A stretch of DNA of 64,000 bases from an uncultured Planctomycetota bacterium (GTDB lineage Bacteria > Planctomycetota > Planctomycetia > Gemmatales > Gemmataceae). Numbering within the stretch: position 1 is the stretch's first letter; each line of letters starts with the position of its first letter. The notes below the pieces were generated by a model, which saw only the letters and a list, made by a program, of their open reading frames with translations, was not told the origin of the DNA and searched no databases. The stretch covers positions 256,001-320,000 of the forward strand of contig CAWKHF010000001.1 in assembly GCA_963849325.1 (NCBI GenBank), written 5' to 3'. A program made the translations under genes and the position numbers. Of the stretch, positions 1 through 64,000 are shown one piece after another.

Positions 1-409
1 GGTCATCGACGCAGCCGGCGACGTGCGGGAAGACACTACTGACCCAGCGACCGCACCGGCCATGCTGCTGGAAGGCGAACGGACTCTTCATCACGTGGCC
101 GGGCGTGGACGTGACCGCCTCGAACTGCGTACCGGGGTCGAACTTTTGGCCGTGGCGTTTGCTCAGCTCCGGCTTGTAATCGAAGGTGTCACACTGGCTC
201 GCTCCACCGTTCATGAATAGCTGGATGACGCGCTTCACCTTCGCCCGGTGATGCATCCCACCGTTGAGATCCTTGCGGGAAGCCGGGGCGCCGGCGAGCA
301 GACCATCGTGACCCAGCAAGTGCGCCAGGGCGATGCCGCCGAGACCGCCGCCCAGACGCCAGAGCAGATCGCGGCGCGACCACACGGGGCGAAAACGGTC
401 GATGGCCAT
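1..409 (-). CDS. DUF1501 family protein (N-terminal part, runs off the window)
   Basis: Manual translation from ATG at 409: MAIDRFRPVWSRRDLLWRLGGGLGGIALAHLL...HHRAKVKRVIQLFMNGGASQCDTFDYKP. The Tat-like SRRDLL and the FMxGGxSQxDTFDYKP motif are typical of DUF1501. Confidence 0.9.
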   Translation of the reverse strand, partial: MAIDRFRPVWSRRDLLWRLGGGLGGIALAHLLGHDGLLAGAPASRKDLNGGMHHRAKVKRVIQLFMNGGASQCDTFDYKPELSKRHGQKFDPGTQFEAVTSTPGHVMKSPFAFQQHGRCGRWVSSVFPHVAGCVDD

Positions 410-789
410 TGCACGGCTCCCGGGGGCGAGGATGTCTCCATCTTTCCACAGGTGGGCGGGTGTTGTCGAGCGCTTTCCGGGATGAAAGCGGCGCTTGGCC
501 AGGAACTTCGCCATGCGTCACACCGGCAAAGGGTAAACGTGTTCCTGCTTCAATGCTTCGACGGCGCAGTGCAGGGCCGCCTGGATGCGAACTACCGAAA
601 TGCCTCCTCGAACACGCTGGCCCTCTCTGGAATCACCAGCAAGCAGTAGTAGGAGATAACGTCTGTTCAAGCAGGTTCCCTTTTCGATCCACCGAATGAG
701 CTTGACATTGCGGATGAGTACATAGATTTTGTATACTCGTAAAGATAATTTGGTTCGGGTGGACACCGAGAGATCGAGGAAGACTAACT

Positions 790-909
790 ATGGCAGATAG
801 TCCAAAATCGAGTCCTCCACCCCCACCACCTCCCAAGCCTGATCCCAAACGAACCGCAACACCGCGTGAAGTGCGGGAAGGGAAAAAGGGCGGGAACCGC
901 AAGAAGTGA
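790..909 (+). CDS. 39-aa Pro/Lys-rich micro-protein
   Basis: Below the ORF-track size range. Translates as MADSPKSSPPPPPPPKPDPKRTATPREVREGKKGGNRKK; GAGGA lies just upstream; shares a motif with the next ORF. Confidence 0.55.
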   Translation: MADSPKSSPPPPPPPKPDPKRTATPREVREGKKGGNRKK

Positions 910-919
910 GAAGATTGTC

Positions 920-1054
920 ATGGCGAAAAATCCCAAGCAAAGCCAGTCTGGGAAGCCGGCCTCACCGTCCGGGAAAGGCCCGGCAACAGACCCGAAACAG
1001 ACTGCAAAACCGCGTGAAATTCACCGAAATAGCGACCCCAAAAAGAAAAAGTGA
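920..1054 (+). CDS. 44-aa Pro/Lys-rich micro-protein
   Basis: MAKNPKQSQSGKPASPSGKGPATDPKQTAKPREIHRNSDPKKKK; starts 10 nt after the previous stop; shares DPKxTAxPRE[VI]. Confidence 0.55.
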   Translation: MAKNPKQSQSGKPASPSGKGPATDPKQTAKPREIHRNSDPKKKK

Positions 1055-1099
1055 CAGCTCGACCCACCAACACCAACGAGGGTGATGCGCGACGGTTTG

Positions 1100-1852
1100 C
1101 TACTTGTTGTCTTCCCCCTTGATGATCTCCACCCGGATGGGTACCTTCGGGGGAGGTGATGTCACGTTCCAGATGGGCCAGACGAGCGCGGGGAGGAGGA
1201 GACAGAACAAGGCCCACCAGTAACAGCGGCCAGCACAATCGACCCGCTTGGCCTTAATTGCGTTCACGACATCCAGCCCTTCGCAGCACTGATGCCATAG
1301 TCCCAAGAAGGTGGCCTCGGCCTTGTCGCTGTACGCCTCCGCGTAATTGACCGCCTCGGTGACTGGCGGCGGGCTAGGGTGAGTCCTGGGCCGGCGTGCT
1401 GAGTTGGCGAGCGCGATGGCCGCGAGAGCGCATCCGAGGGAAGGTAAGAGAAGGATGGGCAGCCAGGCACTGTAGTGGTTCACGGTCGCTAGTGCGGCCA
1501 CGGTGACGACTGCGGTGCCGCCGCCCAAGTATTTGATGATGGCATCCGCTTTCTCGTCGAGGTAGCGGAAGGTCTGATCCAGTCGTTGATAGCTTTCCTT
1601 GGCGTATTCGATGGCCCACTTGTAGTCACAACCGTCTTTGGGTTCAAAGTTCTGCTTGAACGTCTCCGCATCCATGTAAGATGGATGGTTCTGGTAGTCA
1701 ATGGCCTGGTCGCGCCGCGCTGCCACACGCGAGGGACGTTTTCCTGAATCCATCGCCTCCACTCCTCCGCGTTCTTGCGTAGCGCCTGGATCAGTGCTTC
1801 GGTGGAACCCCGTCGTTGGGTGCTCATGTCCGGCCTCGCTCTGAGTGTTCAT
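1100..1852 (-). CDS. Membrane protein with about 3 TM helices, architecture resembling Pycsar-effector-like (PycTM/DUF5706) proteins; start uncertain
   Basis: LDEKADAII followed by two hydrophobic segments, then NAIKAKRV followed by a third TM (YWWALFCLLLPALVWPIW). Confidence 0.55.
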   Translation of the reverse strand: MNTQSEAGHEHPTTGFHRSTDPGATQERGGVEAMDSGKRPSRVAARRDQAIDYQNHPSYMDAETFKQNFEPKDGCDYKWAIEYAKESYQRLDQTFRYLDEKADAIIKYLGGGTAVVTVAALATVNHYSAWLPILLLPSLGCALAAIALANSARRPRTHPSPPPVTEAVNYAEAYSDKAEATFLGLWHQCCEGLDVVNAIKAKRVDCAGRCYWWALFCLLLPALVWPIWNVTSPPPKVPIRVEIIKGEDNK

Positions 1853-2078
1853 GAGGTTAGTTGATGCAATTATACCGAGAGGATCATCGTGGCGGTGACG
1901 GGTCCAGTCGCTAAGGCTCGCCGGATCGACGAACCGATGTCGCTCCCTCGTATCTCAGGGCGTTCCGCTCAGGGGCGTCCAGGCGCCAAGCCAGACGCTC
2001 GACGGCCGGCCCTGTCTGTGCTAGCCTCCCAAGCGGCGGATCCGCCATGCGCGACAGATGATTCCGGAGGGCCATGCC

Positions 2079-2378
2079 ATGTCGATCATCATTGGGGGCT
2101 TCGTCAAGAACGGCGTCGTCGTGCCCGATTCGCCGTTGCCGGAAGGGGCACAAGTCGAAATTCAGCTAAAAACGGCTCGGCCGGAGGCCCTGCCAGACGC
2201 TGCGGTTCGCGTCTCGCCGAGCGAACTGCGGAAGATGCCGCGTGAGCAGCGGCAAACCATCCTGTCGGCCGCGGCGGAAATGGCGGAGCCGGACTACCGC
2301 TCGGACAGGGAACTGACCGGCTTCGATGCCTTCAGCGAGGAAGAACGAAATGACGACGACGAATCCGACCCTCGTTAG
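2079..2378 (+). CDS. Putative antitoxin (AbrB/DUF104-like N-terminus)
   Basis: N-terminal GFVKNGVVVPDSPLPEGAQVEI and an acidic tail; overlaps the start of a MazF-like ORF; GGAGG upstream. Confidence 0.6.
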   Translation: MSIIIGGFVKNGVVVPDSPLPEGAQVEIQLKTARPEALPDAAVRVSPSELRKMPREQRQTILSAAAEMAEPDYRSDRELTGFDAFSEEERNDDDESDPR

Positions 2379-2547
2379 GGGCGAGGTCTGGCGGATCCGG
2401 TTCGATCCGGCCGAGGGCGATGAAATCAAGAAGGTTCGGACAGCCGTCGTCAGCGAAAATGCCATCGAACGTGTCAGTGCGCTTCCACATGCCGCGGAGA
2501 GCCGGAGCGAGGCATCGCGGACGTCGGCGGCACGGCGACGAGGTTGA
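2350..2547 (+). pseudogene. Truncated PemK/MazF-family toxin
   Basis: RGEVWRIRFDPAEGDEIKKVRTAVVS matches the MazF N-terminus; similarity stops near 2470, where the convergent methyltransferase ends. Confidence 0.7.
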
Positions 2548-3375
2548 CGAAGGCGCCCGCGTCCAACCCATCAAGGTCGCCGACCTTCACGCGCGGTCCC
2601 CAGGCCATCTTGCGCCGGGCAGCGGATGGATGGTGTAGCCGTGGCCGACCAACTCGGCGAACAGTTCGGCCGGGCTGGTCTCCATCTTCGCCAGCCACGC
2701 CGGACACACCTCGAAGATGATTAGCGGCAGAAAGCGTTCGATCGTCCGCCGCGCTCCGCGCAGCACGCGCACCTCGGCCCCCTCGACGTCGATCTTCATC
2801 AGGTCGATGCGCGGCACGGGATGGTCGTCGAGATAGTCGTCCAGCCGGACCAGGCGCACCTCGAAGCGACGGTCGCCACGCGAGGCCAACGACCAGTTGC
2901 CGCCCTCGGCGCAGGCGGTGCCGGTCAGCGTCGCCGGCGACTCGGCCAGGCCGAAGCTCTCGGCGATCACGTGACGCAGCCGATTCTGCGCGAGGTTGTG
3001 GACGAGGAGACGGTGGTTGGCCGGGTGCGGCTCGAAAGCGACGACGGCCCCGCCGTCGGCCAGGTGGCGGGCGACGGCCAGCGTGTGCAGACCGACGTTG
3101 GCGCCGACATCGACGAATACGCCGTCGCCCGGCAGGACGGCGCGGGCGAGCTGGAGGATCTGGGCATCGTCGCGGCTTAGACCGGCCCAGTAGATGTGCT
3201 GGTGCATTTCGATGCCGAGGTCGAGCGTCAGGCGGCCGACGCCCGGCAACTCGAACGTGGTCGATTCGGCGGCGAACAGCCGGCTGAGACGCGAGGCGAT
3301 TCGCCAACGCCCTCGGATCGGCAGCCAACGCACGCAGCGCGCGAGGGGAGTACGGAGAATGCGCGGTATGGGCAC
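2474..3375 (-). CDS. FkbM family methyltransferase (probable frameshift near 2590)
   Basis: VFVDVGANVG, AFEPHP and MKIDVEGAE motifs; the C-terminus appears to continue in the frame ending at 2474 (...GAFVNLVAVP). Confidence 0.88.
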
Positions 3376-3571
3376 GATATGGCCTCCTGCCTGTTCGGAT
3401 TCGCCGTCCCTGGCGAAACCCCGACGATGAGCGTCCGGCGGCAGTCCGCCGGGTTCCGGGGCGAGATAGATGATCGGGCGGGTGCTAATCTATCCCCGGT
3501 GCTTTGCGTATGTCAATTGCAAGGTTTTTCCCTGCTCCGGATGTATTTTTTACAATGCGGAGCGATCGGCG

Positions 3572-5964
3572 TCAGGGTACAAAGAGGAATTCGTTGCTGT
3601 TGAGGATCAGCCGACAGACGTTGGCCATGCCGTGTTTTCTCGCGTACGCACGGAGACGAGCGGTCTCTTCCGGGCCAGGCGGTCGGCCCAGCGCCAGCAG
3701 GTAGGCGGTTTCGATTTGCTTGCCGAGGTCAGCGCCGGCCCGAGCGACCCGCGCGGCGAAGTGTTCGCACTGGCGGACCATGAAACGGTCGTTGAGCATC
3801 GCCAATGCCTGCAACGCCGTCACCGAGCTGCTGCGCACCGGCGTGAACTGCGAGGCGTCGGGGCAGTCGAGCGTATCCATGAACGGATCGGGCAGCGTGC
3901 GGAACAGGAAGCGGTAGACGCTGCGGCGATAACTGCCGGGACTGTCCACGTCGAACGCCTGATAATCCACCTTCGGCGTCCGGTGGATGCCCGGACCCTG
4001 GACGAACTGCTTGATCGACGGCCCACCCATGCGTCGATCGAGCTTGCCGGTCGCGCACAGGACCGCGTCGCGCACGCTCTCGGCATCGAGCCGGCCGCGA
4101 TTCATGCGTCCCAGGAAATGATTGTCGGCGTCGAGGCGAGCGCCGTCGGGACGGTGCCGCGACGACTGCCGGTAAACGGCGCTGGTCACGATCAGGCGAT
4201 GCAGCTGCTTGAGCGAGCCGCCCTGGTCGCGGAAGTGGACCGCCAACCAGTCGAGCAGCTCGGGATGCGTCGGCGCTGCCCCCATTCGGCCGAAATCGTT
4301 CGGCGTCGCCACGATGCCGCGGCCGAAGTGATGGTGCCAGATGCGATTGACGATGGAGCGCCAGGTCAGGACGTTGTGGGGATCGCTCAGCCAGCGGGCG
4401 AGGGCGGCGCGACGGGCGCCATCGTCGTCGGGGTTGGCCAAACGGAAGTGTACTTCGAGTCCGGGCAGACACGACAGGGCGCCCGGCCCGAACGCGCTCA
4501 CCGGGGTTCTTGATGTCGCCGCGGCGCAGGACGTGAACGGGGCGACAGCCGTTGGCCGGCTTGAAACTGCCCTGCGGCTTGAAGTCGCTGGTTCCCGAAT
4601 ACACGAACTGCTGGGGCGGCAGCGCCGCCAGCTCCGTCCCGACAACGCCTCGCAGCGCCATCCCAACCGGCCCGGCCAGGGACAGGGGAACCAGTTCCAC
4701 CTCGCGCTGCCGCAGCGCCCGGCGTCTGCGCGCGACGTGCGGGTCGGCATCGTAGGGCCGGTCGGCGCGATCGACGCCGGCAAAGACGGCCTGCAAGCGG
4801 TAGTAATCGCGCTGCGGGATCGGGTCGAACTTGTGGTTGTGGCAGCGGGCGCAGTGGACGGTCGCGCTGACGAAGGTGGACATGGCTGTTGTAACCATGT
4901 CGTCGCGGTCGAGATATTGGCCGACCTTGCGGTCGAGGGTGTCTTCGCGGATGTCGCGCAGCGAACTCTCGTCCCACGGCCCGGCCGCGATGAAACCGGT
5001 GGCGACGACGGCTTGCGGCTCCGCCGGATAGAGGACGTCGCCGGCGATTTGCTCCTCCACGAATCGCCCATAAGGCTTATCCTCGTTGAAGGCGTGAATG
5101 AGATAATCGCGGTAGGGCCAGGCGTTCTCGCGCGGCACGTCCTGATCGTGGCCGTGCGTCTCGGCGAAATGAATGACGTCCATCCAGTGTCGCGCCCAGC
5201 GTTCGCCGTGGTGCGGGCTGGCCAGCAGGCGATCCACCACCTTCTCGTAAGCGTTCGGCGAAGGATCGGCCAGGAAGGCGTCGATCTCCGCCGGCGACGG
5301 TGGCAGGCCGAGCAAATCGAAGGTGACGCGACGCAGCAGCGTGCGGCGGTCGGCCGGCGGCGACGGCGTTAGTCCCTTCGCCTCCAGATGGGCCAGCACG
5401 AAGGCGTCAATCGGCGTCCGTGGCCAAGCGCGCTGCTGGACCGCCGGCAACGGAGGACTTCGCAAGGGCCGATAGGCCCAGTGCCGCGCGGACGTATCCG
5501 TCGCCTCCTCGGGCCAGACGGCGCCCTGATCGATCCAGGCGCGGAGGATGCCGACTTGCTCGGCGGTCAGCCCCGGTCCCCTGGGCGGCATCTTTCTGTC
5601 CGGCTCGATTCCCGCCACGCGCTGAATCAAGGGACTGTCGCCGCTCTTGCCCGCCCGGATGACACCGCTCCGCAGGGCGTTACTCTTGCGGTCCAGCCGC
5701 AGATCGCCCTTCTGTTTCTTGTCGCCGTGACAGGAGTAACAAGAGGTGGCGAAGATTGGCCGCACGTCGCGCGTGAAATCGATGCGCCGCGCCGAGGGAG
5801 ACGGCAGAGACGGCTCGGCGCCGGCGGAGATCAGGGCGACGGCGAGTCAGCGCCGGCGGTATCCACCGTGCGAACCGCGGAAGAATCGGCGCCGTCCGCA
5901 GAGTCGGCGGAAGGATCGGAGAAAAAGATCCCATGCCGTTTGGCGTATCTTTGTTGGCAGGCAT
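3572..5964 (-). CDS. Planctomycete cytochrome c (PSCyt1) + DUF1549 + DUF1553 protein (frameshifted, start uncertain)
   Basis: CYSCH, HWAYRP, GERWARHWMD and CARCHNHKFDP in ORF 3729..5765; VNRIWHHHFGRGIV, PTHPELLDWLA and NSNEFLF in ORF 3572..5071. Confidence 0.92.
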
Positions 5965-6127
5965 AATGGAATGTCCCTGGCGAGTACACGGGTGCGGGCG
6001 ACAGGCCACGGACCTTACGGTTACGGGATTGCCACCCAAACCGGCATGATGCCGGCGCTCTCCCGACTATCCTAAAGGGCACCGCCAGTGGCCCGCCAGG
6101 GACACTTCTCTACGAGGGTAACGAATC

Positions 6128-6340
6128 ATGACCGAGCGATCAAGTCTCTCTCTGGCCAACACCATCAAGCGAGCCATCACCGACACGGGCAAGAGCGTCA
6201 ATTCGGTCGCCCTGACGTCCGGCGTCTCTCAGGCCGTCGTGCAACGCTTCCTCGCGGGTAAGCGAGGGATTACCCTCGACACAGCGGAGAGGCTGTGTCT
6301 CTACCTGAAACTGGAGCTGCACGCCGCCGCCCGGGATTGA
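6128..6340 (+). CDS. Small XRE/Cro-like HTH regulator
   Basis: 70 aa; SVNSVALTSGVSQAVVQRFLAGKRGITLDTAERLC HTH pattern; GAGG upstream. Confidence 0.75.
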   Translation: MTERSSLSLANTIKRAITDTGKSVNSVALTSGVSQAVVQRFLAGKRGITLDTAERLCLYLKLELHAAARD

Positions 6341-6521
6341 ACGATCGCATTACGGTCTGCTTGTTGGCCTCTCTCGCATCCACACTCGCTTATGCGCCGG
6401 TCTCCTCCCCTCTCTCCTGCTTCGGGGAAAGGGAAGCAAGACGGACGACTCCCTAAAGCGATGCACGCGCCTGAATATTACATTTTTTTAACTTTGTTCT
6501 TGCGTCTGGGTCCACGGACTG

Positions 6522-6885
6522 CAGGGCTGTTCAATTATTCAAGCTGCGGCAAGCCGAGAAGTGTCAGGGCTTTGTTGAAGCAATTGCTCATGGTCCGCAA
6601 AGCGGCGACCAAGCTGTCACTCGTGTTATCGAGCAGATGGACGATCGAACTGGGCAATGGCCTGACAGGGCTTACAGCCGGTGAGCATGGCGAGAACGGC
6701 CAAGCCGAGAATGGCGGAGAGGGGGTGACGGATGCCCCGGCAGTGTCGGGGGGCGGGAATGTCCGCCAGGACAATCGAGCAGGGAAAGGGGAGAAGACAT
6801 GGTAAAGCCTCCAGCTTCGGTTCGGGCTTCTCCGCTTTACCGGCGTGCTGGGGTTCCCGCTAAGATCAACTATTGAACGGGCCTG
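6522..6885 (-). mobile_element. Internally deleted ISAs1-family insertion sequence (364 bp)
   Basis: Imperfect terminal inverted repeats: CAGGGCTGTTCAAT at 6522 and ATTGAACGGGCCTG ending at 6885. The minus strand from ATG 6800 (GGAGG RBS, one frameshift) gives VLADIPAPRHCRGIRHPLSAILGLAVLAMLTGC..AIAQF, the ISAs1 N-terminal pattern. It is joined to a short C-terminal tail (SLVAALRT..KALTLLGLPQLE). No DDE core; no clear target-site duplication. Confidence 0.8.
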
Positions 6886-6977
6886 GCGGGCGAGGGGAAG
6901 GATGAACAATCAACCTTGACAGGAAGCGACCCGTTACTTATAGTCCGCAGTGACGACAGCCCGGCAGAAAGGCGAAG

Positions 6978-7412
6978 GTGGGGACGGTGGGACAGCCGAA
7001 AGGAAGATACGAGACTGACGCTGGAACGTCCCGCCGGATGGCCGCAGTACGCCCGCTCGACACAACGCCAGAGATGATCGTCCGGCGGGTTCTTCGGAGG
7101 CTCGGCTATAGGTATCGGTTGCACCGTTACGACCTACCGGGGCGACCGGACATAGTGCTTGCCTCGCGCCGCAAGGCGATTTTTGTACATGGCTGCTTTT
7201 GGCATCGGCACTCCGGCTGCCATCGGACCACGACGCCGAGGCGCAACGAACGTCTCTGGCAGGAGAAGTTCGAGCGGACGCTAGAGCGGGATCAACAGAA
7301 ACGGCGACTGTTGGAGGAAGCTGGGTGGAAAGTCCTGGTCGTATGGGAGTGTGAAACCGCCGACGAAGATTGCCTGGCCGAAGTCATTCAACGGTTCGTG
7401 ACCTCGAAGTGA
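6978..7412 (+). CDS. vsr: Very short patch repair endonuclease
   Basis: RMAAVRPLDTTPE, LPGRPDIV, IFVHGCFWHRH and GWKVLVVWECE motifs; directly upstream of a C5 methyltransferase. Confidence 0.93.
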   Translation: MGTVGQPKGRYETDAGTSRRMAAVRPLDTTPEMIVRRVLRRLGYRYRLHRYDLPGRPDIVLASRRKAIFVHGCFWHRHSGCHRTTTPRRNERLWQEKFERTLERDQQKRRLLEEAGWKVLVVWECETADEDCLAEVIQRFVTSK

Positions 7413-7419
7413 GGAAGTC

Positions 7420-9015
7420 TTGACCACGGCGCTGAACACGAAACTGCCCCTGAAGGGAGTCAGCCTATTTTCCGGCGCTGGGATCGGTGACTTGGGGTTT
7501 CGTGCTGCCGGGGTCCAGTTCCTAGCGATGTGCGAGCTAGAAGAAGATAGATCGGCGCTCGCCAAACTGAATTACCCCGAAGCACAGTGTTTCGCAAAGG
7601 GGATCGAGGAAGCGGCAGACGGGCTTTGTAGCTACGTCACCGGCGAGCTTGCGACGGCACGAGAAGACTTGTTCGTACTGTCGTGTACCGCCCCGTGCCA
7701 AGGCATGTCGAAGAATGGTCAAGGTACGCTCCTCAACCTCGTCCGAAGGGGCATGCGACCCAAATTCGATCCGAGGAACAGGCTCATTCTCCCGGCGCTG
7801 AAGATCGTCCAACGCCTGCGGCCCGTGTGGCTAGTCTTTGAGAATGTCATCGAGATGCGGAACACAGTCATCGAAGACGAGGCGCAAGAAGTACGACCGA
7901 TCCTAGACATTATCCGGGACTCCCTCGCTCCGCATGGCTACGTCGGGGCCGCCTATGACGTGGAGTTCGCAGACTACGGCATCCCGCAGCGCCGCCAGCG
8001 CCTCATAACCGTCTATACTCGTGACCCAGAGGCCGTTCAGCGCTTCAGGGCCGGCGTGTCTCTAATCCCGTCTCCGACCCACGCAAAGTATCCAAAAGGG
8101 AAGTTGTGCCAATGGGTTTCGGTTGACGAAGCCCTTGCTGACTTCCCTCCGCTCGATGGCCAATCTGAACGGACGGCAGCTTGCGATAGCATCGCATTTC
8201 ACTATGTCCCGGTACTGGATCCGAAAAAATACGAATGGATCAGGCACACGCCGCCCGGACGTTCTGCGTTCGACAACCAATGCGTCAATCCAAAATGCGG
8301 CTACCAGGACAATCCCGTTCACGGCGCTAGTCACGGAACCGATGGGATCAATAGGGCGCACAAGGACACGCCGCTATTCTGTGAGCGATGCGGGAATATC
8401 CTACCTCGTCCATACACCGAAGAAGACGGCAGCAAGCGCATCATGTCGGGGTACACAAGTGCCTATAAGCGTATGGACGGATCGTTGCCTGCCCCTGCGC
8501 TAACAAGAAACCTCAGTTATCCGTGTAGCGACCAGAAAATACATCCGACTCAGAACCGTGTGCTGTCACTGGCGGAAGCGATGCGACTTCAGACAATTGA
8601 CCGCTACTCCTATCGGTGGGGGCCGGTCTTCGTGAATAAGGGGAGGCGCACCGTCACGAAGAGCCTCGCCCCGGACAGTCTTATCCGACTGGTCATCGGC
8701 GAAAGCGTGCCGCCCCGTTTTCTTGAATTGCTCGGACCCTACCTTCGAGACTTCACAAACACAGAGCCTCCCGACACGCAACCACACCCCGTTCGCCCCT
8801 TCGCCCATTTCGGTTCAACGGATGCTTTGGGATTAAACGTCCGAGCGTGCGCTATGAGGTTGCGAGCGAGGCGTTCCAGGCAGAACAGACCTGGGCTATT
8901 GCCGTGTCAAGAATGCAGAACAGCTTGCGCTGGCAAAGGACGCTTCGGAGACTATGAGCCTTCGGCAACAATACCCATCCTTCGCCCATTCGCTTCACGC
9001 CGGTTTTCTTCATGA
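7420..9015 (+). CDS. DNA (cytosine-5)-methyltransferase; true stop probably near 8800
   Basis: Motif I LFSGAGIG, catalytic APCQG, ENV, PQRRQR, RVLSLAEAMRLQ and IGESVPP. The ORF overlaps the convergent gene by 164 nt, which suggests the tail is an artefact. Confidence 0.93.
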   Translation: MTTALNTKLPLKGVSLFSGAGIGDLGFRAAGVQFLAMCELEEDRSALAKLNYPEAQCFAKGIEEAADGLCSYVTGELATAREDLFVLSCTAPCQGMSKNGQGTLLNLVRRGMRPKFDPRNRLILPALKIVQRLRPVWLVFENVIEMRNTVIEDEAQEVRPILDIIRDSLAPHGYVGAAYDVEFADYGIPQRRQRLITVYTRDPEAVQRFRAGVSLIPSPTHAKYPKGKLCQWVSVDEALADFPPLDGQSERTAACDSIAFHYVPVLDPKKYEWIRHTPPGRSAFDNQCVNPKCGYQDNPVHGASHGTDGINRAHKDTPLFCERCGNILPRPYTEEDGSKRIMSGYTSAYKRMDGSLPAPALTRNLSYPCSDQKIHPTQNRVLSLAEAMRLQTIDRYSYRWGPVFVNKGRRTVTKSLAPDSLIRLVIGESVPPRFLELLGPYLRDFTNTEPPDTQPHPVRPFAHFGSTDALGLNVRACAMRLRARRSRQNRPGLLPCQECRTACAGKGRFGDYEPSATIPILRPFASRRFSS

Positions 9016-9937
9016 TGGAAACGCTTGTCGTGCGACCGCCGCCCTCGGTGGGTTGAATTACCTTGCCCCAATCTTCCATGGTCAAGTCGTTACGATAGAA
9101 AGACGCCAGAACGGTTGGCAGTCCGTCCACGAAATCCCAAAAGATGCCAAGAAGGTCGTTCGTGTCCCTATGGTGAGCCTTCCATTCGGCGCTCACGAGA
9201 GTTGGAATACGGGCTTCGCCGATCTTCGGCTTCGCTCGGACTGACGCACTGACCACGTTGCCGCAAGTAGCCTTGACCTCAACACCGCCGTAGGGGTAGG
9301 GACTCCAAAACCGCTTCTCGGACGTTTCCCCACGGCGTTCACGTTCGGCGATGTATTGTTTACCCTCCGGGGTCAGCGCCAATAAGTCGGGGTAGCCGTC
9401 TTGGTTGGGGTTGGGGAACAAGCGGTCTTTTTGCAGCCGGTATAGTTCACTTGCAAAAATCTCACCGACGAAGCTACTCAGATTACGCAGTCCCAGGAGG
9501 GTGAATATGGGGATGTCGTTGCCCGTCGCTAGATCGTCGATTAACTCTATCGCCCGGTTTGCGTTTTGGAGGGTGTCCTGTACCAGTTGCGTTGTCAGAC
9601 TCCACGATACTTTGGGGTCTTTCGTGAACAGCAACGCCGTTTCTGGCCGCTTGTCCGCTTGAAGAAACTCCAATGAGTCCCTCGTCGCCCTTTTGCCCGG
9701 CCCTCTTTTGGCGCTGTACGACTCCAACGCCGCCTGGGAGAGTAGTCGGTCAATGGCGAGACCAGACTCCGCAGTTATGGTTGCTAGTTCACTGAGGGAA
9801 GTTGATCCGGTTATGGACTTCTTTGAGGCCGGCAGGTTTCCGACCTTGAGCGCAGTGGTCAGCGCCTTCAAGAGAATGGCCACAAGGTCCAAAGGCAGTT
9901 CTTCCCCGGCGTCAGCAGTCGTCGGGCGGGTACTCAT
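8852..9937 (-). CDS. Putative type II restriction endonuclease (PD-(D/E)xK)
   Basis: GYPDLL...GVEVKAT catalytic pattern; convergent with the methyltransferase and immediately downstream of a controller gene. Confidence 0.72.
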   Translation of the reverse strand: MSTRPTTADAGEELPLDLVAILLKALTTALKVGNLPASKKSITGSTSLSELATITAESGLAIDRLLSQAALESYSAKRGPGKRATRDSLEFLQADKRPETALLFTKDPKVSWSLTTQLVQDTLQNANRAIELIDDLATGNDIPIFTLLGLRNLSSFVGEIFASELYRLQKDRLFPNPNQDGYPDLLALTPEGKQYIAERERRGETSEKRFWSPYPYGGVEVKATCGNVVSASVRAKPKIGEARIPTLVSAEWKAHHRDTNDLLGIFWDFVDGLPTVLASFYRNDLTMEDWGKVIQPTEGGGRTTSVSIMKKTGVKRMGEGWVLLPKAHSLRSVLCQRKLFCILDTAIAQVCSAWNASLATS

Positions 9938-9970
9938 GGTGATGGAGCGCTCTTGTACCGTCTGGCCGGG

Positions 9971-10180
9971 CTAGACAGCCTTCATCAACTCGGCAATCGA
10001 AATCCCCAGCGCCTTCGCAATTGCCTCGATGTTCCGAAGGGCGACGTTGCGCTTGCCCCGCTCGATGCCACTGATGTAGGTCCGGTCCAGCTTGCACTTA
10101 TCTGCGAACGCCTCTTGCGACAGGCCGAGGGCCGTCCGCTTCTCACGAACCCGCTTTCCGAAACGCTCCAATACGTCCAT
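9971..10180 (-). CDS. Restriction-modification controller (C) protein, XRE HTH
   Basis: [17 protein letters not shown]...[29 protein letters not shown]; precedes the endonuclease gene. Confidence 0.85.
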
Positions 10181-10218
10181 AAGCCTGCCCCAAGACCGCC
10201 CACCCTAGCAGCCCATGT

Positions 10219-10259
10219 GACGATGAGTCCACGGACCATGAGTAAACGGACTATGTGTC
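10219..10259 (-). promoter_or_regulatory. C-box operator array (three 11-bp boxes with 4-bp spacers)
   Basis: Minus strand reads GACACATAGTC-CGTT-TACTCATGGTC-CGTG-GACTCATCGTC, matching the GACT-N3-AGTC C-box, about 40 bp upstream of the controller ATG. Confidence 0.75.
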
Positions 10260-10776
10260 ACACACCGGGAGCGGGGAATCTGAACCCGTCAATCTGGCGA
10301 TTTCCAAGAAAGTTGGGGCGAAAGCGCACTCACTCGCCGCTCGTCGGTCGCAGCCTCCCAGCCACGGGGTGACGTTCGCTACCGGCACGCCGATCTCGAA
10401 ATGGACCGCAGCCGTAGGCTGGATCTCGCCCCATCCCACGAGCCGACCCACGCCGCCATAAACCATTCCAGCCTCCGCACAGCGGTCGCGCTCTCGGCCG
10501 GGTTTCTCAGATGTGGGAAGTCCATCCCGTTTCCTTGCCACTTTCAGGAACCGTCCCGCGCCGGACGGTCCTAACGTAGCTGTTTTTCCCGGCTTTCGCC
10601 GCGACGACGCTTGGCACTTCGTTTGCCCTCTCTCTCCTCACGCGATACCGCACCCTGAAAGAGGTTGACGCATCCCCCGCGAGGGCTACAACGTCTCCCA
10701 GCGTGCCGCAGCTGAAATCCTTCACGGCGGTATCGCTGTATCCGAAGGAAAGCCGTATCCGGAGCGATGCTTCGTT

Positions 10777-11451
10777 ATGACAGATCCTACTCCCAATCCT
10801 CCTGGCGGCACGCCGCCGTCTCCTGATAAGCCCGAAACCGGCATCACGCCCAATCCGCCGCCGGCCGCGACGACGGCAGCGGTGACGCCCAAGCCGGCCG
10901 CGCCGCCGCCCAAGCCGGCGGCCAAGCCCGTCGCCAAAACCAAGGAGCGACGCGGCTTTCTCTACGCCATGTTCGGCACCTGGATCGGCCTGGCCTGGAC
11001 GACCATGACGGCCTCGTTCGGCCTGATGACGCTGGGCACCGTTCGCTTCCTCTTTCCCAACGTCCTGGCCGAGCCGCCCAGCAAGATCAAGGTCGGTTTC
11101 CCCGACAGCTACGAGGACGGCAAGGTCATCGAACGCTACAAGGACCAGCACGCCTGGATCGTCCGCCGCAAGGACGAGAAGTTCGGCGACATCATCTACG
11201 CCCTGAGCACCACCTGCACGCACCTCGGCTGCACGCCCAACTGGCTGGAGCGCGAACAGAAATTCAAATGCCCCTGCCACGGCAGCGGCTTCTACATCAG
11301 CGGCATCAACTTTGAAGGCCCCGCCCCGCGGCCGCTGGAACGCTGGGCCGTCAGCGTCGGCGACGACGGCCAGATCGTCGTCGATATGAGCAAGAAGTTC
11401 CAGCAAGAACGCGGCGAATGGAACAACCCCGAATCCTTCATCAAGGTGTAG
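10777..11451 (+). CDS. Rieske 2Fe-2S subunit of a cytochrome bc complex
   Basis: CTHLGC and CPCHGS boxes, GPAPRPL, Tat-like RRGFL followed by a TM helix. Confidence 0.95.
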   Translation: MTDPTPNPPGGTPPSPDKPETGITPNPPPAATTAAVTPKPAAPPPKPAAKPVAKTKERRGFLYAMFGTWIGLAWTTMTASFGLMTLGTVRFLFPNVLAEPPSKIKVGFPDSYEDGKVIERYKDQHAWIVRRKDEKFGDIIYALSTTCTHLGCTPNWLEREQKFKCPCHGSGFYISGINFEGPAPRPLERWAVSVGDDGQIVVDMSKKFQQERGEWNNPESFIKV

Positions 11452-11460
11452 GAGCCAGCT

Positions 11461-12234
11461 GTGAGCGTCGGTGATTTCATCCGTAATTCGCAGGTATGGA
11501 AGAGCATCTTCCGCCATCCGGCCCCGCGCGATCGGCGCAACCGCGTGGTGGTCATGCTCACCAACGTCTTCCTGCACCTGCATCCGGTGTCGGTGCGCAA
11601 GAGCGGCATCGCCCTGAGCTATACCTGGTGCATGGGCGGACTGACGTTCTTCATGTTCCTGGAGCTGACCGTCACCGGCGTGCTGCTGATGTTCTACTAT
11701 CGGCCGACGCTCGAACACGCTTACAACGACATCCTCATCCTCCGCGACGTGGCCACGCTCGGCATCCTCCGCGAACTGCATCGCTGGGGCGCACACGCCA
11801 TGGTCATCACGATCTGGCTGCACATGTATCGCGTCTTCCTGACCGGCAGTTACAAACCGCCCCGAGAATTCAACTGGGGGGTCGGCGTCATCTTGCTCGT
11901 CTTGACGCTGCTGTTGAGCTTCACCGGCTATCTGCTGCCGTGGGACCAACTGGCCATCTGGGCCATCACCGTCGGCAGCAACATGGCCCGCGCCACGCCG
12001 TTCCTCGGCCACGAGGGGCCGGGCGCCAGCTTCCTCAAAGTGGGGGATGTCTCGCTCATCCACTCCGGCTCGGACGCGCGCTTCATTCTGCTGGGCGGGC
12101 GCTTCGTCAGCGGCGAGACGCTGCTGCGCTTCTACGTGCTGCATTGCGTCGCCATTCCGTTGGCCGTCGCCGTGCTCATCGCCGTCCACTTCTGGCGCGT
12201 GCGCAAGGACGGCGGCATCAGCGGGCCGTTGTGA
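11461..12234 (+). CDS. Cytochrome b (b6-like N-terminal part)
   Basis: [58 protein letters not shown]. Confidence 0.95.
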
Positions 12235-12242
12235 GAATGACT

Positions 12243-12303
12243 CGTTTCGCCGCGACGCGCAGCGGAGCGCGAGCCGCGCTCCGCTGCGCGTCGCGGCGAA
12301 ACG
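12243..12303. repeat. REP-like palindrome family B (second copy at 27925-27978)
   Basis: GCCGCGACGCGCAGCGGAGCGCG ... CGCGCTCCGCTGCGCGTCGCGGC hairpin between genes. Confidence 0.85.
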
Positions 12304-12331
12304 GAAACTTTTGTTACCAGGGCGATCACCC

Positions 12332-13632
12332 ATGCATACCCTCGACCGAGGTTTACAAAACGGTCTGGCCGTCTATTACCTGCTGGTGGCCCTGCTCAAT
12401 TTCGGCTTCGCGGCCTACTGGTGGTACGGGGCCAAGAAGCCGGCCGCCGGCGCCGTCTGGGCCGCCGTCGGCGCTCTCTTCTTGATCCACAGCATCGCCT
12501 ATTTCGCGCACCTGGGCTGGCTTCTGCCCATCGGGGTGCGCGATGCCGTCGATGAGGCGACAGGTCCGGTCGTTTACACCACGTTGTCGATCGTCGCCTT
12601 CATCTTGCTGTTGTACTTCCGCAAGTTCTTCGTGCAGCCGCACGTCGCCTGGGCCATCCTTCAGCTCACGCTGCTTTTCGGCGGCTGGGCCATGACCGAC
12701 CCCAACTTCCGCGAGATCGTCGCCAAGGAAGACAACGTCCCCATCAGCATGCTCATCTTCTCGGTCGGCTTCTTCACCTGGGCCGCTCTCTATCGCGCCG
12801 TGCAGAACGACGAGCGCATCGCCCGCGGCGAGCCGGTGCTGGAGAAGGTCGAGGACGAAAAGGTGCTGGTCTGGCCCGACCTGGTTTACACCGAGCTGAT
12901 CGCCATGATTATCGCCACCTTCGTGCTGATCATCTGGTCCGTGCTGCTCAAGGCGCCGCTGGAGCAGCCGGCCACCAGCGCCAAGGCGCCCAATCCGTCG
13001 AAGGCGCCGTGGTACTTCCTCGGCCTGCAAGAAATGCTCGTCTACTACGATCCGTGGATGGCCGGCGTCGTGCTGCCGACCATGATTATCATTGGCCTGA
13101 TCGCCATTCCCTACATCGACTTCAACCGCCAGGGCAACGGCTATTTCTCCTTCGCCGAGCGCAAGTTCGCCGTGTCGATCTTCCTGTTCGGCTTCGTCGT
13201 CTTGTGGGTGACGCTGATCGTGCTGGGCACCTTCCTGCGCGGGCCGAACTGGAACTTCTTCGCGCCGTTTGAATACTGGGATCCGCACAAGGTCTTGCCG
13301 CTCAACAACGTCAACCTGTCGCAGTTGTTCTGGCTGAACATGCTGCATATTCCGCTGGAGGACTTCAAGGTCCGCTTCGGCAACTTCTTCGGTCCGATCC
13401 TCCGCGAGCTGCCCGGCATCATTCTGGTGCTGCTGTACCTGTTCGCCCTGCCGCCGCTGTTGGCTCGAACCGTGATGCGGCCCGTTCTTTATTCGGATGG
13501 GTTTTGTCCGCTTTATCACGCTGGTGACGCTGATGCAGTTCATGGCCGCGCTGCCGCATCAAGATGGTGCTGCGCTGGACCATGAACCTGAAGTACATCG
13601 TCGCCATCCCGGAAATCTTCTTCAACATCTAG
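12332..13632 (+). CDS. Cytochrome b subunit IV-like protein with extra TM helices (frameshifts near 13490-13560)
   Basis: VWPDLVYTE, APLEQPA, NPSKAPWYFLGLQE, PYID, GTFLRGPNW; C-terminus KMVLRWTMNLKYIVAIPEIFFNI ending at TAG 13632. Confidence 0.88.
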
Positions 13633-13672
13633 TCCTGCGTTCGGCGCGACGCCGGTTTTTGCTCGGCGAAGC

Positions 13673-13704
13673 ACTCAGAACTCAGACCTCAGAACTCAGA
13701 ACTT
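13673..13704. repeat. Heptamer tandem repeat (CTCAGAA)n
   Basis: ACTCAGAACTCAGACCTCAGAACTCAGAACT; same unit as the array between groES and groEL. Confidence 0.8.
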
Positions 13705-13713
13705 GGGAAGATC

Positions 13714-16700
13714 ATGGCCGCCACCGATCAGACCTACCGCAGTCAGAAGACGCTGGACATCGTCTTCGCCGTCTCCTGCATCCTGATGCTGCTGAGCACC
13801 CTGTGGATGTTCTGGCAGGATTACGACCGGCAATTCAAGCACGTTCAGCGCGACTTCCGCGACGTGGAAGAAGCCATGAACGAGCATCAAATGATCGCGC
13901 AGCTGCCGTCCAAGGAGCAGGTCGAGACGGCGCGGCAAAAGGTGGCCGACGCCAAGAAAAACTTCGAGGCCAAGCAGCGAGGAACGTCCGGCCCAAGGAA
14001 CGCGAACTGATGGCCCGACGCGATCTGCAAGACAACACCTATCGCGGCATCAAGGCCGACTTCGACTCCAAGACCAGCCTGTACAACATCGCCGTCGAGC
14101 ACCGCGATCAGGAGACCGACCCCGTCCGCAAGAAGATCCTGGAGGACGAAGTCGAAGAAATGAAAGAGGAAGTCGATCAGTTGCAAGACGCAGCTGACGA
14201 AAGCCCAGGATGAGCTGGACAAGATCGACGAGCAGATCAAGAAGGACGTGATGGAGCCGCTGGACGGCCCGCAGCAGGCCGTCAACCAGGCGGAGGACGA
14301 GCTGAAAAAAGTGACGGCTTCCTTCGACCGCTACGCCAAGGTGACGGCGCAAAAGCGCTGGAAGTTCGGCGATCGCTTCCGCACTCTGCCCATCCTCGAC
14401 GCCTTCGAGTCGCCGACCAAGATCAAGCAACTCTGGCTGCCCGAATTGACCATCGATTACGGCGGTTTCAAGGACGTGCCGCGCTACGACCGCTGCATCT
14501 CCTGCCACCTCGGCATCGACCGCGGCACCTTCGACCACGCCTCCATCGCTCGGCTGACCCGTCCGCCCGAGGTCGTGCAGAAGGACCTCGACAAGGCCCG
14601 CGCCCGCAGGGCCGAGCTGAAAGACGATGCTCCGGAAAACGAGGTCAAACGGGCCGACGCCCGCATCGACCAGTTTGGAGAAAGAGCTGGAGAGCGCGCA
14701 GGGATGCAGGACCGACTGACCCAGGCCCGCGAGATGTTGATGGCCCGCGCCAAGATCGAAAACCTCGGCTTCGATCCGGGCGACCTGCCCAAGCAAGTGC
14801 GCTGGCTGAACCTGACCGCCGGCCAGGTCACGCAGTACGCCGCCCATCCGCGCCTCGATCTGTTCGTCGATGCCAACAGCGCGCACCCGATGGAGAAGTT
14901 CGGCTGCACCGCCTGCCACAACGGCCAGGGCAGCGCCACCGACTTCGTGCTCGCCGTCCACACGCCGGCCGACGCCGCGCAAGAAGAAGAATGGCACAAG
15001 GAATACGGCTGGTCGCACAGCCATTTCTGGGACTTCCCCATGCTGTCCAGCCGCTTCATCGAATCGAGCTGCCTGAAGTGCCATCATGAAGTGACGGACC
15101 TGATCCGCCACGGCAGCAAGGACGAGGCACCCAAGCTGCTGCGCGGCTACGAGCTGGTCCGCGAGAACGGCTGCTTCGGCTGTCACGAAATCTCCGGCAT
15201 CAAGGCCGGCCGCGAGGTCGGACCCGACCTGCGCCTGGAGCCGCAGCCGGCGCTGGACGTACCTGACGCCGGCCGAGCAGGACAAGGCCAAGTCCGACCC
15301 GCTCAACCTGCCCGGCCAGTATCGCAAGGTCGGTCCCAGCCTGCGCCGCATCGCCGAGAAGACGAACCAGGATTGGGTGCGCAAATGGGTCCACGTCGCC
15401 GCGCGGCTTCCGGCCGGACACCAAAATGCCGCACTTCTACGGCCTGAGCAACAACAGCGAGGAAGCCCTGCCCGAGGACCAGCAGCAGTTCCCCGACGCC
15501 GAGATCGCCGGCATCGCCTACTATCTGCTGGCCGAGAGCAAGGGCAACCTCGACAGCGACAAGAAGGACAACGCCCGTACCGTCCTCGAAGGGCTGGTCA
15601 AGCTGCGTCAGGAGGAACTCAAGAAGGGCCGGCTTGCGGATCGGGAGTGGAAGGAACTGCTCGACGCCAGCCGCCGCCTGGGCGACCTGGGTTTGATGTC
15701 GGTGCCGACGCGGGCCAACGACGATCAACCGTCTCCTCACCCGGCAGAAGCAATTGCAGGAGCGCTTGCAAGAGCTGTACAAGAAGCAGGCGGACTTCAA
15801 GCCAAGAAGCCCGAGCCGGAAGACCTCAGCGACGACGAAACGCAAGGAGCTGGAACAAGCGGGCAAGGAACTCGACGAAGTCACCACGCGAGATGATCGA
15901 CCAGGGCCAGATTGTGCCGCTGGCGAAGCAGATCACCGACGAGGAAGGCAAGACCGTCGAGCTGCCGGGGCGCCGAAGGACGCCGAGCGCGAAAAGCACC
16001 TGGCCAACGGCCGCAAGCTGTTCACCGAGAAAGGCTGCCTGGCTTGCCATAGCCACGACGGCACGACCAAGGCGGGCCACGGCGTCGGCGCCGTGCATGG
16101 CGAGGCGAACTTCGGGCCGAACCTCAGCCGCATCGCCGCCAAGATCGCGCCGGAGATCGCCGGCAAGGGCGAAAAGGATTTGGAGGAGGCGAAACGTCGC
16201 TGGATCGTGCAGTGGGTGCTCAATCCGACGGTCTATCATCCGCGGACGCGCATGCCGATCACGCACCTGTCGCCGGAGGACGCCGCCGACGTGGCCGAAT
16301 GGCTGTTGAGCCAGAAGGTCACCGACTGGGACGAGAAGGGACCGCAAGAGCCGAAGACCGAAGACCTCGTCGCCCTGGCCCGCGTCTATCTCGGCAAGGC
16401 GCCCGGCTTCACTCGGCTGGACGTGGAGAACTTCCTGCCGCACCGGCAAGGGCGAACTGCCCGGCATCCCCGACGACCGCCTGGGCAACCTGCCGCCCGA
16501 TTCCGACGAGCGCAAGCTGCACGGCCCGGTCGGCGACGATCAGGCTCAAGTGGTACATCGGCCGCAAGGCCATCAATCGCCTGGGCTGCTTCGGCTGCCA
16601 TGACGTGCCCGGCTTCGAGACGGCCAAGCCGATCGGCACCGCCCTCAACGACTGGGGCAAGAAGGACGCCGAGCGGCTGGCGTTCGAGGACGCCGACGTC

Positions 16701-18468
16701 TTCGTCCGCGACGACCACAACATCGTCAAGGTGCGCAACAACCCCGAGGACAAGAGCAAGCCGGCCGCCGACTGGCACGCCAAGGACGGCAAGCCGCCCT
16801 ACGAGCAGGTCTATTTCGAGGCGCTCAAGCACCATCGGCGCGAGGGCTTCCTGCATCAGAAGCTGCATGGAGCCGCGCAGCTTCGACTTCCACCGCCTCC
16901 GCACCTGGGACGACCGCCTGCGCATGCCGCAGTTCCGCTTCGCCCGCGCCAAGCGGCGCGACGGCGAGAGCGATGAGGCGTATCAGGCCCGCCAGGAATT
17001 CGAGGAGGCCGAGGCGCGCGAGGCGGTCATGACGTTCATCCTCGGCCTGGTCGCCGAGCCGATGCCGCTGAAGTACCTCAACCGTCCCGCTCCGGATCGG
17101 TTGGCCGAGGTCAAGGGCCATCAGGTGCTGGAGAAATTCAACTGCTCCGGCTGCCATCAGCTCCGCCCCGGCGTCTACGAGTTCAAGACCAGCGACGGAC
17201 GGCTTGCAGCTCTTGCAAGAGCACGTATCAGCGCCAACAGGGCACCTACAAGAAGGACCACTTCTTCCCTGGCCACAACGCCTGGAGTCGGGACACCGCA
17301 GACGACCGCCGACCGGCTGACCGTCTTCGGCACCAATCCGCAAGCGGAACGAGTCGGACTTCGACCGCCCGATGCTGGTCGTCCGCCTCAGCGACGCCCT
17401 GCGCTTTCCGGGCAACGACGGCGTCCTCCGCAACCTGCCGGCGGCCAGCCTGGTGCCGATCAACCCCGATGACCTGACCGTGACGGGCCGATCCGTGGGG
17501 CGGCACGTTCACCGACTTGATGATCCAGTACATCAAGCCGCGCGAGCCGGACGCGGACAAGGCGCGTTCGACGCTGCCGCCGCCGCTCATCCGCGAGGGC
17601 GAGCGCGTGCAACCCAACTGGGTGTACGGCTTCCTGCTCAATCCGCCGCCGATCCGGCCGACCAATTACATGATGCTGCGCATGCCCAAGTTCAACATGA
17701 GCAGCGAGGACGCGCGCGCGCTGGCCAACTACTTCAGCGGCGTCGTCGCGGCTGACCAATCCGGGCGCCGGCGTCACCGCCGAATACGTCAACGTCCACC
17801 AGCGCGACGAGCAATACTGGCGGACGCGCACGGCCGAGTACGTCAAACGACTCAAGGCCGAGAAGAAGTTCGACGACCGCGTCAAGGAGATGGAGCCGGT
17901 TTGGCACGACGCGCTGAAGCGGCGGATCGCCGAGGCGGAGGCCGGCCTGGACACGGCCAAGCAGGCCGTCAAGGACGCCAAGGAGGGCGACCCGCGCAAG
18001 CAGAAGCAGCAAGACGCTCGACACGCTGGAGGCCAACATCAAGACGTGGAAGGCCCAGCTGGACAAGAAGGACTACGACTCGCTGCGCAAGCAGTGGGAG
18101 ACCACCGGGCGCCTACGCCACCGACGCCTATCGGCTGGTGACGGATCGCAACCTGTGCTTGCAGTGCCACAGATGTTGGCGACGTGAAGGCCTCGGCGCC
18201 GCAGGGGCCGAACCTGGCCCTGACGGCGGAACGGCTGCGGCCGGAGTGGGTGCGCGAGTGGATCGCCAATCCCGATCGCCTGTTCGGCTACAAACCGGCG
18301 ATGCCGCAGAATTTCCCCAACGATTCGCTAGACTATCAAAATGTCTTCGTCGGCAAGACCCTCGATCAGGTGACTGCCGTGCGCGATGTTTTGATGGATC
18401 TGCCGCGAGTGGCCGACACTGCCGGGCAACCGCTCGCGGGCGCCCTCGCGGCGGGAGGAGGGAAGTGA
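13714..18468 (+). CDS. Large membrane-anchored multiheme cytochrome c (8 CxxCH, many frameshifts)
   Basis: N-terminal TM and coiled coil, then CISCH, CTACH, CLKCH, CFGCH, CLACH, CFGCH, CSGCH and CLQCH across successive frames, with recurring GPxL...W...MP motifs. Confidence 0.85.
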
Positions 18469-19261
18469 ATGCATCCGTGGACCAGGCAACTGCTTTCGCT
18501 GGCCGTGGCCGGCGCGTTTGTGCTGGCCGCCGCGACGGCGCTCGCGCGGACGGTTGGGGAACGATCAAGGGACAGGTGGTTTGGGACGGCGGCGACGTAC
18601 CCAAGCCGATCGCGCTCAACGTCGATAAGGACAAGGAACACTGCCTCAGCAAGGGGCCGATCTTCAAGGAAGAATTCGTCGTCAACCCCAAGAACAAAGG
18701 GGTCAAGCTGGGCCATCGTCTACCTGACGAGCGTGGACGGCTTCACCAAGGACGTGCCGGTCCACCCGTCGCTCAAGGAAATCAAGACGCCGATGGTAGA
18801 CATGGACCAACCTTGCTGCCGGTTCGAGCCGCACGTCCTGGCCATGCGCAGGGGCAGACGCTGCTGGTGAAGAACTCGGCCCCGGTCGGCGCACAACGTC
18901 AACATCACCGGCGGCGTCAAGGGACCGAACCTCAACCAGATCCTGCCGCCCGGCGCCAAGCTCAAGGTCGAGGACATTGTGGCCCGGCCGTTGCCCATTT
19001 CTGTCGCCTGCAACATCCACGGCTGGATGGCGGCGAAGATTTTCGTGCTCAAGAACCCCTATTTCGCCGTCACCGACGAGGACGGCAAGTTCGAGATCAA
19101 GAACGCCCCGGCCGGCGAGTACCGCGCTCGTCGCCTGGCACGAGGGCATGGGCTGGGTCGCCGGCGACACCAAGCCGAACAAGATGGGCAAGAAGATCAC
19201 CATCAAGGACGGTGGAACTACCGACCTGGGCAAGTTCGCCGTGAAGCCGTCCAAGGATTGA
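18469..19261 (+). CDS. Secreted cupredoxin-like / carboxypeptidase-regulatory-like protein (frameshifted)
   Basis: Signal peptide, DQPCCRFEPH, HNVN, CNIHGWM, PYFAVTDEDGKFEIKNAPAG, AWHE. Confidence 0.8.
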
Positions 19262-19339
19262 GGAAGGACCGGGCCGCCGACGTTCGGACGCTGTTGGTGT
19301 CCGAACGCCGACGGCCCATTGCACAACCGGAGGTATGAC

Positions 19340-20310
19340 ATGCGCCGATTCCAACTGGGGCTCGCGGCCATCGCGGTGCCCGTGTTCGCCTTCACCCTGT
19401 TCCTCGTCGGATGCAGCAAGGACGAGAAGAAGGACAGCGCCTCCTCGTCGGGCGGTGACGTTGCCAAGGACAAGCAGCCCAAGGGCGACTTGAAGGTCGT
19501 CGAAGCCAAGGGCGGAGTGCTCAAGGGCAAGATCACCATCAAGGGCACGCCCGACACGGCCGCCGACACGAAGAAGGTCGTGGACGGTATTGCCGATCTC
19601 AAGGACCAGGGGCAGAAAGAACGCTGCAATGCCGGTTCGGAGACCGAGAAGACGGGCCAGTCCTACCGCGTCAATGACGAGAAGCGGCTGGGCAACGTGT
19701 TCGTGTGGATCAAGCCCGCGGACGGCACCTTCTTCAAGGTCGATGCCAAAGCACTAGAGGATGCCAAGAAGCCGGTAGTGATCCGCCAACCGCACTGCGC
19801 TTCATCCCCCACAGCGCCATCCTCTTCTCTCGCTATCACTCCGATCCCAAGAACCCACGCAAGGAGGAGAAGACCGGCCAGGACATCAAGGTCATCAACG
19901 ACGCCACCATCAGCCACAACACCAATTGGAAGGGCGGTTCCAAGAACCCCGGCCGCAACGAACTTATCGGCGTGGGCAAGTCGGTCGTGATCGACAATTT
20001 GGTTCCGGAATCCAGCCCCGTGACGTTCAAGTGCAATATCCACGGTTGGATGGACGCCCACGTGTGGGTCCTCGACACGCCCTATTACGCCATCAGTTAC
20101 TCCGACAATCTCGACGGCAACAACAAGGTCGAAAAGAGCGACGCCAAGTTCGGCACCTACGAAATCAAAAACCTGCCGGTCGGCAAGGTGAAGGTGCTCG
20201 CCTGGCACGAAAAGGCCGGCTGGCTGAACCAGAACGAGGGCAAGGGCCAAGAGATCAAGATCGAGGAAGGCGCTCCGACCGTGATGGATTTTGAGGCGGA
20301 GGCGAAGTAA
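19340..20310 (+). CDS. Lipoprotein, second CNIHGWM paralog (frameshift near 19800)
   Basis: Lipobox LVGC; QPHCA, HNTNW, CNIHGWM, AWHEKAG. Confidence 0.8.
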
Positions 20311-20340
20311 GAAACCGCCCCAGAAACGGTGCTCGTTAGC

Positions 20341-20401
20341 GATCCGAGCCTGAAGCGTAAGCGAAGAGCGTTCTTCTTCGCTTACGCTTCAGGCTCGGAT
20401 C
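20341..20401. repeat. REP-like palindrome family A (also 31493-31559 and 39293-39366)
   Basis: CCGAGCCTGAAGCGTaAGCGAAG ... CTTCGCTtACGCTTCAGGCTC hairpin with a variable loop; three intergenic copies. Confidence 0.9.
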
Positions 20402-20423
20402 TCATTCGTCGGGAGGTTGTCTC

Positions 20424-21343
20424 ATGCGACGTTCGCAGCGAAGCGAGACCATCCTTCTGTTGGCGATCCTGACGATGGGACTATTCTTCGGTGCTCCGAG
20501 GGATGACGCGGAAGGCCGGGTTCCCGCGCCGCGGGGCCGGCGCCGGCCGGCAAGAGCATCTTGATCGGCAAGATTGTGCTCAAGGGGGCCGCTCCCGACC
20601 TAGAGGCGCTGACGGATCGTCTGCGGAAAGGCATCGAGCAGAGTATTGCCCACAAAGACTATTGCTTGAACTGCGACGACTTCGAGAAATCCCAACAAGT
20701 CTATCGCTTGGGTGGCCCGAAGAACAAGCAAGTGGGCAATGTCTTCGTGTGGATCGCGCCGGCGCCCGGCTCCGTCTTCCCGATTGACGACAAGCAACTC
20801 GAAGAGGCCAAGAAACGAAAAGTCGTCATTCGCCAGCCTCATTGCGCGTTCATCCCTCACTGCGCCGTTCTTTTCGCGCAGTATCCTTCCGATCCAACCA
20901 ACGTCCGACGCCGGGCGCGGACGGGGCAGGTCCTCAAAATGGCGAACGATGCCGAGATCGCCCATAACGTCAATTGGAAGGGCGGCGCCAAGAACCCCGG
21001 CAACAACATCCTCATCGCGGCAGGCAAGGAGTTCACGATTGACAACCTGGTGCCGGAACCCGGCCCGATCGCGTTCAAGTGCAACATCCACGGCTGGATG
21101 AGTGCCTATGTCTGGGTCTTCGATCATCCCTACGCCACCATCAGCCGCGCCGAACCGGAGGTCAAGAAAAACGACCGAACTTTCGGTACTTACGAGATCA
21201 AGTATGTTCCTTCCGGGGAGGTGCGCGTGTTTGCCTGGCACGAGAAGGCCGGTTGGCTGAACAAGGGGGAGGGCCGAGGCGAAGCGATCCAATTGAGGGA
21301 TGGAGCGGTGACGGTCAAGGATTTCGAGTTGGAGGCGAAGTAA
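20424..21343 (+). CDS. Third CNIHGWM paralog (frameshift in the N-terminus)
   Basis: Closely parallels 19340..20310: GNVFVWI, RQPHCAFIPH, HNVNWKGG.KNPG, FKCNIHGWM, AWHEKAGWLN. Confidence 0.8.
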
Positions 21344-21380
21344 GCAGGCGACTTGCGGCGGTCGCGCCGGGAGGATCGCC

Positions 21381-21987
21381 ATGATACCGAAAGTGGTTTT
21401 GACCGGAGGGCCGTGTGCCGGCAAGACCAGCTGCCTGCGCGCATCCGCGCGCACTTCGCGCGCAGATCGTCACCGTGCCGGAGACGGCCACGCTCGTCCT
21501 TGACAGCGGCTTCCCGCCGCCCGGTCACGAGCGAATCCACTGCGCCCCGGAGGAGTGGATTCAGACATTCCAGGGGACCATTCTGTCGATCCAGCAACAG
21601 CTGGAGGCGTCGTTCGAGCGCCCGGCGAGCAATTGCGGCGTGCGTCTGATCGTCTGCGATCGCGGCGTGCTCGATGGGGCCGCGTACTGGCCCGGCGGAC
21701 GCGCGGCGTTCCTGCGCCACTTCGGTCAGTCGCTCGAAGACTGTTTCGCGCGCTACCGGAGCGTCCTGCACTTGCAATCGTTGGCGGAAACGCATCCGCA
21801 CCTGTACGGCCCGGAGGGCAACGCCATTCGCTATGAAGACACGACCGACGCCCTCCGCGTCGAGCGCACCGTGCGAGCGGCGTGGGAGGGGCATCCGGGA
21901 CTAATTATCATCCCGGCCGAGATGGAACTCGGGGGCAAAATCGCTCGCGTGCTCGAACACGTCCGGGCGGTGCTGGCGACCTCGTAG
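21381..21987 (+). CDS. AAA_28/NadR-type P-loop NTPase (frameshift near 21450)
   Basis: MIPKVVLTGGPCAGKT Walker A, VPETAT, CDRGVLDGAAY. Confidence 0.8.
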
Positions 21988-21992
21988 GCCGG

Positions 21993-22709
21993 CTACAGGT
22001 TGTCGGCGAGGGCGGGCAGACGATAGGGAGCGGCCGGCAGCGCTTCGTCCGCCAACCGCCGGTACGGCGCCACGGTACGGAGCATGAACACGTAATGGGA
22101 CAGGCTGCCGCCCATGACAAAGACATGAAAGACCTCGTGTGGGCCGAATACGCCGGGCACGATCGTCGGCCATTCCACCACGTTCAGGATGGCGCCGATG
22201 CTGTAGAGCAAACCGCCGATCCAGATTGGCCGCACGGCGGCGTGCGACAGGCGGCTGGCCAACTCGAAGTACGTGACGCAGCCGACCCAGCCCATGACGA
22301 GGTAGAGAAGGGTCGAGACCCAGATGGGCATGTGCAGAGGAGTCAGGCACAGCCCGATACCGATGCCGGCCAGCAGCCAGACCAGCAGCATCAGATACAG
22401 TCGCCACGCTCCGCGCAGAATCACCAGGGCGATGGGCGTGGCGGAGCCGGCGATCAGCACGTAAATGCCGATGTGGTCCAGGGTGTTGAAGGCGTGGATG
22501 GCCCTGTCCGACAGACGGACGGCGTGGAATGACCAGCTGCCGCCGTAGCACAGGACCAGGCCGAGACCGAAGAGGAGGAAGCCGGTCTGCTTGAGGCGAT
22601 CGCCCTGGCCGCGCCGCCACAGCAGCCACGTCCCCGGAAAGGCCAATAGCAGCCAGAGAAAATGGGTCCAGGCACTCGCCGGTTCCCGAAAGTTCAGCCA
22701 ATCGATCAC
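21993..22709 (-). CDS. Hemolysin III (PAQR) family membrane protein
   Basis: EPASAWTH, SWSFH, LDHIGIYVLIAGSATP, YLVMGW, GGLLYSIGA, HEVFHVFV. Confidence 0.92.
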   Translation of the reverse strand: MIDWLNFREPASAWTHFLWLLLAFPGTWLLWRRGQGDRLKQTGFLLFGLGLVLCYGGSWSFHAVRLSDRAIHAFNTLDHIGIYVLIAGSATPIALVILRGAWRLYLMLLVWLLAGIGIGLCLTPLHMPIWVSTLLYLVMGWVGCVTYFELASRLSHAAVRPIWIGGLLYSIGAILNVVEWPTIVPGVFGPHEVFHVFVMGGSLSHYVFMLRTVAPYRRLADEALPAAPYRLPALADNL

Positions 22710-22826
22710 GCTTCGCGCTCCGTGGCGGCGATCCATCGAACGGAGGGGCACACGCGGGACGAGCCAGCCACCCTTCCTCCTCGATCATCTTAGCCGATCC
22801 GGTTCGGCGAAAGATAGAGCAACGTC

Positions 22827-23339
22827 TTACACTTCGAGCAACTCGGCGAGTCCGGCGGCGACGACTTGCGGGCCGGTGACGTACTGGCTGTCGGCCGTCC
22901 AGGCGCGGACCTGATCCTCGGCGGCGCCGAACAGTCGCGCTTGCAGATCGTCAATGTCTTTCTCCATCTCGGCGAAGTGGCGGGCCCAGTGCGACGCCTC
23001 GAAGGAGCCGATGCGCTTCTCGCTCTGCCAGCGCATGCGATGGAACAGGAGCGTGCTGTAGCGCGTGACCAGGCGGCGACGGCAGGCGGCGAACAGCAGC
23101 AGCGACGCCGACGAGCATTCGCCCAGCACGACGGCAGTGCCGTCGATGGCGCGATGCTTCATCAGCGTCAGCACGGCCAGGGCGCCGAAAACGCTGCCGC
23201 CGGCCGAGTCGATGTAGAAGACGCACGGGCCGCGCGGCGGCACTTCCAGCAGCGCCTTGACGACGTCCTCCTCCCAGTCCTCAACGTCGCCGACCACGGC
23301 GATCTCGTTGGCCGGCTTGCGCGGTTTGCTCTTGGACAT
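22827..23339 (-). CDS. ClpP-like serine protease (divergent)
   Basis: FYIDSAGGSV, GECSSAS (Ser), LLFHRM (His), AAGLAE. Confidence 0.8.
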   Translation of the reverse strand: MSKSKPRKPANEIAVVGDVEDWEEDVVKALLEVPPRGPCVFYIDSAGGSVFGALAVLTLMKHRAIDGTAVVLGECSSASLLLFAACRRRLVTRYSTLLFHRMRWQSEKRIGSFEASHWARHFAEMEKDIDDLQARLFGAAEDQVRAWTADSQYVTGPQVVAAGLAELLEV

Positions 23340-23440
23340 GAAGAGGAATGTAAGGACCGCGCCCGAGGCGACAAGGGGAGGCTGCGGACATGGAAACCTC
23401 TCCCGCCATCTGAGACAATACTTACAGTCTGTCCCATAAG

Positions 23441-23535
23441 CCCCCCTCTCCCCCTGTACTCGGGGAGAGAAACCTGCGGAAACCGCACCCCCTCACCCCA
23501 ACCCCTCTCCCCCTGAGTACAGGGGGAGAGGGGCT
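23441..23535. repeat. REP-like palindrome family C (also about 35995-36108)
   Basis: CCCCTCTCCCC-n-GGGGAGAG(GG) hairpins with CCCCTCACCCC. Confidence 0.8.
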
Positions 23536-23576
23536 TACGGGACAGACACTTACTTGAGGGGACGGTGGATGGAATC

Positions 23577-24780
23577 ATGCAGACTGTTTCACGCTTTGAA
23601 GCGAGCCTGCTGCGGCTGTTGGGATATTTCCTACGCCGCGAACCACCGGAGCGTGCCTTGCCGCTGCTGGAGGATCGCTGTGCGGCGCCGCCCTGTTTGA
23701 ACCGCAACGCCGTCAACCTGGTCAAGGACGCGCTGGCCAAGGGCTGCGTCTCCCTGCTGGCGCGGCGCGGCGGTTGGCGACGCGAACGCTTCCTGCGCGG
23801 CGAGCGTGGGATCGAGGGCCGACTGTGGGAGCGGACGCCGCCGGCCGAGCTGGGCCTGACGTTCTCGGCCCACACGCTGGATTTCCTCGTCTGGATCACG
23901 GCCAAGCGTCCGGGCGACACGGACCCGCCCTGGCGTCCGCGCGAAGGCGACCTGACGGTCGGCGACCGCCTCCTGCTCTACTTCGCCCACGAGGGGCTGC
24001 GAAACGTCGCGGAGGGACTGGGCGCTGCCGCTCTGCGTTCGGAGCAGCCGTTCGTCGAGCATGGCCTGTGCTGGCTGGCTTTTCCCGAGGACTACGCGGC
24101 GGCCCCGCTCGGCGTCCGTCCGAACTTCTCGCCCTGGACAAACGGCGCCGGCGCGTTCATGCTGGAGGCTTTGCAGCCGGAGCTGGCGCGCCGCTGGATC
24201 GAGGTCGAGGGCAGCAAGGAGCGCCTCGCCGAACCGCAGGCGATGCGCGTCCTGGGGCTGTCGCAGGAGCGCGTGTTGACGGCGTTCCTCGACGCCCTGG
24301 AGCAGGCCGGGCGGCTGGACCTGGCCCGCTTCCTGCTGCGGGCGGCGGCGGTGCTGGTGGGACCGCAGGCCCACGCCGGCATGTGGACGGCGCGATTGCA
24401 GATGTCCGGCCAGCGCGTGGCCGATCGCGCCGCCACCTACCAGGCGGCGACCGTCTTTCTGCGGACTGCTCGATCGTCTGCAAACCTGGGAACGGCGGGC
24501 GCGCGGCGTCGGCTACTTCGATGAGGGCTACACCGCCGGCCAGTTGTGGAAGGCCGACTGGGAGCAGGTGCGGGGCGATCAACTGACCGAACGCGCCCGC
24601 GTCCTCGTCCGGCAGCTGGACCCGATGCAGCCAAGCTTGAGCTGCGGGCATCTTTCGACACGGGAGGCCGATCATGAGCCGATCGTATCGCGTCAGCGTC
24701 CGCGAGTGCCAGGATCGCACCATCCGCGCCGAGGACCACGTCAGCACCCAACTGGAAATCCTGGAAGTGCTGCCGCCTGA
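23577..24780 (+). CDS. Conserved alpha-helical protein, first gene of an FtsH/MoxR ternary-type operon (frameshift near 24470, end uncertain)
   Basis: Long ORF with typical codon usage, continuing as VGYFDEGY..GQLWKADWE; first of six co-directional genes. Confidence 0.65.
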
Positions 24781-25243
24781 GCAGATGGCCGGCCTGCTCG
24801 CCGACGAGCTGGAGAAGCGCGGCTTCCAGCGCGACGGCACGCGCCTGAGCCGCCAGCAGAACGGCGTGACAATCGCGGTCGAGACAACCACCGGCACCGT
24901 CACGGTCGCCGCCGAGGCGTCCGAGCAAACCTCGATCGAGGCCGAGCGCACCGACCGCGCCTACGACGACGTCGGGCCGCACGCCAAGACGGTACGCGAA
25001 AACCTCAAGCAGCAGGTGCAGAAGGACATCGAAAAGAAGGTCGGCGAGAAGACGGCCGGCTTGCAGACGCAAGTCACCGACCGCCTCGAAGGCGAACTGA
25101 GCGACGTGCGCCAGGAGCTGGACCAGGTCGTCAACCGCGTCACGGCCGAGGCGCTCGAGCGCAAGGCCGCCCAGATGGGGCAGATCAAGGAAATGACCGA
25201 GGATCCGCAGGCGGGATCGCTCACCATCGTCGTGGAAGTCTGA
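24674..25243 (+). CDS. FtsH ternary-system associated coiled-coil protein
   Basis: MSRSYRVSV...LEILEVLPPEQMA...EALERKAAQMGQI...[17 protein letters not shown]; operon context. Confidence 0.7.
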   Translation: MSRSYRVSVRECQDRTIRAEDHVSTQLEILEVLPPEQMAGLLADELEKRGFQRDGTRLSRQQNGVTIAVETTTGTVTVAAEASEQTSIEAERTDRAYDDVGPHAKTVRENLKQQVQKDIEKKVGEKTAGLQTQVTDRLEGELSDVRQELDQVVNRVTAEALERKAAQMGQIKEMTEDPQAGSLTIVVEV

Positions 25244-25251
25244 GATTTATG

Positions 25252-25385
25252 AGCTAACCACAGAGTCACAGAGAGCACAGAGAAGACAAGAAAAAAAGGC
25301 CGGAGAAGAAGAAAAGAAATAACTATGTGGGCTTCGTTTGCTTCTGTGTTTTCTTCTCTGTGCTCTCTGTGACTCTGGGGTTAGC
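25252..25385. repeat. Inverted repeat built from (CACAGAG)-like units
   Basis: GCTAACCACAGAGTCACAGAGAGCACAGAGAAGA ... TCTTCTCTGTGCTCTCTGTGACTCTGGGGTTAGC. Confidence 0.8.
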
Positions 25386-25406
25386 ATAATACGCAGGACA
25401 TCGATC

Positions 25407-27623
25407 ATGTCCGTCCTCATCCCCGAAAACGATCTGCCGCAGGAGCTGACGGCCGAGCAGGCCGTCGAGGCGGCCTACTCCGCGGAGTTGGCCGAGGTCG
25501 CGTCCAAGCTGCAGCGCGGCCTGCCGACGCTGGTCGAGTGCGACAAGGACCTCGCACCCTTCCTCTACGTGAACCTCCGCAACCGGCTGCGGCGCCGTCA
25601 ACCTCGCGCTGCCTCTACCTCGACGGCCGGCCGCGCCAGGAGGAACAAGGGCAGGCGACGATGCCGATGGGTCTGATCGGCACCATGATCGCCCAGCTCC
25701 GCGAGGCGGTGCGCGGCGCCGGTCGAGCGCCGCGTCGTCGTGCTGCCGCACCTCGACCTGCTGACCACCAGCCAGGGCGGCCTGACCGCCGAGGCCCGCG
25801 AGGTCATCCCGCTGCTCTACGAGAACCCGGAGCTGGTCTGGCTCGGCTTCAAGGACCCGTCGTTCCCGCTGCCGCAGGTCATCGAGAACCTGTTCCCGCA
25901 CCGCGTCAGCCTGCTCGGCATCGCCCGCAATCGGCTGCGCCACCTGGTCACGCGCAAGGAGAGCCGCAAGTTCGGCCGCGAGTTCAACCCGTGGGCGCTG
26001 TACAAGTACGTCTCCGGCGTCAACGCCGTCCGCCTGCGCAAGCTGCTGTCCACGCTGGAAGGCGAGGACTACCCGGCCGACCCGCCGCATGCCTATCGCC
26101 AGCTCCGCCAGGCCACGCTCGGCGGCACGCTGGAAGTGCCGACGGTCAGCCTCGACGAGCGACATCGGCGGCTACGCCAAGGTCAAGGAGCGGCTGCGTA
26201 ACGAGATCCTCGACGTGCTGGCCCGCAAGGACCACCTGACCAGCGAGGACCAGATCCGCGCGCATGGAGGAGCTGATCCCCAAGGGCATGATCTTCTGGG
26301 GACCGCCCGGCACCGGCAAGACGCTGTTCGCCAAGGCGATGGCCGCGGAGATCGGCGCCGCCGTCACCGTCGTCTCCGGCCCGGAATTGAAGAGCAAATG
26401 GGTCGGCGAAAGCGAAGAGAACCTCCGACAGATCTTCCACAAGGCCCGCGCAGTCGGCGCCGTCGATCATCGTCTTCGACGAACTGGACTCGTTCGCCTC
26501 GGCGCGCGGCACCTACACCGGCTCCGGCGTCGAGCACTCGATGGTCAACCAGCTGCTTGACCGAGATGGACGGCTTCCACCGCGAGGAGATGGTCTTCGT
26601 CGTCGGCACGACGAACTTCGTCGAGATCCTCGACCCGGCCCTGTTGCGTCCCGGCCGGTTCGAGTTCCACCTGCACATCCCCTACCCCGACGCCGACGCC
26701 CGCCGCGAGATCCTCCGGATCTACGACCAGAAGATGGGCCTGAAGATGACGCGAGGAGACGCTGGAGTACGCGGTCAAGCGCACCGGCTCGGGCTACCTG
26801 ACGCCGCACGGCACGTCGTTCAGCGGCGACCACCTCAACGCCCTGTGCCGGGCGATGGCCCGCCTTCGCCTGCGCGAAGGTCGCACCGACGAGACGCACG
26901 CCGGAGGACGTCGAGCGGGCCCTGACCGAGTACGAGGACCGTCCCAAGATGACGCCGGCCGAGGAGCGGGTGGTGGCCACCCACGAGGCCGGCCACGCCA
27001 TCTGCTCGCTGTTCTGCAAACACACGCCGCCCATCGAGCGCATCACCATCGAGAGCGACAACCCCTGGGCGTTCGGCTACGTCCGCCATCAGGACCCGGC
27101 CCATCGCTACATCCGCACGCGCAACGAATACCTCGACGCCATCTGCGTCGCCCTCGGCGGCCGCGAGGCCGAGCCGCTGCTGCTGGACGATCTGTCGATG
27201 GGGGCCGTCGGCGACCTGGAGACGGCCACGGCCATCGCCCGCGAGCTGGTCGAAGTCCACGGCCTGGGCGGTCCCGAGGTCGGCATGGCTCGCTTCGTCT
27301 CCGACAAGGATGAACGGCAGCGCCGCGCCGACCTGTCCGAGAGTCAGAAGGAAGCGCTCGACCGCGCCGTCCGCGCCTTCTTGGAGGAGGGCCGGCTGCG
27401 CGCCGCCCAGATCCTGCGCGAGAACCGTGCCCTGCTGGAGGCGCTGCGCGATCTGCTGATGGAGAAAAAGACCATCGACGCCAGGACCATTCGCCAGTTC
27501 GCCGGCGACAAGGCGGCGCCGAAGGAGCACTGGCCCGAGGGCGAGTCGGCCGTCGGCGGTAAGGAGAAGGACGAGAAGAAGCCGCGATCGCGGGACAAGG
27601 CTAGGGCCGAGCGCGGCGTTTGA
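25407..27623 (+). CDS. Soluble FtsH-like AAA+ ATPase with M41 metallopeptidase domain (frameshifted)
   Basis: [59 protein letters not shown]; no TM anchor seen. Confidence 0.9.
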
Positions 27624-27648
27624 CGCACCCAGCGAGAAGGAGACGGCA

Positions 27649-27918
27649 ATGGCCGAAATGACCATCCGGCTGGTCCGCGATCCGGAAACCGGCAAACAGA
27701 ACATCATCGTGAAATTGCGCTCCGACGAGGACGCCTTGCCGCACGAACACGAGCAGATGCACCGGGCGCTGGTGGACAAGCTCATCAACGGCGGCATCGT
27801 CAAGGCCGCCGAAGTGGGCAACATCGTTGTCGAGCGCGAGGAGGAAACGGCCACGCCGGAGCCGACGAGGAACGCGCCCGAGACGCAGCGACAGGCGCAG
27901 CGACAGGTGGGTTCCTGA
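27649..27918 (+). CDS. Small FtsH ternary-system associated protein
   Basis: MAEMTIRLVRDPETGKQNIIVKLRSDEDALPHEHEQMHRALVDKL; AGGAG RBS; operon context. Confidence 0.7.
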   Translation: MAEMTIRLVRDPETGKQNIIVKLRSDEDALPHEHEQMHRALVDKLINGGIVKAAEVGNIVVEREEETATPEPTRNAPETQRQAQRQVGS

Positions 27919-27998
27919 GTTCCCCGTTTAGCCGCGACGCGCAGCGGAGCGCGCTCCGCTGCGCGTCGCGGCTAAACGAAGCGGAGTCGTGGTTCCTT

Positions 27999-30900
27999 AT
28001 GATCGTCAAGTTTCCCGATCTCGATACGCTGCGATTGGCCCTCACATCGGGAGCGATCCCGGTGGAGGTGGCCCAGAAGGCGGCCGTCGCTGGCTTCGGC
28101 GCAGGACGAACTCTGGGTCGAGACGCCGTCCAAGCTGTCCGCCGCGGTGCAGAAGGAACTGAAACGCCTCGGCGTCCTGGTGTGCAAGGCCAGCGGCGCC
28201 GCCCTTTGTACCAAGGTCTCTTCCTGGCTCGAACTGCTGCCACTCGTGCGCGACGCCGCCCCGCCGGAGTCTCTTGAACAGGCGCCGGTGCTGTTCGACG
28301 TGTCCGGTGGCGAGGAATTGTCTCGCCTGGTCCTGGAGATGCTGCGGCTGGGCAACGACCGGCAGAGCTTCCGCTGGCTGGAAGAGGCGGCGGCAAAAAC
28401 GGCGATGGCAGCCGGGCGCTGCTGCGCGTAGTCGGCCCGCCCTATTACTCGCTGCTGCGCGCCATCGATCAACTCGGCGGACCCGGCGCTGCCCCGCACG
28501 CCTTCCTCGAACGCGCTCCGGGCGTGTGGGTCGAGGTGAGTCATCGCCATCCGTTGGACTCCGCCATCCGCCCGCCCAAGGGCAAGCTCTTGCTGCTCCG
28601 TCCGCCGCGTCATTGGGTATTGCTCCCAGACGCTCCTTTCCGCGATGTCTACGAGATCGTCGAATTCCAGTTGCCCGACGCCGCCACGCGCTGGCAGGAC
28701 AGCCCGCTTCGGACCCGGCTCCGCGTCGCGCCGCGTTTGCGGCAGGCGGGGCCGGCCGACGGCGCCGAGCTGTGGGTGCTGCGCGGCGAGGTCATCGAGG
28801 AGTTGAACCGCTTCGTGCAGAACGCCGAGGACCAGCTGCTCGCCCGGTTGGCCTTCGCCGTCGGCGAGAAAAACGGACAGACCATCGTCGTGTTGCGCGT
28901 GCGGCCCTCGAAGCTGCCGCCGCCGGTCGTCATCCTGCCGGCCGAGGCGTACAAAAGCTATCTCAAATTGCCGAACCTGTTCCTGCCGGTCGGCCACATC
29001 CTGCATCCGCCACTGCGCCGCGACATCGTCCGCAAGTTGCTGGCCGAGGACGTCACCCAGATCACCTGGCTGGCTCCGGGCGAAGACAGTGCGTTCACGC
29101 CGGAAGGTCTCCCCGAAGACGTGTTTCGACCGCTGACCGATTGGGTCGATTACGTGCTCGACCGCGACAAGAAGTTACTGCAAGCCTGGGTGCAAGCGAT
29201 GCAATTCGAGTTCGAGCCGTTCGTCTGCGACGAGGAACAGCCGTCCAGACCGAAGAAGCCGCCGGACGCGGAGAAACCGCGCGGCCGCAAGTCCGGCCAA
29301 CCGCGCGGCGCGACAGAGGGTACGGCGGGCGAGTTGACGGCCTACGAGGTGCGGGACGAGGCACCCGAGGGGGAGGAGGAAACCGCGCTGGAAGCCTTCG
29401 CCGCCGTGGAGAAGATCGAGCCGAGCGAAATCCAGAAGGAGCTGCACGCCGTCGAGGAGGAATTTCTGTCGCTGCCGGGCACGCTGGACGACGACGCCCA
29501 CCAGGCACTATGGCCGCGGCTGGCCGAACTCAACGCTCGGCTCGGTAAGACGGAGGATGCCGGCATCTGCTGGCTCAACGCCCTGTGGGAGTCCGGTAAG
29601 GGACCGAACGGTGCCGCCCGATGGACGGCGGCGTGGTTGCGCCGAGGCCATCGGGGCCGCGCACCGCTCCTCCGCCGGCCCGCGCGAGACGCGCTCATGG
29701 ATCGCTCGGCTGGCCGCGACATCGGATACCGACTGCGAGGCGGCCGCCGAGGCTCTGGATCTCCTGCTTCAATCCGAAGAGCCGACGACGGCCGACGTTC
29801 CGCGCCCTGGCCGCGTACCTCGTGGGATCGGCGCGCCGCAACCCGCGGCCAACGGTGCTGGCGCCGCGTTTGCAGGCCGTGCAGCGCATTCTGGAAAAGC
29901 ACGAACGGTTGCTGCCGGTGCGGGCCTGCTGGCTGGCGTGGTATCACCTTGCTCAACTGCTCGACGGCGACGTGCTGGCCCTGGCCCGCGCCCGCGATCG
30001 GCTGCTTGAACGCCTCTTTCACAACGGCCTGCGCCCCGAGCAGGATTTACCGACCTTCCTGCGTTTCGCCGGCCAACCGACGAGTCAGCGTTTCCACGAC
30101 GTGCGCGAATGGTTGGGCCGCCTTCTGGAAGGGGTACGCAACTGGATCGGGAAAGCCTCCCCCAATACCGTGGGAGTCTATCCGGAAGCGAAGACGGCGG
30201 CGTATGTCGATCTGATCTTCGCCTTCGGCTTCGCACGCCTCAGCGAATACGATGAGAGCCATCATTTACGGAACAGGGCCGGGGCCGTCCTGGCGAACGA
30301 AAAGGCGGCCCACCGGCTCCTTTTCGATTCGTTTCAGTATCGCATCCGCCAGACCCTGGAAGGAGTCCCTTGCCGAGGGCCGCTGCCCGCGGAGATCACC
30401 AATCAGCTGCAACCTCTCCGCCAATCGCGCAAAGAGAATGAGATCGATCAGACTTACGTCGTGGACAGCTTGCGCTCAGTTTCGCGCATCCTGGAGCCGG
30501 AGCAGAGACTGTATCCCTATCGGCACGTGCAAGCGACAGACGGCGAACTGGGACGATTGGCGGCCGAAGTACCGGACCTTACGGATCGTGAAGAGATTTC
30601 TCACCGCCTTCTTGCGCTCTTGCAGGCGGTGGGCAAGGGGGTAAAAAATCATCACGCGCGGCTTAAAGCCTTGAATCTGGCGTTAGAGCAGCGCCCCGTA
30701 TCGGGGAGGACTTCGCTCGGAGTATGCTCGATCAGGCCATAGCCGCTTACGATAAAGTTCCCGAGACCAACGACCCTATCCTCCTCGAAGATCGATGCTC
30801 GCTTCTGGAGAAGGCGCTATTCGTCGCCGCCCACTTCGACCAGGTAGAGCAAATCCATGCTCTGCTCGATCGGTTCAAGGGTCTTTTCCGCGGACAGTCC

Positions 30901-31485
30901 CAGTCTCTGGTAATGGAAAACCTGGAGAGGCTGATCGCCAACTGCTTCCGTGGCCTACGTAAGCTCGGCATGCGTGAAGAGATCGATCAATTACTTTCAC
31001 AGATCACGGCGGCACTCGTGGAGACCAAGGACATCGAATTGCTGGACCGAAGGAAACTAGCTGAAAAACCCGAGGTTTTACAGGCGCTGCTGCAGGTTGC
31101 CGCCGGCTGGTATTCTTTTGGCCGAGATGACTCCGCTATGGCGATTGTCCGTATCGCCCGCGATGTTCTTTACAACCAAACCATGCTCCCACTGCCACGG
31201 ACGCGATTAGCCTGCACCTTCGCCGCTACCCTCGGACAAGCGCCGGTGGAAACGGCCAAAAAGGGATTGGAAGAACTGTTCGACCGATTGGATACGCTCT
31301 TGAATCTGCGCACCATGAGTTCCTTTTACAATCAGTTGCAGTTACGAGTTGTGGAAACCGCTGTACTGGCCGTCGTGAGCGACGACTTCACCCAAGGCAC
31401 GCAAGCACGTCGCTGGCTCGACGATGACGAGTTCCTCGTTCGCCGCCGCATCCACAACGATGTCCGCGACTCAGCTGTAGAATAA
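27999..31485 (+). CDS. Large (about 1150 aa) ternary-system protein with a helical C-terminus (frameshifted)
   Basis: Consecutive overlapping ORFs (27999, 28147, 28524, 29621, 30724) join into one reading ending RRWLDDDEFLVRRRIH. Confidence 0.65.
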
Positions 31486-31579
31486 GTGTTTGTCCGAGCC
31501 TGAAGCGTCAGCGAAGAGTGCTGTTCCTTCTGTTCCTTCGCTGACGCTTCAGGCTCGGAAGGAATGGGGCCGATCCGTT

Positions 31580-32632
31580 ATGCCTGCGAAAACTGCCGCG
31601 AACAACAACTCCGCCGCGGAACACCGCGAGGACTGGACGCTCGAAGAGCTGCAGGACGAGGCCGAGGAGCTGCGCAGCGCGCATCAACCGCTTCCGCACA
31701 TCGCTGGGCCGATTCTTCGTCAAGAAGCAGGAACTCATCGACCTGATGGTCGTCGCGGCCGTCGCCCAGGAGCCGCTGCTGCTCGTCGGGCCGCCGGGCA
31801 CCGCCAAGTCCGACCTCGTCCTCAAGTTCAAGGACGCCCTCGGCCTGGGCGAGGACGATTACTTCGAGTACATGCTGACGCGCTTCACCGAGCCGTCGGA
31901 GATCATCGGCCCCATCGACATCAGCCAAGCTGCGCGAGGGCCGCTACATCCGCCGCGAGCAGGGCAAGCTGCCGACCGCCCGGCTGGCCTTCCTCGACGA
32001 GATCTTCAAGTCGAACTCGGCCATCCTCAACATCCTGCTGACGATCATCAACGAGCGGAAGTTCTACCAGGACGGCGTGCCGCAGCCGGTGCGCGCTGCG
32101 CGTGCTGTTCGCCGCCACCAACGAGGTGCCCGAGCAGGGCGAGCTGGCCGCCCTGAAGGACCGCTTCTGTCTCAAGGCCGAGAGCCGGTCGGTGCAGGAG
32201 GACCACTTCACGGAGCTGATCGACGCCGGCGTCCAGGGCGAGGTCTACAAGAGCCTCAACCAGAAGCCGTGGGTGGAGGGCCACTGCATCGCTCGACGAC
32301 CTGCTCAAGGCCAACCGCTACCTGACGCACCTGTTCGGCCGCAAGCACCGCAGCGGCCGCGGCGAGGAGCAGAACGACCGCGAGGTGTTCTTCCCCGCCG
32401 AGGTGTTCGACGAGTTCCAGCGCTGGTCAAGACGCTGGTGCGCGAGGACAAGATCTTCATCAGCGACCGCAAGCTGGTGAAGCTGTACAAGCTGTTCCGC
32501 GTCCGCGCCTGGCTGTTCACCGGCGGCACCGTCAGCCGCGACGACCTGCGGCTGCTGGCCTACCTCGGCGAGACGCACCAGGAGATCGAGCTGCTGCGCG
32601 AGAAGGTGCCGATGCTGCTCGGGTTGGAGTGA
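31580..32632 (+). CDS. MoxR/RavA-type AAA+ ATPase (frameshifted)
   Basis: [58 protein letters not shown]. Confidence 0.9.
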
Positions 32633-32675
32633 GACCTTCCCCGATTCGGGTGGCGCGAATGGTTTCGGGTATTTT

Positions 32676-32837
32676 TTCGTTAGCCCAGCCCTTCAGGGCT
32701 GGGAACAGCGTCGGGTGAGGAGAGTCTTGGGGCTTTAGCCCCTCCGCGACTCGGGCACGCCAGGGGGGAGGGCCTAAAGGCCCGGACCATCCTCCCCATC
32801 CGCGTACTTCCCAGCCCTGAAGGGCTGGGCTAACGAA
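32676..32837. repeat. Long REP-like inverted repeat
   Basis: TTCGTTAGCCCAGCCCTTCAGGGCTGGGAA ... TTCCCAGCCCTGAAGGGCTGGGCTAACGAA. Confidence 0.85.
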
Positions 32838-32989
32838 CAAGACAACGCACTCCCAGAATCCGCTCACGCACCCCCGATTCCGGAACACGGGATTGGTCTT
32901 TATCCGGCGGGTGCTTGTGCTGCAATGCGCCGCCGCTCGCCATGCACCTCTTGCGTCCCGCGCCATCGCCCATCGGATCGGAGGTTGCC

Positions 32990-34587
32990 ATGACCCGTCC
33001 TCGCTTCGCCCTCTTCGCTCTGTTCGCTCTCTTGTCGCTGACGACCGCCGCGAAGGCCGTGGACAAGGACAAGCTACGGCGAACGATTCGACTCCCTCAG
33101 GTTAATTTGATCTTCGGCTACGGTGTCAGTGGACGAGGTGAGTTCACCAGTCCCTCGGAATTAAGGCCCCAGCCGGAGAAGATAGCGGAGATCGAGAGCC
33201 AATTGAAGGGCGACGCCACCGATGGCGAGCGTTACTACCAACTGTACCAGCTCTACTTTCTCGCCCATCAACCCGCCAAGGGCAGGGAGGCCCTCCGCCA
33301 GGCAGAGTCGTTGCTAGGCCCCAAGAAAAATTGAACAGCACCCAAAGGAGATCGTGTTCCGCCTCCGTCTGGCCGATGCCCTGGAACCCCTCGAAAAAGG
33401 AGAGGAAGCCACGTGCGCAGGCGCGGTGAAGGATGGCCCGGAGAACTGGCACGCCTGGCTTGCTCTCGGCAGTTTCCTGTACTTCCGCTCCTCGTCGGCA
33501 ATTACAGGCGGTAAGACGTTACCGATCGGCGGCGACCCGCAACAAATATCGCAGGCGATGCGAGCCCCTTCAGCCAACTTCCGAACAGATCGAGACGGCG
33601 AGCGCTATCATAGCGAAGCGGAGCACTGCTTCCAGCGTGCGGTCGCTCTCGCCCCCCAAGAGCCGGAAGTTTATCGACTGCGGGGAGCAGCGCGTACCTT
33701 AACTGCTACCTCGATTGCAGCCTGCGATTGTACAAGGGAAAGGAAGCCGATTTCTTCGCGGCCGCCTCCGCACCTGAAGCGATGTCGGACCTGCGTAAAG
33801 CCTTCGATCTGAGTCAGACCGACTACATGGGCCTTGGCATGGTCATTATGACAGAGGTGACAGGAGAAATTTGCCGATACCATTTCCAAAATCCGTCCGC
33901 CAAACAACCGGAGAAACTGCTGGACATACTGTCGGAATCCACACGGAAGCCGCGTGCGTCAGGACATGGCTCTGCTCGAAAAAGAGACACAACTGGCGGA
34001 TAAAAAAAGACAGCCGAAGCGGCGGAGGTCTTCGGCGTCGTGCAGTTAATGATTTTCCAGGATGTTTCCGCTGCTGAAAGAGTGCCCGGGAGCGTCTCCC
34101 TCGATCTATCGCGCAACATGGCTTATATGTGGACTACATTTCTTGAGGGAACCAAGTCGCCATAGCGAGGCGGCTGATGCCTGCCGCCAACGGTTGCAGT
34201 ACGAGGATTCGCCCCAAAACCGGCTATTCTTGGCAAAAGCGTATGAGGATCTCAATCAACTCGATAAAGCCGAGGCGGTAATTCGAGTGGGCCTCAATCA
34301 CACTCCCGATGACTTCATGCTGAAACTCGCTCTAGCAGACTTACTCCTCCTGCACGGCTCTAGCGAAGACCTTCAACAAGCGGGGGAAATACTCTATGAG
34401 ATGCGCAAGGCCCAAATGCTGGAAGGAGGAGGTGAAAACTGCTGGACCAACTATGCCTTCGAGCTGCGGCGTTTACTTCGGGCTGATCGGCGAAAATAAG
34501 ACGGCTCACGAATGGCTGGAGAAAGTTCAGCAGCACCAGCCACAATATCCGAATATCCAAGACGCCTTGAAAGCCCTCGACGAATGA
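32990..34587 (+). CDS. Secreted TPR-repeat protein (several frameshifts, possibly a pseudogene)
   Basis: Signal peptide MTRPRFALFALFALLSLTTAAKA; TPR-like motifs PENWHAWLALG, FQRAVALAPQEPEVYRLRG, PDDFMLKLALA. Confidence 0.65.
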
Positions 34588-34597
34588 ACGAAGCCAA

Positions 34598-35768
34598 TTA
34601 CTCCTCCGTCACGGCCTTGACGATCAACGTCGCATAGCAGCCACGCGGCAACTCGAAGCCCAGTGTCAGCTTGTCTCGTCCGCGGTGCTTCTCGTCGGCG
34701 CCGAATTCGTGCGTCAACTCACACGGCAGACACAAGGCGGCGCGTTCGCCGCGCGAAAAGAACATCTCGCGGATGCCCTTTATCTGCATTTGTCGCAATT
34801 CCAATCCTTCCTCCGCCAGCACCGTCCGTACCAACTCGGCGCGCGGATCGGCGTCCTCCAGCTTCAGCCGGGCCGAGGGCAAGCGGCAGTTGCAAGGCCG
34901 CCAGCTCGCGCTATTGCTCGTCGGTCAGTCCACGGTGGAACGGCACTTCGCCCAGGCGCAGCGACACCGAACGCCGTTGCTCCGGCGGCAGGTGCATGCG
35001 TCAGCCAGTGGGCGAGCATACGGTTCCACAGATGGCTCTGGTACGCCGACAGGTACAGGCCGCGCAGCTCCGGCCGCAGCCGCGCCACGGCGCCGCGGAA
35101 GTCGCCGGGGTGGACGCGCAGATAATCGACCAGGCTGCGAGCGTGGCCGCGCGGCAGCACGTCCTTGAGCCGCGCCCAGTCGCCCCAGTGCGCGGCCAGC
35201 AGACGCTTCTCCTCCTTCTGGGCGGCGCGGTCGAATTCGTAGGGGGCGGCCAGGGCCAGGCGCAGCGCGTCCTCGAAACGACCGCGCACCAGCAGGCGAG
35301 CGATGAACTCGCCGCCCTCCCCGGCGACAGAGCCGAAACGCTGATCGTCGAAATAATTCGGCACGCCCTCCCGCGCCAGCACACCCAATCGCTCCTCGAT
35401 CGCCGGCCGACTGTCGCGGCGGCAGATCGCGCAGGGTGAGGCGGAAGCGGTTGGCCTGGATGTCCTGCGACGTGTAGGCGGCGGCGACCTGCCCGAGGTA
35501 TTGCACGGTGACGTCGTGGTGTCGCAGGTTGCGGCGCGGGCCGTGGAAGATCGTCAGATATTGCACGGTCCAGGCGTGGCGGTCCTTCAGGCCGCCGTAG
35601 GAGATGCGCCGCGGCTCGATGCGCCAGCGCCGCCGCACAGCGGCCAGCGCGTCCGGCGTGGACCAGCCGCGCTTCTCCAGGCGATACAGCGCGAACGGGC
35701 CCTCGGCCGGAGAAATCGGCGGTGATTTCCTCGACCTGGAAATCGTCCGGCTGCTGTTTGAGCTTCAT
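34598..35768 (-). CDS. truD: tRNA pseudouridine(13) synthase (frameshifted)
   Basis: MKLKQQPDDFQVEE, YGGLKDRHAWTVQY, NRFRLTLR, GVPNYFDDQRFGS, YLSAYQSHLWN, FELPRGCYAT. Confidence 0.93.
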
Positions 35769-36121
35769 GGGGAGAGAACGAGGAGGGGAGAAAAAAAGTG
35801 AGGCCGAGAGGAGGGAACCCAAAACCGTCGCCCAGTCAGCTTTGAATCCCGGTTCTCTCGGCCTCATCAGTGGCGAGCAAGTTGCCTTGCTCTCCCCTTC
35901 TTGTATCAGAGTCTTGCGCGAAAGCAAGCTCTTTCCACAAAATTTTTCCACAATCTTTCACGACCCGACGCGGACGCTCAGCGTCGATCCGATAAGCCCC
36001 TCTCCCCCGAGTACGGGGGAGAGGGGTTGGGGTGAGGGGGTGCGCTTCGCGGGTTTGCCGCCCCCTCACCCCCTACCCCTCTCCCCCGAAGCGGGGGAGA
36101 GGGGGCTTACCGGGCAGACGT

Positions 36122-37140
36122 TCAGCGATCGTCCAGGCGAATGCAGATTTTGCCGAAGTGGGCGCCGCTCTCCATGTGGCGGAACGCCTCGGGAACCTCG
36201 GCGAACGAAAAGACGCGATCGACGACGGGGCGCAGTCGATTGCCGGCGATGGCGCGATTCATGGCCTCGAACATCTCGCGCGAGCCGACGAAGATGCCCT
36301 GAACGCGGACGCCCTTCATGAGGATCGGCATGGGATTGGCCTGGCCGGCGACCGGACAGCACGCCGATGAGACTGATCTGTCCGCCCATGCGCACGGCTC
36401 GCAGCGATTGGCCGAGCGTGCCGGCGCCGCCGACCTCGACGACGTGATCGACGCCGCGACCGCCGGTCAGCTCGCGGACTTTTTCTCCCCATTCAGGAGT
36501 TGTTTTGTAGTTTATGCCGTCCGAGGCGCCGAGACCGCGGGCGCGCTCCAGCTTGTCGTCACGGCTAGACGTGATGAGGACGCGGGCGCCGGCCAGGCGG
36601 GCGAACTGCAAGGCGAACAGCGACACGCCGCCGGTGCCCTGCACGAGCACGCTGTCGCCGGGCTTGACGCGCCCCTCGGTAATCAGGCCATGCCAGGCGG
36701 TGACGGCGGCGCAGGGAAGCGTCGCCGCCTCCTCGAAGCTCAGGTGCTCCGGCACCACCACCACGCCATCCTCGTGCAGCACGGCATACTCGGCCAGCAG
36801 ACCGTCGATGGCGCCGCCCAGCGCCGACTTCGCCTTGGCCTCGTCCAGCTCGCCGGAGAGCCATTGTCTGCATGAAGATGGCGGCGACGCGCTGACCGAC
36901 CTGGACGCGGCGGACGCCCGGCCCGACGGCGGCCACTTCGCCGGCGGCGTCGGAGAGCGGGATGCGCGGCAGCGGCATCTTCGGATTGTACTGGCCCTTG
37001 ACGACCAACAGATCGCGGTAATTCAGCGACGCCGCCCGGATGCGCACGAGCACTTCGTGCGGACCCGGTTGCGGCTGCGGCCGCTCGGCCAACGTCAAGG
37101 CGTCCAGGCCGAAGCGATCGCGGATTTCATAGACCTTCAT
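36122..37140 (-). CDS. NAD(P)-dependent alcohol dehydrogenase / MDR family (frameshifted)
   Basis: [51 protein letters not shown]. Confidence 0.92.
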
Positions 37141-37240
37141 TATCCCTCCCATCTCCAGAGGACCTATCCCCGGTGAGCCGAGACCCTGGGAACTTGTTAG
37201 CGGCTTGGCACCGTTTTGCAAAGAGTGGGCGGCAAGGACC

Positions 37241-37294
37241 GAGCCGCGACCGTCAGGGAGCGGAGAAAGCCCCGCTCCCTGACGGTCGCGGCTC
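37241..37294. repeat. REP-like palindrome family D (degenerate copy at about 62097-62170)
   Basis: GAGCCGCGACCGTCAGGGAGCGG ... CCGCTCCCTGACGGTCGCGGCTC. Confidence 0.85.
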
Positions 37295-37427
37295 CGAGAG
37301 ACGATAAGCCAATATCCTACCTGAAACCCCCTTTTCTCCCATTTCCCCGATTTTCCCATTGCACTCGACTCGCGCCGGCACTACCTTGTGACGGGAGCCT
37401 GTCACCTTGTTCCGGAGAAGTGGCGCC

Positions 37428-39275
37428 ATGTTCTCCCCAATGCCGCGGCGGCGAGTGGACCTGTTCCTGGAAGAGCTGGAAGACCGCTGCCTGTTGAGCG
37501 TTACGGCCGTGCCGCAAACCTTCACCGCGGCCGAAGGTGTCAGCACGCCGATCGCCGTCATGGCCTTCACCGACACCGAAAGCGTCGGCCCCGATAATTT
37601 CACCAACGTCCAGATCAACTGGGGCGACGGCACGACCACCGCCGGCACCATCACGCAACCCGGCGGCACCGGCGCGCCGTTCCTGGTCACCGGCAGTCAC
37701 GCCTACGCGGTGGAAGGCCCCCAGTCGATCTCGGTCTCCATGCACGATACGCAGGACAACCAGGACGTGAACCTGACCGGCAGCACGGCGACCATCCCCG
37801 ACGCGCCGCTGCTGCCCGGCACTGCGTCCGCCGTCCCCACCAACGTCCTCACCGGCGTCGGCACCGGCAGCGCCGCCGGCAGCGCCGCCGCGGCGCTGAG
37901 CAGTTTCGAGACGGCCATCGGCGGCACGAACAACGGCGGCACCGCCTCTCCGCAGTCGGGCGGCTTCCGCACCATCAACTGGGACGGCGTACCGCTGGAC
38001 GGCAACGATCCCGGTTTCAGCGACACGGTAATCGTCCCCAACAGCGTCGTCGGCATCCCCACCAACCGCTTCCAGGAGCGCGGCGTCCAGTTCGCCGAGG
38101 TCTACGCCGTCAGCGGTCCCAACCCCGCCACGCCCTCCGATAACTCGACGTTCGTCACCGTCAATCCGAACGTGGACGGGCTGTTTCCGCCCTTCAGCTC
38201 GCCCAAGACGTTCGCCATGTTCAACGAGAACACCATCGAGCTGAACATCGTCCAGCCCAGCTCGCACACCACGACGCCGACGCCGGCCGCCACCAGCGCC
38301 TTCGGCGCCGTCTTCCTCAACGTCGAGCAACCCAACACGTCGAGCATCGAGTTTTTCGACGGCGATCAGAGCCTCGGCAAATACTATGTGCCGATCGCAG
38401 CGCCAGGCCAACCGGAGTTCCTTGGCGTGCAGTTCTCCAGCCCGGTCATCACCAACGTCACGCTGACCCTGGGCAGCGGCGTCCTGTTCAGTTTCGACGG
38501 CAAGACCGTAACCTCCGGCGGGGCCAACAGTGCGACGAACAACCTGGTCGCCACCGACGATTTCGCCTACGCCGAGCCGGCGGCACTGGCGTCTTCCTCG
38601 ACGACGACGCTCAGCGCCGCCGCCGGCGTCTCTCTCAACAACGTCCTGGTCGGCCAGTTCACCGATTCGTCGCCCCCCGCCGATGCCAGCGGTTTCACGG
38701 CCACGATCGACTGGGGCGACGGTCACACCTCGCCGGGCACCATCACGTCCAACGGCAACGGCCTGTTCAGCGTCAACGGCAGCAACACCTACGCCAACGG
38801 CGGTACGTTCGCCGTCAGCGCCGTGGTACAGGACTTCGGCGGCAGCATTGTGACGCTGACCAACACGGCCAACGTCACCGGCTCGTCCTCTCCCACTCCC
38901 ACCCCCACTCCCTCCCCCAGCCCTACCTCCGGGCCGTCCTCCGAGCTGCTGAACCAGCTGGAGCTGAACGCCTACTTCCTGCCGCAGCTGCTCACCTTCT
39001 CCGGCGAGAATGCGGCCCTGTTCTCGTTCACCAACGCCTTTTTGCTGTCCATGAACGCATCGAGTTCGCAAACCAATCAGCTGATGTCGGACGAGATGGC
39101 CCTGGCCTTCGACCTGGTGATGGTCTCGCTCGATTCTTCGCGGGGCGATGAGATCAATTCGTTGGTGGACTCGATCGACAACAACCCGGCCTTCAGCACG
39201 CCGGCCGGCTACGCCACCGGACTGCTGTCCGCGGAGCTGGCCTTCGCCGCCCTGAATCCGGCCCCTCGAAGTTAG
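37428..39275 (+). CDS. Extracellular protein with planctomycete-type N-terminus and two PKD/Ig-like domains
   Basis: LEELEDRCLLS; INWGDG and IDWGDG repeats; Ser/Thr-rich; PT/PS linker before a helical C-terminus. Confidence 0.8.
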   Translation: MFSPMPRRRVDLFLEELEDRCLLSVTAVPQTFTAAEGVSTPIAVMAFTDTESVGPDNFTNVQINWGDGTTTAGTITQPGGTGAPFLVTGSHAYAVEGPQSISVSMHDTQDNQDVNLTGSTATIPDAPLLPGTASAVPTNVLTGVGTGSAAGSAAAALSSFETAIGGTNNGGTASPQSGGFRTINWDGVPLDGNDPGFSDTVIVPNSVVGIPTNRFQERGVQFAEVYAVSGPNPATPSDNSTFVTVNPNVDGLFPPFSSPKTFAMFNENTIELNIVQPSSHTTTPTPAATSAFGAVFLNVEQPNTSSIEFFDGDQSLGKYYVPIAAPGQPEFLGVQFSSPVITNVTLTLGSGVLFSFDGKTVTSGGANSATNNLVATDDFAYAEPAALASSSTTTLSAAAGVSLNNVLVGQFTDSSPPADASGFTATIDWGDGHTSPGTITSNGNGLFSVNGSNTYANGGTFAVSAVVQDFGGSIVTLTNTANVTGSSSPTPTPTPSPSPTSGPSSELLNQLELNAYFLPQLLTFSGENAALFSFTNAFLLSMNASSSQTNQLMSDEMALAFDLVMVSLDSSRGDEINSLVDSIDNNPAFSTPAGYATGLLSAELAFAALNPAPRS

Positions 39276-39500
39276 GCGCGCGGACGTCTTCATCCGAGCC
39301 TGAAGCGTAAGCGAAGAGCGCGACCACCTTCGGTTGTCGCGCTCTTCGCTTACGCTTCAGGCTCCGATTTCAATGCCCTGCCATTCCGACAGGTCCATAC
39401 TTCTTCCGGCGCAATCTTGGCAGCGAGTGACGAGGCGCTCCCGTTCCATTTTCCATCGCAACTCCTTATGATTACAACACTTTCGCGTAATGATTCTTTC

Positions 39501-39517
39501 GGGCATGGCACTTGCAT
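39501..39517 (+). promoter_or_regulatory. Candidate sigma-54 promoter of groES-groEL
   Basis: GGGCATGGCACTTGCA has the GG-N10-GC spacing with TTGCA, about 50 bp upstream of groES. Confidence 0.55.
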
Positions 39518-39568
39518 TCCGGCAAGACATCCGTGGACTCGTTGGAAGCGCTGACAAGGGAGAGGGTC

Positions 39569-39862
39569 ATGAAGATCAAACCGCTGGGCGACCGGATTGT
39601 GATCCGGCGTTTCGAGGCGCAGGAGAAGACGGCCGGCGGCATTCTTCTGCCGGACTCGGCCCAGAACAAACCGCAAAAGGGCAAGGTCCTGCACGTCGGC
39701 CCCGGCCGACTGCTCAAGGACGGCAAGCGTCAACCGCTCCAGGTCAAGGAGGGCGACGTCGTGCTGTTCACCAACTGGGCCGGCGATGAATTCAAGCAGG
39801 CCCACGGAGACAATATCCTCCTCATGCGCGAGGAAGACGTACTGGCCGTGGTGGAAGAATAA
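39569..39862 (+). CDS. groES: Co-chaperonin GroES
   Basis: MKIKPLGDRIV..EKTAGGILLPDSAQNKPQKGKVLHVGPG..MREEDVLAVV. Confidence 0.97.
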   Translation: MKIKPLGDRIVIRRFEAQEKTAGGILLPDSAQNKPQKGKVLHVGPGRLLKDGKRQPLQVKEGDVVLFTNWAGDEFKQAHGDNILLMREEDVLAVVEE

Positions 39863-39863
39863 A

Positions 39864-41588
<1,725 letters not shown>

Positions 41589-41737
41589 GCCGCCGGCAGC
41601 TTGACGGCGTGAGAACGCCGCCGCGCGACGAGGCGATGCCTTGTTCTCGCGGCGGCGTTCGCTTCCGCAATGCTTGCGAGATTGCGGAAAGCCTGGTAGG
41701 ATCACATCATCTGCTCGTTTGGCGGGAGACGAAGACC

Positions 41738-41998
41738 ATGTTTACCGCGAATGACATCGATCACCGGGTCAAAGTGCGTCCCTTCCGTCCATTCCGCATC
41801 GTGACAAGTTCCGACGAAACTTATGATGTTGCTCACCCCGAACTTATCCTGGTCGGCCAGCATGACATCGTCGTCGGCTTGACCGGCCCAAATAGTCCCA
41901 AATACTACGACCAGATCGCGCGCATTGCGCTCATGCACGTCACCGCCTTGCACGACCTGCCGGTTTCCGCCCCGCCGCCCGGCAACGGTCAGACGTAA
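41738..41998 (+). CDS. Small conserved hypothetical protein
   Basis: [39 protein letters not shown] upstream. Confidence 0.7.
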
Positions 41999-42011
41999 CG
42001 GATCGGATTGT

Positions 42012-43184
42012 TTAGTAGCCGGAGGTGAGGATCGTTGCCGGTTTCCGGGTACGCTGGCGCTCATCCTCGTGACGGCGGAACCACGCCGCCACTAGCAAAA
42101 CCCCATCGATCTCGCTCACTCCTGGCAGCGCCTTTTCACGCTGATACACTCGTTCGAGCAGTTTCGTTACCTCCGCCCGGCTCGCTTCCTCCTGCGGGGC
42201 CGGCACGACGGCACACACGCGGCCGCCGTGGATGAGATACCACCATTCCGCTTCATCGTGGCCGCGCACGGGATAGACGAAGGAGTACCGCGACGCTTCG
42301 CGCACGCGCCGCAGACGTTCGCACAGCCACGTCATCGTATCGAGCTTGTCGCGCAGGGCGGCGGCGCGCTCGAACGCCAGGCTCGCGGAGGCGGCCGTCA
42401 TCTCGCGTTCGATCGTGCCCAGCGGCGAATCATCTTCGCCGCCGAGGAAGGCCAGGACGGCCCGGACGTTGGCTTCGTAGTCGTCGCGCGAACAGGCGGC
42501 GGCGCACGGGCCGAGACAGTTGCCGATCTCGTGACGGATGCAGCCGGCCGCCAGCGGCAGGGCGAACAGCTCCGGCTGATCGGCGAAGGTCATCGTCTGT
42601 GCTTGCGGGCAGTCGCGCAGGCGAAACCAGTCGTTGAGGCGGCGCACGGCCTCCTGTGCCTTGAAACCGGCGGGCACCGAACCGAAGTGGGCCAACGCCG
42701 TCCGCGGCGGTTGCCGGGCCAGGAAGACGGTCGCGGCCGGACGCCGGCCGACGCACACGTACACGCGCCGCCGGTGCAACGGCTGGCCCTGCACGTTGAA
42801 GCGCGGCTGCCAGCGCTGGATCAGTTCCAGTTCGCGCAGGAGGGCGGCGAACTCGCTCGGCGCGACCTCCCAGGCCAGCGTGCGCGTGTTCTTCAGGATG
42901 CGGCCGGCCTTGGGATCACGGCTCCGGGGCCGGAAGTAACTCAGCAGCCGGGCGCGCAGGTCCTTCGCTTTGCCGACGTAGATCAACTCGCCGCTGGCAT
43001 CGACCATGCCGTAGACGCCCGGCAGACGCGGACAGTCGCGGCGCATCAGGCGCGCAGTCGGCCGGGACGACGGGCCTTGACCCGATGCAGCGGGGGCGCT
43101 TCCGTGCCGGGCGACAGCGCAAGCGGGCCGAACCCCGTGAACGTCTGACGGGCAAAGAGTCCTTTCACCGTCCTCCTCCACCAA
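42012..43184 (-). CDS. GIY-YIG nuclease with UVR domain (UvrC N-terminus/Cho-like)
   Basis: PGVYGM..LIYVGKAKDLRARLLSYF, ELELIQRWQPRFN, CLGPC, MTAASASLAFERAAALRD. Confidence 0.88.
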   Translation of the reverse strand: MVEEDGERTLCPSDVHGVRPACAVARHGSAPAASGQGPSSRPTARLMRRDCPRLPGVYGMVDASGELIYVGKAKDLRARLLSYFRPRSRDPKAGRILKNTRTLAWEVAPSEFAALLRELELIQRWQPRFNVQGQPLHRRRVYVCVGRRPAATVFLARQPPRTALAHFGSVPAGFKAQEAVRRLNDWFRLRDCPQAQTMTFADQPELFALPLAAGCIRHEIGNCLGPCAAACSRDDYEANVRAVLAFLGGEDDSPLGTIEREMTAASASLAFERAAALRDKLDTMTWLCERLRRVREASRYSFVYPVRGHDEAEWWYLIHGGRVCAVVPAPQEEASRAEVTKLLERVYQREKALPGVSEIDGVLLVAAWFRRHEDERQRTRKPATILTSGY

Positions 43185-43274
43185 GCTGGACCTCCGGGCT
43201 GGTGTGATTCTAGCGATCGTAACGATTGAAAGGCCAGCCGCCGCGCAGGAGTATTATTTTGTACACTTGAACTC

Positions 43275-43303
43275 TTGACTACTGATGAGGCGGAGATTAT
43301 CTT
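43275..43303 (+). promoter_or_regulatory. Sigma-70-type promoter
   Basis: TTGACT-N17-TATCTT preceded by an AT-rich stretch. Confidence 0.55.
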
Positions 43304-43330
43304 TCACCGCGGCGTCTCGGGGACGCCGGC

Positions 43331-43378
43331 ACCGGAGCCGCCCGGCTGGGACATTGGGGCGGCTCCGGTCTGCTTTTG
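43331..43378 (+). terminator. GC-rich hairpin followed by a T-run
   Basis: ACCGGAGCCGCCC ... GGGCGGCTCCGGT, then CTGCTTTT. Confidence 0.5.
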
Positions 43379-43797
43379 AGACACGAATCGAATGAACCAC
43401 CAGCCCGGAGCGCTAGCGACGGTTTCTTAACCCGTCGCGGACGCTCCGGGCTTGTCGGCGAAAGTTAGCGTGAGCAACCCATTTCCCGACCCTTTCCCTA
43501 TTCTCCTCTCGGCGTCGTAACCATACGATAACGGTAGCACGAGCGCAGCTGCGCTTCCAGAGAGCAGGGAAGCACACAAGTCGCTTTGGGCCGGACGTTC
43601 GGTTGTCTCCCTCCGAGGGGCCGGATTCGATTCGCCCCGGAATCAGACCTGACGATTGTAACAGGCACAGCACCCTCCTTGATCGCCGCGCCGCGTTTTT
43701 GCTCGCGAAAGAGTAAAGCGGTTTTCTTCGCATCGGTTAAATTTGGATAAGATGCGAAGTTTTAGTGGACGGGGTAATATGGCCGGGAGACAATAGT

Positions 43798-44600
43798 ATG
43801 CATCGGGATTTGCGTGGGACTCGCATCCTGATTACGGGCGCGTCGAGCGGCATCGGCCGCTGCCTGGCGGAACAGGCGGCGCGCGCGGAGCGCGACTGGT
43901 TCTCGTCGCCCGCTCGGCCGACAAACTGCGGGAGTTGGCGACCAATCTCGGCTCCGGCGGAACGGAAGTGCTGGCGCTTCCCGGCGACGTGACCAGCGAG
44001 GCGGATCGGCAGGGCGTCCTCGCCGCCGCCGTGGAACGCTTCGACGGACTGGACGTGCTCGTCAACAACGCCGGCGTTGGCAGCTGGGGGCACTTCGCCG
44101 AAGGCTCGGAAGAGATCCTGCGCAAGGTCATGGAGGTCAACTTCTTCGCCCCGGCCGAGTTGATTCGCCTGGCCGTGCCGGTGCTGCGCAAGGGTCGCCA
44201 GCCGGCCATCGTCAACATCGCCTCGATGTGCGGCCGGCGCGGCATGCCGGCCTGGAGCGAGTATTCCGCCAGCAAGTTCGCCCTGTGCGGCCTGACCGAA
44301 GCCCTGCGCGGCGAGATGGTGCGCTTCGCCATCGACGTCCTGCTCGTGGTGCCCGGCCTGACGCGCAGCGACCTAGGCCGGCACCTGCTGCGCAACACCG
44401 GCCGTTATCCGATCGATTTCGGCAAAGGCATGGCGCCGGAAAAAGTCGCCGCCGGCATCCTGCGTGCATTGACGAAGAATCGAACCGAGACGGTCCTGGG
44501 TTGGGATGCGTGCTGGATGCTCCGCGTCAATCGGTTTCTCCCGCGCCTGGTGGACGCCATCCTGGCCCGACAGGTCCGGCGGTTGTACGCCTCGGCATGA
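43798..44600 (+). CDS. SDR family oxidoreductase (frameshift near 43890)
   Basis: ILITGASSGIG, LVNNAG, YSASK. Confidence 0.92.
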
Positions 44601-44625
44601 CGCCCGTAGCAGAGAGGATGAATGG

Positions 44626-46706
44626 ATGTGTGGTATCGCGGGGATCGTGGACCTATCGGGCGAGGGGCGGCCAGCCCCGACGACGCCCTCCGTGCCATGG
44701 CCGAGGCGATCGACCACCGCGGGCCGGACGAGGACGGCTTTCTGGAACGGCCCGGCCTGGCGTTCGCCTCGCGCCGCCTGAGCATCGTCGGCCTGGCCGA
44801 CGGCCGGCAGCCGATCCACAACGAGGACGGCTCCGTCTCCGTCGTCTTCAACGGCGAACTGTTCGACTATCCCGAGGGACGCGCCGAGCTGGAAGGGCGC
44901 GGCCACCGCTTCCCCACCCACTGCGACACCGAGCTGATTCCGCACCGCTGGGAAGACCACCAGGAAGACATCTTTCCCCACCTGCGCGGCCAGTTCGCCT
45001 TCGCCCTGTGGGACGCTCGGCTGCGCCGCGTCATCTTGGCCCGCGACCGCTTCGGCATCTGCCCGCTGTACTGGACACGGCAGACCGTGCAAGGCGGCGA
45101 ATGGCTGCTGTTCGCCTCGGAGATCAAGGCGCTGCTGGCCTCGGGTATGGTCGCGGCCCGGCCCGACCCGCGCGGCATCAATCACCTCTTCACCTTCTTC
45201 GCCCTGCCCGGCCCGGTCACCTGCTTCGAGGGCGTGCAACTGCTGCCCCCCGGCCATTACCTGCGCGTCCAGCTCGGCGCCGCCGGCGAGGCCGCTCGCG
45301 TCAGCGAGCGCATCTACTGGCAGATCGATTTCCCCGACCGGGGGCAGGAAGATTACTCGCGCGACGACAAGCAGCTCGCCGACGAGTTCGAGGAGGTGCT
45401 GATGGACGCGGTGACGCGCCGGCTGCGGGCCGACGTGCCGGTCGTGTCGTACCTGTCCGGCGGCGTCGATTCGAGCGTCGTGGTGGCCCTGGCCAGCCAT
45501 GTGCGCGGCACGCCGATCCCGACGTTCACCATCCGCATCACTCGGCCCGACCTCGACGAGACTGCCGAGGCCGCCCTGGTGGCCCGCCACGTCGGCGTCG
45601 AGCCGGTCGTCGTGGATTGCGGCCCCGACGAGGTGCTGGACAACTACCCGACCCTGATCCGCGCCGCCGAGGGGCCGGTGATCGATACCTCGTGCGCCGC
45701 CCTGCTGATGCTGGCCCGCGAGGTCCACCGCCGCGGCTACAAGGTGGCCCTGACCGGCGAAGGCGCCGACGAATGGCTGGCCGGCTATCCCTGGCACAAG
45801 GTCCACCGGCTGCTCGGCTGGCTCGACGTCGTTCCCGGCCTGCCGCTCAGCCAGATGGCGCGCCGCGCCTTCGTCCGCCTGACGGGGGCGCCGACTTTCT
45901 CCTGGACGTATGCACGGCGAGCGCAGGCGGCGGTCGGCGGACACAACGGCTGGCTGGACATCTACGGCCTGATGAGCATGTCCAAGCTGCGCTTCTTCAG
46001 CGTCGATGCTGCAAGTCGCCCAGGATCGCCCTCCTACGAGGACCTGGGCTTCGACCTCGATCGCATGCGCCGCTGGCATCCGCTCAACCGCGAGCTGGCC
46101 GTCGGCGCTCGCATCCAGCTGCCCGGCCTGCTGCTGGCCGCCAAGGGCGACCGCGTGGCGATGAACTCCTCGGTCGAGACGCGCTATCCGTTCCTCGACG
46201 AGGAGGTGTTCGATTTCCTCGCCCGCGTGCCGCCGCGCTGGAAGCTGCGCGGCCTGCGCGACAAGGTGCTGCTGCGCCGCGTGGCCGAGCGCTGGCTGCC
46301 GCGTCCATCGCCTGGCGGCGCAAGGCCATGTTCCGCGCTCCCTTCGACAGCTTCCACCTGGAGCACGCCCCGCGTTCGTCGACCAACTGCTCAGCCCCGA
46401 ATCGCTGCGGCGCACCGGCTATTTCGACCGGAGGCGGTCGAGCATTGGCGGACGGCCTTCCGCGACCTGCGGCGGCGGACGCCGCAGCGAGCGTCGGTCG
46501 AGATGGGCCTGGTCGGCGTGCTGGCCACGCAGCTGTGGCACCAGACGTTCATCGACGGCAGCCTGGCCGACCTGCCGTCGCTGGCTCACAAAAAGCGATC
46601 AGCGATCAGCGATCAGCGGTCAGCGATCAGCGGTCAGCAATCAGCCGTCGGGCAGGAAAACGGCAACGGTTCGCAGTCAACAAAGGTGCGTTTGGCTGAT
46701 CGCTGA
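44626..46706 (+). CDS. asnB: Asparagine synthase (glutamine-hydrolysing) family amidotransferase (frameshifted)
   Basis: MCGIAG, HRGPD, RRLSIV, FNGE, ARDRFGICPLY, YLSGGVDSS, LTGEGADE, DRVAMNSSVETRYPFLD. Confidence 0.92.
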
Positions 46707-46718
46707 TCGCTGATCGCT
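46596..46718. repeat. Heptamer arrays (GATCAGC)n with an inverted (GCTGATC)n arm
   Basis: CGATCAGCGATCAGCGATCAGCGGTCAGCGATCAGCGGTCAGC ... GCTGATCGCTGATCGCTGATCGCT at the 3' end of asnB. Confidence 0.8.
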
Positions 46719-46729
46719 TTGAGGGCAAC

Positions 46730-47852
46730 ATGGCGTCGTACTCGCTGGCAACCCTGTGGTACGAACGGCAGCGCTACCTGCCGGGCGTGCTGGCGGTGGC
46801 GTTCAGCGCCCTGCTCATCGCCTTGCAGTGCGGCCTGCTGCTGGGGTTGTTCTCGATCACGTCCATCCCCATCGACCACACCCGCGCCGACGTGTGGATG
46901 GGCGCTCCGCAGGTGCTGTCCGTCGATCTGGGCCGGCCGATCCGGAGACCGCCCTGGCCCGCATGGGCGTGCAGCCGGAGGTCGAGCGCTGCGAGATCTA
47001 CCTGCAAGGGTTCGCCTTCTGGTCCAAGCCCAGCGGCGGCAACGAGCTGTGCATGGTCATCGGCTCGCGTCTCAGCCCCGACTCGCTGGGCAAGATCGAT
47101 CAGCTGACGCCGGGGCAGTGCGGCCTGCTCGCCGAGGAAGGGACCGTCGTCATCGACGAGTCGGACGTGGACCGGCTGGGCGTCAAGGGCGTCGGCTCGG
47201 TGGCGGAGATCTCCGGTCATCCGGTTCGGGTCGTCGGCCTCACGCACGGACTCAAGAGCCTGGCCGGGCCCTACGTGTTCTGCTCGGTGCCGACGGCCCG
47301 GCAGCGGTTGCCGGTGCAGCCGGGCAGACGACGACCTACGTGCTGGGCCGCTGCCGCAATCCGGAGGACGCCCCGAAGGTGGTCGATCGTCTGCGGCAAT
47401 ACTCGGACGTGTCGGCGTTCACGGCCCGCGAGTTCTCACGGCGGACGCAACTGCACTGGTTGACCAAGACCAAGGCCGGCGTCGCCCTGGGCTACGCCGC
47501 GGCGCTGGGCCTGCTGGTCGGCGCCGTCGTCACCAGTCAGACGCTGTACGCCGCCACGGTGGCGTCGCTGCGCGAGTACGCCGTGCTGCGGGCGCTGGGC
47601 ATTCCGCGCTGGCGCATGGCGTTTATGGTGGTGTCTCAGTCGTTCTGGATTGGTATCATTGGCGTAGTGCTGGCGGTGCCGGCGGTGTACGGCCTGGCCT
47701 GGGCAGCCGACCACTTCATGGGCGTGCAATTGGCCCTGCCCTGGTGGTTGCAGACGGGAGCGGTCGCGGTGACGCTGGTCATGGCCCTGCTGTCGGGCCT
47801 GTTCGCCCTCCGTTCGCTGCGGCTGATCGAGCCGGCCATGCTGTTGCGTTAA
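46730..47852 (+). CDS. ABC exporter permease, FtsX/DevC-like (frameshifted)
   Basis: N-terminal TM, ADVWM, SQTLYAAT...REYAVLRALG, C-terminal TMs. Confidence 0.88.
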
Positions 47853-47875
47853 CGTCCTCGGAGGAACGGCTCGCG

Positions 47876-48616
47876 ATGATTGACGATTCGCTGTCAACGC
47901 CGGCCCTGCAAGGCGTCCACCTGTCGCGCAGCTTCGGCTCGGGCGAGACGAGAACGACCGTCCTGCACGACGTGTCGATCGAGTTGTTCAGCGGCCAGAT
48001 CGCGCTGCTGATGGGGCCGTCCGGCAGCGGCAAATCGACGTTGCTGGCCATCCTGTCGGGCCTGCTGCGGCCCGACGGCGGCCGGGTGCTGGCCCTGGGA
48101 CAGGACCTGTGGGCGATGTCCGACCAGGAACGCGAACGCTTCCGTCTGCGGCACTGCGGCTTCATCTTCCAGGGCTACAACCTGTTCGCCGCCCTGACGG
48201 CCCGGCAGCAGCTGGAGATGGTGGTCCGCTGGGGCGAGGGCGCCACGGCCGGCGATGCCCGCCGCCGTGCCGACGAGATGCTGGCCCTGCTGGGCCTGGC
48301 CAAGAAGTCCCATCTGCGGCCGTCCGAACTGTCCGGCGGCGAGAAGCAGCGCGTGGCCATCGGCCGCGCGCTCATCAAGGACCCGAACTTCTGCTTCGCC
48401 GACGAGCCGACCAGCGCCCTGGATTGGGCGCACGGCGAGCAGGTGATCGAACTGTTGCGCAACGCCGCCCACGACCGCGGCGCCACGGTCCTGGTCGTCG
48501 CCCACGACTCGCGCATCATCGAACACGTGGATCGCGTGGTACACATGGAAGACGGCCGTCTGCGGCGACAGGATGAACGAACGCCGCTCCTGGACAAGGT
48601 AAAGCAGGAGAGGTGA
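47876..48616 (+). CDS. ABC transporter ATP-binding protein (LolD/DevA-like)
   Basis: GPSGSGKST, LSGGEKQRVAIGRAL, ADEPT, VAHD. Confidence 0.95.
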   Translation: MIDDSLSTPALQGVHLSRSFGSGETRTTVLHDVSIELFSGQIALLMGPSGSGKSTLLAILSGLLRPDGGRVLALGQDLWAMSDQERERFRLRHCGFIFQGYNLFAALTARQQLEMVVRWGEGATAGDARRRADEMLALLGLAKKSHLRPSELSGGEKQRVAIGRALIKDPNFCFADEPTSALDWAHGEQVIELLRNAAHDRGATVLVVAHDSRIIEHVDRVVHMEDGRLRRQDERTPLLDKVKQER

Positions 48617-48618
48617 CC

Positions 48619-49781
48619 ATGAACCGGCAAGCCGTGGATTCTCCCTCCGCCCGAAATTCCCGCGAGGTGGACCTCATGGAATCAACCCATCCGTCCGCGC
48701 CGCCGCGGCACTGGCGGATCGCCCTGCCCGTCTCGCTGGGTGTCGTCCTGCTGTTGGCCTCGCTGGTGATCGCGGCCGTCAGTCTGCGTTCCCATGCCCA
48801 CGACAGCGCGTCGCCGTCGGACGCGACGCCGGCCCCGGCGGACAATCAGCGCTGGATGTCGCTGGGCTTGGTGTACGTCGAGGGTGGACTAACGAAGATT
48901 TACCCGCTCCAGCAAGGGCGAATCAAGAGCATCGAGGCCGTCGAGAACGAGCCGGTCGAGGCCGTGCGCCTCTGCTTCACCTGGAGGACACGATGCCGGC
49001 CCTGAAGTTGAGTCAGGCCCGGATCGCTCGGGATGCCGCCCGTGAGAAAGTGGTCGCGGCCGAGGCGAAGGTGCAGCAACTGGAGGAGCAAATCGCCGCC
49101 CAGCAAGAGGCCATCGCGGCCGCGATGGTGGACCTCCGCCGCGCCCGCTTCAATCGAGACCGGGAGAAGCGGTTCGAGAGCGACGTTGGGGGCAAGAGCA
49201 CAAGGGAGAGTTCCCAGACGGTTAAGGATCTCGACTTCCTCGTCGAGAAGGCCGAAGTGGGAGTACGGGCCGAGCAGAAGAAGCTCGCCGCCCTGCAAGC
49301 CGGTCGGGCCGAGGCGGAGTCCGGCGTCAAGCTGTATCGCATGGACGTCGAGGCCAAGAAGATCCAGGAGCGTGAGGCCCAGAAAGGCGTGGACGAGTGC
49401 GTCGTCCGTGCCCCTTACGCCGGCACGCCGCTGCGCGTACACGTCAGTGCCGGCGATGTGCTGGGCGCCAACCCTCATCAGCCGGCCATCGAGTTCGCCC
49501 CGAATCGGCCGCTGCTGGTGCGCGCCGAGGTCGAACAGGAGTTCGTCGGCCGCATCCACAAGGGCCAGGCCGTCACCATCGCCGACCACGTCACCGGCCA
49601 GGAATGCGCGCGCGGCACCGTGGCGAGCATTGCCCGCTGGTACGCCCCACGGCGTTCGTCTTCCTCTCAACTGATGCAGCTGGGCAACGACGTGCGGACC
49701 CTCGAATGCGTCATCAAGATCGACTCCACCGCGCAGGAGCTGCGCATCGGACAGCGCGTTCGCGTCGAGTTCCCGCAGTGA
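48619..49781 (+). CDS. HlyD/DevB-like membrane fusion protein (frameshift near 48960)
   Basis: One TM, coiled coil, VVRAPYAG, VRAEVEQEF, LRIGQRVRV. Confidence 0.88.
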
Positions 49782-49979
49782 TCCCTTCGCCGCCGCGCGA
49801 AGAGTCGTTGTAGGGTTCGATGCGCCCCCACAACGTCGCTCCGCAAAGATCTTCGTCGAAATCCATTCGCCTTCTGTCACATTCCATCGAATCGCGGAAC
49901 AAGAGGGTGAGAAGGCAAGAGGAACGGAAGACGGCTCTTCCGACACCTCTTCCTTCTTTCCCGAACCCCGAGTTCCGCG

Positions 49980-50804
49980 ATGTTGCCGGCCATCGGCTAT
50001 TCCCTGCGTGAAGAGAATCGTCCCTGGATGGACGAAGCCGCCTGGGACGGTGTCGAGATTGACTTTCAGCGTGCCAGCAATCCGCTGCGACGGACGCCGT
50101 ATCTCGAAGGCTCGTCGTTCCGTTATGTCAGCCTGCACACGCTCGATCTCTCGGTCGCCAGCCCGGAACCGCCCGCTCCGGTTTACCTCGACGCCCTCCT
50201 GAGCGTGGCGCGGGAAAACAACGCCGTCGCCATCACCGATCATCTGGGCTTCACGCACGGCAAGCCGGGAGGGGCCAGCATCGGCCACGTCACCGCGCCG
50301 CCCTGCACGCCCGCCGCCCTGGATGCCGTTTGCCGGAACATCGACCACATTCAACGGCATTTCGGCGACGTGGCGTTTTACCTGGAGAACCTGGCTCATT
50401 TCTTTGTGTGGCACGGCTCGATGAGCGAGGCCGACTTTTTCGGCCAGGTGCTGGAGCGAACCGGCTGCGGTCTCCTGCTGGATGTCACCAACGCCTATGC
50501 CAACGCCCGGAACTTCGGACACGACGCGCGAGCGTTCCTTGACGGTGTGGTCCCCCGCGCTGGCCGCATGCAGATGCACCTGGCGGGCGGTTTCACCGAC
50601 GCTCGAACCGGCCGCTACGTGGATAGCCATTCGCAGCCGATCCCCGAGTCCGTGTGGGAGCTGTATCGCCACGCCCTCACGCTGGGACGAGGCAAGGTGG
50701 ACGCGGTTTTCATCGAACGCGACTGGAACGCTCCCGACGAGGCCGGCTGGCGTCAGGAGGTGCGACAAGCTCGGCGGATCGCTCGGGAAGTGGAGGCCTC
50801 GTGA
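49980..50804 (+). CDS. DUF692 family multinuclear non-heme iron oxidative enzyme (MNIO)
   Basis: Iron-ligand motifs in order: SLHTLDLS, TDHLGF, LENL, LLLDVTNAYANARN, HLAGG, VDSH, IERD. Confidence 0.93.
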   Translation: MLPAIGYSLREENRPWMDEAAWDGVEIDFQRASNPLRRTPYLEGSSFRYVSLHTLDLSVASPEPPAPVYLDALLSVARENNAVAITDHLGFTHGKPGGASIGHVTAPPCTPAALDAVCRNIDHIQRHFGDVAFYLENLAHFFVWHGSMSEADFFGQVLERTGCGLLLDVTNAYANARNFGHDARAFLDGVVPRAGRMQMHLAGGFTDARTGRYVDSHSQPIPESVWELYRHALTLGRGKVDAVFIERDWNAPDEAGWRQEVRQARRIAREVEAS

Positions 50805-51535
50805 TGAAAGCTCCCCAAGCGAGCGTGGGTTATCACGAGCAACTCCACGACTGGGTCGAGGCGCTGACGACGGGCGACATCCGCGCGGTGTGCGACGCCC
50901 TGGCCGAAGGAGAAGCCGACGACGTGCGCCGGTTCCTGGACAACAGCGTCGGCGAACGGCGCAAGCTGCTGCGGCAAGAACTGGCCTTGGTGGCCCTGGC
51001 ATTTGATGACTTTGACGACCTTGTTTGTGACTATATGCGAGCGGTGCCGCAGACGGCCTACGATCCCGCTTGCAGCGATCGACAGCGGTTCTTGTGCTGG
51101 CTGCGACGAGTCCGGCCGTTGACGGCCATGCAGGGCGATTTCGTCGCCTACCAGGAAGCGGAGTACGCCGTCGCGGCATTGGCCCGCACGCAGCGTCCGC
51201 GGCACCTGGCCTTTCAGGGGATGGCAACGAAGGCCCGGCAGCAGGCAGCACGGCTCGACGCGGACGTTACCCTGCGGCTCCATCTGAATCCCATCCGGAT
51301 CGGAACGCGCCTGGCCCTGCCCGGCCGCGATTTCGGCGAGGTACTGTTCTTCGCCGCCGGCGACCGCGTGGCGAGCGTCGGGCTGGATTCAAGGATCCGG
51401 GAACTCGTGGACCTGCTCGAACCAGGCCCGCGCACTCTGGAGGAATGCACGAGCCGACTACGTCCCGTCAGCCGGGAGGAGTTGGCAATCCGGTGCCGCG
51501 ACCTCGCCGACAAGGGACTTGTGGCTTTCGCGTGA
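50804..51535 (+). CDS. MNIO partner protein (DUF2063-like N-terminus, C-terminal RRE/winged-helix-like)
   Basis: TGATG overlap with the MNIO gene; FDDLVCDYMRAVP...DRQRFLCWL...DFVAYQEAEYA; C-terminal beta strands followed by ELVDLL..PRTLEE..CRDLADKGLV. Confidence 0.7.
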   Translation: MKAPQASVGYHEQLHDWVEALTTGDIRAVCDALAEGEADDVRRFLDNSVGERRKLLRQELALVALAFDDFDDLVCDYMRAVPQTAYDPACSDRQRFLCWLRRVRPLTAMQGDFVAYQEAEYAVAALARTQRPRHLAFQGMATKARQQAARLDADVTLRLHLNPIRIGTRLALPGRDFGEVLFFAAGDRVASVGLDSRIRELVDLLEPGPRTLEECTSRLRPVSREELAIRCRDLADKGLVAFA

Positions 51536-51694
51536 TCAACCCCGCCGATGTTTTTCGCTCCTCGCGCATCGGGCGGGTTTATCCAAAGAGGAGCACCTGT
51601 CAGACTGTTTTCGCACCCCAGCCGATAAGTAAACCCGCCAACGGTTGGCGGAAGCATTGGCGAACGGTCGGAAACCAACAAAGGAGGACATATC

Positions 51695-51898
51695 ATGTCC
51701 CGTATCGACATCATTCGTGCGTGGAAGGACGAGGCTTATCGGCAGGGTCTGAGCGAGGCCCAGCGCGCCGCCCTGCCGGCCAATCCGGCCGGCATGAGCG
51801 AGTTGACCGAGGCCGAGGCGGCCGCGGTCGAAGGCAAACTCAGCTCCGCCTGTTGCAGCACCTGTCATTGCAGGGCCGCCGTCGTGGCGGTTCGCTAA
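51695..51898 (+). CDS. RiPP precursor with mersacidin/lichenicidin-type class II lanthipeptide leader and Cys/Ser-rich core
   Basis: AAGGAGG RBS; leader DIIRAWKDEAYRQGLSEAQRAALPANPAG..ELTEAE...VEG; core KLSSACCSTCHCRAAVVAVR. Confidence 0.93.
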   Translation: MSRIDIIRAWKDEAYRQGLSEAQRAALPANPAGMSELTEAEAAAVEGKLSSACCSTCHCRAAVVAVR

Positions 51899-51912
51899 AC
51901 CGCCGTTCTCCG

Positions 51913-51950
51913 CGAGCGGGGAGTTGAGGCTCCCCGCTCGTTCGTTTTCC
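51913..51950 (+). terminator. Hairpin with pyrimidine tract after the precursor gene
   Basis: Perfect 11-bp stem CGAGCGGGGAG-TTGAGG-CTCCCCGCTCG, then TTCGTTTT. Confidence 0.7.
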
Positions 51951-51984
51951 CTTTCTCATTCCTGGCTTCCCGAAGAAGGACTCG

Positions 51985-53583
51985 ATGGCCATGAACCCTT
52001 CATCTCCCGAACGCGGTGCCTTTGGGTTCCTGGAAGCGATCGAGCCATTGATCCGCCAGGGACGCCATCGTTTCCGCGACGAAGCGGAGGCGCTGGTCCG
52101 TCGCTATCCCGAGGCGCCCTTCGCCGTCTCCGCGATCGAGGAGACGTTGGCGACATCGCTCGAAGAGCAGCTCTTGACCGTACTCGGGCGCACCATGGTC
52201 CTGGAGCTGCAAGTGGCCCGCTTGCAGGGGTTGCTGTCCGGCGCGACCGCCGCGGAGCGTTTCGACAACTTCCTCTGTCGCTTGCGTCAGCCGGAGGTTG
52301 CCGCCGCTCTGCTCGAAGAATATCCCGTTCTGGCAAATCTGGTGACGCAAGGCATCGACGACTGGACCGCCTTCAGTCTGGAGTTCCTCCGACATCTGTG
52401 CGCGGACTGGCAGGCCATCCGCTCGTCGTTCCGGCCGGACGCCGAGCCTGGTCCGGTGATCGCCGTCGAGTTCGCCGGCGACCGCCACCGTGGCGGTCGA
52501 TCGGTGCTGATCGTGACCTTCCGCTCCGGTTGGCGATTGGTGTACAAGCCCAAGCCCCTGGCCGTCGAAGTGCATTTCCAACGACTGCTGGCCTGGCTCA
52601 ATGCGCACGGCGCTCACCCCGCCTTTCCGATGACGCCCGTCCTGGACCGAGGCGGACACGGCTGGGTCGCCTTCGTCGCCGCCTACGGCTGCAGCACCGA
52701 AGCGGAGATTCAGCGTTTCTACCAGCGGCAGGGCGCCTACCTGGCGCTTCTGTATGGACTGAGGGCAACCGACTTTCACCTGGAGAATGTGATCGCCGCG
52801 GGTGAGCAGCCGGTGCCGGTGGACTTGGAAGCTCTCTTCCATCACGGCCCGGCCGACGCGGCTGGCCAGCTGCACGCCGATTCCGTCCGAGGCGTGCGTT
52901 TTCTGCCGCACCGTAGCCTCGTTGCGGACACCGGCTCGTTCGTCGATTTCAGCTCCCTGGGAGCGACGGCCGGCCAGCTCTCGCCTTACGAGACACCCTG
53001 CTGGGAGGGGATGGGCACCGACGAGATGCGTGTGGTCCCGCGACGAATGGAGATGCCCGCCGCGCGCAATCGGCCGACCCTTCGCGGTCAAGAGATCAAC
53101 CTTTTCGATTATCGAGAAGAGTTGATCCACGGCTTCCAGGCCACGTATCGGATGCTGGAGACGCATCGCGAGGAACTGCTCGACGCGGGCGGCCCCATCG
53201 ACTCCTTTGCCCGGGACGAGGTGCGTTTTCTCGCGCGAACGACGCAGTGTTACGCCTTGCTGCTCCGTCAGAGCTATCATCCGGACTTGCTGCGCGACGG
53301 CCCGGCACGCAGCCGTTTCTTTCGGCAACTCGACCAGCGGGTGGCGCAATCGCCCTGGTTCGCGCGCCTCCGGGACGCCGAGGATGCCGACCTGTTGCGG
53401 CAGGACATTCCGCTGTTCACCACCCGTCCCGCTTCACGCGATCTGTGGACCAGTTCGGGAGAGCGGATCGTCGCGTTCTTCGAGCAAACCGGCGTGGAAC
53501 TGGTGCGCCAGCGTCTGCGACAACTGGGACCAGCGGACCTTCAACAGCAACTCACGATCATCCGGGCAACCTTCGCTCAGTGA
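51985..53583 (+). CDS. LanM-type dehydratase domain (DUF4135) without a LanC cyclase domain
   Basis: EYPVL, GDRHRGGRSV, VYKPK, TDFHLENVIA, VDLEALFH, RFLARTTQCY, HPDLL, QDIPLF; ends at 532 aa with TGA TGA. Confidence 0.92.
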   Translation: MAMNPSSPERGAFGFLEAIEPLIRQGRHRFRDEAEALVRRYPEAPFAVSAIEETLATSLEEQLLTVLGRTMVLELQVARLQGLLSGATAAERFDNFLCRLRQPEVAAALLEEYPVLANLVTQGIDDWTAFSLEFLRHLCADWQAIRSSFRPDAEPGPVIAVEFAGDRHRGGRSVLIVTFRSGWRLVYKPKPLAVEVHFQRLLAWLNAHGAHPAFPMTPVLDRGGHGWVAFVAAYGCSTEAEIQRFYQRQGAYLALLYGLRATDFHLENVIAAGEQPVPVDLEALFHHGPADAAGQLHADSVRGVRFLPHRSLVADTGSFVDFSSLGATAGQLSPYETPCWEGMGTDEMRVVPRRMEMPAARNRPTLRGQEINLFDYREELIHGFQATYRMLETHREELLDAGGPIDSFARDEVRFLARTTQCYALLLRQSYHPDLLRDGPARSRFFRQLDQRVAQSPWFARLRDAEDADLLRQDIPLFTTRPASRDLWTSSGERIVAFFEQTGVELVRQRLRQLGPADLQQQLTIIRATFAQ

Positions 53584-53632
53584 TGACGAGCGGTCCCCGA
53601 TCAGCTTGTCGTTGGGATATCGAGGAACAACC

Positions 53633-55918
53633 ATGTGGCGACGCTACGTATGGGTTCGGCAGAACGATCAGAGCGACTGTGGCGCGGCGTCGCTGGCCAC
53701 GGTCGCTCTGCACTATCGCCGAAGCATTGGACTGGAACAAGTGCGCGACTGGACCGGCACCGATCGCATCGGCGCGACGCTGCTCGGCCTGCTGCGCGGG
53801 GCCGAGAAGCTCGGCTTCGCCAGCAAGGCCGTCAAGGCGCCGTATGAGGCGCTGGCCCATCTGCCTCTGCCGGCCATCGCTCATCTCCGGACGACGGATA
53901 ACAGCGGCCATTTCCTTGTTCTGCACAAAGTAAGCAAGGACGCCGTCGTGGTGGCCGACCCGGCGCGCGGCGTCGAGAAGCGCTCGCGCACCGACTTTTG
54001 CCGCGATTGGACCGGCCATTTGCTGATGCTCGTGCCGCAGACCGATCTGCACGGCCCGCGCGGCCCGACCCCGCTGCCTCCGTGGCGGCGTTTCCTGGGC
54101 CTGCTCCGCTCGCACACCGGCATCCTCACCGAAGCCATCTTCTGCGCCCTGCTCATGACGCTGCTGGGCGTGTCCACGTCCTACTTCGTCCAGCATCTGG
54201 TGGACTCGGTCCTCGTCCGTCACGAGAGACGACTGCTCAACGCCCTGGGCATCGGCATGGTGCTGATCGTGGTGTTCCGCACGCTGTTCGCCCTGTTGCG
54301 GCAGTACCTGCTCGCGCACGTCGCCCGCAAGGTGGACCTCGCCGTCATCGCCGGTTACAGCCGGCATTTGCTCGGCCTGCCCATGCGTTTCTTCGAGTCG
54401 CGTCGCGTCGGCGAGATCCTGTCGCGGGCCATCGACACGGCCAAGGTGCGCGAAGCCATCAGCGGCACCACGACCACCGCCGTGGTAGACGGCGTGCTGG
54501 TGGTGCTGCTGCTGGGCGTGCTGTGGATGTACGACTTCCGGCTGGCCCTGACGGCGACGGCGTTCGTGCCCGTGCTGTTTGTGGCCGCCCTCCTGCTGCA
54601 ACCGGCCACGTTGAAGCAGTCATGGCAGGCCATGGAGAACTGGTCGCAACTGTCGGCCCACCTGATTGAGAACGTCGGCGCCGTGCAGACCATCAAGGCG
54701 TTCGGCGCCGAGCGGGCCCGAGCCGAGGAAGGCGATCGACACCTGGTCGGCTTCGCCCAGGCGAACTTCACCCTCCAGAAATTCGGTCTGAGCATGAACG
54801 CCCTGAGCCTGTTTCTGACGGCCCTGGCCGGCATCATCATCTTGTGGTACGGCGGCAACCGCGTCATGGACGGCGCGCTGACCATTGGCCAGTTGATGTT
54901 CTTTTACTCGCTGCTGGTCTACTTGCTGGAACCGCTGAACCGCCTGGCGGGCGTCAACCTGAAGTTGCAGGAAGCCTTTGTCGCCGTGGATCGGCTCTAT
55001 CAGGTACTCGATCTGGAGCTGGAACAGCCGGACGGAGCGAGCAAAACGACCTTCGCCGGACTACGCGACGGCATCGAGCTGCGCGACGTGACCTTCCGCT
55101 ATGGCAGTCGGACCAACGTGCTGGACCAGATCAACCTGCGCATCCCCGCCGGCAAGACGGTGGCCGTGGTCGGCGAGAGCGGCTCCGGTAAATCCACGCT
55201 TCTGAATCTGCTGATGGGCTTCCACTCGCCGACCGAAGGCGGCATTCTCGTGGACGGCGTCGATCTGCGCGACTTCGACCTGGATTCGTGGCGGGGCCGG
55301 ATGGGATTGGTTTCGCAGGAGCCGTTTATCTTCAATGGCACGGTGCGCAACAACATCGCCCTGGGCCGGCCGGAGGCGAGCGTCGCGGAGGTGATCGAGG
55401 CGGCGCGGGCGGCGGGACTCGCCGAGTTCATCGCCCACCTGCCGCAGCGCTACGACACGCTCATCGGCGAGCGCGGCGCCAACCTGTCCGGCGGTCAGCG
55501 GCAGCGTCTGGCCATCGCCCGCGCGCTGCTGCGGAAACCGGATGTCCTGCTGTTCGATGAGGCCACCAGCCATCTGGACACGGCCACCGAGCAGGCCATT
55601 CAGGAAAACCTGCATACGGTGTTGAGCGGCCGGACGGTGATCCTGGTGGCGCATCGTCTGAGCACGATCAAGGACGCCGACCTCATCTACGTGCTGCACC
55701 AGGGCCGCATCGCCGAGCAGGGCACGCATCGGCAACTGCTAGCCCAGCAAGGACTGTATAGCCGGCTGTGCCGCAAGCAGACCGGCGCGGACGAGGAATC
55801 ATCCAGGGCCGGAGAGAACGGCGTCGCGCCGGTCGAGACCGCGGGCGCGACGCCGCTCTCCCGGATGGACAGTGCGAGAAACGGTAAGACCCCACGGGAG
55901 ACCATTCGTCATGCGTGA
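53633..55918 (+). CDS. Peptidase C39-containing ABC transporter (PCAT/LanT-type)
   Basis: QNDQSDCGAA (Cys), GHFLVL (His), VADPARG (Asp); TM domain; GESGSGKST, LSGGQRQR, FDEATS; GAGGA RBS. Confidence 0.95.
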   Translation: MWRRYVWVRQNDQSDCGAASLATVALHYRRSIGLEQVRDWTGTDRIGATLLGLLRGAEKLGFASKAVKAPYEALAHLPLPAIAHLRTTDNSGHFLVLHKVSKDAVVVADPARGVEKRSRTDFCRDWTGHLLMLVPQTDLHGPRGPTPLPPWRRFLGLLRSHTGILTEAIFCALLMTLLGVSTSYFVQHLVDSVLVRHERRLLNALGIGMVLIVVFRTLFALLRQYLLAHVARKVDLAVIAGYSRHLLGLPMRFFESRRVGEILSRAIDTAKVREAISGTTTTAVVDGVLVVLLLGVLWMYDFRLALTATAFVPVLFVAALLLQPATLKQSWQAMENWSQLSAHLIENVGAVQTIKAFGAERARAEEGDRHLVGFAQANFTLQKFGLSMNALSLFLTALAGIIILWYGGNRVMDGALTIGQLMFFYSLLVYLLEPLNRLAGVNLKLQEAFVAVDRLYQVLDLELEQPDGASKTTFAGLRDGIELRDVTFRYGSRTNVLDQINLRIPAGKTVAVVGESGSGKSTLLNLLMGFHSPTEGGILVDGVDLRDFDLDSWRGRMGLVSQEPFIFNGTVRNNIALGRPEASVAEVIEAARAAGLAEFIAHLPQRYDTLIGERGANLSGGQRQRLAIARALLRKPDVLLFDEATSHLDTATEQAIQENLHTVLSGRTVILVAHRLSTIKDADLIYVLHQGRIAEQGTHRQLLAQQGLYSRLCRKQTGADEESSRAGENGVAPVETAGATPLSRMDSARNGKTPRETIRHA

Positions 55919-57180
55919 AGCCGTCATGGTCGATCTGCGGGATTGCACGGAGTTCCGTCAGACGTTGCTGGCTAAGCCGCCGCGCTTTCTGCATGGCGTG
56001 GTCCTGTTGCTGGCCGGCCTGCTGGCCACGGCGCTGATCTGGGCCGCTGTCGCCCGCGCCAACCTCGTCGTCCGCGCCCAAGGCCGTGTGCGGCCCGTGA
56101 CCTCGCCCAAGAAGGTTTTCACCGCCGGGGCCGGGACGATGCCGCGCTCCAGCGGCGGGCGCGTCGTGGCCGTCTACTTCCACGTAGGCGACCAGGTGCA
56201 TCGGGGCGATCTGCTGATCCAGCTGGATACGGAGTCGCTGGGCAATGAAATCACCCGGCGAAAGCGAACGATTCAGGCGGGCGAGGAGGAACTGTCCCGG
56301 CTCGACCGCCTGAAGGACATGCTGGAGAGACAAAGTACGGCGACCCGCGCGAAGTGCGCAGTCCGAGCTGACCCAGGCGACGGCCGAGGTACGGCAAGCG
56401 AGCGAGCGGCGCGTCGTGGATGTCGAGCTGGCTCGCTTGGAATGGGAAGCGGCGGAGGACGAGCTGCGCCGCACCAAGCAGTTGGCGGCGAACAATGCCA
56501 CGACGGTCGCGGATCTGGTCAAGGCACGGAATCGTCTGCGCGAGGCGCAGGAGAAACTCCGCAAGGCGCGCCTATCGGTGGAGGATAGCAAGGTTGAGGT
56601 CATGAAGCGTGCTTTGGAACTGAGCGAGCGCGACGCGGCGTTGAAGCGCGAAGAACTGGAACTGAAACGGGTGAGCAAACGGGGCGAGGTCGAGGCCGCC
56701 CGCCTCGAGTTGGCCAACCTGGAGCTGGAGCGCAAGCAAGCGGAGCTGCGTTCGCCACTGACCGGCATTGTCACGAGCGGCGACGTGAAGATTGGCGACC
56801 TGCTCGAAGCGGGCAAGTCCGTGGTGGAGATCGCCGAGCAGCACGGTTTCCACTTCGAGGCGGAGGTGTCGAGCACCGAGGTGGCCCATTTGCGCGTGGG
56901 CATGCCGGCACGGATCAAGCTCGATGCCTACGATTATCAGCAGTACGGCACGTTATCGGGGACGGTGTGTTTCATCTCGCCGGACTCCGGCGTGCGTCAA
57001 GGCCAGGGAAACGCCGTCTACGTGGTGAAGATCGTCTGTGACGGCGAGGAGGTCGGGCGCGAAGGAGCACGCGGCAAGGTCAAGCTCGGCATGGCGGGAC
57101 AGGTGGAGATCGTGACGGAGCAGGAGAGCATTCTCTCGCTGTTGCTGCGGCACATACGCCAGAGCATCAGCCTGGGATGA
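55911..57180 (+). CDS. HlyD family secretion adaptor (frameshift near 56360)
   Basis: One TM, VRAQGRVRP, GDQVHRGDLL, LRSPLTG, KLDAYDYQQYGTLSGTV..ISPDS, KLGMAGQVEI. Confidence 0.9.
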
Positions 57181-57249
57181 GAACCGAAAGAACGGGAGAG
57201 ACATAAGGAACCTTTTAATACCTTAAAAGATCCTTATATCCTCCCAGTT

Positions 57250-57425
57250 TTCTCTTTGATCGGCTTGGAAGCCGCGTTGGAGCGGATCGCTCGACGCGAT
57301 GATTTCCAGAAAATGAGACCAACTCGATTGTGCAAACGCTGTCTGCACAATCGACTGGTCCGAATATACTTCCGCGAAGCGGATTATCTGAAGAAGGGTT
57401 GGACGGCTAAAGCCGCGCCCTATTC
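57250..57425 (-). pseudogene. Remnant of a DUF1016/YhcG-family gene
   Basis: GRGFSRPTLLQIIRFAEVYSDQSIVQTAFAQSSWSHFLEIIASSDPLQRGF resembles the DUF1016 N-terminal region; the rest of the gene is absent. Confidence 0.65.
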
Positions 57426-57607
57426 GGCCGTCAATGGTCTCGACACTGTCAAGACAATCGGCTCGCCGTAGGTGGCACGCTATTCGCCGCGGATTGCGCG
57501 GCGAATACGGTTCTTGCCCTGGTTCCACGCAGGGAGCTACAATTGGGTATGATGTGGTGGACATCGATCCGCGACGCTATGCCCCCAAGCAGGGGAGACA
57601 AGATCCC

Positions 57608-57829
57608 ATGATCCGCATTCGCTTTACCGACGAGGCCGCGAAACGTCGCGCGCTGGGCTTCCTGCTGGGCCGCTACTCGTTCAAAAGTTGGGCCACTGGG
57701 GAAATGCTGGTGCCCGAGTATGCTCTGCCTGCGCTGGCGCGGGAAGGGATCTCCTTCATCGTGGAGGGGTTGGCTACGTATGAGCAAATCATTGCGGCGG
57801 TACGAACTCCTTCTACCCCGGCGGTTTAA
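57608..57829 (+). CDS. Small hypothetical protein
   Basis: MIRIRFTDEAAKRRALGFL...; GGAG RBS; overlaps the next gene. Confidence 0.6.
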   Translation: MIRIRFTDEAAKRRALGFLLGRYSFKSWATGEMLVPEYALPALAREGISFIVEGLATYEQIIAAVRTPSTPAV

Positions 57830-58100
57830 CGATCAGCAACCCGTTCCGGATGACCTCCTCATCGAGACCGTTTTAGAACTGGAGCGTCAGTTCGGCGCCG
57901 TTTCCTCGGAAACGCAAATCATCCGCGGCCTGTGGCAGCACGAAGGACAATCCTATCGGGATGAGTTGGCGCGGGTGAACGTGGAGGTGCCGGACACCCC
58001 CGAGAACCGGCAGTTCTTCCAGGACTACAAGGAACAACTCAAGGCTCGGTTCCGTCAGATCGACATCTGGCTAACGACCTACTTGATCGAAGTGATTTGA
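57780..58100 (+). CDS. Small conserved hypothetical protein (possibly ferredoxin/PII-like fold)
   Basis: RRYELLLPRRFND...FGAVS...GLWQHEG..YRDEL...FFQDYKEQLKARFRQIDIWLT; GGAGG RBS. Confidence 0.65.
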   Translation: MSKSLRRYELLLPRRFNDQQPVPDDLLIETVLELERQFGAVSSETQIIRGLWQHEGQSYRDELARVNVEVPDTPENRQFFQDYKEQLKARFRQIDIWLTTYLIEVI

Positions 58101-58157
58101 TGGTCGCCGGTCGCGGCGCCGGCGCGGGCGCTCTCCGCCGGCGCCGCGAATGGGTTC

Positions 58158-59533
58158 ACTTCGCCGCCTGTTCGCGGGTGACGACCACGCTGACGGCAAG
58201 GCGTTCCACTTCCTTTTGCACGGCGGACAGGTCTGCGCGGCAACAGACGGGCGGCGATGGTAGCGCCGCCGTGGTTCTGCCGCGTGACGTAGTAATCCAT
58301 CATGAACTTCTGTCCGCCCATCTCCGCCTCCAAGGCGAAGTGTTCGAGGATCGGCGACGGCCGCACCGTCCGCGGCGGATCGACGCGCAGCAGACGGGCG
58401 TTCTGCTTGCCCAGCCACTCGCGCGATTCGGCCAGGAAGCGCTCGCCGGTCGGAGTCGCGCGTCAGTGGGTCCAGCGTCAGCAACAGACCGCTGCCGTCG
58501 GCGCCGTCCAGCGCCACCTGGCTGCCGCGCACGCCGGCCACGTGCCAGCGCCGGCCATACCGGAAGCGCACGCCCAGGTCCGGGTTGTCGTACAGCAGCA
58601 GCGTGTTGTCGTCGTTCGGCTCGACGACCACGCCCTGCAAGGCCGACTCGCTCAGCTCGGCGCAGCGCGTGTGCGCCTGCCGCGTCAGCACGAAACGCCC
58701 CTCGACCCGGCCCACTTCCTTGCCGTCCTTGTCGAGCAGGAAGTGCTTGCCCTGGACGAACAGGTAGCTCAGGTGGTTGGACTCCAGGTCGAAAAAGAAA
58801 TAGCCTTCCAGCTGCTGGCGGTTGGGTCCGTCCTCGTTGGTGCCGCGCACGCTGCCGCGGAACGATACGCGCGCGTGCCGCCGTTTCTCCACGGTCGTGA
58901 ACTGCTCGAGCCGGCACTCCAACGATCCCTCCTCGATGCGTTCGAGGTCGGTCAGCTCCTGGATGGCCGACTGCGTCGCGGACCAGCGGTCGCCCAGGCG
59001 GACGGGATGATCGGCCAGCAGGCCCGTCAGCGCCGGCGTGAAGACGTCGGTGCGGATCAGGTCGATCTCGCCCCACATCAACGGGCCGTCCGGCGAGAAC
59101 GGCACTTCCTTGTTCTGGTGCCGCAGGAGGATGAGCCGTCGCACTTCGGGACGCAGCGAATTCTCTTGCGGACGGTCGCCGACGGTGCGGCGGAAATCGG
59201 TACGGCGGCACAGCCGAGCCGTCTTGCGGATCTGGCCGTCCTTCCCGACGTCGAGAACGCGCTCATCGTACTCGATGGCGCTGGTGCCGCGCACGCTCAA
59301 CGGCTTCGGCGCGGTTGTCCCTCCCTTTACCCCCCCCGGAACGGGGGGGATAAAGGGGGGGGCAGCGTCAGCGTACCGGAGACGTCCACCCGCGTGCGGA
59401 CGTGATACTCATAGCCAACGGGGAAGCGCTCCTGGAGACGGATCGGTTCGTCGGCGGCGGGCGATGAGGGACAGCTCAGGCAGATCAGACAGGCGGCGAT
59501 GGCGAATCGGCGGGCCGTGAGAAGGGACGACAT
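58158..59533 (-). CDS. Secreted hypothetical protein (frameshifted)
   Basis: Signal-like MSSLLTARRFAIAACLICLSC..AADEP; continues through ORFs 58071..59300 and 58079..58366. Confidence 0.65.
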
Positions 59534-60310
59534 GATCGGCTCCGTGACGAGGCGTCCGCCGGGATGGCAGATGTCCTCTGTCACGATTCTACCCGCCTCC
59601 CTTTCGGCGGCGGCGCCGCAACTTCGTCGTCCTTCGTCACTTCCGGATGGACGGTAGGACTTGGGCCGCCTGGGCAAGAGAAAGGATTTACCAGGTGCCT
59701 GTATTGTATTCAGTCACTCTTGCAATTTTGAACATCTTTACTGTAAAATTGTATAGAAAATCAGACGCTTTCTGACAACCATTCGCAAGCTCAGCCGGCA
59801 GGACGCTCGCCGCGCGTCCGACGAAACTCCTGGAGGCGCAAGGCGTGTCGCGATTCGTTGAAAGAATTGTCGCCGAGCATCGTCTAATAGATGGAGAGAG
59901 TGGCCCAGCTTTTGCAATAGAGAAGGGCGCGAGCGAGGACGGCCGGACAAAACGCTCGCTCGTTTCGCAAGAAGGTTGCCCATCCGGCGAAGAACAAGAC
60001 AGCGATGTAGATACCGGCTGCTGTCCAACCTGTAAAGGGGAACTTGTGGCGGAGGTGGAAGGAGCGATGGAATTCGGGAGCGATTGCCCCGAACCCTCCC
60101 CCTACCCCGGCGCGTCTTACTTGGGTCAACAGGAGGTATCGGCTGAGCAACGGTGAGGACTGAAGGGCGATGGGAACTTTCTTCGAGGCAGAGACGTAAC
60201 AGAGAAGAGAAGGAAGCCGGCGCCGGCCGAGGCCCGCACTTCGGCCGGCGTCTACAAGGGCCTGCAACCCCCGGGATGGAGCCGGGCGGAAAGGCCGAAA
60301 AGGAGTGGCT

Positions 60311-62018
60311 GTGACTGGCTTCACGCATCCGGCCCTGAAACAGTTGACGGATCAACAAGTTCGGTTCGCTCCGCCCGCTCGCCGGGCGGAACAGCTCGTT
60401 CGAGCCGAACGACTGCTGGCCGAGATCGATCCGGCCAAGCGCTATCCGTATCAGTTCGTCTGCTGGCGCATCACGGAATATCGCCCGCAAACGCACGCCG
60501 ACCTGCTCATGCCCGGCGACGAGCTGGCGCACGACCTGCTTCTGTTGATGCAGGCCCTGGCCGGCAAGGTGCTGGCGCCGGTGCCGACCGAGGACATTCC
60601 CGAGCCGGTCGTCACCCTGGAGGAGATCAGCAAGAAGCTGAACGTCTCGACCAAGACCATCCGCCGCTGGCGCAAGTTCGGCCTGGTGGGTCAACCCATC
60701 GTCTTCAACGGCAAGCGGCAGGTGGGCTTCCTGCAGTCGGTGGTCGATCGCTTCCTGACGAGCCACCCCGACCGCGTCGAGCGCGGCAGCCGTTTCTCGC
60801 AGATGACCGAGGACGAACGCGAGGACATCCTGCGACGGGCCCGCCGGCTGTCGCGCGTCTGCGGCGGCACGCTCACCGAGGTCAGCCGGCGCATCGCCCG
60901 CCGCCTGGGCCGCTCCGTCGAGACCGTCCGTTACACCATCAAGAACCACGACCGCCAGCATCCCGAACAGGCCTTGTTCCCGAACCTGACCGGGCCGCTG
61001 GACGCGGCGACCAAGCAGACCATTTATAGCTCTTACCGTCGAGGGATTAACGTGGATACCCTCGCCAAACGCTTTCAGCGCACCGCGGACGTCCATGTAC
61101 CGCGTCATCAACGAGGTGCGCGCCCAGCGGCTGCTGGAGCAGCCCCTCGACTACATCCCGCATCCCTCCTTCGACGATGCCGCGATGGAAGCCGTCATCC
61201 TGGCCCCCATGCCCGACGCCGACGCCTACGAGGCCAAGCGCCGCGCCATGCACGCGCCGAAGGACGTGCCGCCGGAGTTGGCTTCCTGCTACGAATATCC
61301 GCTCCTGAGCAAGGAGCAGGAACAGCACCTGTTCCGCAAGATGAACTTCCTCAAGCACAAGGCGGCCCGGCTGCGCAACCAGCTCCGCAAGGAGGGCGGC
61401 GAGGCCAACGAGGTCGATCCCAGCCGCGTCCGCAATCAGACGCTCAAGGAGATCGAGGATTTGCAGCGCGAGGCCAACGCCGTCAAGGAGCTGCTCATCA
61501 ACGCCAACATGCGGCTGGTGGTGAACATCGCCAAGCGGCACGCCGCCCAGGCCGACAACTTCTTCGAGCTGGTCTCCGACGGCAACATGTCGCTGATCCG
61601 CGCCGTGGAGAAGTTCGACTTCGGCCGCGGCTTCAAGTTCAGCACCTACGCCAGCTGGGCGATCATGAAGAACTTCGCCCGCAGCATCCCCGACGAGAAG
61701 CACCGCCGCGAACGCTTCGTGACCGGCCACGACGAGGTCTTCGACGTCGCCCCGGACACGCGCACCGACGAGCACGAGATCGTGGCGACGCAGGAGCGGG
61801 CGACGCACAGCGTCAATCGTCTGCTGGAGTACCTGGAGCCGCGCGAGCGCGAGATCATCCGCATGCGGGCCGGCCTGGACGATCACGCCAAGGGCATGAC
61901 CCTGGAAGAGATCGGCCAGCAGTTCGGCATCACCAAGGAGCGCGTGCGTCAGCTCAACGCCCGGGCCATGAAGAAGCTGCGTTCCATCGCCGAGGAGCAG
62001 GACCTCGAGATGCCGTGA
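60311..62018 (+). CDS. Sigma-70 family RNA polymerase sigma factor with long multi-HTH N-terminus (frameshift near 61085)
   Basis: LINANMRLVVNIAK, LIRAVEKFDFGRGFKFSTYASWAI (region 2), TLEEIGQQFGITKERVRQL (region 4). Confidence 0.92.
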
Positions 62019-62048
62019 ACGGTCGAGACAACAACCCCTTCCCTCCCA

Positions 62049-62078
62049 GGCCCCACCACACGGTGGGGTCTTTTTGTT
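62049..62078 (+). terminator. Rho-independent terminator
   Basis: GGCCCCACC-ACAC-GGTGGGGTC followed by TTTTTGTT, after the sigma gene. Confidence 0.75.
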
Positions 62079-62292
62079 GCGCGAGTGGACCAAACCGAGC
62101 CGCGAGCGTTAGCGAGCGAGCGGAGAACGCACCGCTCCCTGACGGTCGCGACTCGGATGGTCGCGGCTCGGACAGCATCATGGCCGGCACATTCGCGCGA
62201 CAGATGATTTTGGCCGAATCGTAACCTATCTTTGAGACGTGGCGGCGTCGCTTCACCCGTTCTGTTGGAACGAAGTTATTCCGGGAGCAACC

Positions 62293-63651
62293 GTGGCCGC
62301 ACCGCGGATACTGGTCATCGACGACGACGACAACTTCCGCACCTATTGCCGCTACGCCCTGGGAACGGCCGGGCTGACGTGCGACCTGGCCGCCAACGGC
62401 CGGCAGGCGCTGGAAATGGCGGCGGAGACGGCCTATGACCTCCTCTTGCTCGACATCGAGCTGCCCGACATCCGGGGCGATCGAGTCCTGGCTCAGTTGC
62501 GAAGCGCCTCCGCCTGCCGGCACGGCAAAGCCATTGTCTTCTCCGGGGGGGCCAGCCCGGACGAGATGGCCGAGATGCTCTCGATCGGGGCGGACGATTA
62601 CCTGTCCAAGCCGTTTACCTTCGTCCAGCTTTTGGCCCGCGTGAAGGCGGCGCTGCGCTTGAAGGAGGCGCAGGATCGCTCCGAGAGGTTGCAGCGCCAG
62701 CTGGAAGCCTCCAATCGGGAGCTGGAAGTGCGCGTACGCGAGCGCACGGGAGAGCTGACGGCGGCCAACGAGGCGCTGCGGCGCGAGATCGGCGAGCGCC
62801 GCCTACTACACGCCCAGCTGGTGCAGGCGCAAAAGCTCGAATCGATTGGCCAGCTGGCCGCCGGCATCGCCCACGAGATCAACACGCCCATCCAGTACAT
62901 CGGCGACAACACCCACTTCCTCAGCGACGCCTTCGGCGACCTGCGGCGCGTGCTGGAGTCCCACGAGCGGCTGCTGACCGCTCACAAGGACGACGCTCTG
63001 ACGGCCGAACAGTTCGCCGAGGCCGAAGCTCTCATCGCCGCGGTGGACATGGCCTACCTCAATGACGAGGTGCCGCGCGCGGTCGAGCAGACGCTGCAAG
63101 GGGTGTCGCACGTCGCCCACATCGTCCGGGCCGTCAAGGAGTTCTCTCATCCCGGACAGGCGAAGAAGACGCCCGTGGATCTCAACCACGCCATCGAAAA
63201 CACCATCACCATCGCGCGCAACGAATGGAAGTACGTGGCCGAGGTGGTCACGGACCTGGATGCGTCGCTGCCGCCGGTGCCGTGTCTACCGGGCGAGTTG
63301 AACCAGGTGCTGTTGAACCTACTCGTCAACGCCGCCCAGGCCATCGACGAAAGCGGGGCCGCCGAGACGGGACGAAAGGGGACCATCTCGGTGCGGACGC
63401 GGCGGCTGGACGATCACGCCGAGGTCCGCGTCGGCGACACGGGCGGCGGCATCGCCGAGTCCATCCGCTGCCGCATCTTCGATCCCTTCTTCACCACCAA
63501 GCCGGTCGGCAAGGGCACCGGGCAAGGCTTGGCCATTGCTCACGCCGTCGTGGTCAAAAAACACGGCGGCACGATCACCTTTGAGACCGAGGTCGGCCGG
63601 GGGACGACCTTCATCATCCGGTTGCCGCTGGCCGAGGAGGCGCAACGATGA
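62293..63651 (+). CDS. Hybrid receiver + histidine kinase
   Basis: ILVIDDD..LLLLDIELP..DYLSKPF; LAAGIAHEINTP, NLLVNAAQA, DTGGGI, FDPFFTTK, GTGQGL. Confidence 0.95.
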   Translation: MAAPRILVIDDDDNFRTYCRYALGTAGLTCDLAANGRQALEMAAETAYDLLLLDIELPDIRGDRVLAQLRSASACRHGKAIVFSGGASPDEMAEMLSIGADDYLSKPFTFVQLLARVKAALRLKEAQDRSERLQRQLEASNRELEVRVRERTGELTAANEALRREIGERRLLHAQLVQAQKLESIGQLAAGIAHEINTPIQYIGDNTHFLSDAFGDLRRVLESHERLLTAHKDDALTAEQFAEAEALIAAVDMAYLNDEVPRAVEQTLQGVSHVAHIVRAVKEFSHPGQAKKTPVDLNHAIENTITIARNEWKYVAEVVTDLDASLPPVPCLPGELNQVLLNLLVNAAQAIDESGAAETGRKGTISVRTRRLDDHAEVRVGDTGGGIAESIRCRIFDPFFTTKPVGKGTGQGLAIAHAVVVKKHGGTITFETEVGRGTTFIIRLPLAEEAQR

Positions 63652-64000
63652 AACGAGTCCTGTTCGTGGACGACGAACCGAAGGTGCTGGCGGGACTGCA
63701 GCGCATGCTTCGGCCGCTGCGGCACGAGTGGCGGATGACGTTCGCCGCCGGCGGCGCCGAGGCGCTGGCGATGCTGGAGCGCGGCCCGTTCGACGTGCTG
63801 GTCACGGACATGCGGATGCCCGGCATCGACGGCCCGCAGTTGCTGGAGGAGGTACGCCGTCGTTTTCCTCATGTCCTCCGCATCGCCCTGACCGGGCAGT
63901 ACCACGGCGATGCGGTCCAGCGCTCGGCCGCCCTGGCCCACTACCACCTGGCCAAACCGTGCGACCCAGACATGCTCAAGGAGGCCATCGGAAGCGAGAT
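63648..64000 (+). CDS. Response regulator receiver (partial, runs off the window)
   Basis: ATGA overlap; MKRVLFVDDEP...VLVTDMRMPGIDG...HYHLAKPCD. Confidence 0.92.
   Translation, partial: MKRVLFVDDEPKVLAGLQRMLRPLRHEWRMTFAAGGAEALAMLERGPFDVLVTDMRMPGIDGPQLLEEVRRRFPHVLRIALTGQYHGDAVQRSAALAHYHLAKPCDPDMLKEAIGSE

What the first reader, a model, noticed from the sequence alone, without database searches (positions are those of the whole stretch)
51985..53632. LanM lacks its cyclase domain, and this is not a frameshift artefact
Seen: the ORF is unbroken for 532 aa, ends in two tandem stops (TGATGA), and the transporter starts 50 nt later with its own RBS, leaving no room for a LanC domain. No LanC gene appears elsewhere in the window. 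The kinase motifs (YKPK, DxHxEN, DLE) and the phosphate-elimination motif (RxxxRxTxxY) are present, which points to an active enzyme. Established: stand-alone LanM-type dehydratases exist, for example PoyF in polytheonamide biosynthesis.
Basis: partly seen in the sequence, partly recalled or inferred. Interest (0 to 1): 0.78.

Follow-up and report, generated by a model that had tools for sequence, protein, structure and literature searches.

The report
Cyclase-less LanM dehydratase beside an MNIO
A planctomycete peptide-antibiotic-type gene cluster carries a lanthipeptide synthetase that has naturally and stably lost its ring-forming half and is teamed instead with an iron oxidase that acts on cysteines, which points to an undescribed kind of modified peptide.

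Summary
ORF 51985-53583 (532 aa) is a complete LanM-type dehydratase domain. It covers positions 2-519 of the 932-position LanM model, keeps all nine CylM catalytic residues and ends in TGATGA. A C39 ABC exporter starts 50 nt later. No LanC-like sequence was found in the window or in the 8.16-Mb assembly.

It is not an artefact. Three other assemblies end at the same boundary: two congeners and one species of another Gemmataceae genus. dN/dS against the 83%-identical orthologue is 0.24. On a dehydratase-only tree, these proteins and metagenomic forms with only a ligand-less half LanC form one clade (SH-aLRT 98) inside full-length LanMs.

The cluster is MNIO, a TglI/DUF2063-like partner, a precursor, the LanM N-domain, a C39-ABC and HlyD. 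The precursor has a canonical LanA-type leader that ends in GK instead of GG, and a Cys/His-rich core (CCSTCHC).

My reading is inferred. The enzyme dehydrates Ser/Thr while the MNIO consumes the cysteines, which makes the cyclase superfluous.

Stand-alone LanM dehydratases are known (PoyF). Seven literature searches found no paper on the MNIO pairing.

Caveats: the product is unknown, the HlyD gene carries a 1-nt frameshift, and the assembly shows indel errors.

The parts
49980..50804 (+). MNIO (multinuclear non-haem iron oxidative enzyme), 274 aa
   Evidence: PF05114 MbnB_TglH_ChrH E 3.2e-48, 164.7 bits against a cut-off of 25. Nearest NCBIfam models are BufB at 139.6 bits (cut-off 310) and HvfB at 114 bits (cut-off 360), both below cut-off. 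92% identical in G009 and 74% in G537. 413 relatives at E<=1e-10.
50804..51535 (+). MNIO partner protein, 243 aa: helical N-domain plus C-terminal RRE-like fold
   Evidence: No Pfam or NCBIfam hit. AF2 model has pLDDT 82. VIA-align gives 3dee_A (NGO1945) Z 13.2 over 182 aligned residues and TglI 8hci_C Z 12.7 over 213 aligned, then RRE domains at Z 6-9 for residues about 143-243. The start at 50804 is inferred from the alignment with orthologues.
51695..51898 (+). precursor peptide, 67 aa: LanA-type leader ending VEGK, core LSSACCSTCHCRAAVVAVR
   Evidence: TIGR03898 mersacidin/lichenicidin-type E 2.4e-19, 69 bits against a cut-off of 23.5, residues 5-47. The leader aligns with LanA peptides of full-length-LanM clusters, which end in GG. 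It belongs to a subfamily of 22 of 67 related peptides with Cys/His-rich cores.
51985..53583 (+). LanM-type dehydratase domain only, 532 aa (the finding)
   Evidence: AF2 pLDDT 91.6 and pTM 0.91. Foldseek gives LicM2 6st5 TMq 0.82 and CylM 5dzt TMq 0.75. dN/dS 0.24 against G009.
53584..53632 (+). second stop codon (53584-53586) and 49-nt spacer with GAGGA at 53622-53626; no room for a cyclase domain
   Evidence: Sequence read.
53633..55918 (+). C39-peptidase ABC exporter (LanT-type), 761 aa
   Evidence: Peptidase_C39 6.6e-33, ABC_membrane 4.8e-43, ABC_tran 6.8e-36. 90% identical in G009. dN/dS 0.10.
55872..57180 (+). HlyD-family adaptor, split into two frames by a 1-nt insertion near 56359
   Evidence: The G009 orthologue is a single 480-aa ORF. 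Its residues 1-207 match frame 3 and residues 207-480 match frame 1 of the window. The DNA alignment shows one extra base at about 56359. HlyD_3 and Biotin_lipoyl_2 hits.

Best explanation
The gene encodes a natural, stably inherited stand-alone LanM-type Ser/Thr dehydratase. It is an ATP/Mg-dependent kinase that also eliminates the phosphate, and it has no cyclase.

It recognises the conserved LanA-type leader of the adjacent 67-aa precursor and converts Ser/Thr in the core (SS..CCSTCHC) to dehydroalanine/dehydrobutyrine. The neighbouring MNIO, guided by its TglI/DUF2063-like RRE-bearing partner, oxidises the core cysteines. The cysteines are therefore not available for thioether rings. That makes a LanC domain useless or harmful, which explains its loss across the whole MNIO-linked lineage. 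The C39-ABC/HlyD system would then cleave the leader and export the product.

Shown here:
- domain content and intact catalytic residues;
- a conserved truncation point;
- purifying selection;
- monophyly of the cyclase-less and half-cyclase forms;
- co-location with the MNIO and its partner;
- leader homology and a Cys/His/Ser-Thr-rich core family.

Inferred only:
- that both enzymes act on the same core;
- the order in which they act;
- the chemistry of the MNIO step;
- the absence of lanthionine in the product.
For: Domain and residues
- Complete dehydratase domain with no LanC part.
- D166, H168, K188, D263, H265, N268, D280, R414 and T420 correspond to CylM D252, H254, K274, D347, H349, N352, D364, R506 and T512. 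Mutagenesis of those CylM residues abolishes or weakens phosphorylation or elimination (PMC4550811, passages).
- The protein ends at about CylM 621, and CylM 1-625 alone dehydrates CylLS (same paper).
- The AF2 model is confident up to the last helix, residues 516-531, and superposes on LicM2 and CylM.

Conservation of the truncated form
- Same end in G009, G006 and G537.
- 9 of 10 clade members in alignment A2 keep all nine residues. The exception is G006 (D166N), whose cluster is decayed.
- dN/dS is 0.24 for the dehydratase, against 0.15 for the MNIO, 0.29 for the partner and 0.10 for the ABC exporter.
- Dehydratase-only tree of 54 rows: an 11-row clade with SH-aLRT 98 holds every MNIO-linked and half-tail form and no row with a full LanC. 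The all-column tree of 63 rows gives a 14-row clade with support 97.
- Half tails of 207-213 aa keep the first part of LanC but lack the CHG motifs seen in the full domain of P0004.

No cyclase available in trans
- No LanC in G000, G009 or G006.

Precursor and MNIO
- The leader is homologous to the LanA peptides of full-length relatives.
- 22 of 67 related peptides form a subfamily. Of these 22, 21 have at least 2 Cys, 22 have His and 22 have Ser/Thr.
- Members of the same MNIO family without a LanM sit beside Cys-repeat peptides, so Cys is the likely MNIO target.
Against: - No product, no RNA data and no biochemistry.
- The HlyD adaptor is frameshifted in this window.
- G006 shows that the cluster can decay: its MNIO is reduced to about 30 codons, and it has no precursor and no exporter.
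- The MNIO family also occurs without a LanM. L020, L021 and L022 have MNIO and partner but no LanM; L021 and L022 have 10 kb on each side, while L020 is a 2.9-kb contig. The pairing is therefore facultative.
- With four Cys and four Ser/Thr in the core, spontaneous thia-Michael addition after dehydration cannot be excluded.
- The link between the MNIO and the half-LanC forms (P0053, P0043, P0110, P0084) rests only on equal contig lengths and source labels. Their contigs could not be fetched.
- G537 has a separate full-length LanM elsewhere.
- The genome's marker completeness is 84.7%.
Confidence: 0.6

Rival explanations
1. The enzyme dehydrates Ser/Thr and the four cysteines then add non-enzymatically to the dehydro residues. 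The product would still be a lanthipeptide-like thioether peptide, and the MNIO would do some other tailoring.
For: The core has 4 Cys and 4 Ser/Thr in close spacing. The leader and exporter are of lanthipeptide type. That Cys adds spontaneously to dehydroalanine is general chemistry, recalled and not tested here.
Against: Loss or degeneration of the cyclase is confined to one clade, whose members with known context sit beside an MNIO. The His and the CC doublets conserved in the cores are not features of the canonical LanA cores aligned. LanM-less members of the same MNIO family sit beside Cys-repeat peptides, which points to Cys as the MNIO substrate.
Confidence: 0.15
2. The cluster in this genome is decaying, and the truncated LanM is a leftover with no present function.
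For: There is a 1-nt frameshift in the HlyD adaptor. In congener G006 the MNIO is deleted, the precursor and exporter are missing, and the LanM carries D166N.
Against: The window's MNIO, partner, precursor, LanM-N and ABC genes are all intact. dN/dS against G009 is 0.10-0.29. All catalytic residues are kept. groEL in the same window shows two frame changes with conserved sequence in each frame, so the HlyD shift may be an assembly indel error.
Confidence: 0.1
3. The protein acts only as a Ser/Thr kinase, leaving phosphorylated residues as reported for EmbM in phospeptin, or only as a leader-binding scaffold for the MNIO.
For: A LanM-like enzyme without a cyclase domain that phosphorylates but does not eliminate is described for EmbM (PMC9505594, passage).
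Against: The four residues needed for phosphate elimination in CylM (D252, H254, R506, T512) are all kept here as D166, H168, R414 and T420. According to the passage read, EmbM's precursor lacks Cys, whereas this one has four.
Confidence: 0.07
4. A cyclase encoded elsewhere acts in trans, and an ordinary class II lanthipeptide is made.
For: The assembly is not closed (14 contigs, 84.7% marker completeness). G537 carries a LanC domain in a second LanM.
Against: PF05147 gave 0 matches at E<=1 in G000, and 0 at E<=0.01 in G009 (97% complete) and G006. The LanC in G537 is the C-terminal part of another full LanM with its own exporter.
Confidence: 0.03

Closest known systems
Class II lanthipeptide synthetases LanM (CylM, LicM2, ProcM-like cyanobacterial enzymes)
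   Same: The dehydratase domain is homologous: LicM2 E 1.5e-75, CylM E 1.1e-28, and 47-51% identity to cyanobacterial and Chloroflexota LanMs. The catalytic residues, the leader type of the substrate and the C39-ABC exporter are the same.
   Different: There is no LanC-like zinc cyclase domain. The leader ends in GK rather than GG. The core is Cys/His-rich, and an MNIO with its partner is encoded in the operon.
PoyF (polytheonamide) and EmbM (phospeptin): stand-alone LanM-like enzymes
   Same: Both are LanM-type dehydratase or kinase domains without a cyclase domain that act in non-lanthipeptide RiPP pathways (PMC9505594, passages).
   Different: PoyF acts on one Thr of an NHLP-leader proteusin. 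EmbM only phosphorylates, and its substrate has no Cys. Here the substrate has a LanA-type leader and four Cys, and the partner enzyme is an MNIO. Sequence relatedness to PoyF and EmbM was not tested, because no sequence was on hand.
LanMbC / CcaM of the dehydrazoles
   Same: A DUF4135 dehydratase works without making lanthionine, beside an enzyme that first consumes the Cys/Ser/Thr (there a YcaO). Its cyclase domain has no zinc ligands, as in the half-LanC relatives seen here (PMC10676384, passages).
   Different: CcaM needs its fused class III cyclase domain for activity and is leader-independent. The protein here has no C-terminal domain at all and sits beside an MNIO, not a YcaO.
MNIO RiPP systems (MbnBC, TglHI, BufBC, HvfBC)
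   Same: A PF05114 enzyme, a TglI/DUF2063-like partner with an RRE fold, and a Cys-containing precursor.
   Different: Scores are below the equivalog cut-offs of BufB and HvfB. The precursor has a lanthipeptide leader and no signal peptide. A LanM dehydratase and a C39 exporter are added. The 2025 survey of MNIO clusters (PMC12452194) did not contain the terms DUF4135, PF13575 or Planctomycet, and mentions lanthipeptides only in its reference list (term searches; its supplements were not read).

Membership tests
LanM, class II lanthipeptide synthetase (TIGR03897) | N-terminal DUF4135 dehydratase domain with kinase and elimination residues | tested here: met
   PF13575 E 2.1e-120. Nine of nine CylM catalytic residues are kept.
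LanM, class II lanthipeptide synthetase (TIGR03897) | C-terminal LanC-like zinc-dependent cyclase domain in the same polypeptide | tested here: not met
   The model is matched only at positions 2-519 of 932. There is no PF05147 hit. A stop is followed by a 49-nt spacer. tblastn found no remnant.
LanM, class II lanthipeptide synthetase (TIGR03897) | LanA substrate with a leader and a Ser/Thr + Cys core | tested here: met
   TIGR03898 at 69 bits against a cut-off of 23.5. The core has 4 Cys and 4 Ser/Thr.
LanM, class II lanthipeptide synthetase (TIGR03897) | Product contains lanthionine or methyllanthionine | not testable with these tools
   This needs mass spectrometry or NMR of the product.
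Stand-alone LanM-type dehydratases (PoyF-like) | DUF4135 domain alone, with no cyclase in the protein or the genome | tested here: met
Stand-alone LanM-type dehydratases (PoyF-like) | Proteusin context: NHLP leader, radical SAM epimerases and methyltransferases | tested here: not met
   The NHLP leader model scores only 16.8 bits against a cut-off of 50.9. Neighbours are an MNIO, its partner and an ABC exporter. Not every ORF in the window was scanned for radical SAM genes.
LanMbC (CcaM-type) | DUF4135 fused to a zinc-less class III-type cyclase domain, with a YcaO partner | tested here: not met
   No C-terminal domain. No YcaO among the 11 cluster proteins scanned.
MNIO RiPP maturation system | PF05114 enzyme above the gathering score | tested here: met
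   164.7 bits against a cut-off of 25.
MNIO RiPP maturation system | Partner protein of TglI/MbnC/DUF2063 type | tested here: met
   Met by fold only: 3dee_A Z 13.2 and TglI 8hci_C Z 12.7. There is no sequence-family hit. That 3dee belongs to DUF2063 is recalled.
Bufferin (BufB) or HvfB equivalogs | Score above the NCBIfam equivalog cut-off | tested here: not met
   139.6 against 310, and 114 against 360.

The most novel reading that the evidence does not exclude
This locus belongs to an undescribed RiPP class of Planctomycetota. In it, a lanthipeptide-type leader delivers a Cys/His-rich core to two enzymes at once: an MNIO that turns cysteines into oxidised, metal-binding or cross-linking groups, and a LanM dehydratase that has shed its cyclase. 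The product would be a dehydroamino-acid-bearing metallophore, or a peptide with a new MNIO-made link to Dha/Dhb, rather than a lanthipeptide. The cyclase would have been lost, in steps from full to ligand-less half to none, because it competed for the same cysteines.
Probability: 0.4. Interest if true: 0.85.

Novelty: new variant of a known kind. Interest (0 to 1): 0.68.

Why it matters
This would be a natural example of a class II lanthipeptide synthetase being taken apart by evolution and re-used as a pure dehydratase beside an MNIO. It includes an apparent intermediate stage, a half LanC without zinc ligands, within the same clade.

It offers a compact, leader-dependent dehydratase of 532 aa for peptide engineering. 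It also defines a genome-mining rule: LanA-type leader + EAEAxxVEG[K/R/G] + CC..C.H core + MNIO. That rule picks out peptides which automated annotation currently labels 'mersacidin/lichenicidin family type 2 lantibiotic' but which probably are not lantibiotics.

It also makes a mechanistic question testable: how do two RiPP enzymes that compete for neighbouring residues share one leader?

Tried and rejected
- Literature. Seven full-text searches were run: MNIO+LanM; DUF692+lanthipeptide+dehydratase; multinuclear/class II lanthipeptide/cyclase domain; PoyF/LanM/dehydratase domain; MNIO+dehydroalanine; MNIO+lanthipeptide; MbnB+LanM. They gave no paper on an MNIO paired with a LanM-type dehydratase. 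Only listings were seen for most hits, and subscription journals are not covered.
- Metagenome scan with an MNIO alignment. 80 loci were kept, and only 6 reached 49% identity or more. Of these, only L018 carried the LanM-N, and L018 has the same sequence as G009's contig. The scan therefore added no new independent hybrid locus.
- Search for the half-LanC type (P0053) in 398 genomes of the order and family of G060. It gave 6 matches, all at 48% identity or less and mostly with open frames of 1020-1096 aa. None is a close relative, so the genomic context of the half-LanC forms stays unverified.
- Phylum sample. 5 of 400 other genomes have DUF4135. Four of them have open frames of 990-1138 aa, and the fifth has only contig-end fragments. 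No further truncated form was found there.
- Sequencing runs. No RNA holder was listed.
- Foldseek on the partner model gave no match at E<=0.001. The VIA-align wide search was used instead.
- The search of earlier findings returned nothing for this place.
- Complex prediction was not used, because enzyme-substrate pairs are poor cases for it.
- Many of the 'PF13575-only' hits have short or Pro/Arg/Ser-rich tails. They sit next to full-length sisters on the tree, so I treat them as fragments or frameshifts and not as further stand-alone dehydratases.
Full report
**1. The observation**

ORF 51985-53583 (+) is open for 532 codons and ends in TGA TGA (53581-53586). An ATG at 53633, preceded by GAGGA at 53622-53626, opens a 761-aa exporter with Peptidase_C39, ABC_membrane and ABC_tran domains.

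The ORF matches PF13575/DUF4135 end to end (E 2.1e-120, profile positions 1-377 of 378). It matches the LanM model TIGR03897 only at positions 2-519 of 932 (E 1.7e-159). So exactly the cyclase half is absent.

A LanC domain taken from a 52%-identical full-length relative (P0004) and two half-LanC tails were run by tblastn against all six frames of the window. They found nothing better than E 0.009, and that hit lies inside the asparagine-synthase gene.

PF05147 found nothing at E<=1 in the whole assembly, which is 8.16 Mb in 14 contigs with marker completeness 84.7%. DUF4135 occurs once in the assembly.

**2. Is the enzyme intact?**

phmmer against PDB sequences aligns residues 55-529 with LicM2 residues 89-570 (E 1.5e-75) and residues 57-522 with CylM residues 143-611 (E 1.1e-28).

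Reading the CylM alignment gives these equivalents:

| CylM | This protein |
|---|---|
| D252 | D166 |
| H254 | H168 |
| K274 | K188 |
| D347 | D263 |
| H349 | H265 |
| N352 | N268 |
| D364 | D280 |
| R506 | R414 |
| T512 | T420 |

I checked these positions on the translated ORF. The CylM paper shows that these residues are needed for phosphorylation or for phosphate elimination. It also shows that CylM residues 1-625 alone dehydrate CylLS efficiently (PMC4550811, passages read). The protein here stops at about CylM 621, the boundary used in that experiment.

An AlphaFold2 model built on a 46-row alignment has mean pLDDT 91.6 and pTM 0.91, with a confident last helix at 516-531. Its best structural matches are LicM2 (TMq 0.82) and CylM (TMq 0.75), followed by PI3-kinase-type folds.

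**3. Is it an artefact or a recent accident?**

This assembly does contain frame errors.
- groEL (39954-41600) changes frame twice while staying recognisably GroEL in each frame.
- The HlyD adaptor downstream of the exporter has one extra base near 56359 relative to its orthologue.

An open frame alone therefore proves little here. The decisive points are these.
- There is no cyclase-coding DNA in any frame.
- Independent assemblies show the same end.

| Genome | Relationship | Identity | ORF | Cluster |
|---|---|---|---|---|
| G009 | same genus | 83% | 534 aa | same cluster, two precursors |
| G006 | same genus | 59% | 502 aa | decayed |
| G537 | another genus of the family | 53% | 645 aa | same order of genes, two precursors |

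G537's extra length is N-terminal, and only 15 residues follow the domain.

In the family search, 6 of 252 Gemmataceae genomes had any match. The two others (G475, G024) are full-length LanMs. In a phylum sample, 5 of 400 other genomes have DUF4135. Four of them have open frames of 990-1138 aa, and the fifth has only contig-end fragments.

The nearest relatives outside the family are cyanobacterial and Chloroflexota LanMs at 47-51% identity, each followed in frame by a LanC domain.

NG86 dN/dS between the window and G009 is 0.24 for the dehydratase. For comparison it is 0.15 for the MNIO, 0.29 for the partner, 0.21 for the precursor and 0.10 for the ABC exporter.

**4. The lineage**

Among the 120 listed relatives of 292-931 aa (219 at E<=1e-20), many are fragments. 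One group of about 780-860 aa, however, has a tail of 207-213 residues. The tail aligns only with the first roughly 140 residues of LanC, has 1-3 Cys and lacks the CHG motifs present in the full domain of P0004.

Five LanM-like hits share contig length and source label with five hits of the MNIO search:

| LanM-like hit | MNIO hit | Contig length | LanM form |
|---|---|---|---|
| P0006 | P0126 | 32371 | no tail |
| P0053 | P0154 | 31350 | half LanC |
| P0084 | P0170 | 179429 | 135-aa tail, no LanC hit |
| P0043 | P0164 | 27914 | half LanC |
| P0110 | P0198 | 149739 | half LanC |

. I confirmed the first pair directly as the G537 locus. The others remain indirect.

I built a tree on dehydratase columns only. 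It had 54 rows:
- 11 cyclase-less or half-tail forms;
- 14 short-tailed hits;
- 23 hits with LanC;
- 5 genome loci;
- 1 outgroup.

The roughly 75 other listed hits were not used. The method was LG+G4 with a quick search. The tree puts all 11 cyclase-less or half-tail forms, and nothing else, in one clade with SH-aLRT 98. An all-column tree of 63 rows agrees, with support 97. The short-tailed hits outside the clade pair with full-length sisters and look like fragments.

Nine of the 10 clade members in alignment A2 keep all nine catalytic residues. The exception is G006 (D166N), the genome in which the MNIO is reduced to about 30 codons and the precursor and exporter are gone.

**5. The cluster**

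Upstream lie three genes.
- An MNIO at 49980-50804 (PF05114, 164.7 bits). It scores below the BufB and HvfB equivalog cut-offs.
- A 243-aa protein with no family hit. Its model (pLDDT 82) matches NGO1945 (3dee_A, Z 13.2) and the TglH partner TglI (8hci_C, Z 12.7). Its C-terminal 100 residues match many RiPP recognition elements at Z 6-9.
- A 67-aa precursor at 51695-51898.

The precursor's leader hits the mersacidin/lichenicidin model (69 bits against a cut-off of 23.5). It aligns along its whole length with the LanA peptides that sit beside the full-length relatives. Those end in GG, whereas the MNIO-linked ones end in VEGK or VDGK.

The cores are LSSACCSTCHCRAAVVAVR here, very similar ones in G009, and ..AICSSCHGCGG.. 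in G537.

A protein search with the precursor gave 67 peptides. By a regular expression, 22 of them share the leader end EAEAxxV[E/D]G. Of those 22:
- 21 have at least 2 Cys;
- 19 have a CC doublet;
- all 22 have His;
- all 22 have Ser/Thr;
- the residue before the core is K in 11, R in 3, G in 6, Q in 1 and T in 1.

Two further peptides (P0260, P0263) look alike by eye. Six of these peptides share contig lengths with MNIO hits.

The MNIO family is large, with 413 hits at E<=1e-10, and it is not always linked to a LanM. Three metagenomic loci with 54-58% identical MNIO and partner have no LanM; L021 and L022 carry 10-kb flanks, and L020 is a 2.9-kb contig. Two of them have Cys-repeat peptides (CCRCCR.., CRxCRxC..) just upstream of the MNIO instead.

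The asparagine synthase and the MacB-like ABC genes upstream in the window are not conserved in G009. I do not count them as part of the cluster.

**6. Mechanism**

What is shown is the anatomy described above. The rest is inferred.
- The dehydratase binds the LanA-type leader, as its full-length relatives do, and makes Dha/Dhb in the core.
- The MNIO, guided by its RRE-bearing partner, oxidises the cysteines.
- With the thiols consumed, a cyclase has no substrate or would compete for it. This accounts for the stepwise loss seen in the clade.
- The C39 exporter removes the leader, perhaps after GK.

The logic resembles the dehydrazoles. There a DUF4135 enzyme with a zinc-less cyclase domain dehydrates only after a YcaO has used the neighbouring residues, and no lanthionine is formed (PMC10676384, passages). 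That enzyme, however, needs its cyclase domain, and this one has none.

The invariant His, Asp, Glu and Asn columns of the MNIO alignment look like the metal ligands of MbnB. That is recalled and was not tested.

The conserved Cys and His suggest metal binding, as in bufferins and methanobactins. This is also inference.

**7. Comparison and novelty**

Stand-alone LanM-type enzymes are known. PoyF dehydrates one Thr in polytheonamide biosynthesis, and EmbM only phosphorylates (PMC9505594, passages). MNIO systems are known.

What I could not find in seven full-text searches, or by term searches in the 2025 MNIO survey (PMC12452194; supplements not read), is any of the following:
- an MNIO paired with a LanM-type dehydratase;
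- a LanM clade with a half LanC;
- this precursor family.

I therefore file it as a new variant of a known kind. It is not a member of LanM proper, because the cyclase feature was tested and not met.

**8. Verdict**

The main uncertainties are:
- the chemistry of the product;
- whether the HlyD frameshift is real;
- the indirect evidence for the half-LanC forms' context.

Noticed in passing
window 55689-57180: The HlyD-family adaptor of the exporter is split between two frames by one extra base near 56359, relative to the single 480-aa ORF of G009. This is either a real pseudogene or an assembly indel.
   Followed up: partly
window 39954-41600: groEL changes frame twice, near 40800 and near 41420, while each segment stays GroEL-like. 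This suggests indel errors in the assembly and bears on how far any frameshift in this window can be trusted.
   Followed up: partly
L008 (G006:C339) 10217-12700: In congener G006 the cluster is decayed. Only about 30 codons of the MNIO are left, fused next to the partner gene. There is no precursor and no exporter, and the LanM-N carries D166N.
   Followed up: partly
L020 49-324; L022 9698-9889: LanM-less members of the same MNIO family have small ORFs upstream with a different leader (..RELxxLRT..) and Cys-repeat cores (CCRCCR, CRxCRxC). These are probably another uncharacterised MNIO precursor family of Planctomycetota.
   Followed up: no
window 51830-51845 and precursors of L007, L102: The double-glycine site of canonical relatives (xGG) is replaced by EGK/DGK in the MNIO-linked precursors, while the C39 domain of the exporter keeps its QxxxCG motif. 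How the leader is cleaved is open. EGK also recalls the EGKCG repeats of oxazolin precursors (PMC12452194), which may be coincidence.
   Followed up: no
window 51985 (N-terminus of the ORF): The protein lacks the roughly 100-120 residue N-terminal extension present in most of its relatives, including G537's orthologue. The open frame allows only 19 more codons upstream (551-aa open frame against the 532-aa ORF).
   Followed up: no
L009 (G024:C1091) 50-2794: The full-length LanM of G024 has one in-frame TAA between the dehydratase and cyclase parts. It is either a broken gene or a sequencing error.
   Followed up: no
L104 (G537:C317) 8094-9466: G537 also carries the C-terminal part of a separate full-length LanM, cut by a contig end, with its own C39 ABC exporters. 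Canonical and cyclase-less systems therefore coexist in one genome.
   Followed up: partly
window 44622-49781: A glutamine-dependent asparagine synthase and a MacB-type FtsX/ABC/HlyD set lie just upstream of the MNIO but are not conserved in G009's cluster. A role in immunity or amidation is possible but unsupported.
   Followed up: no
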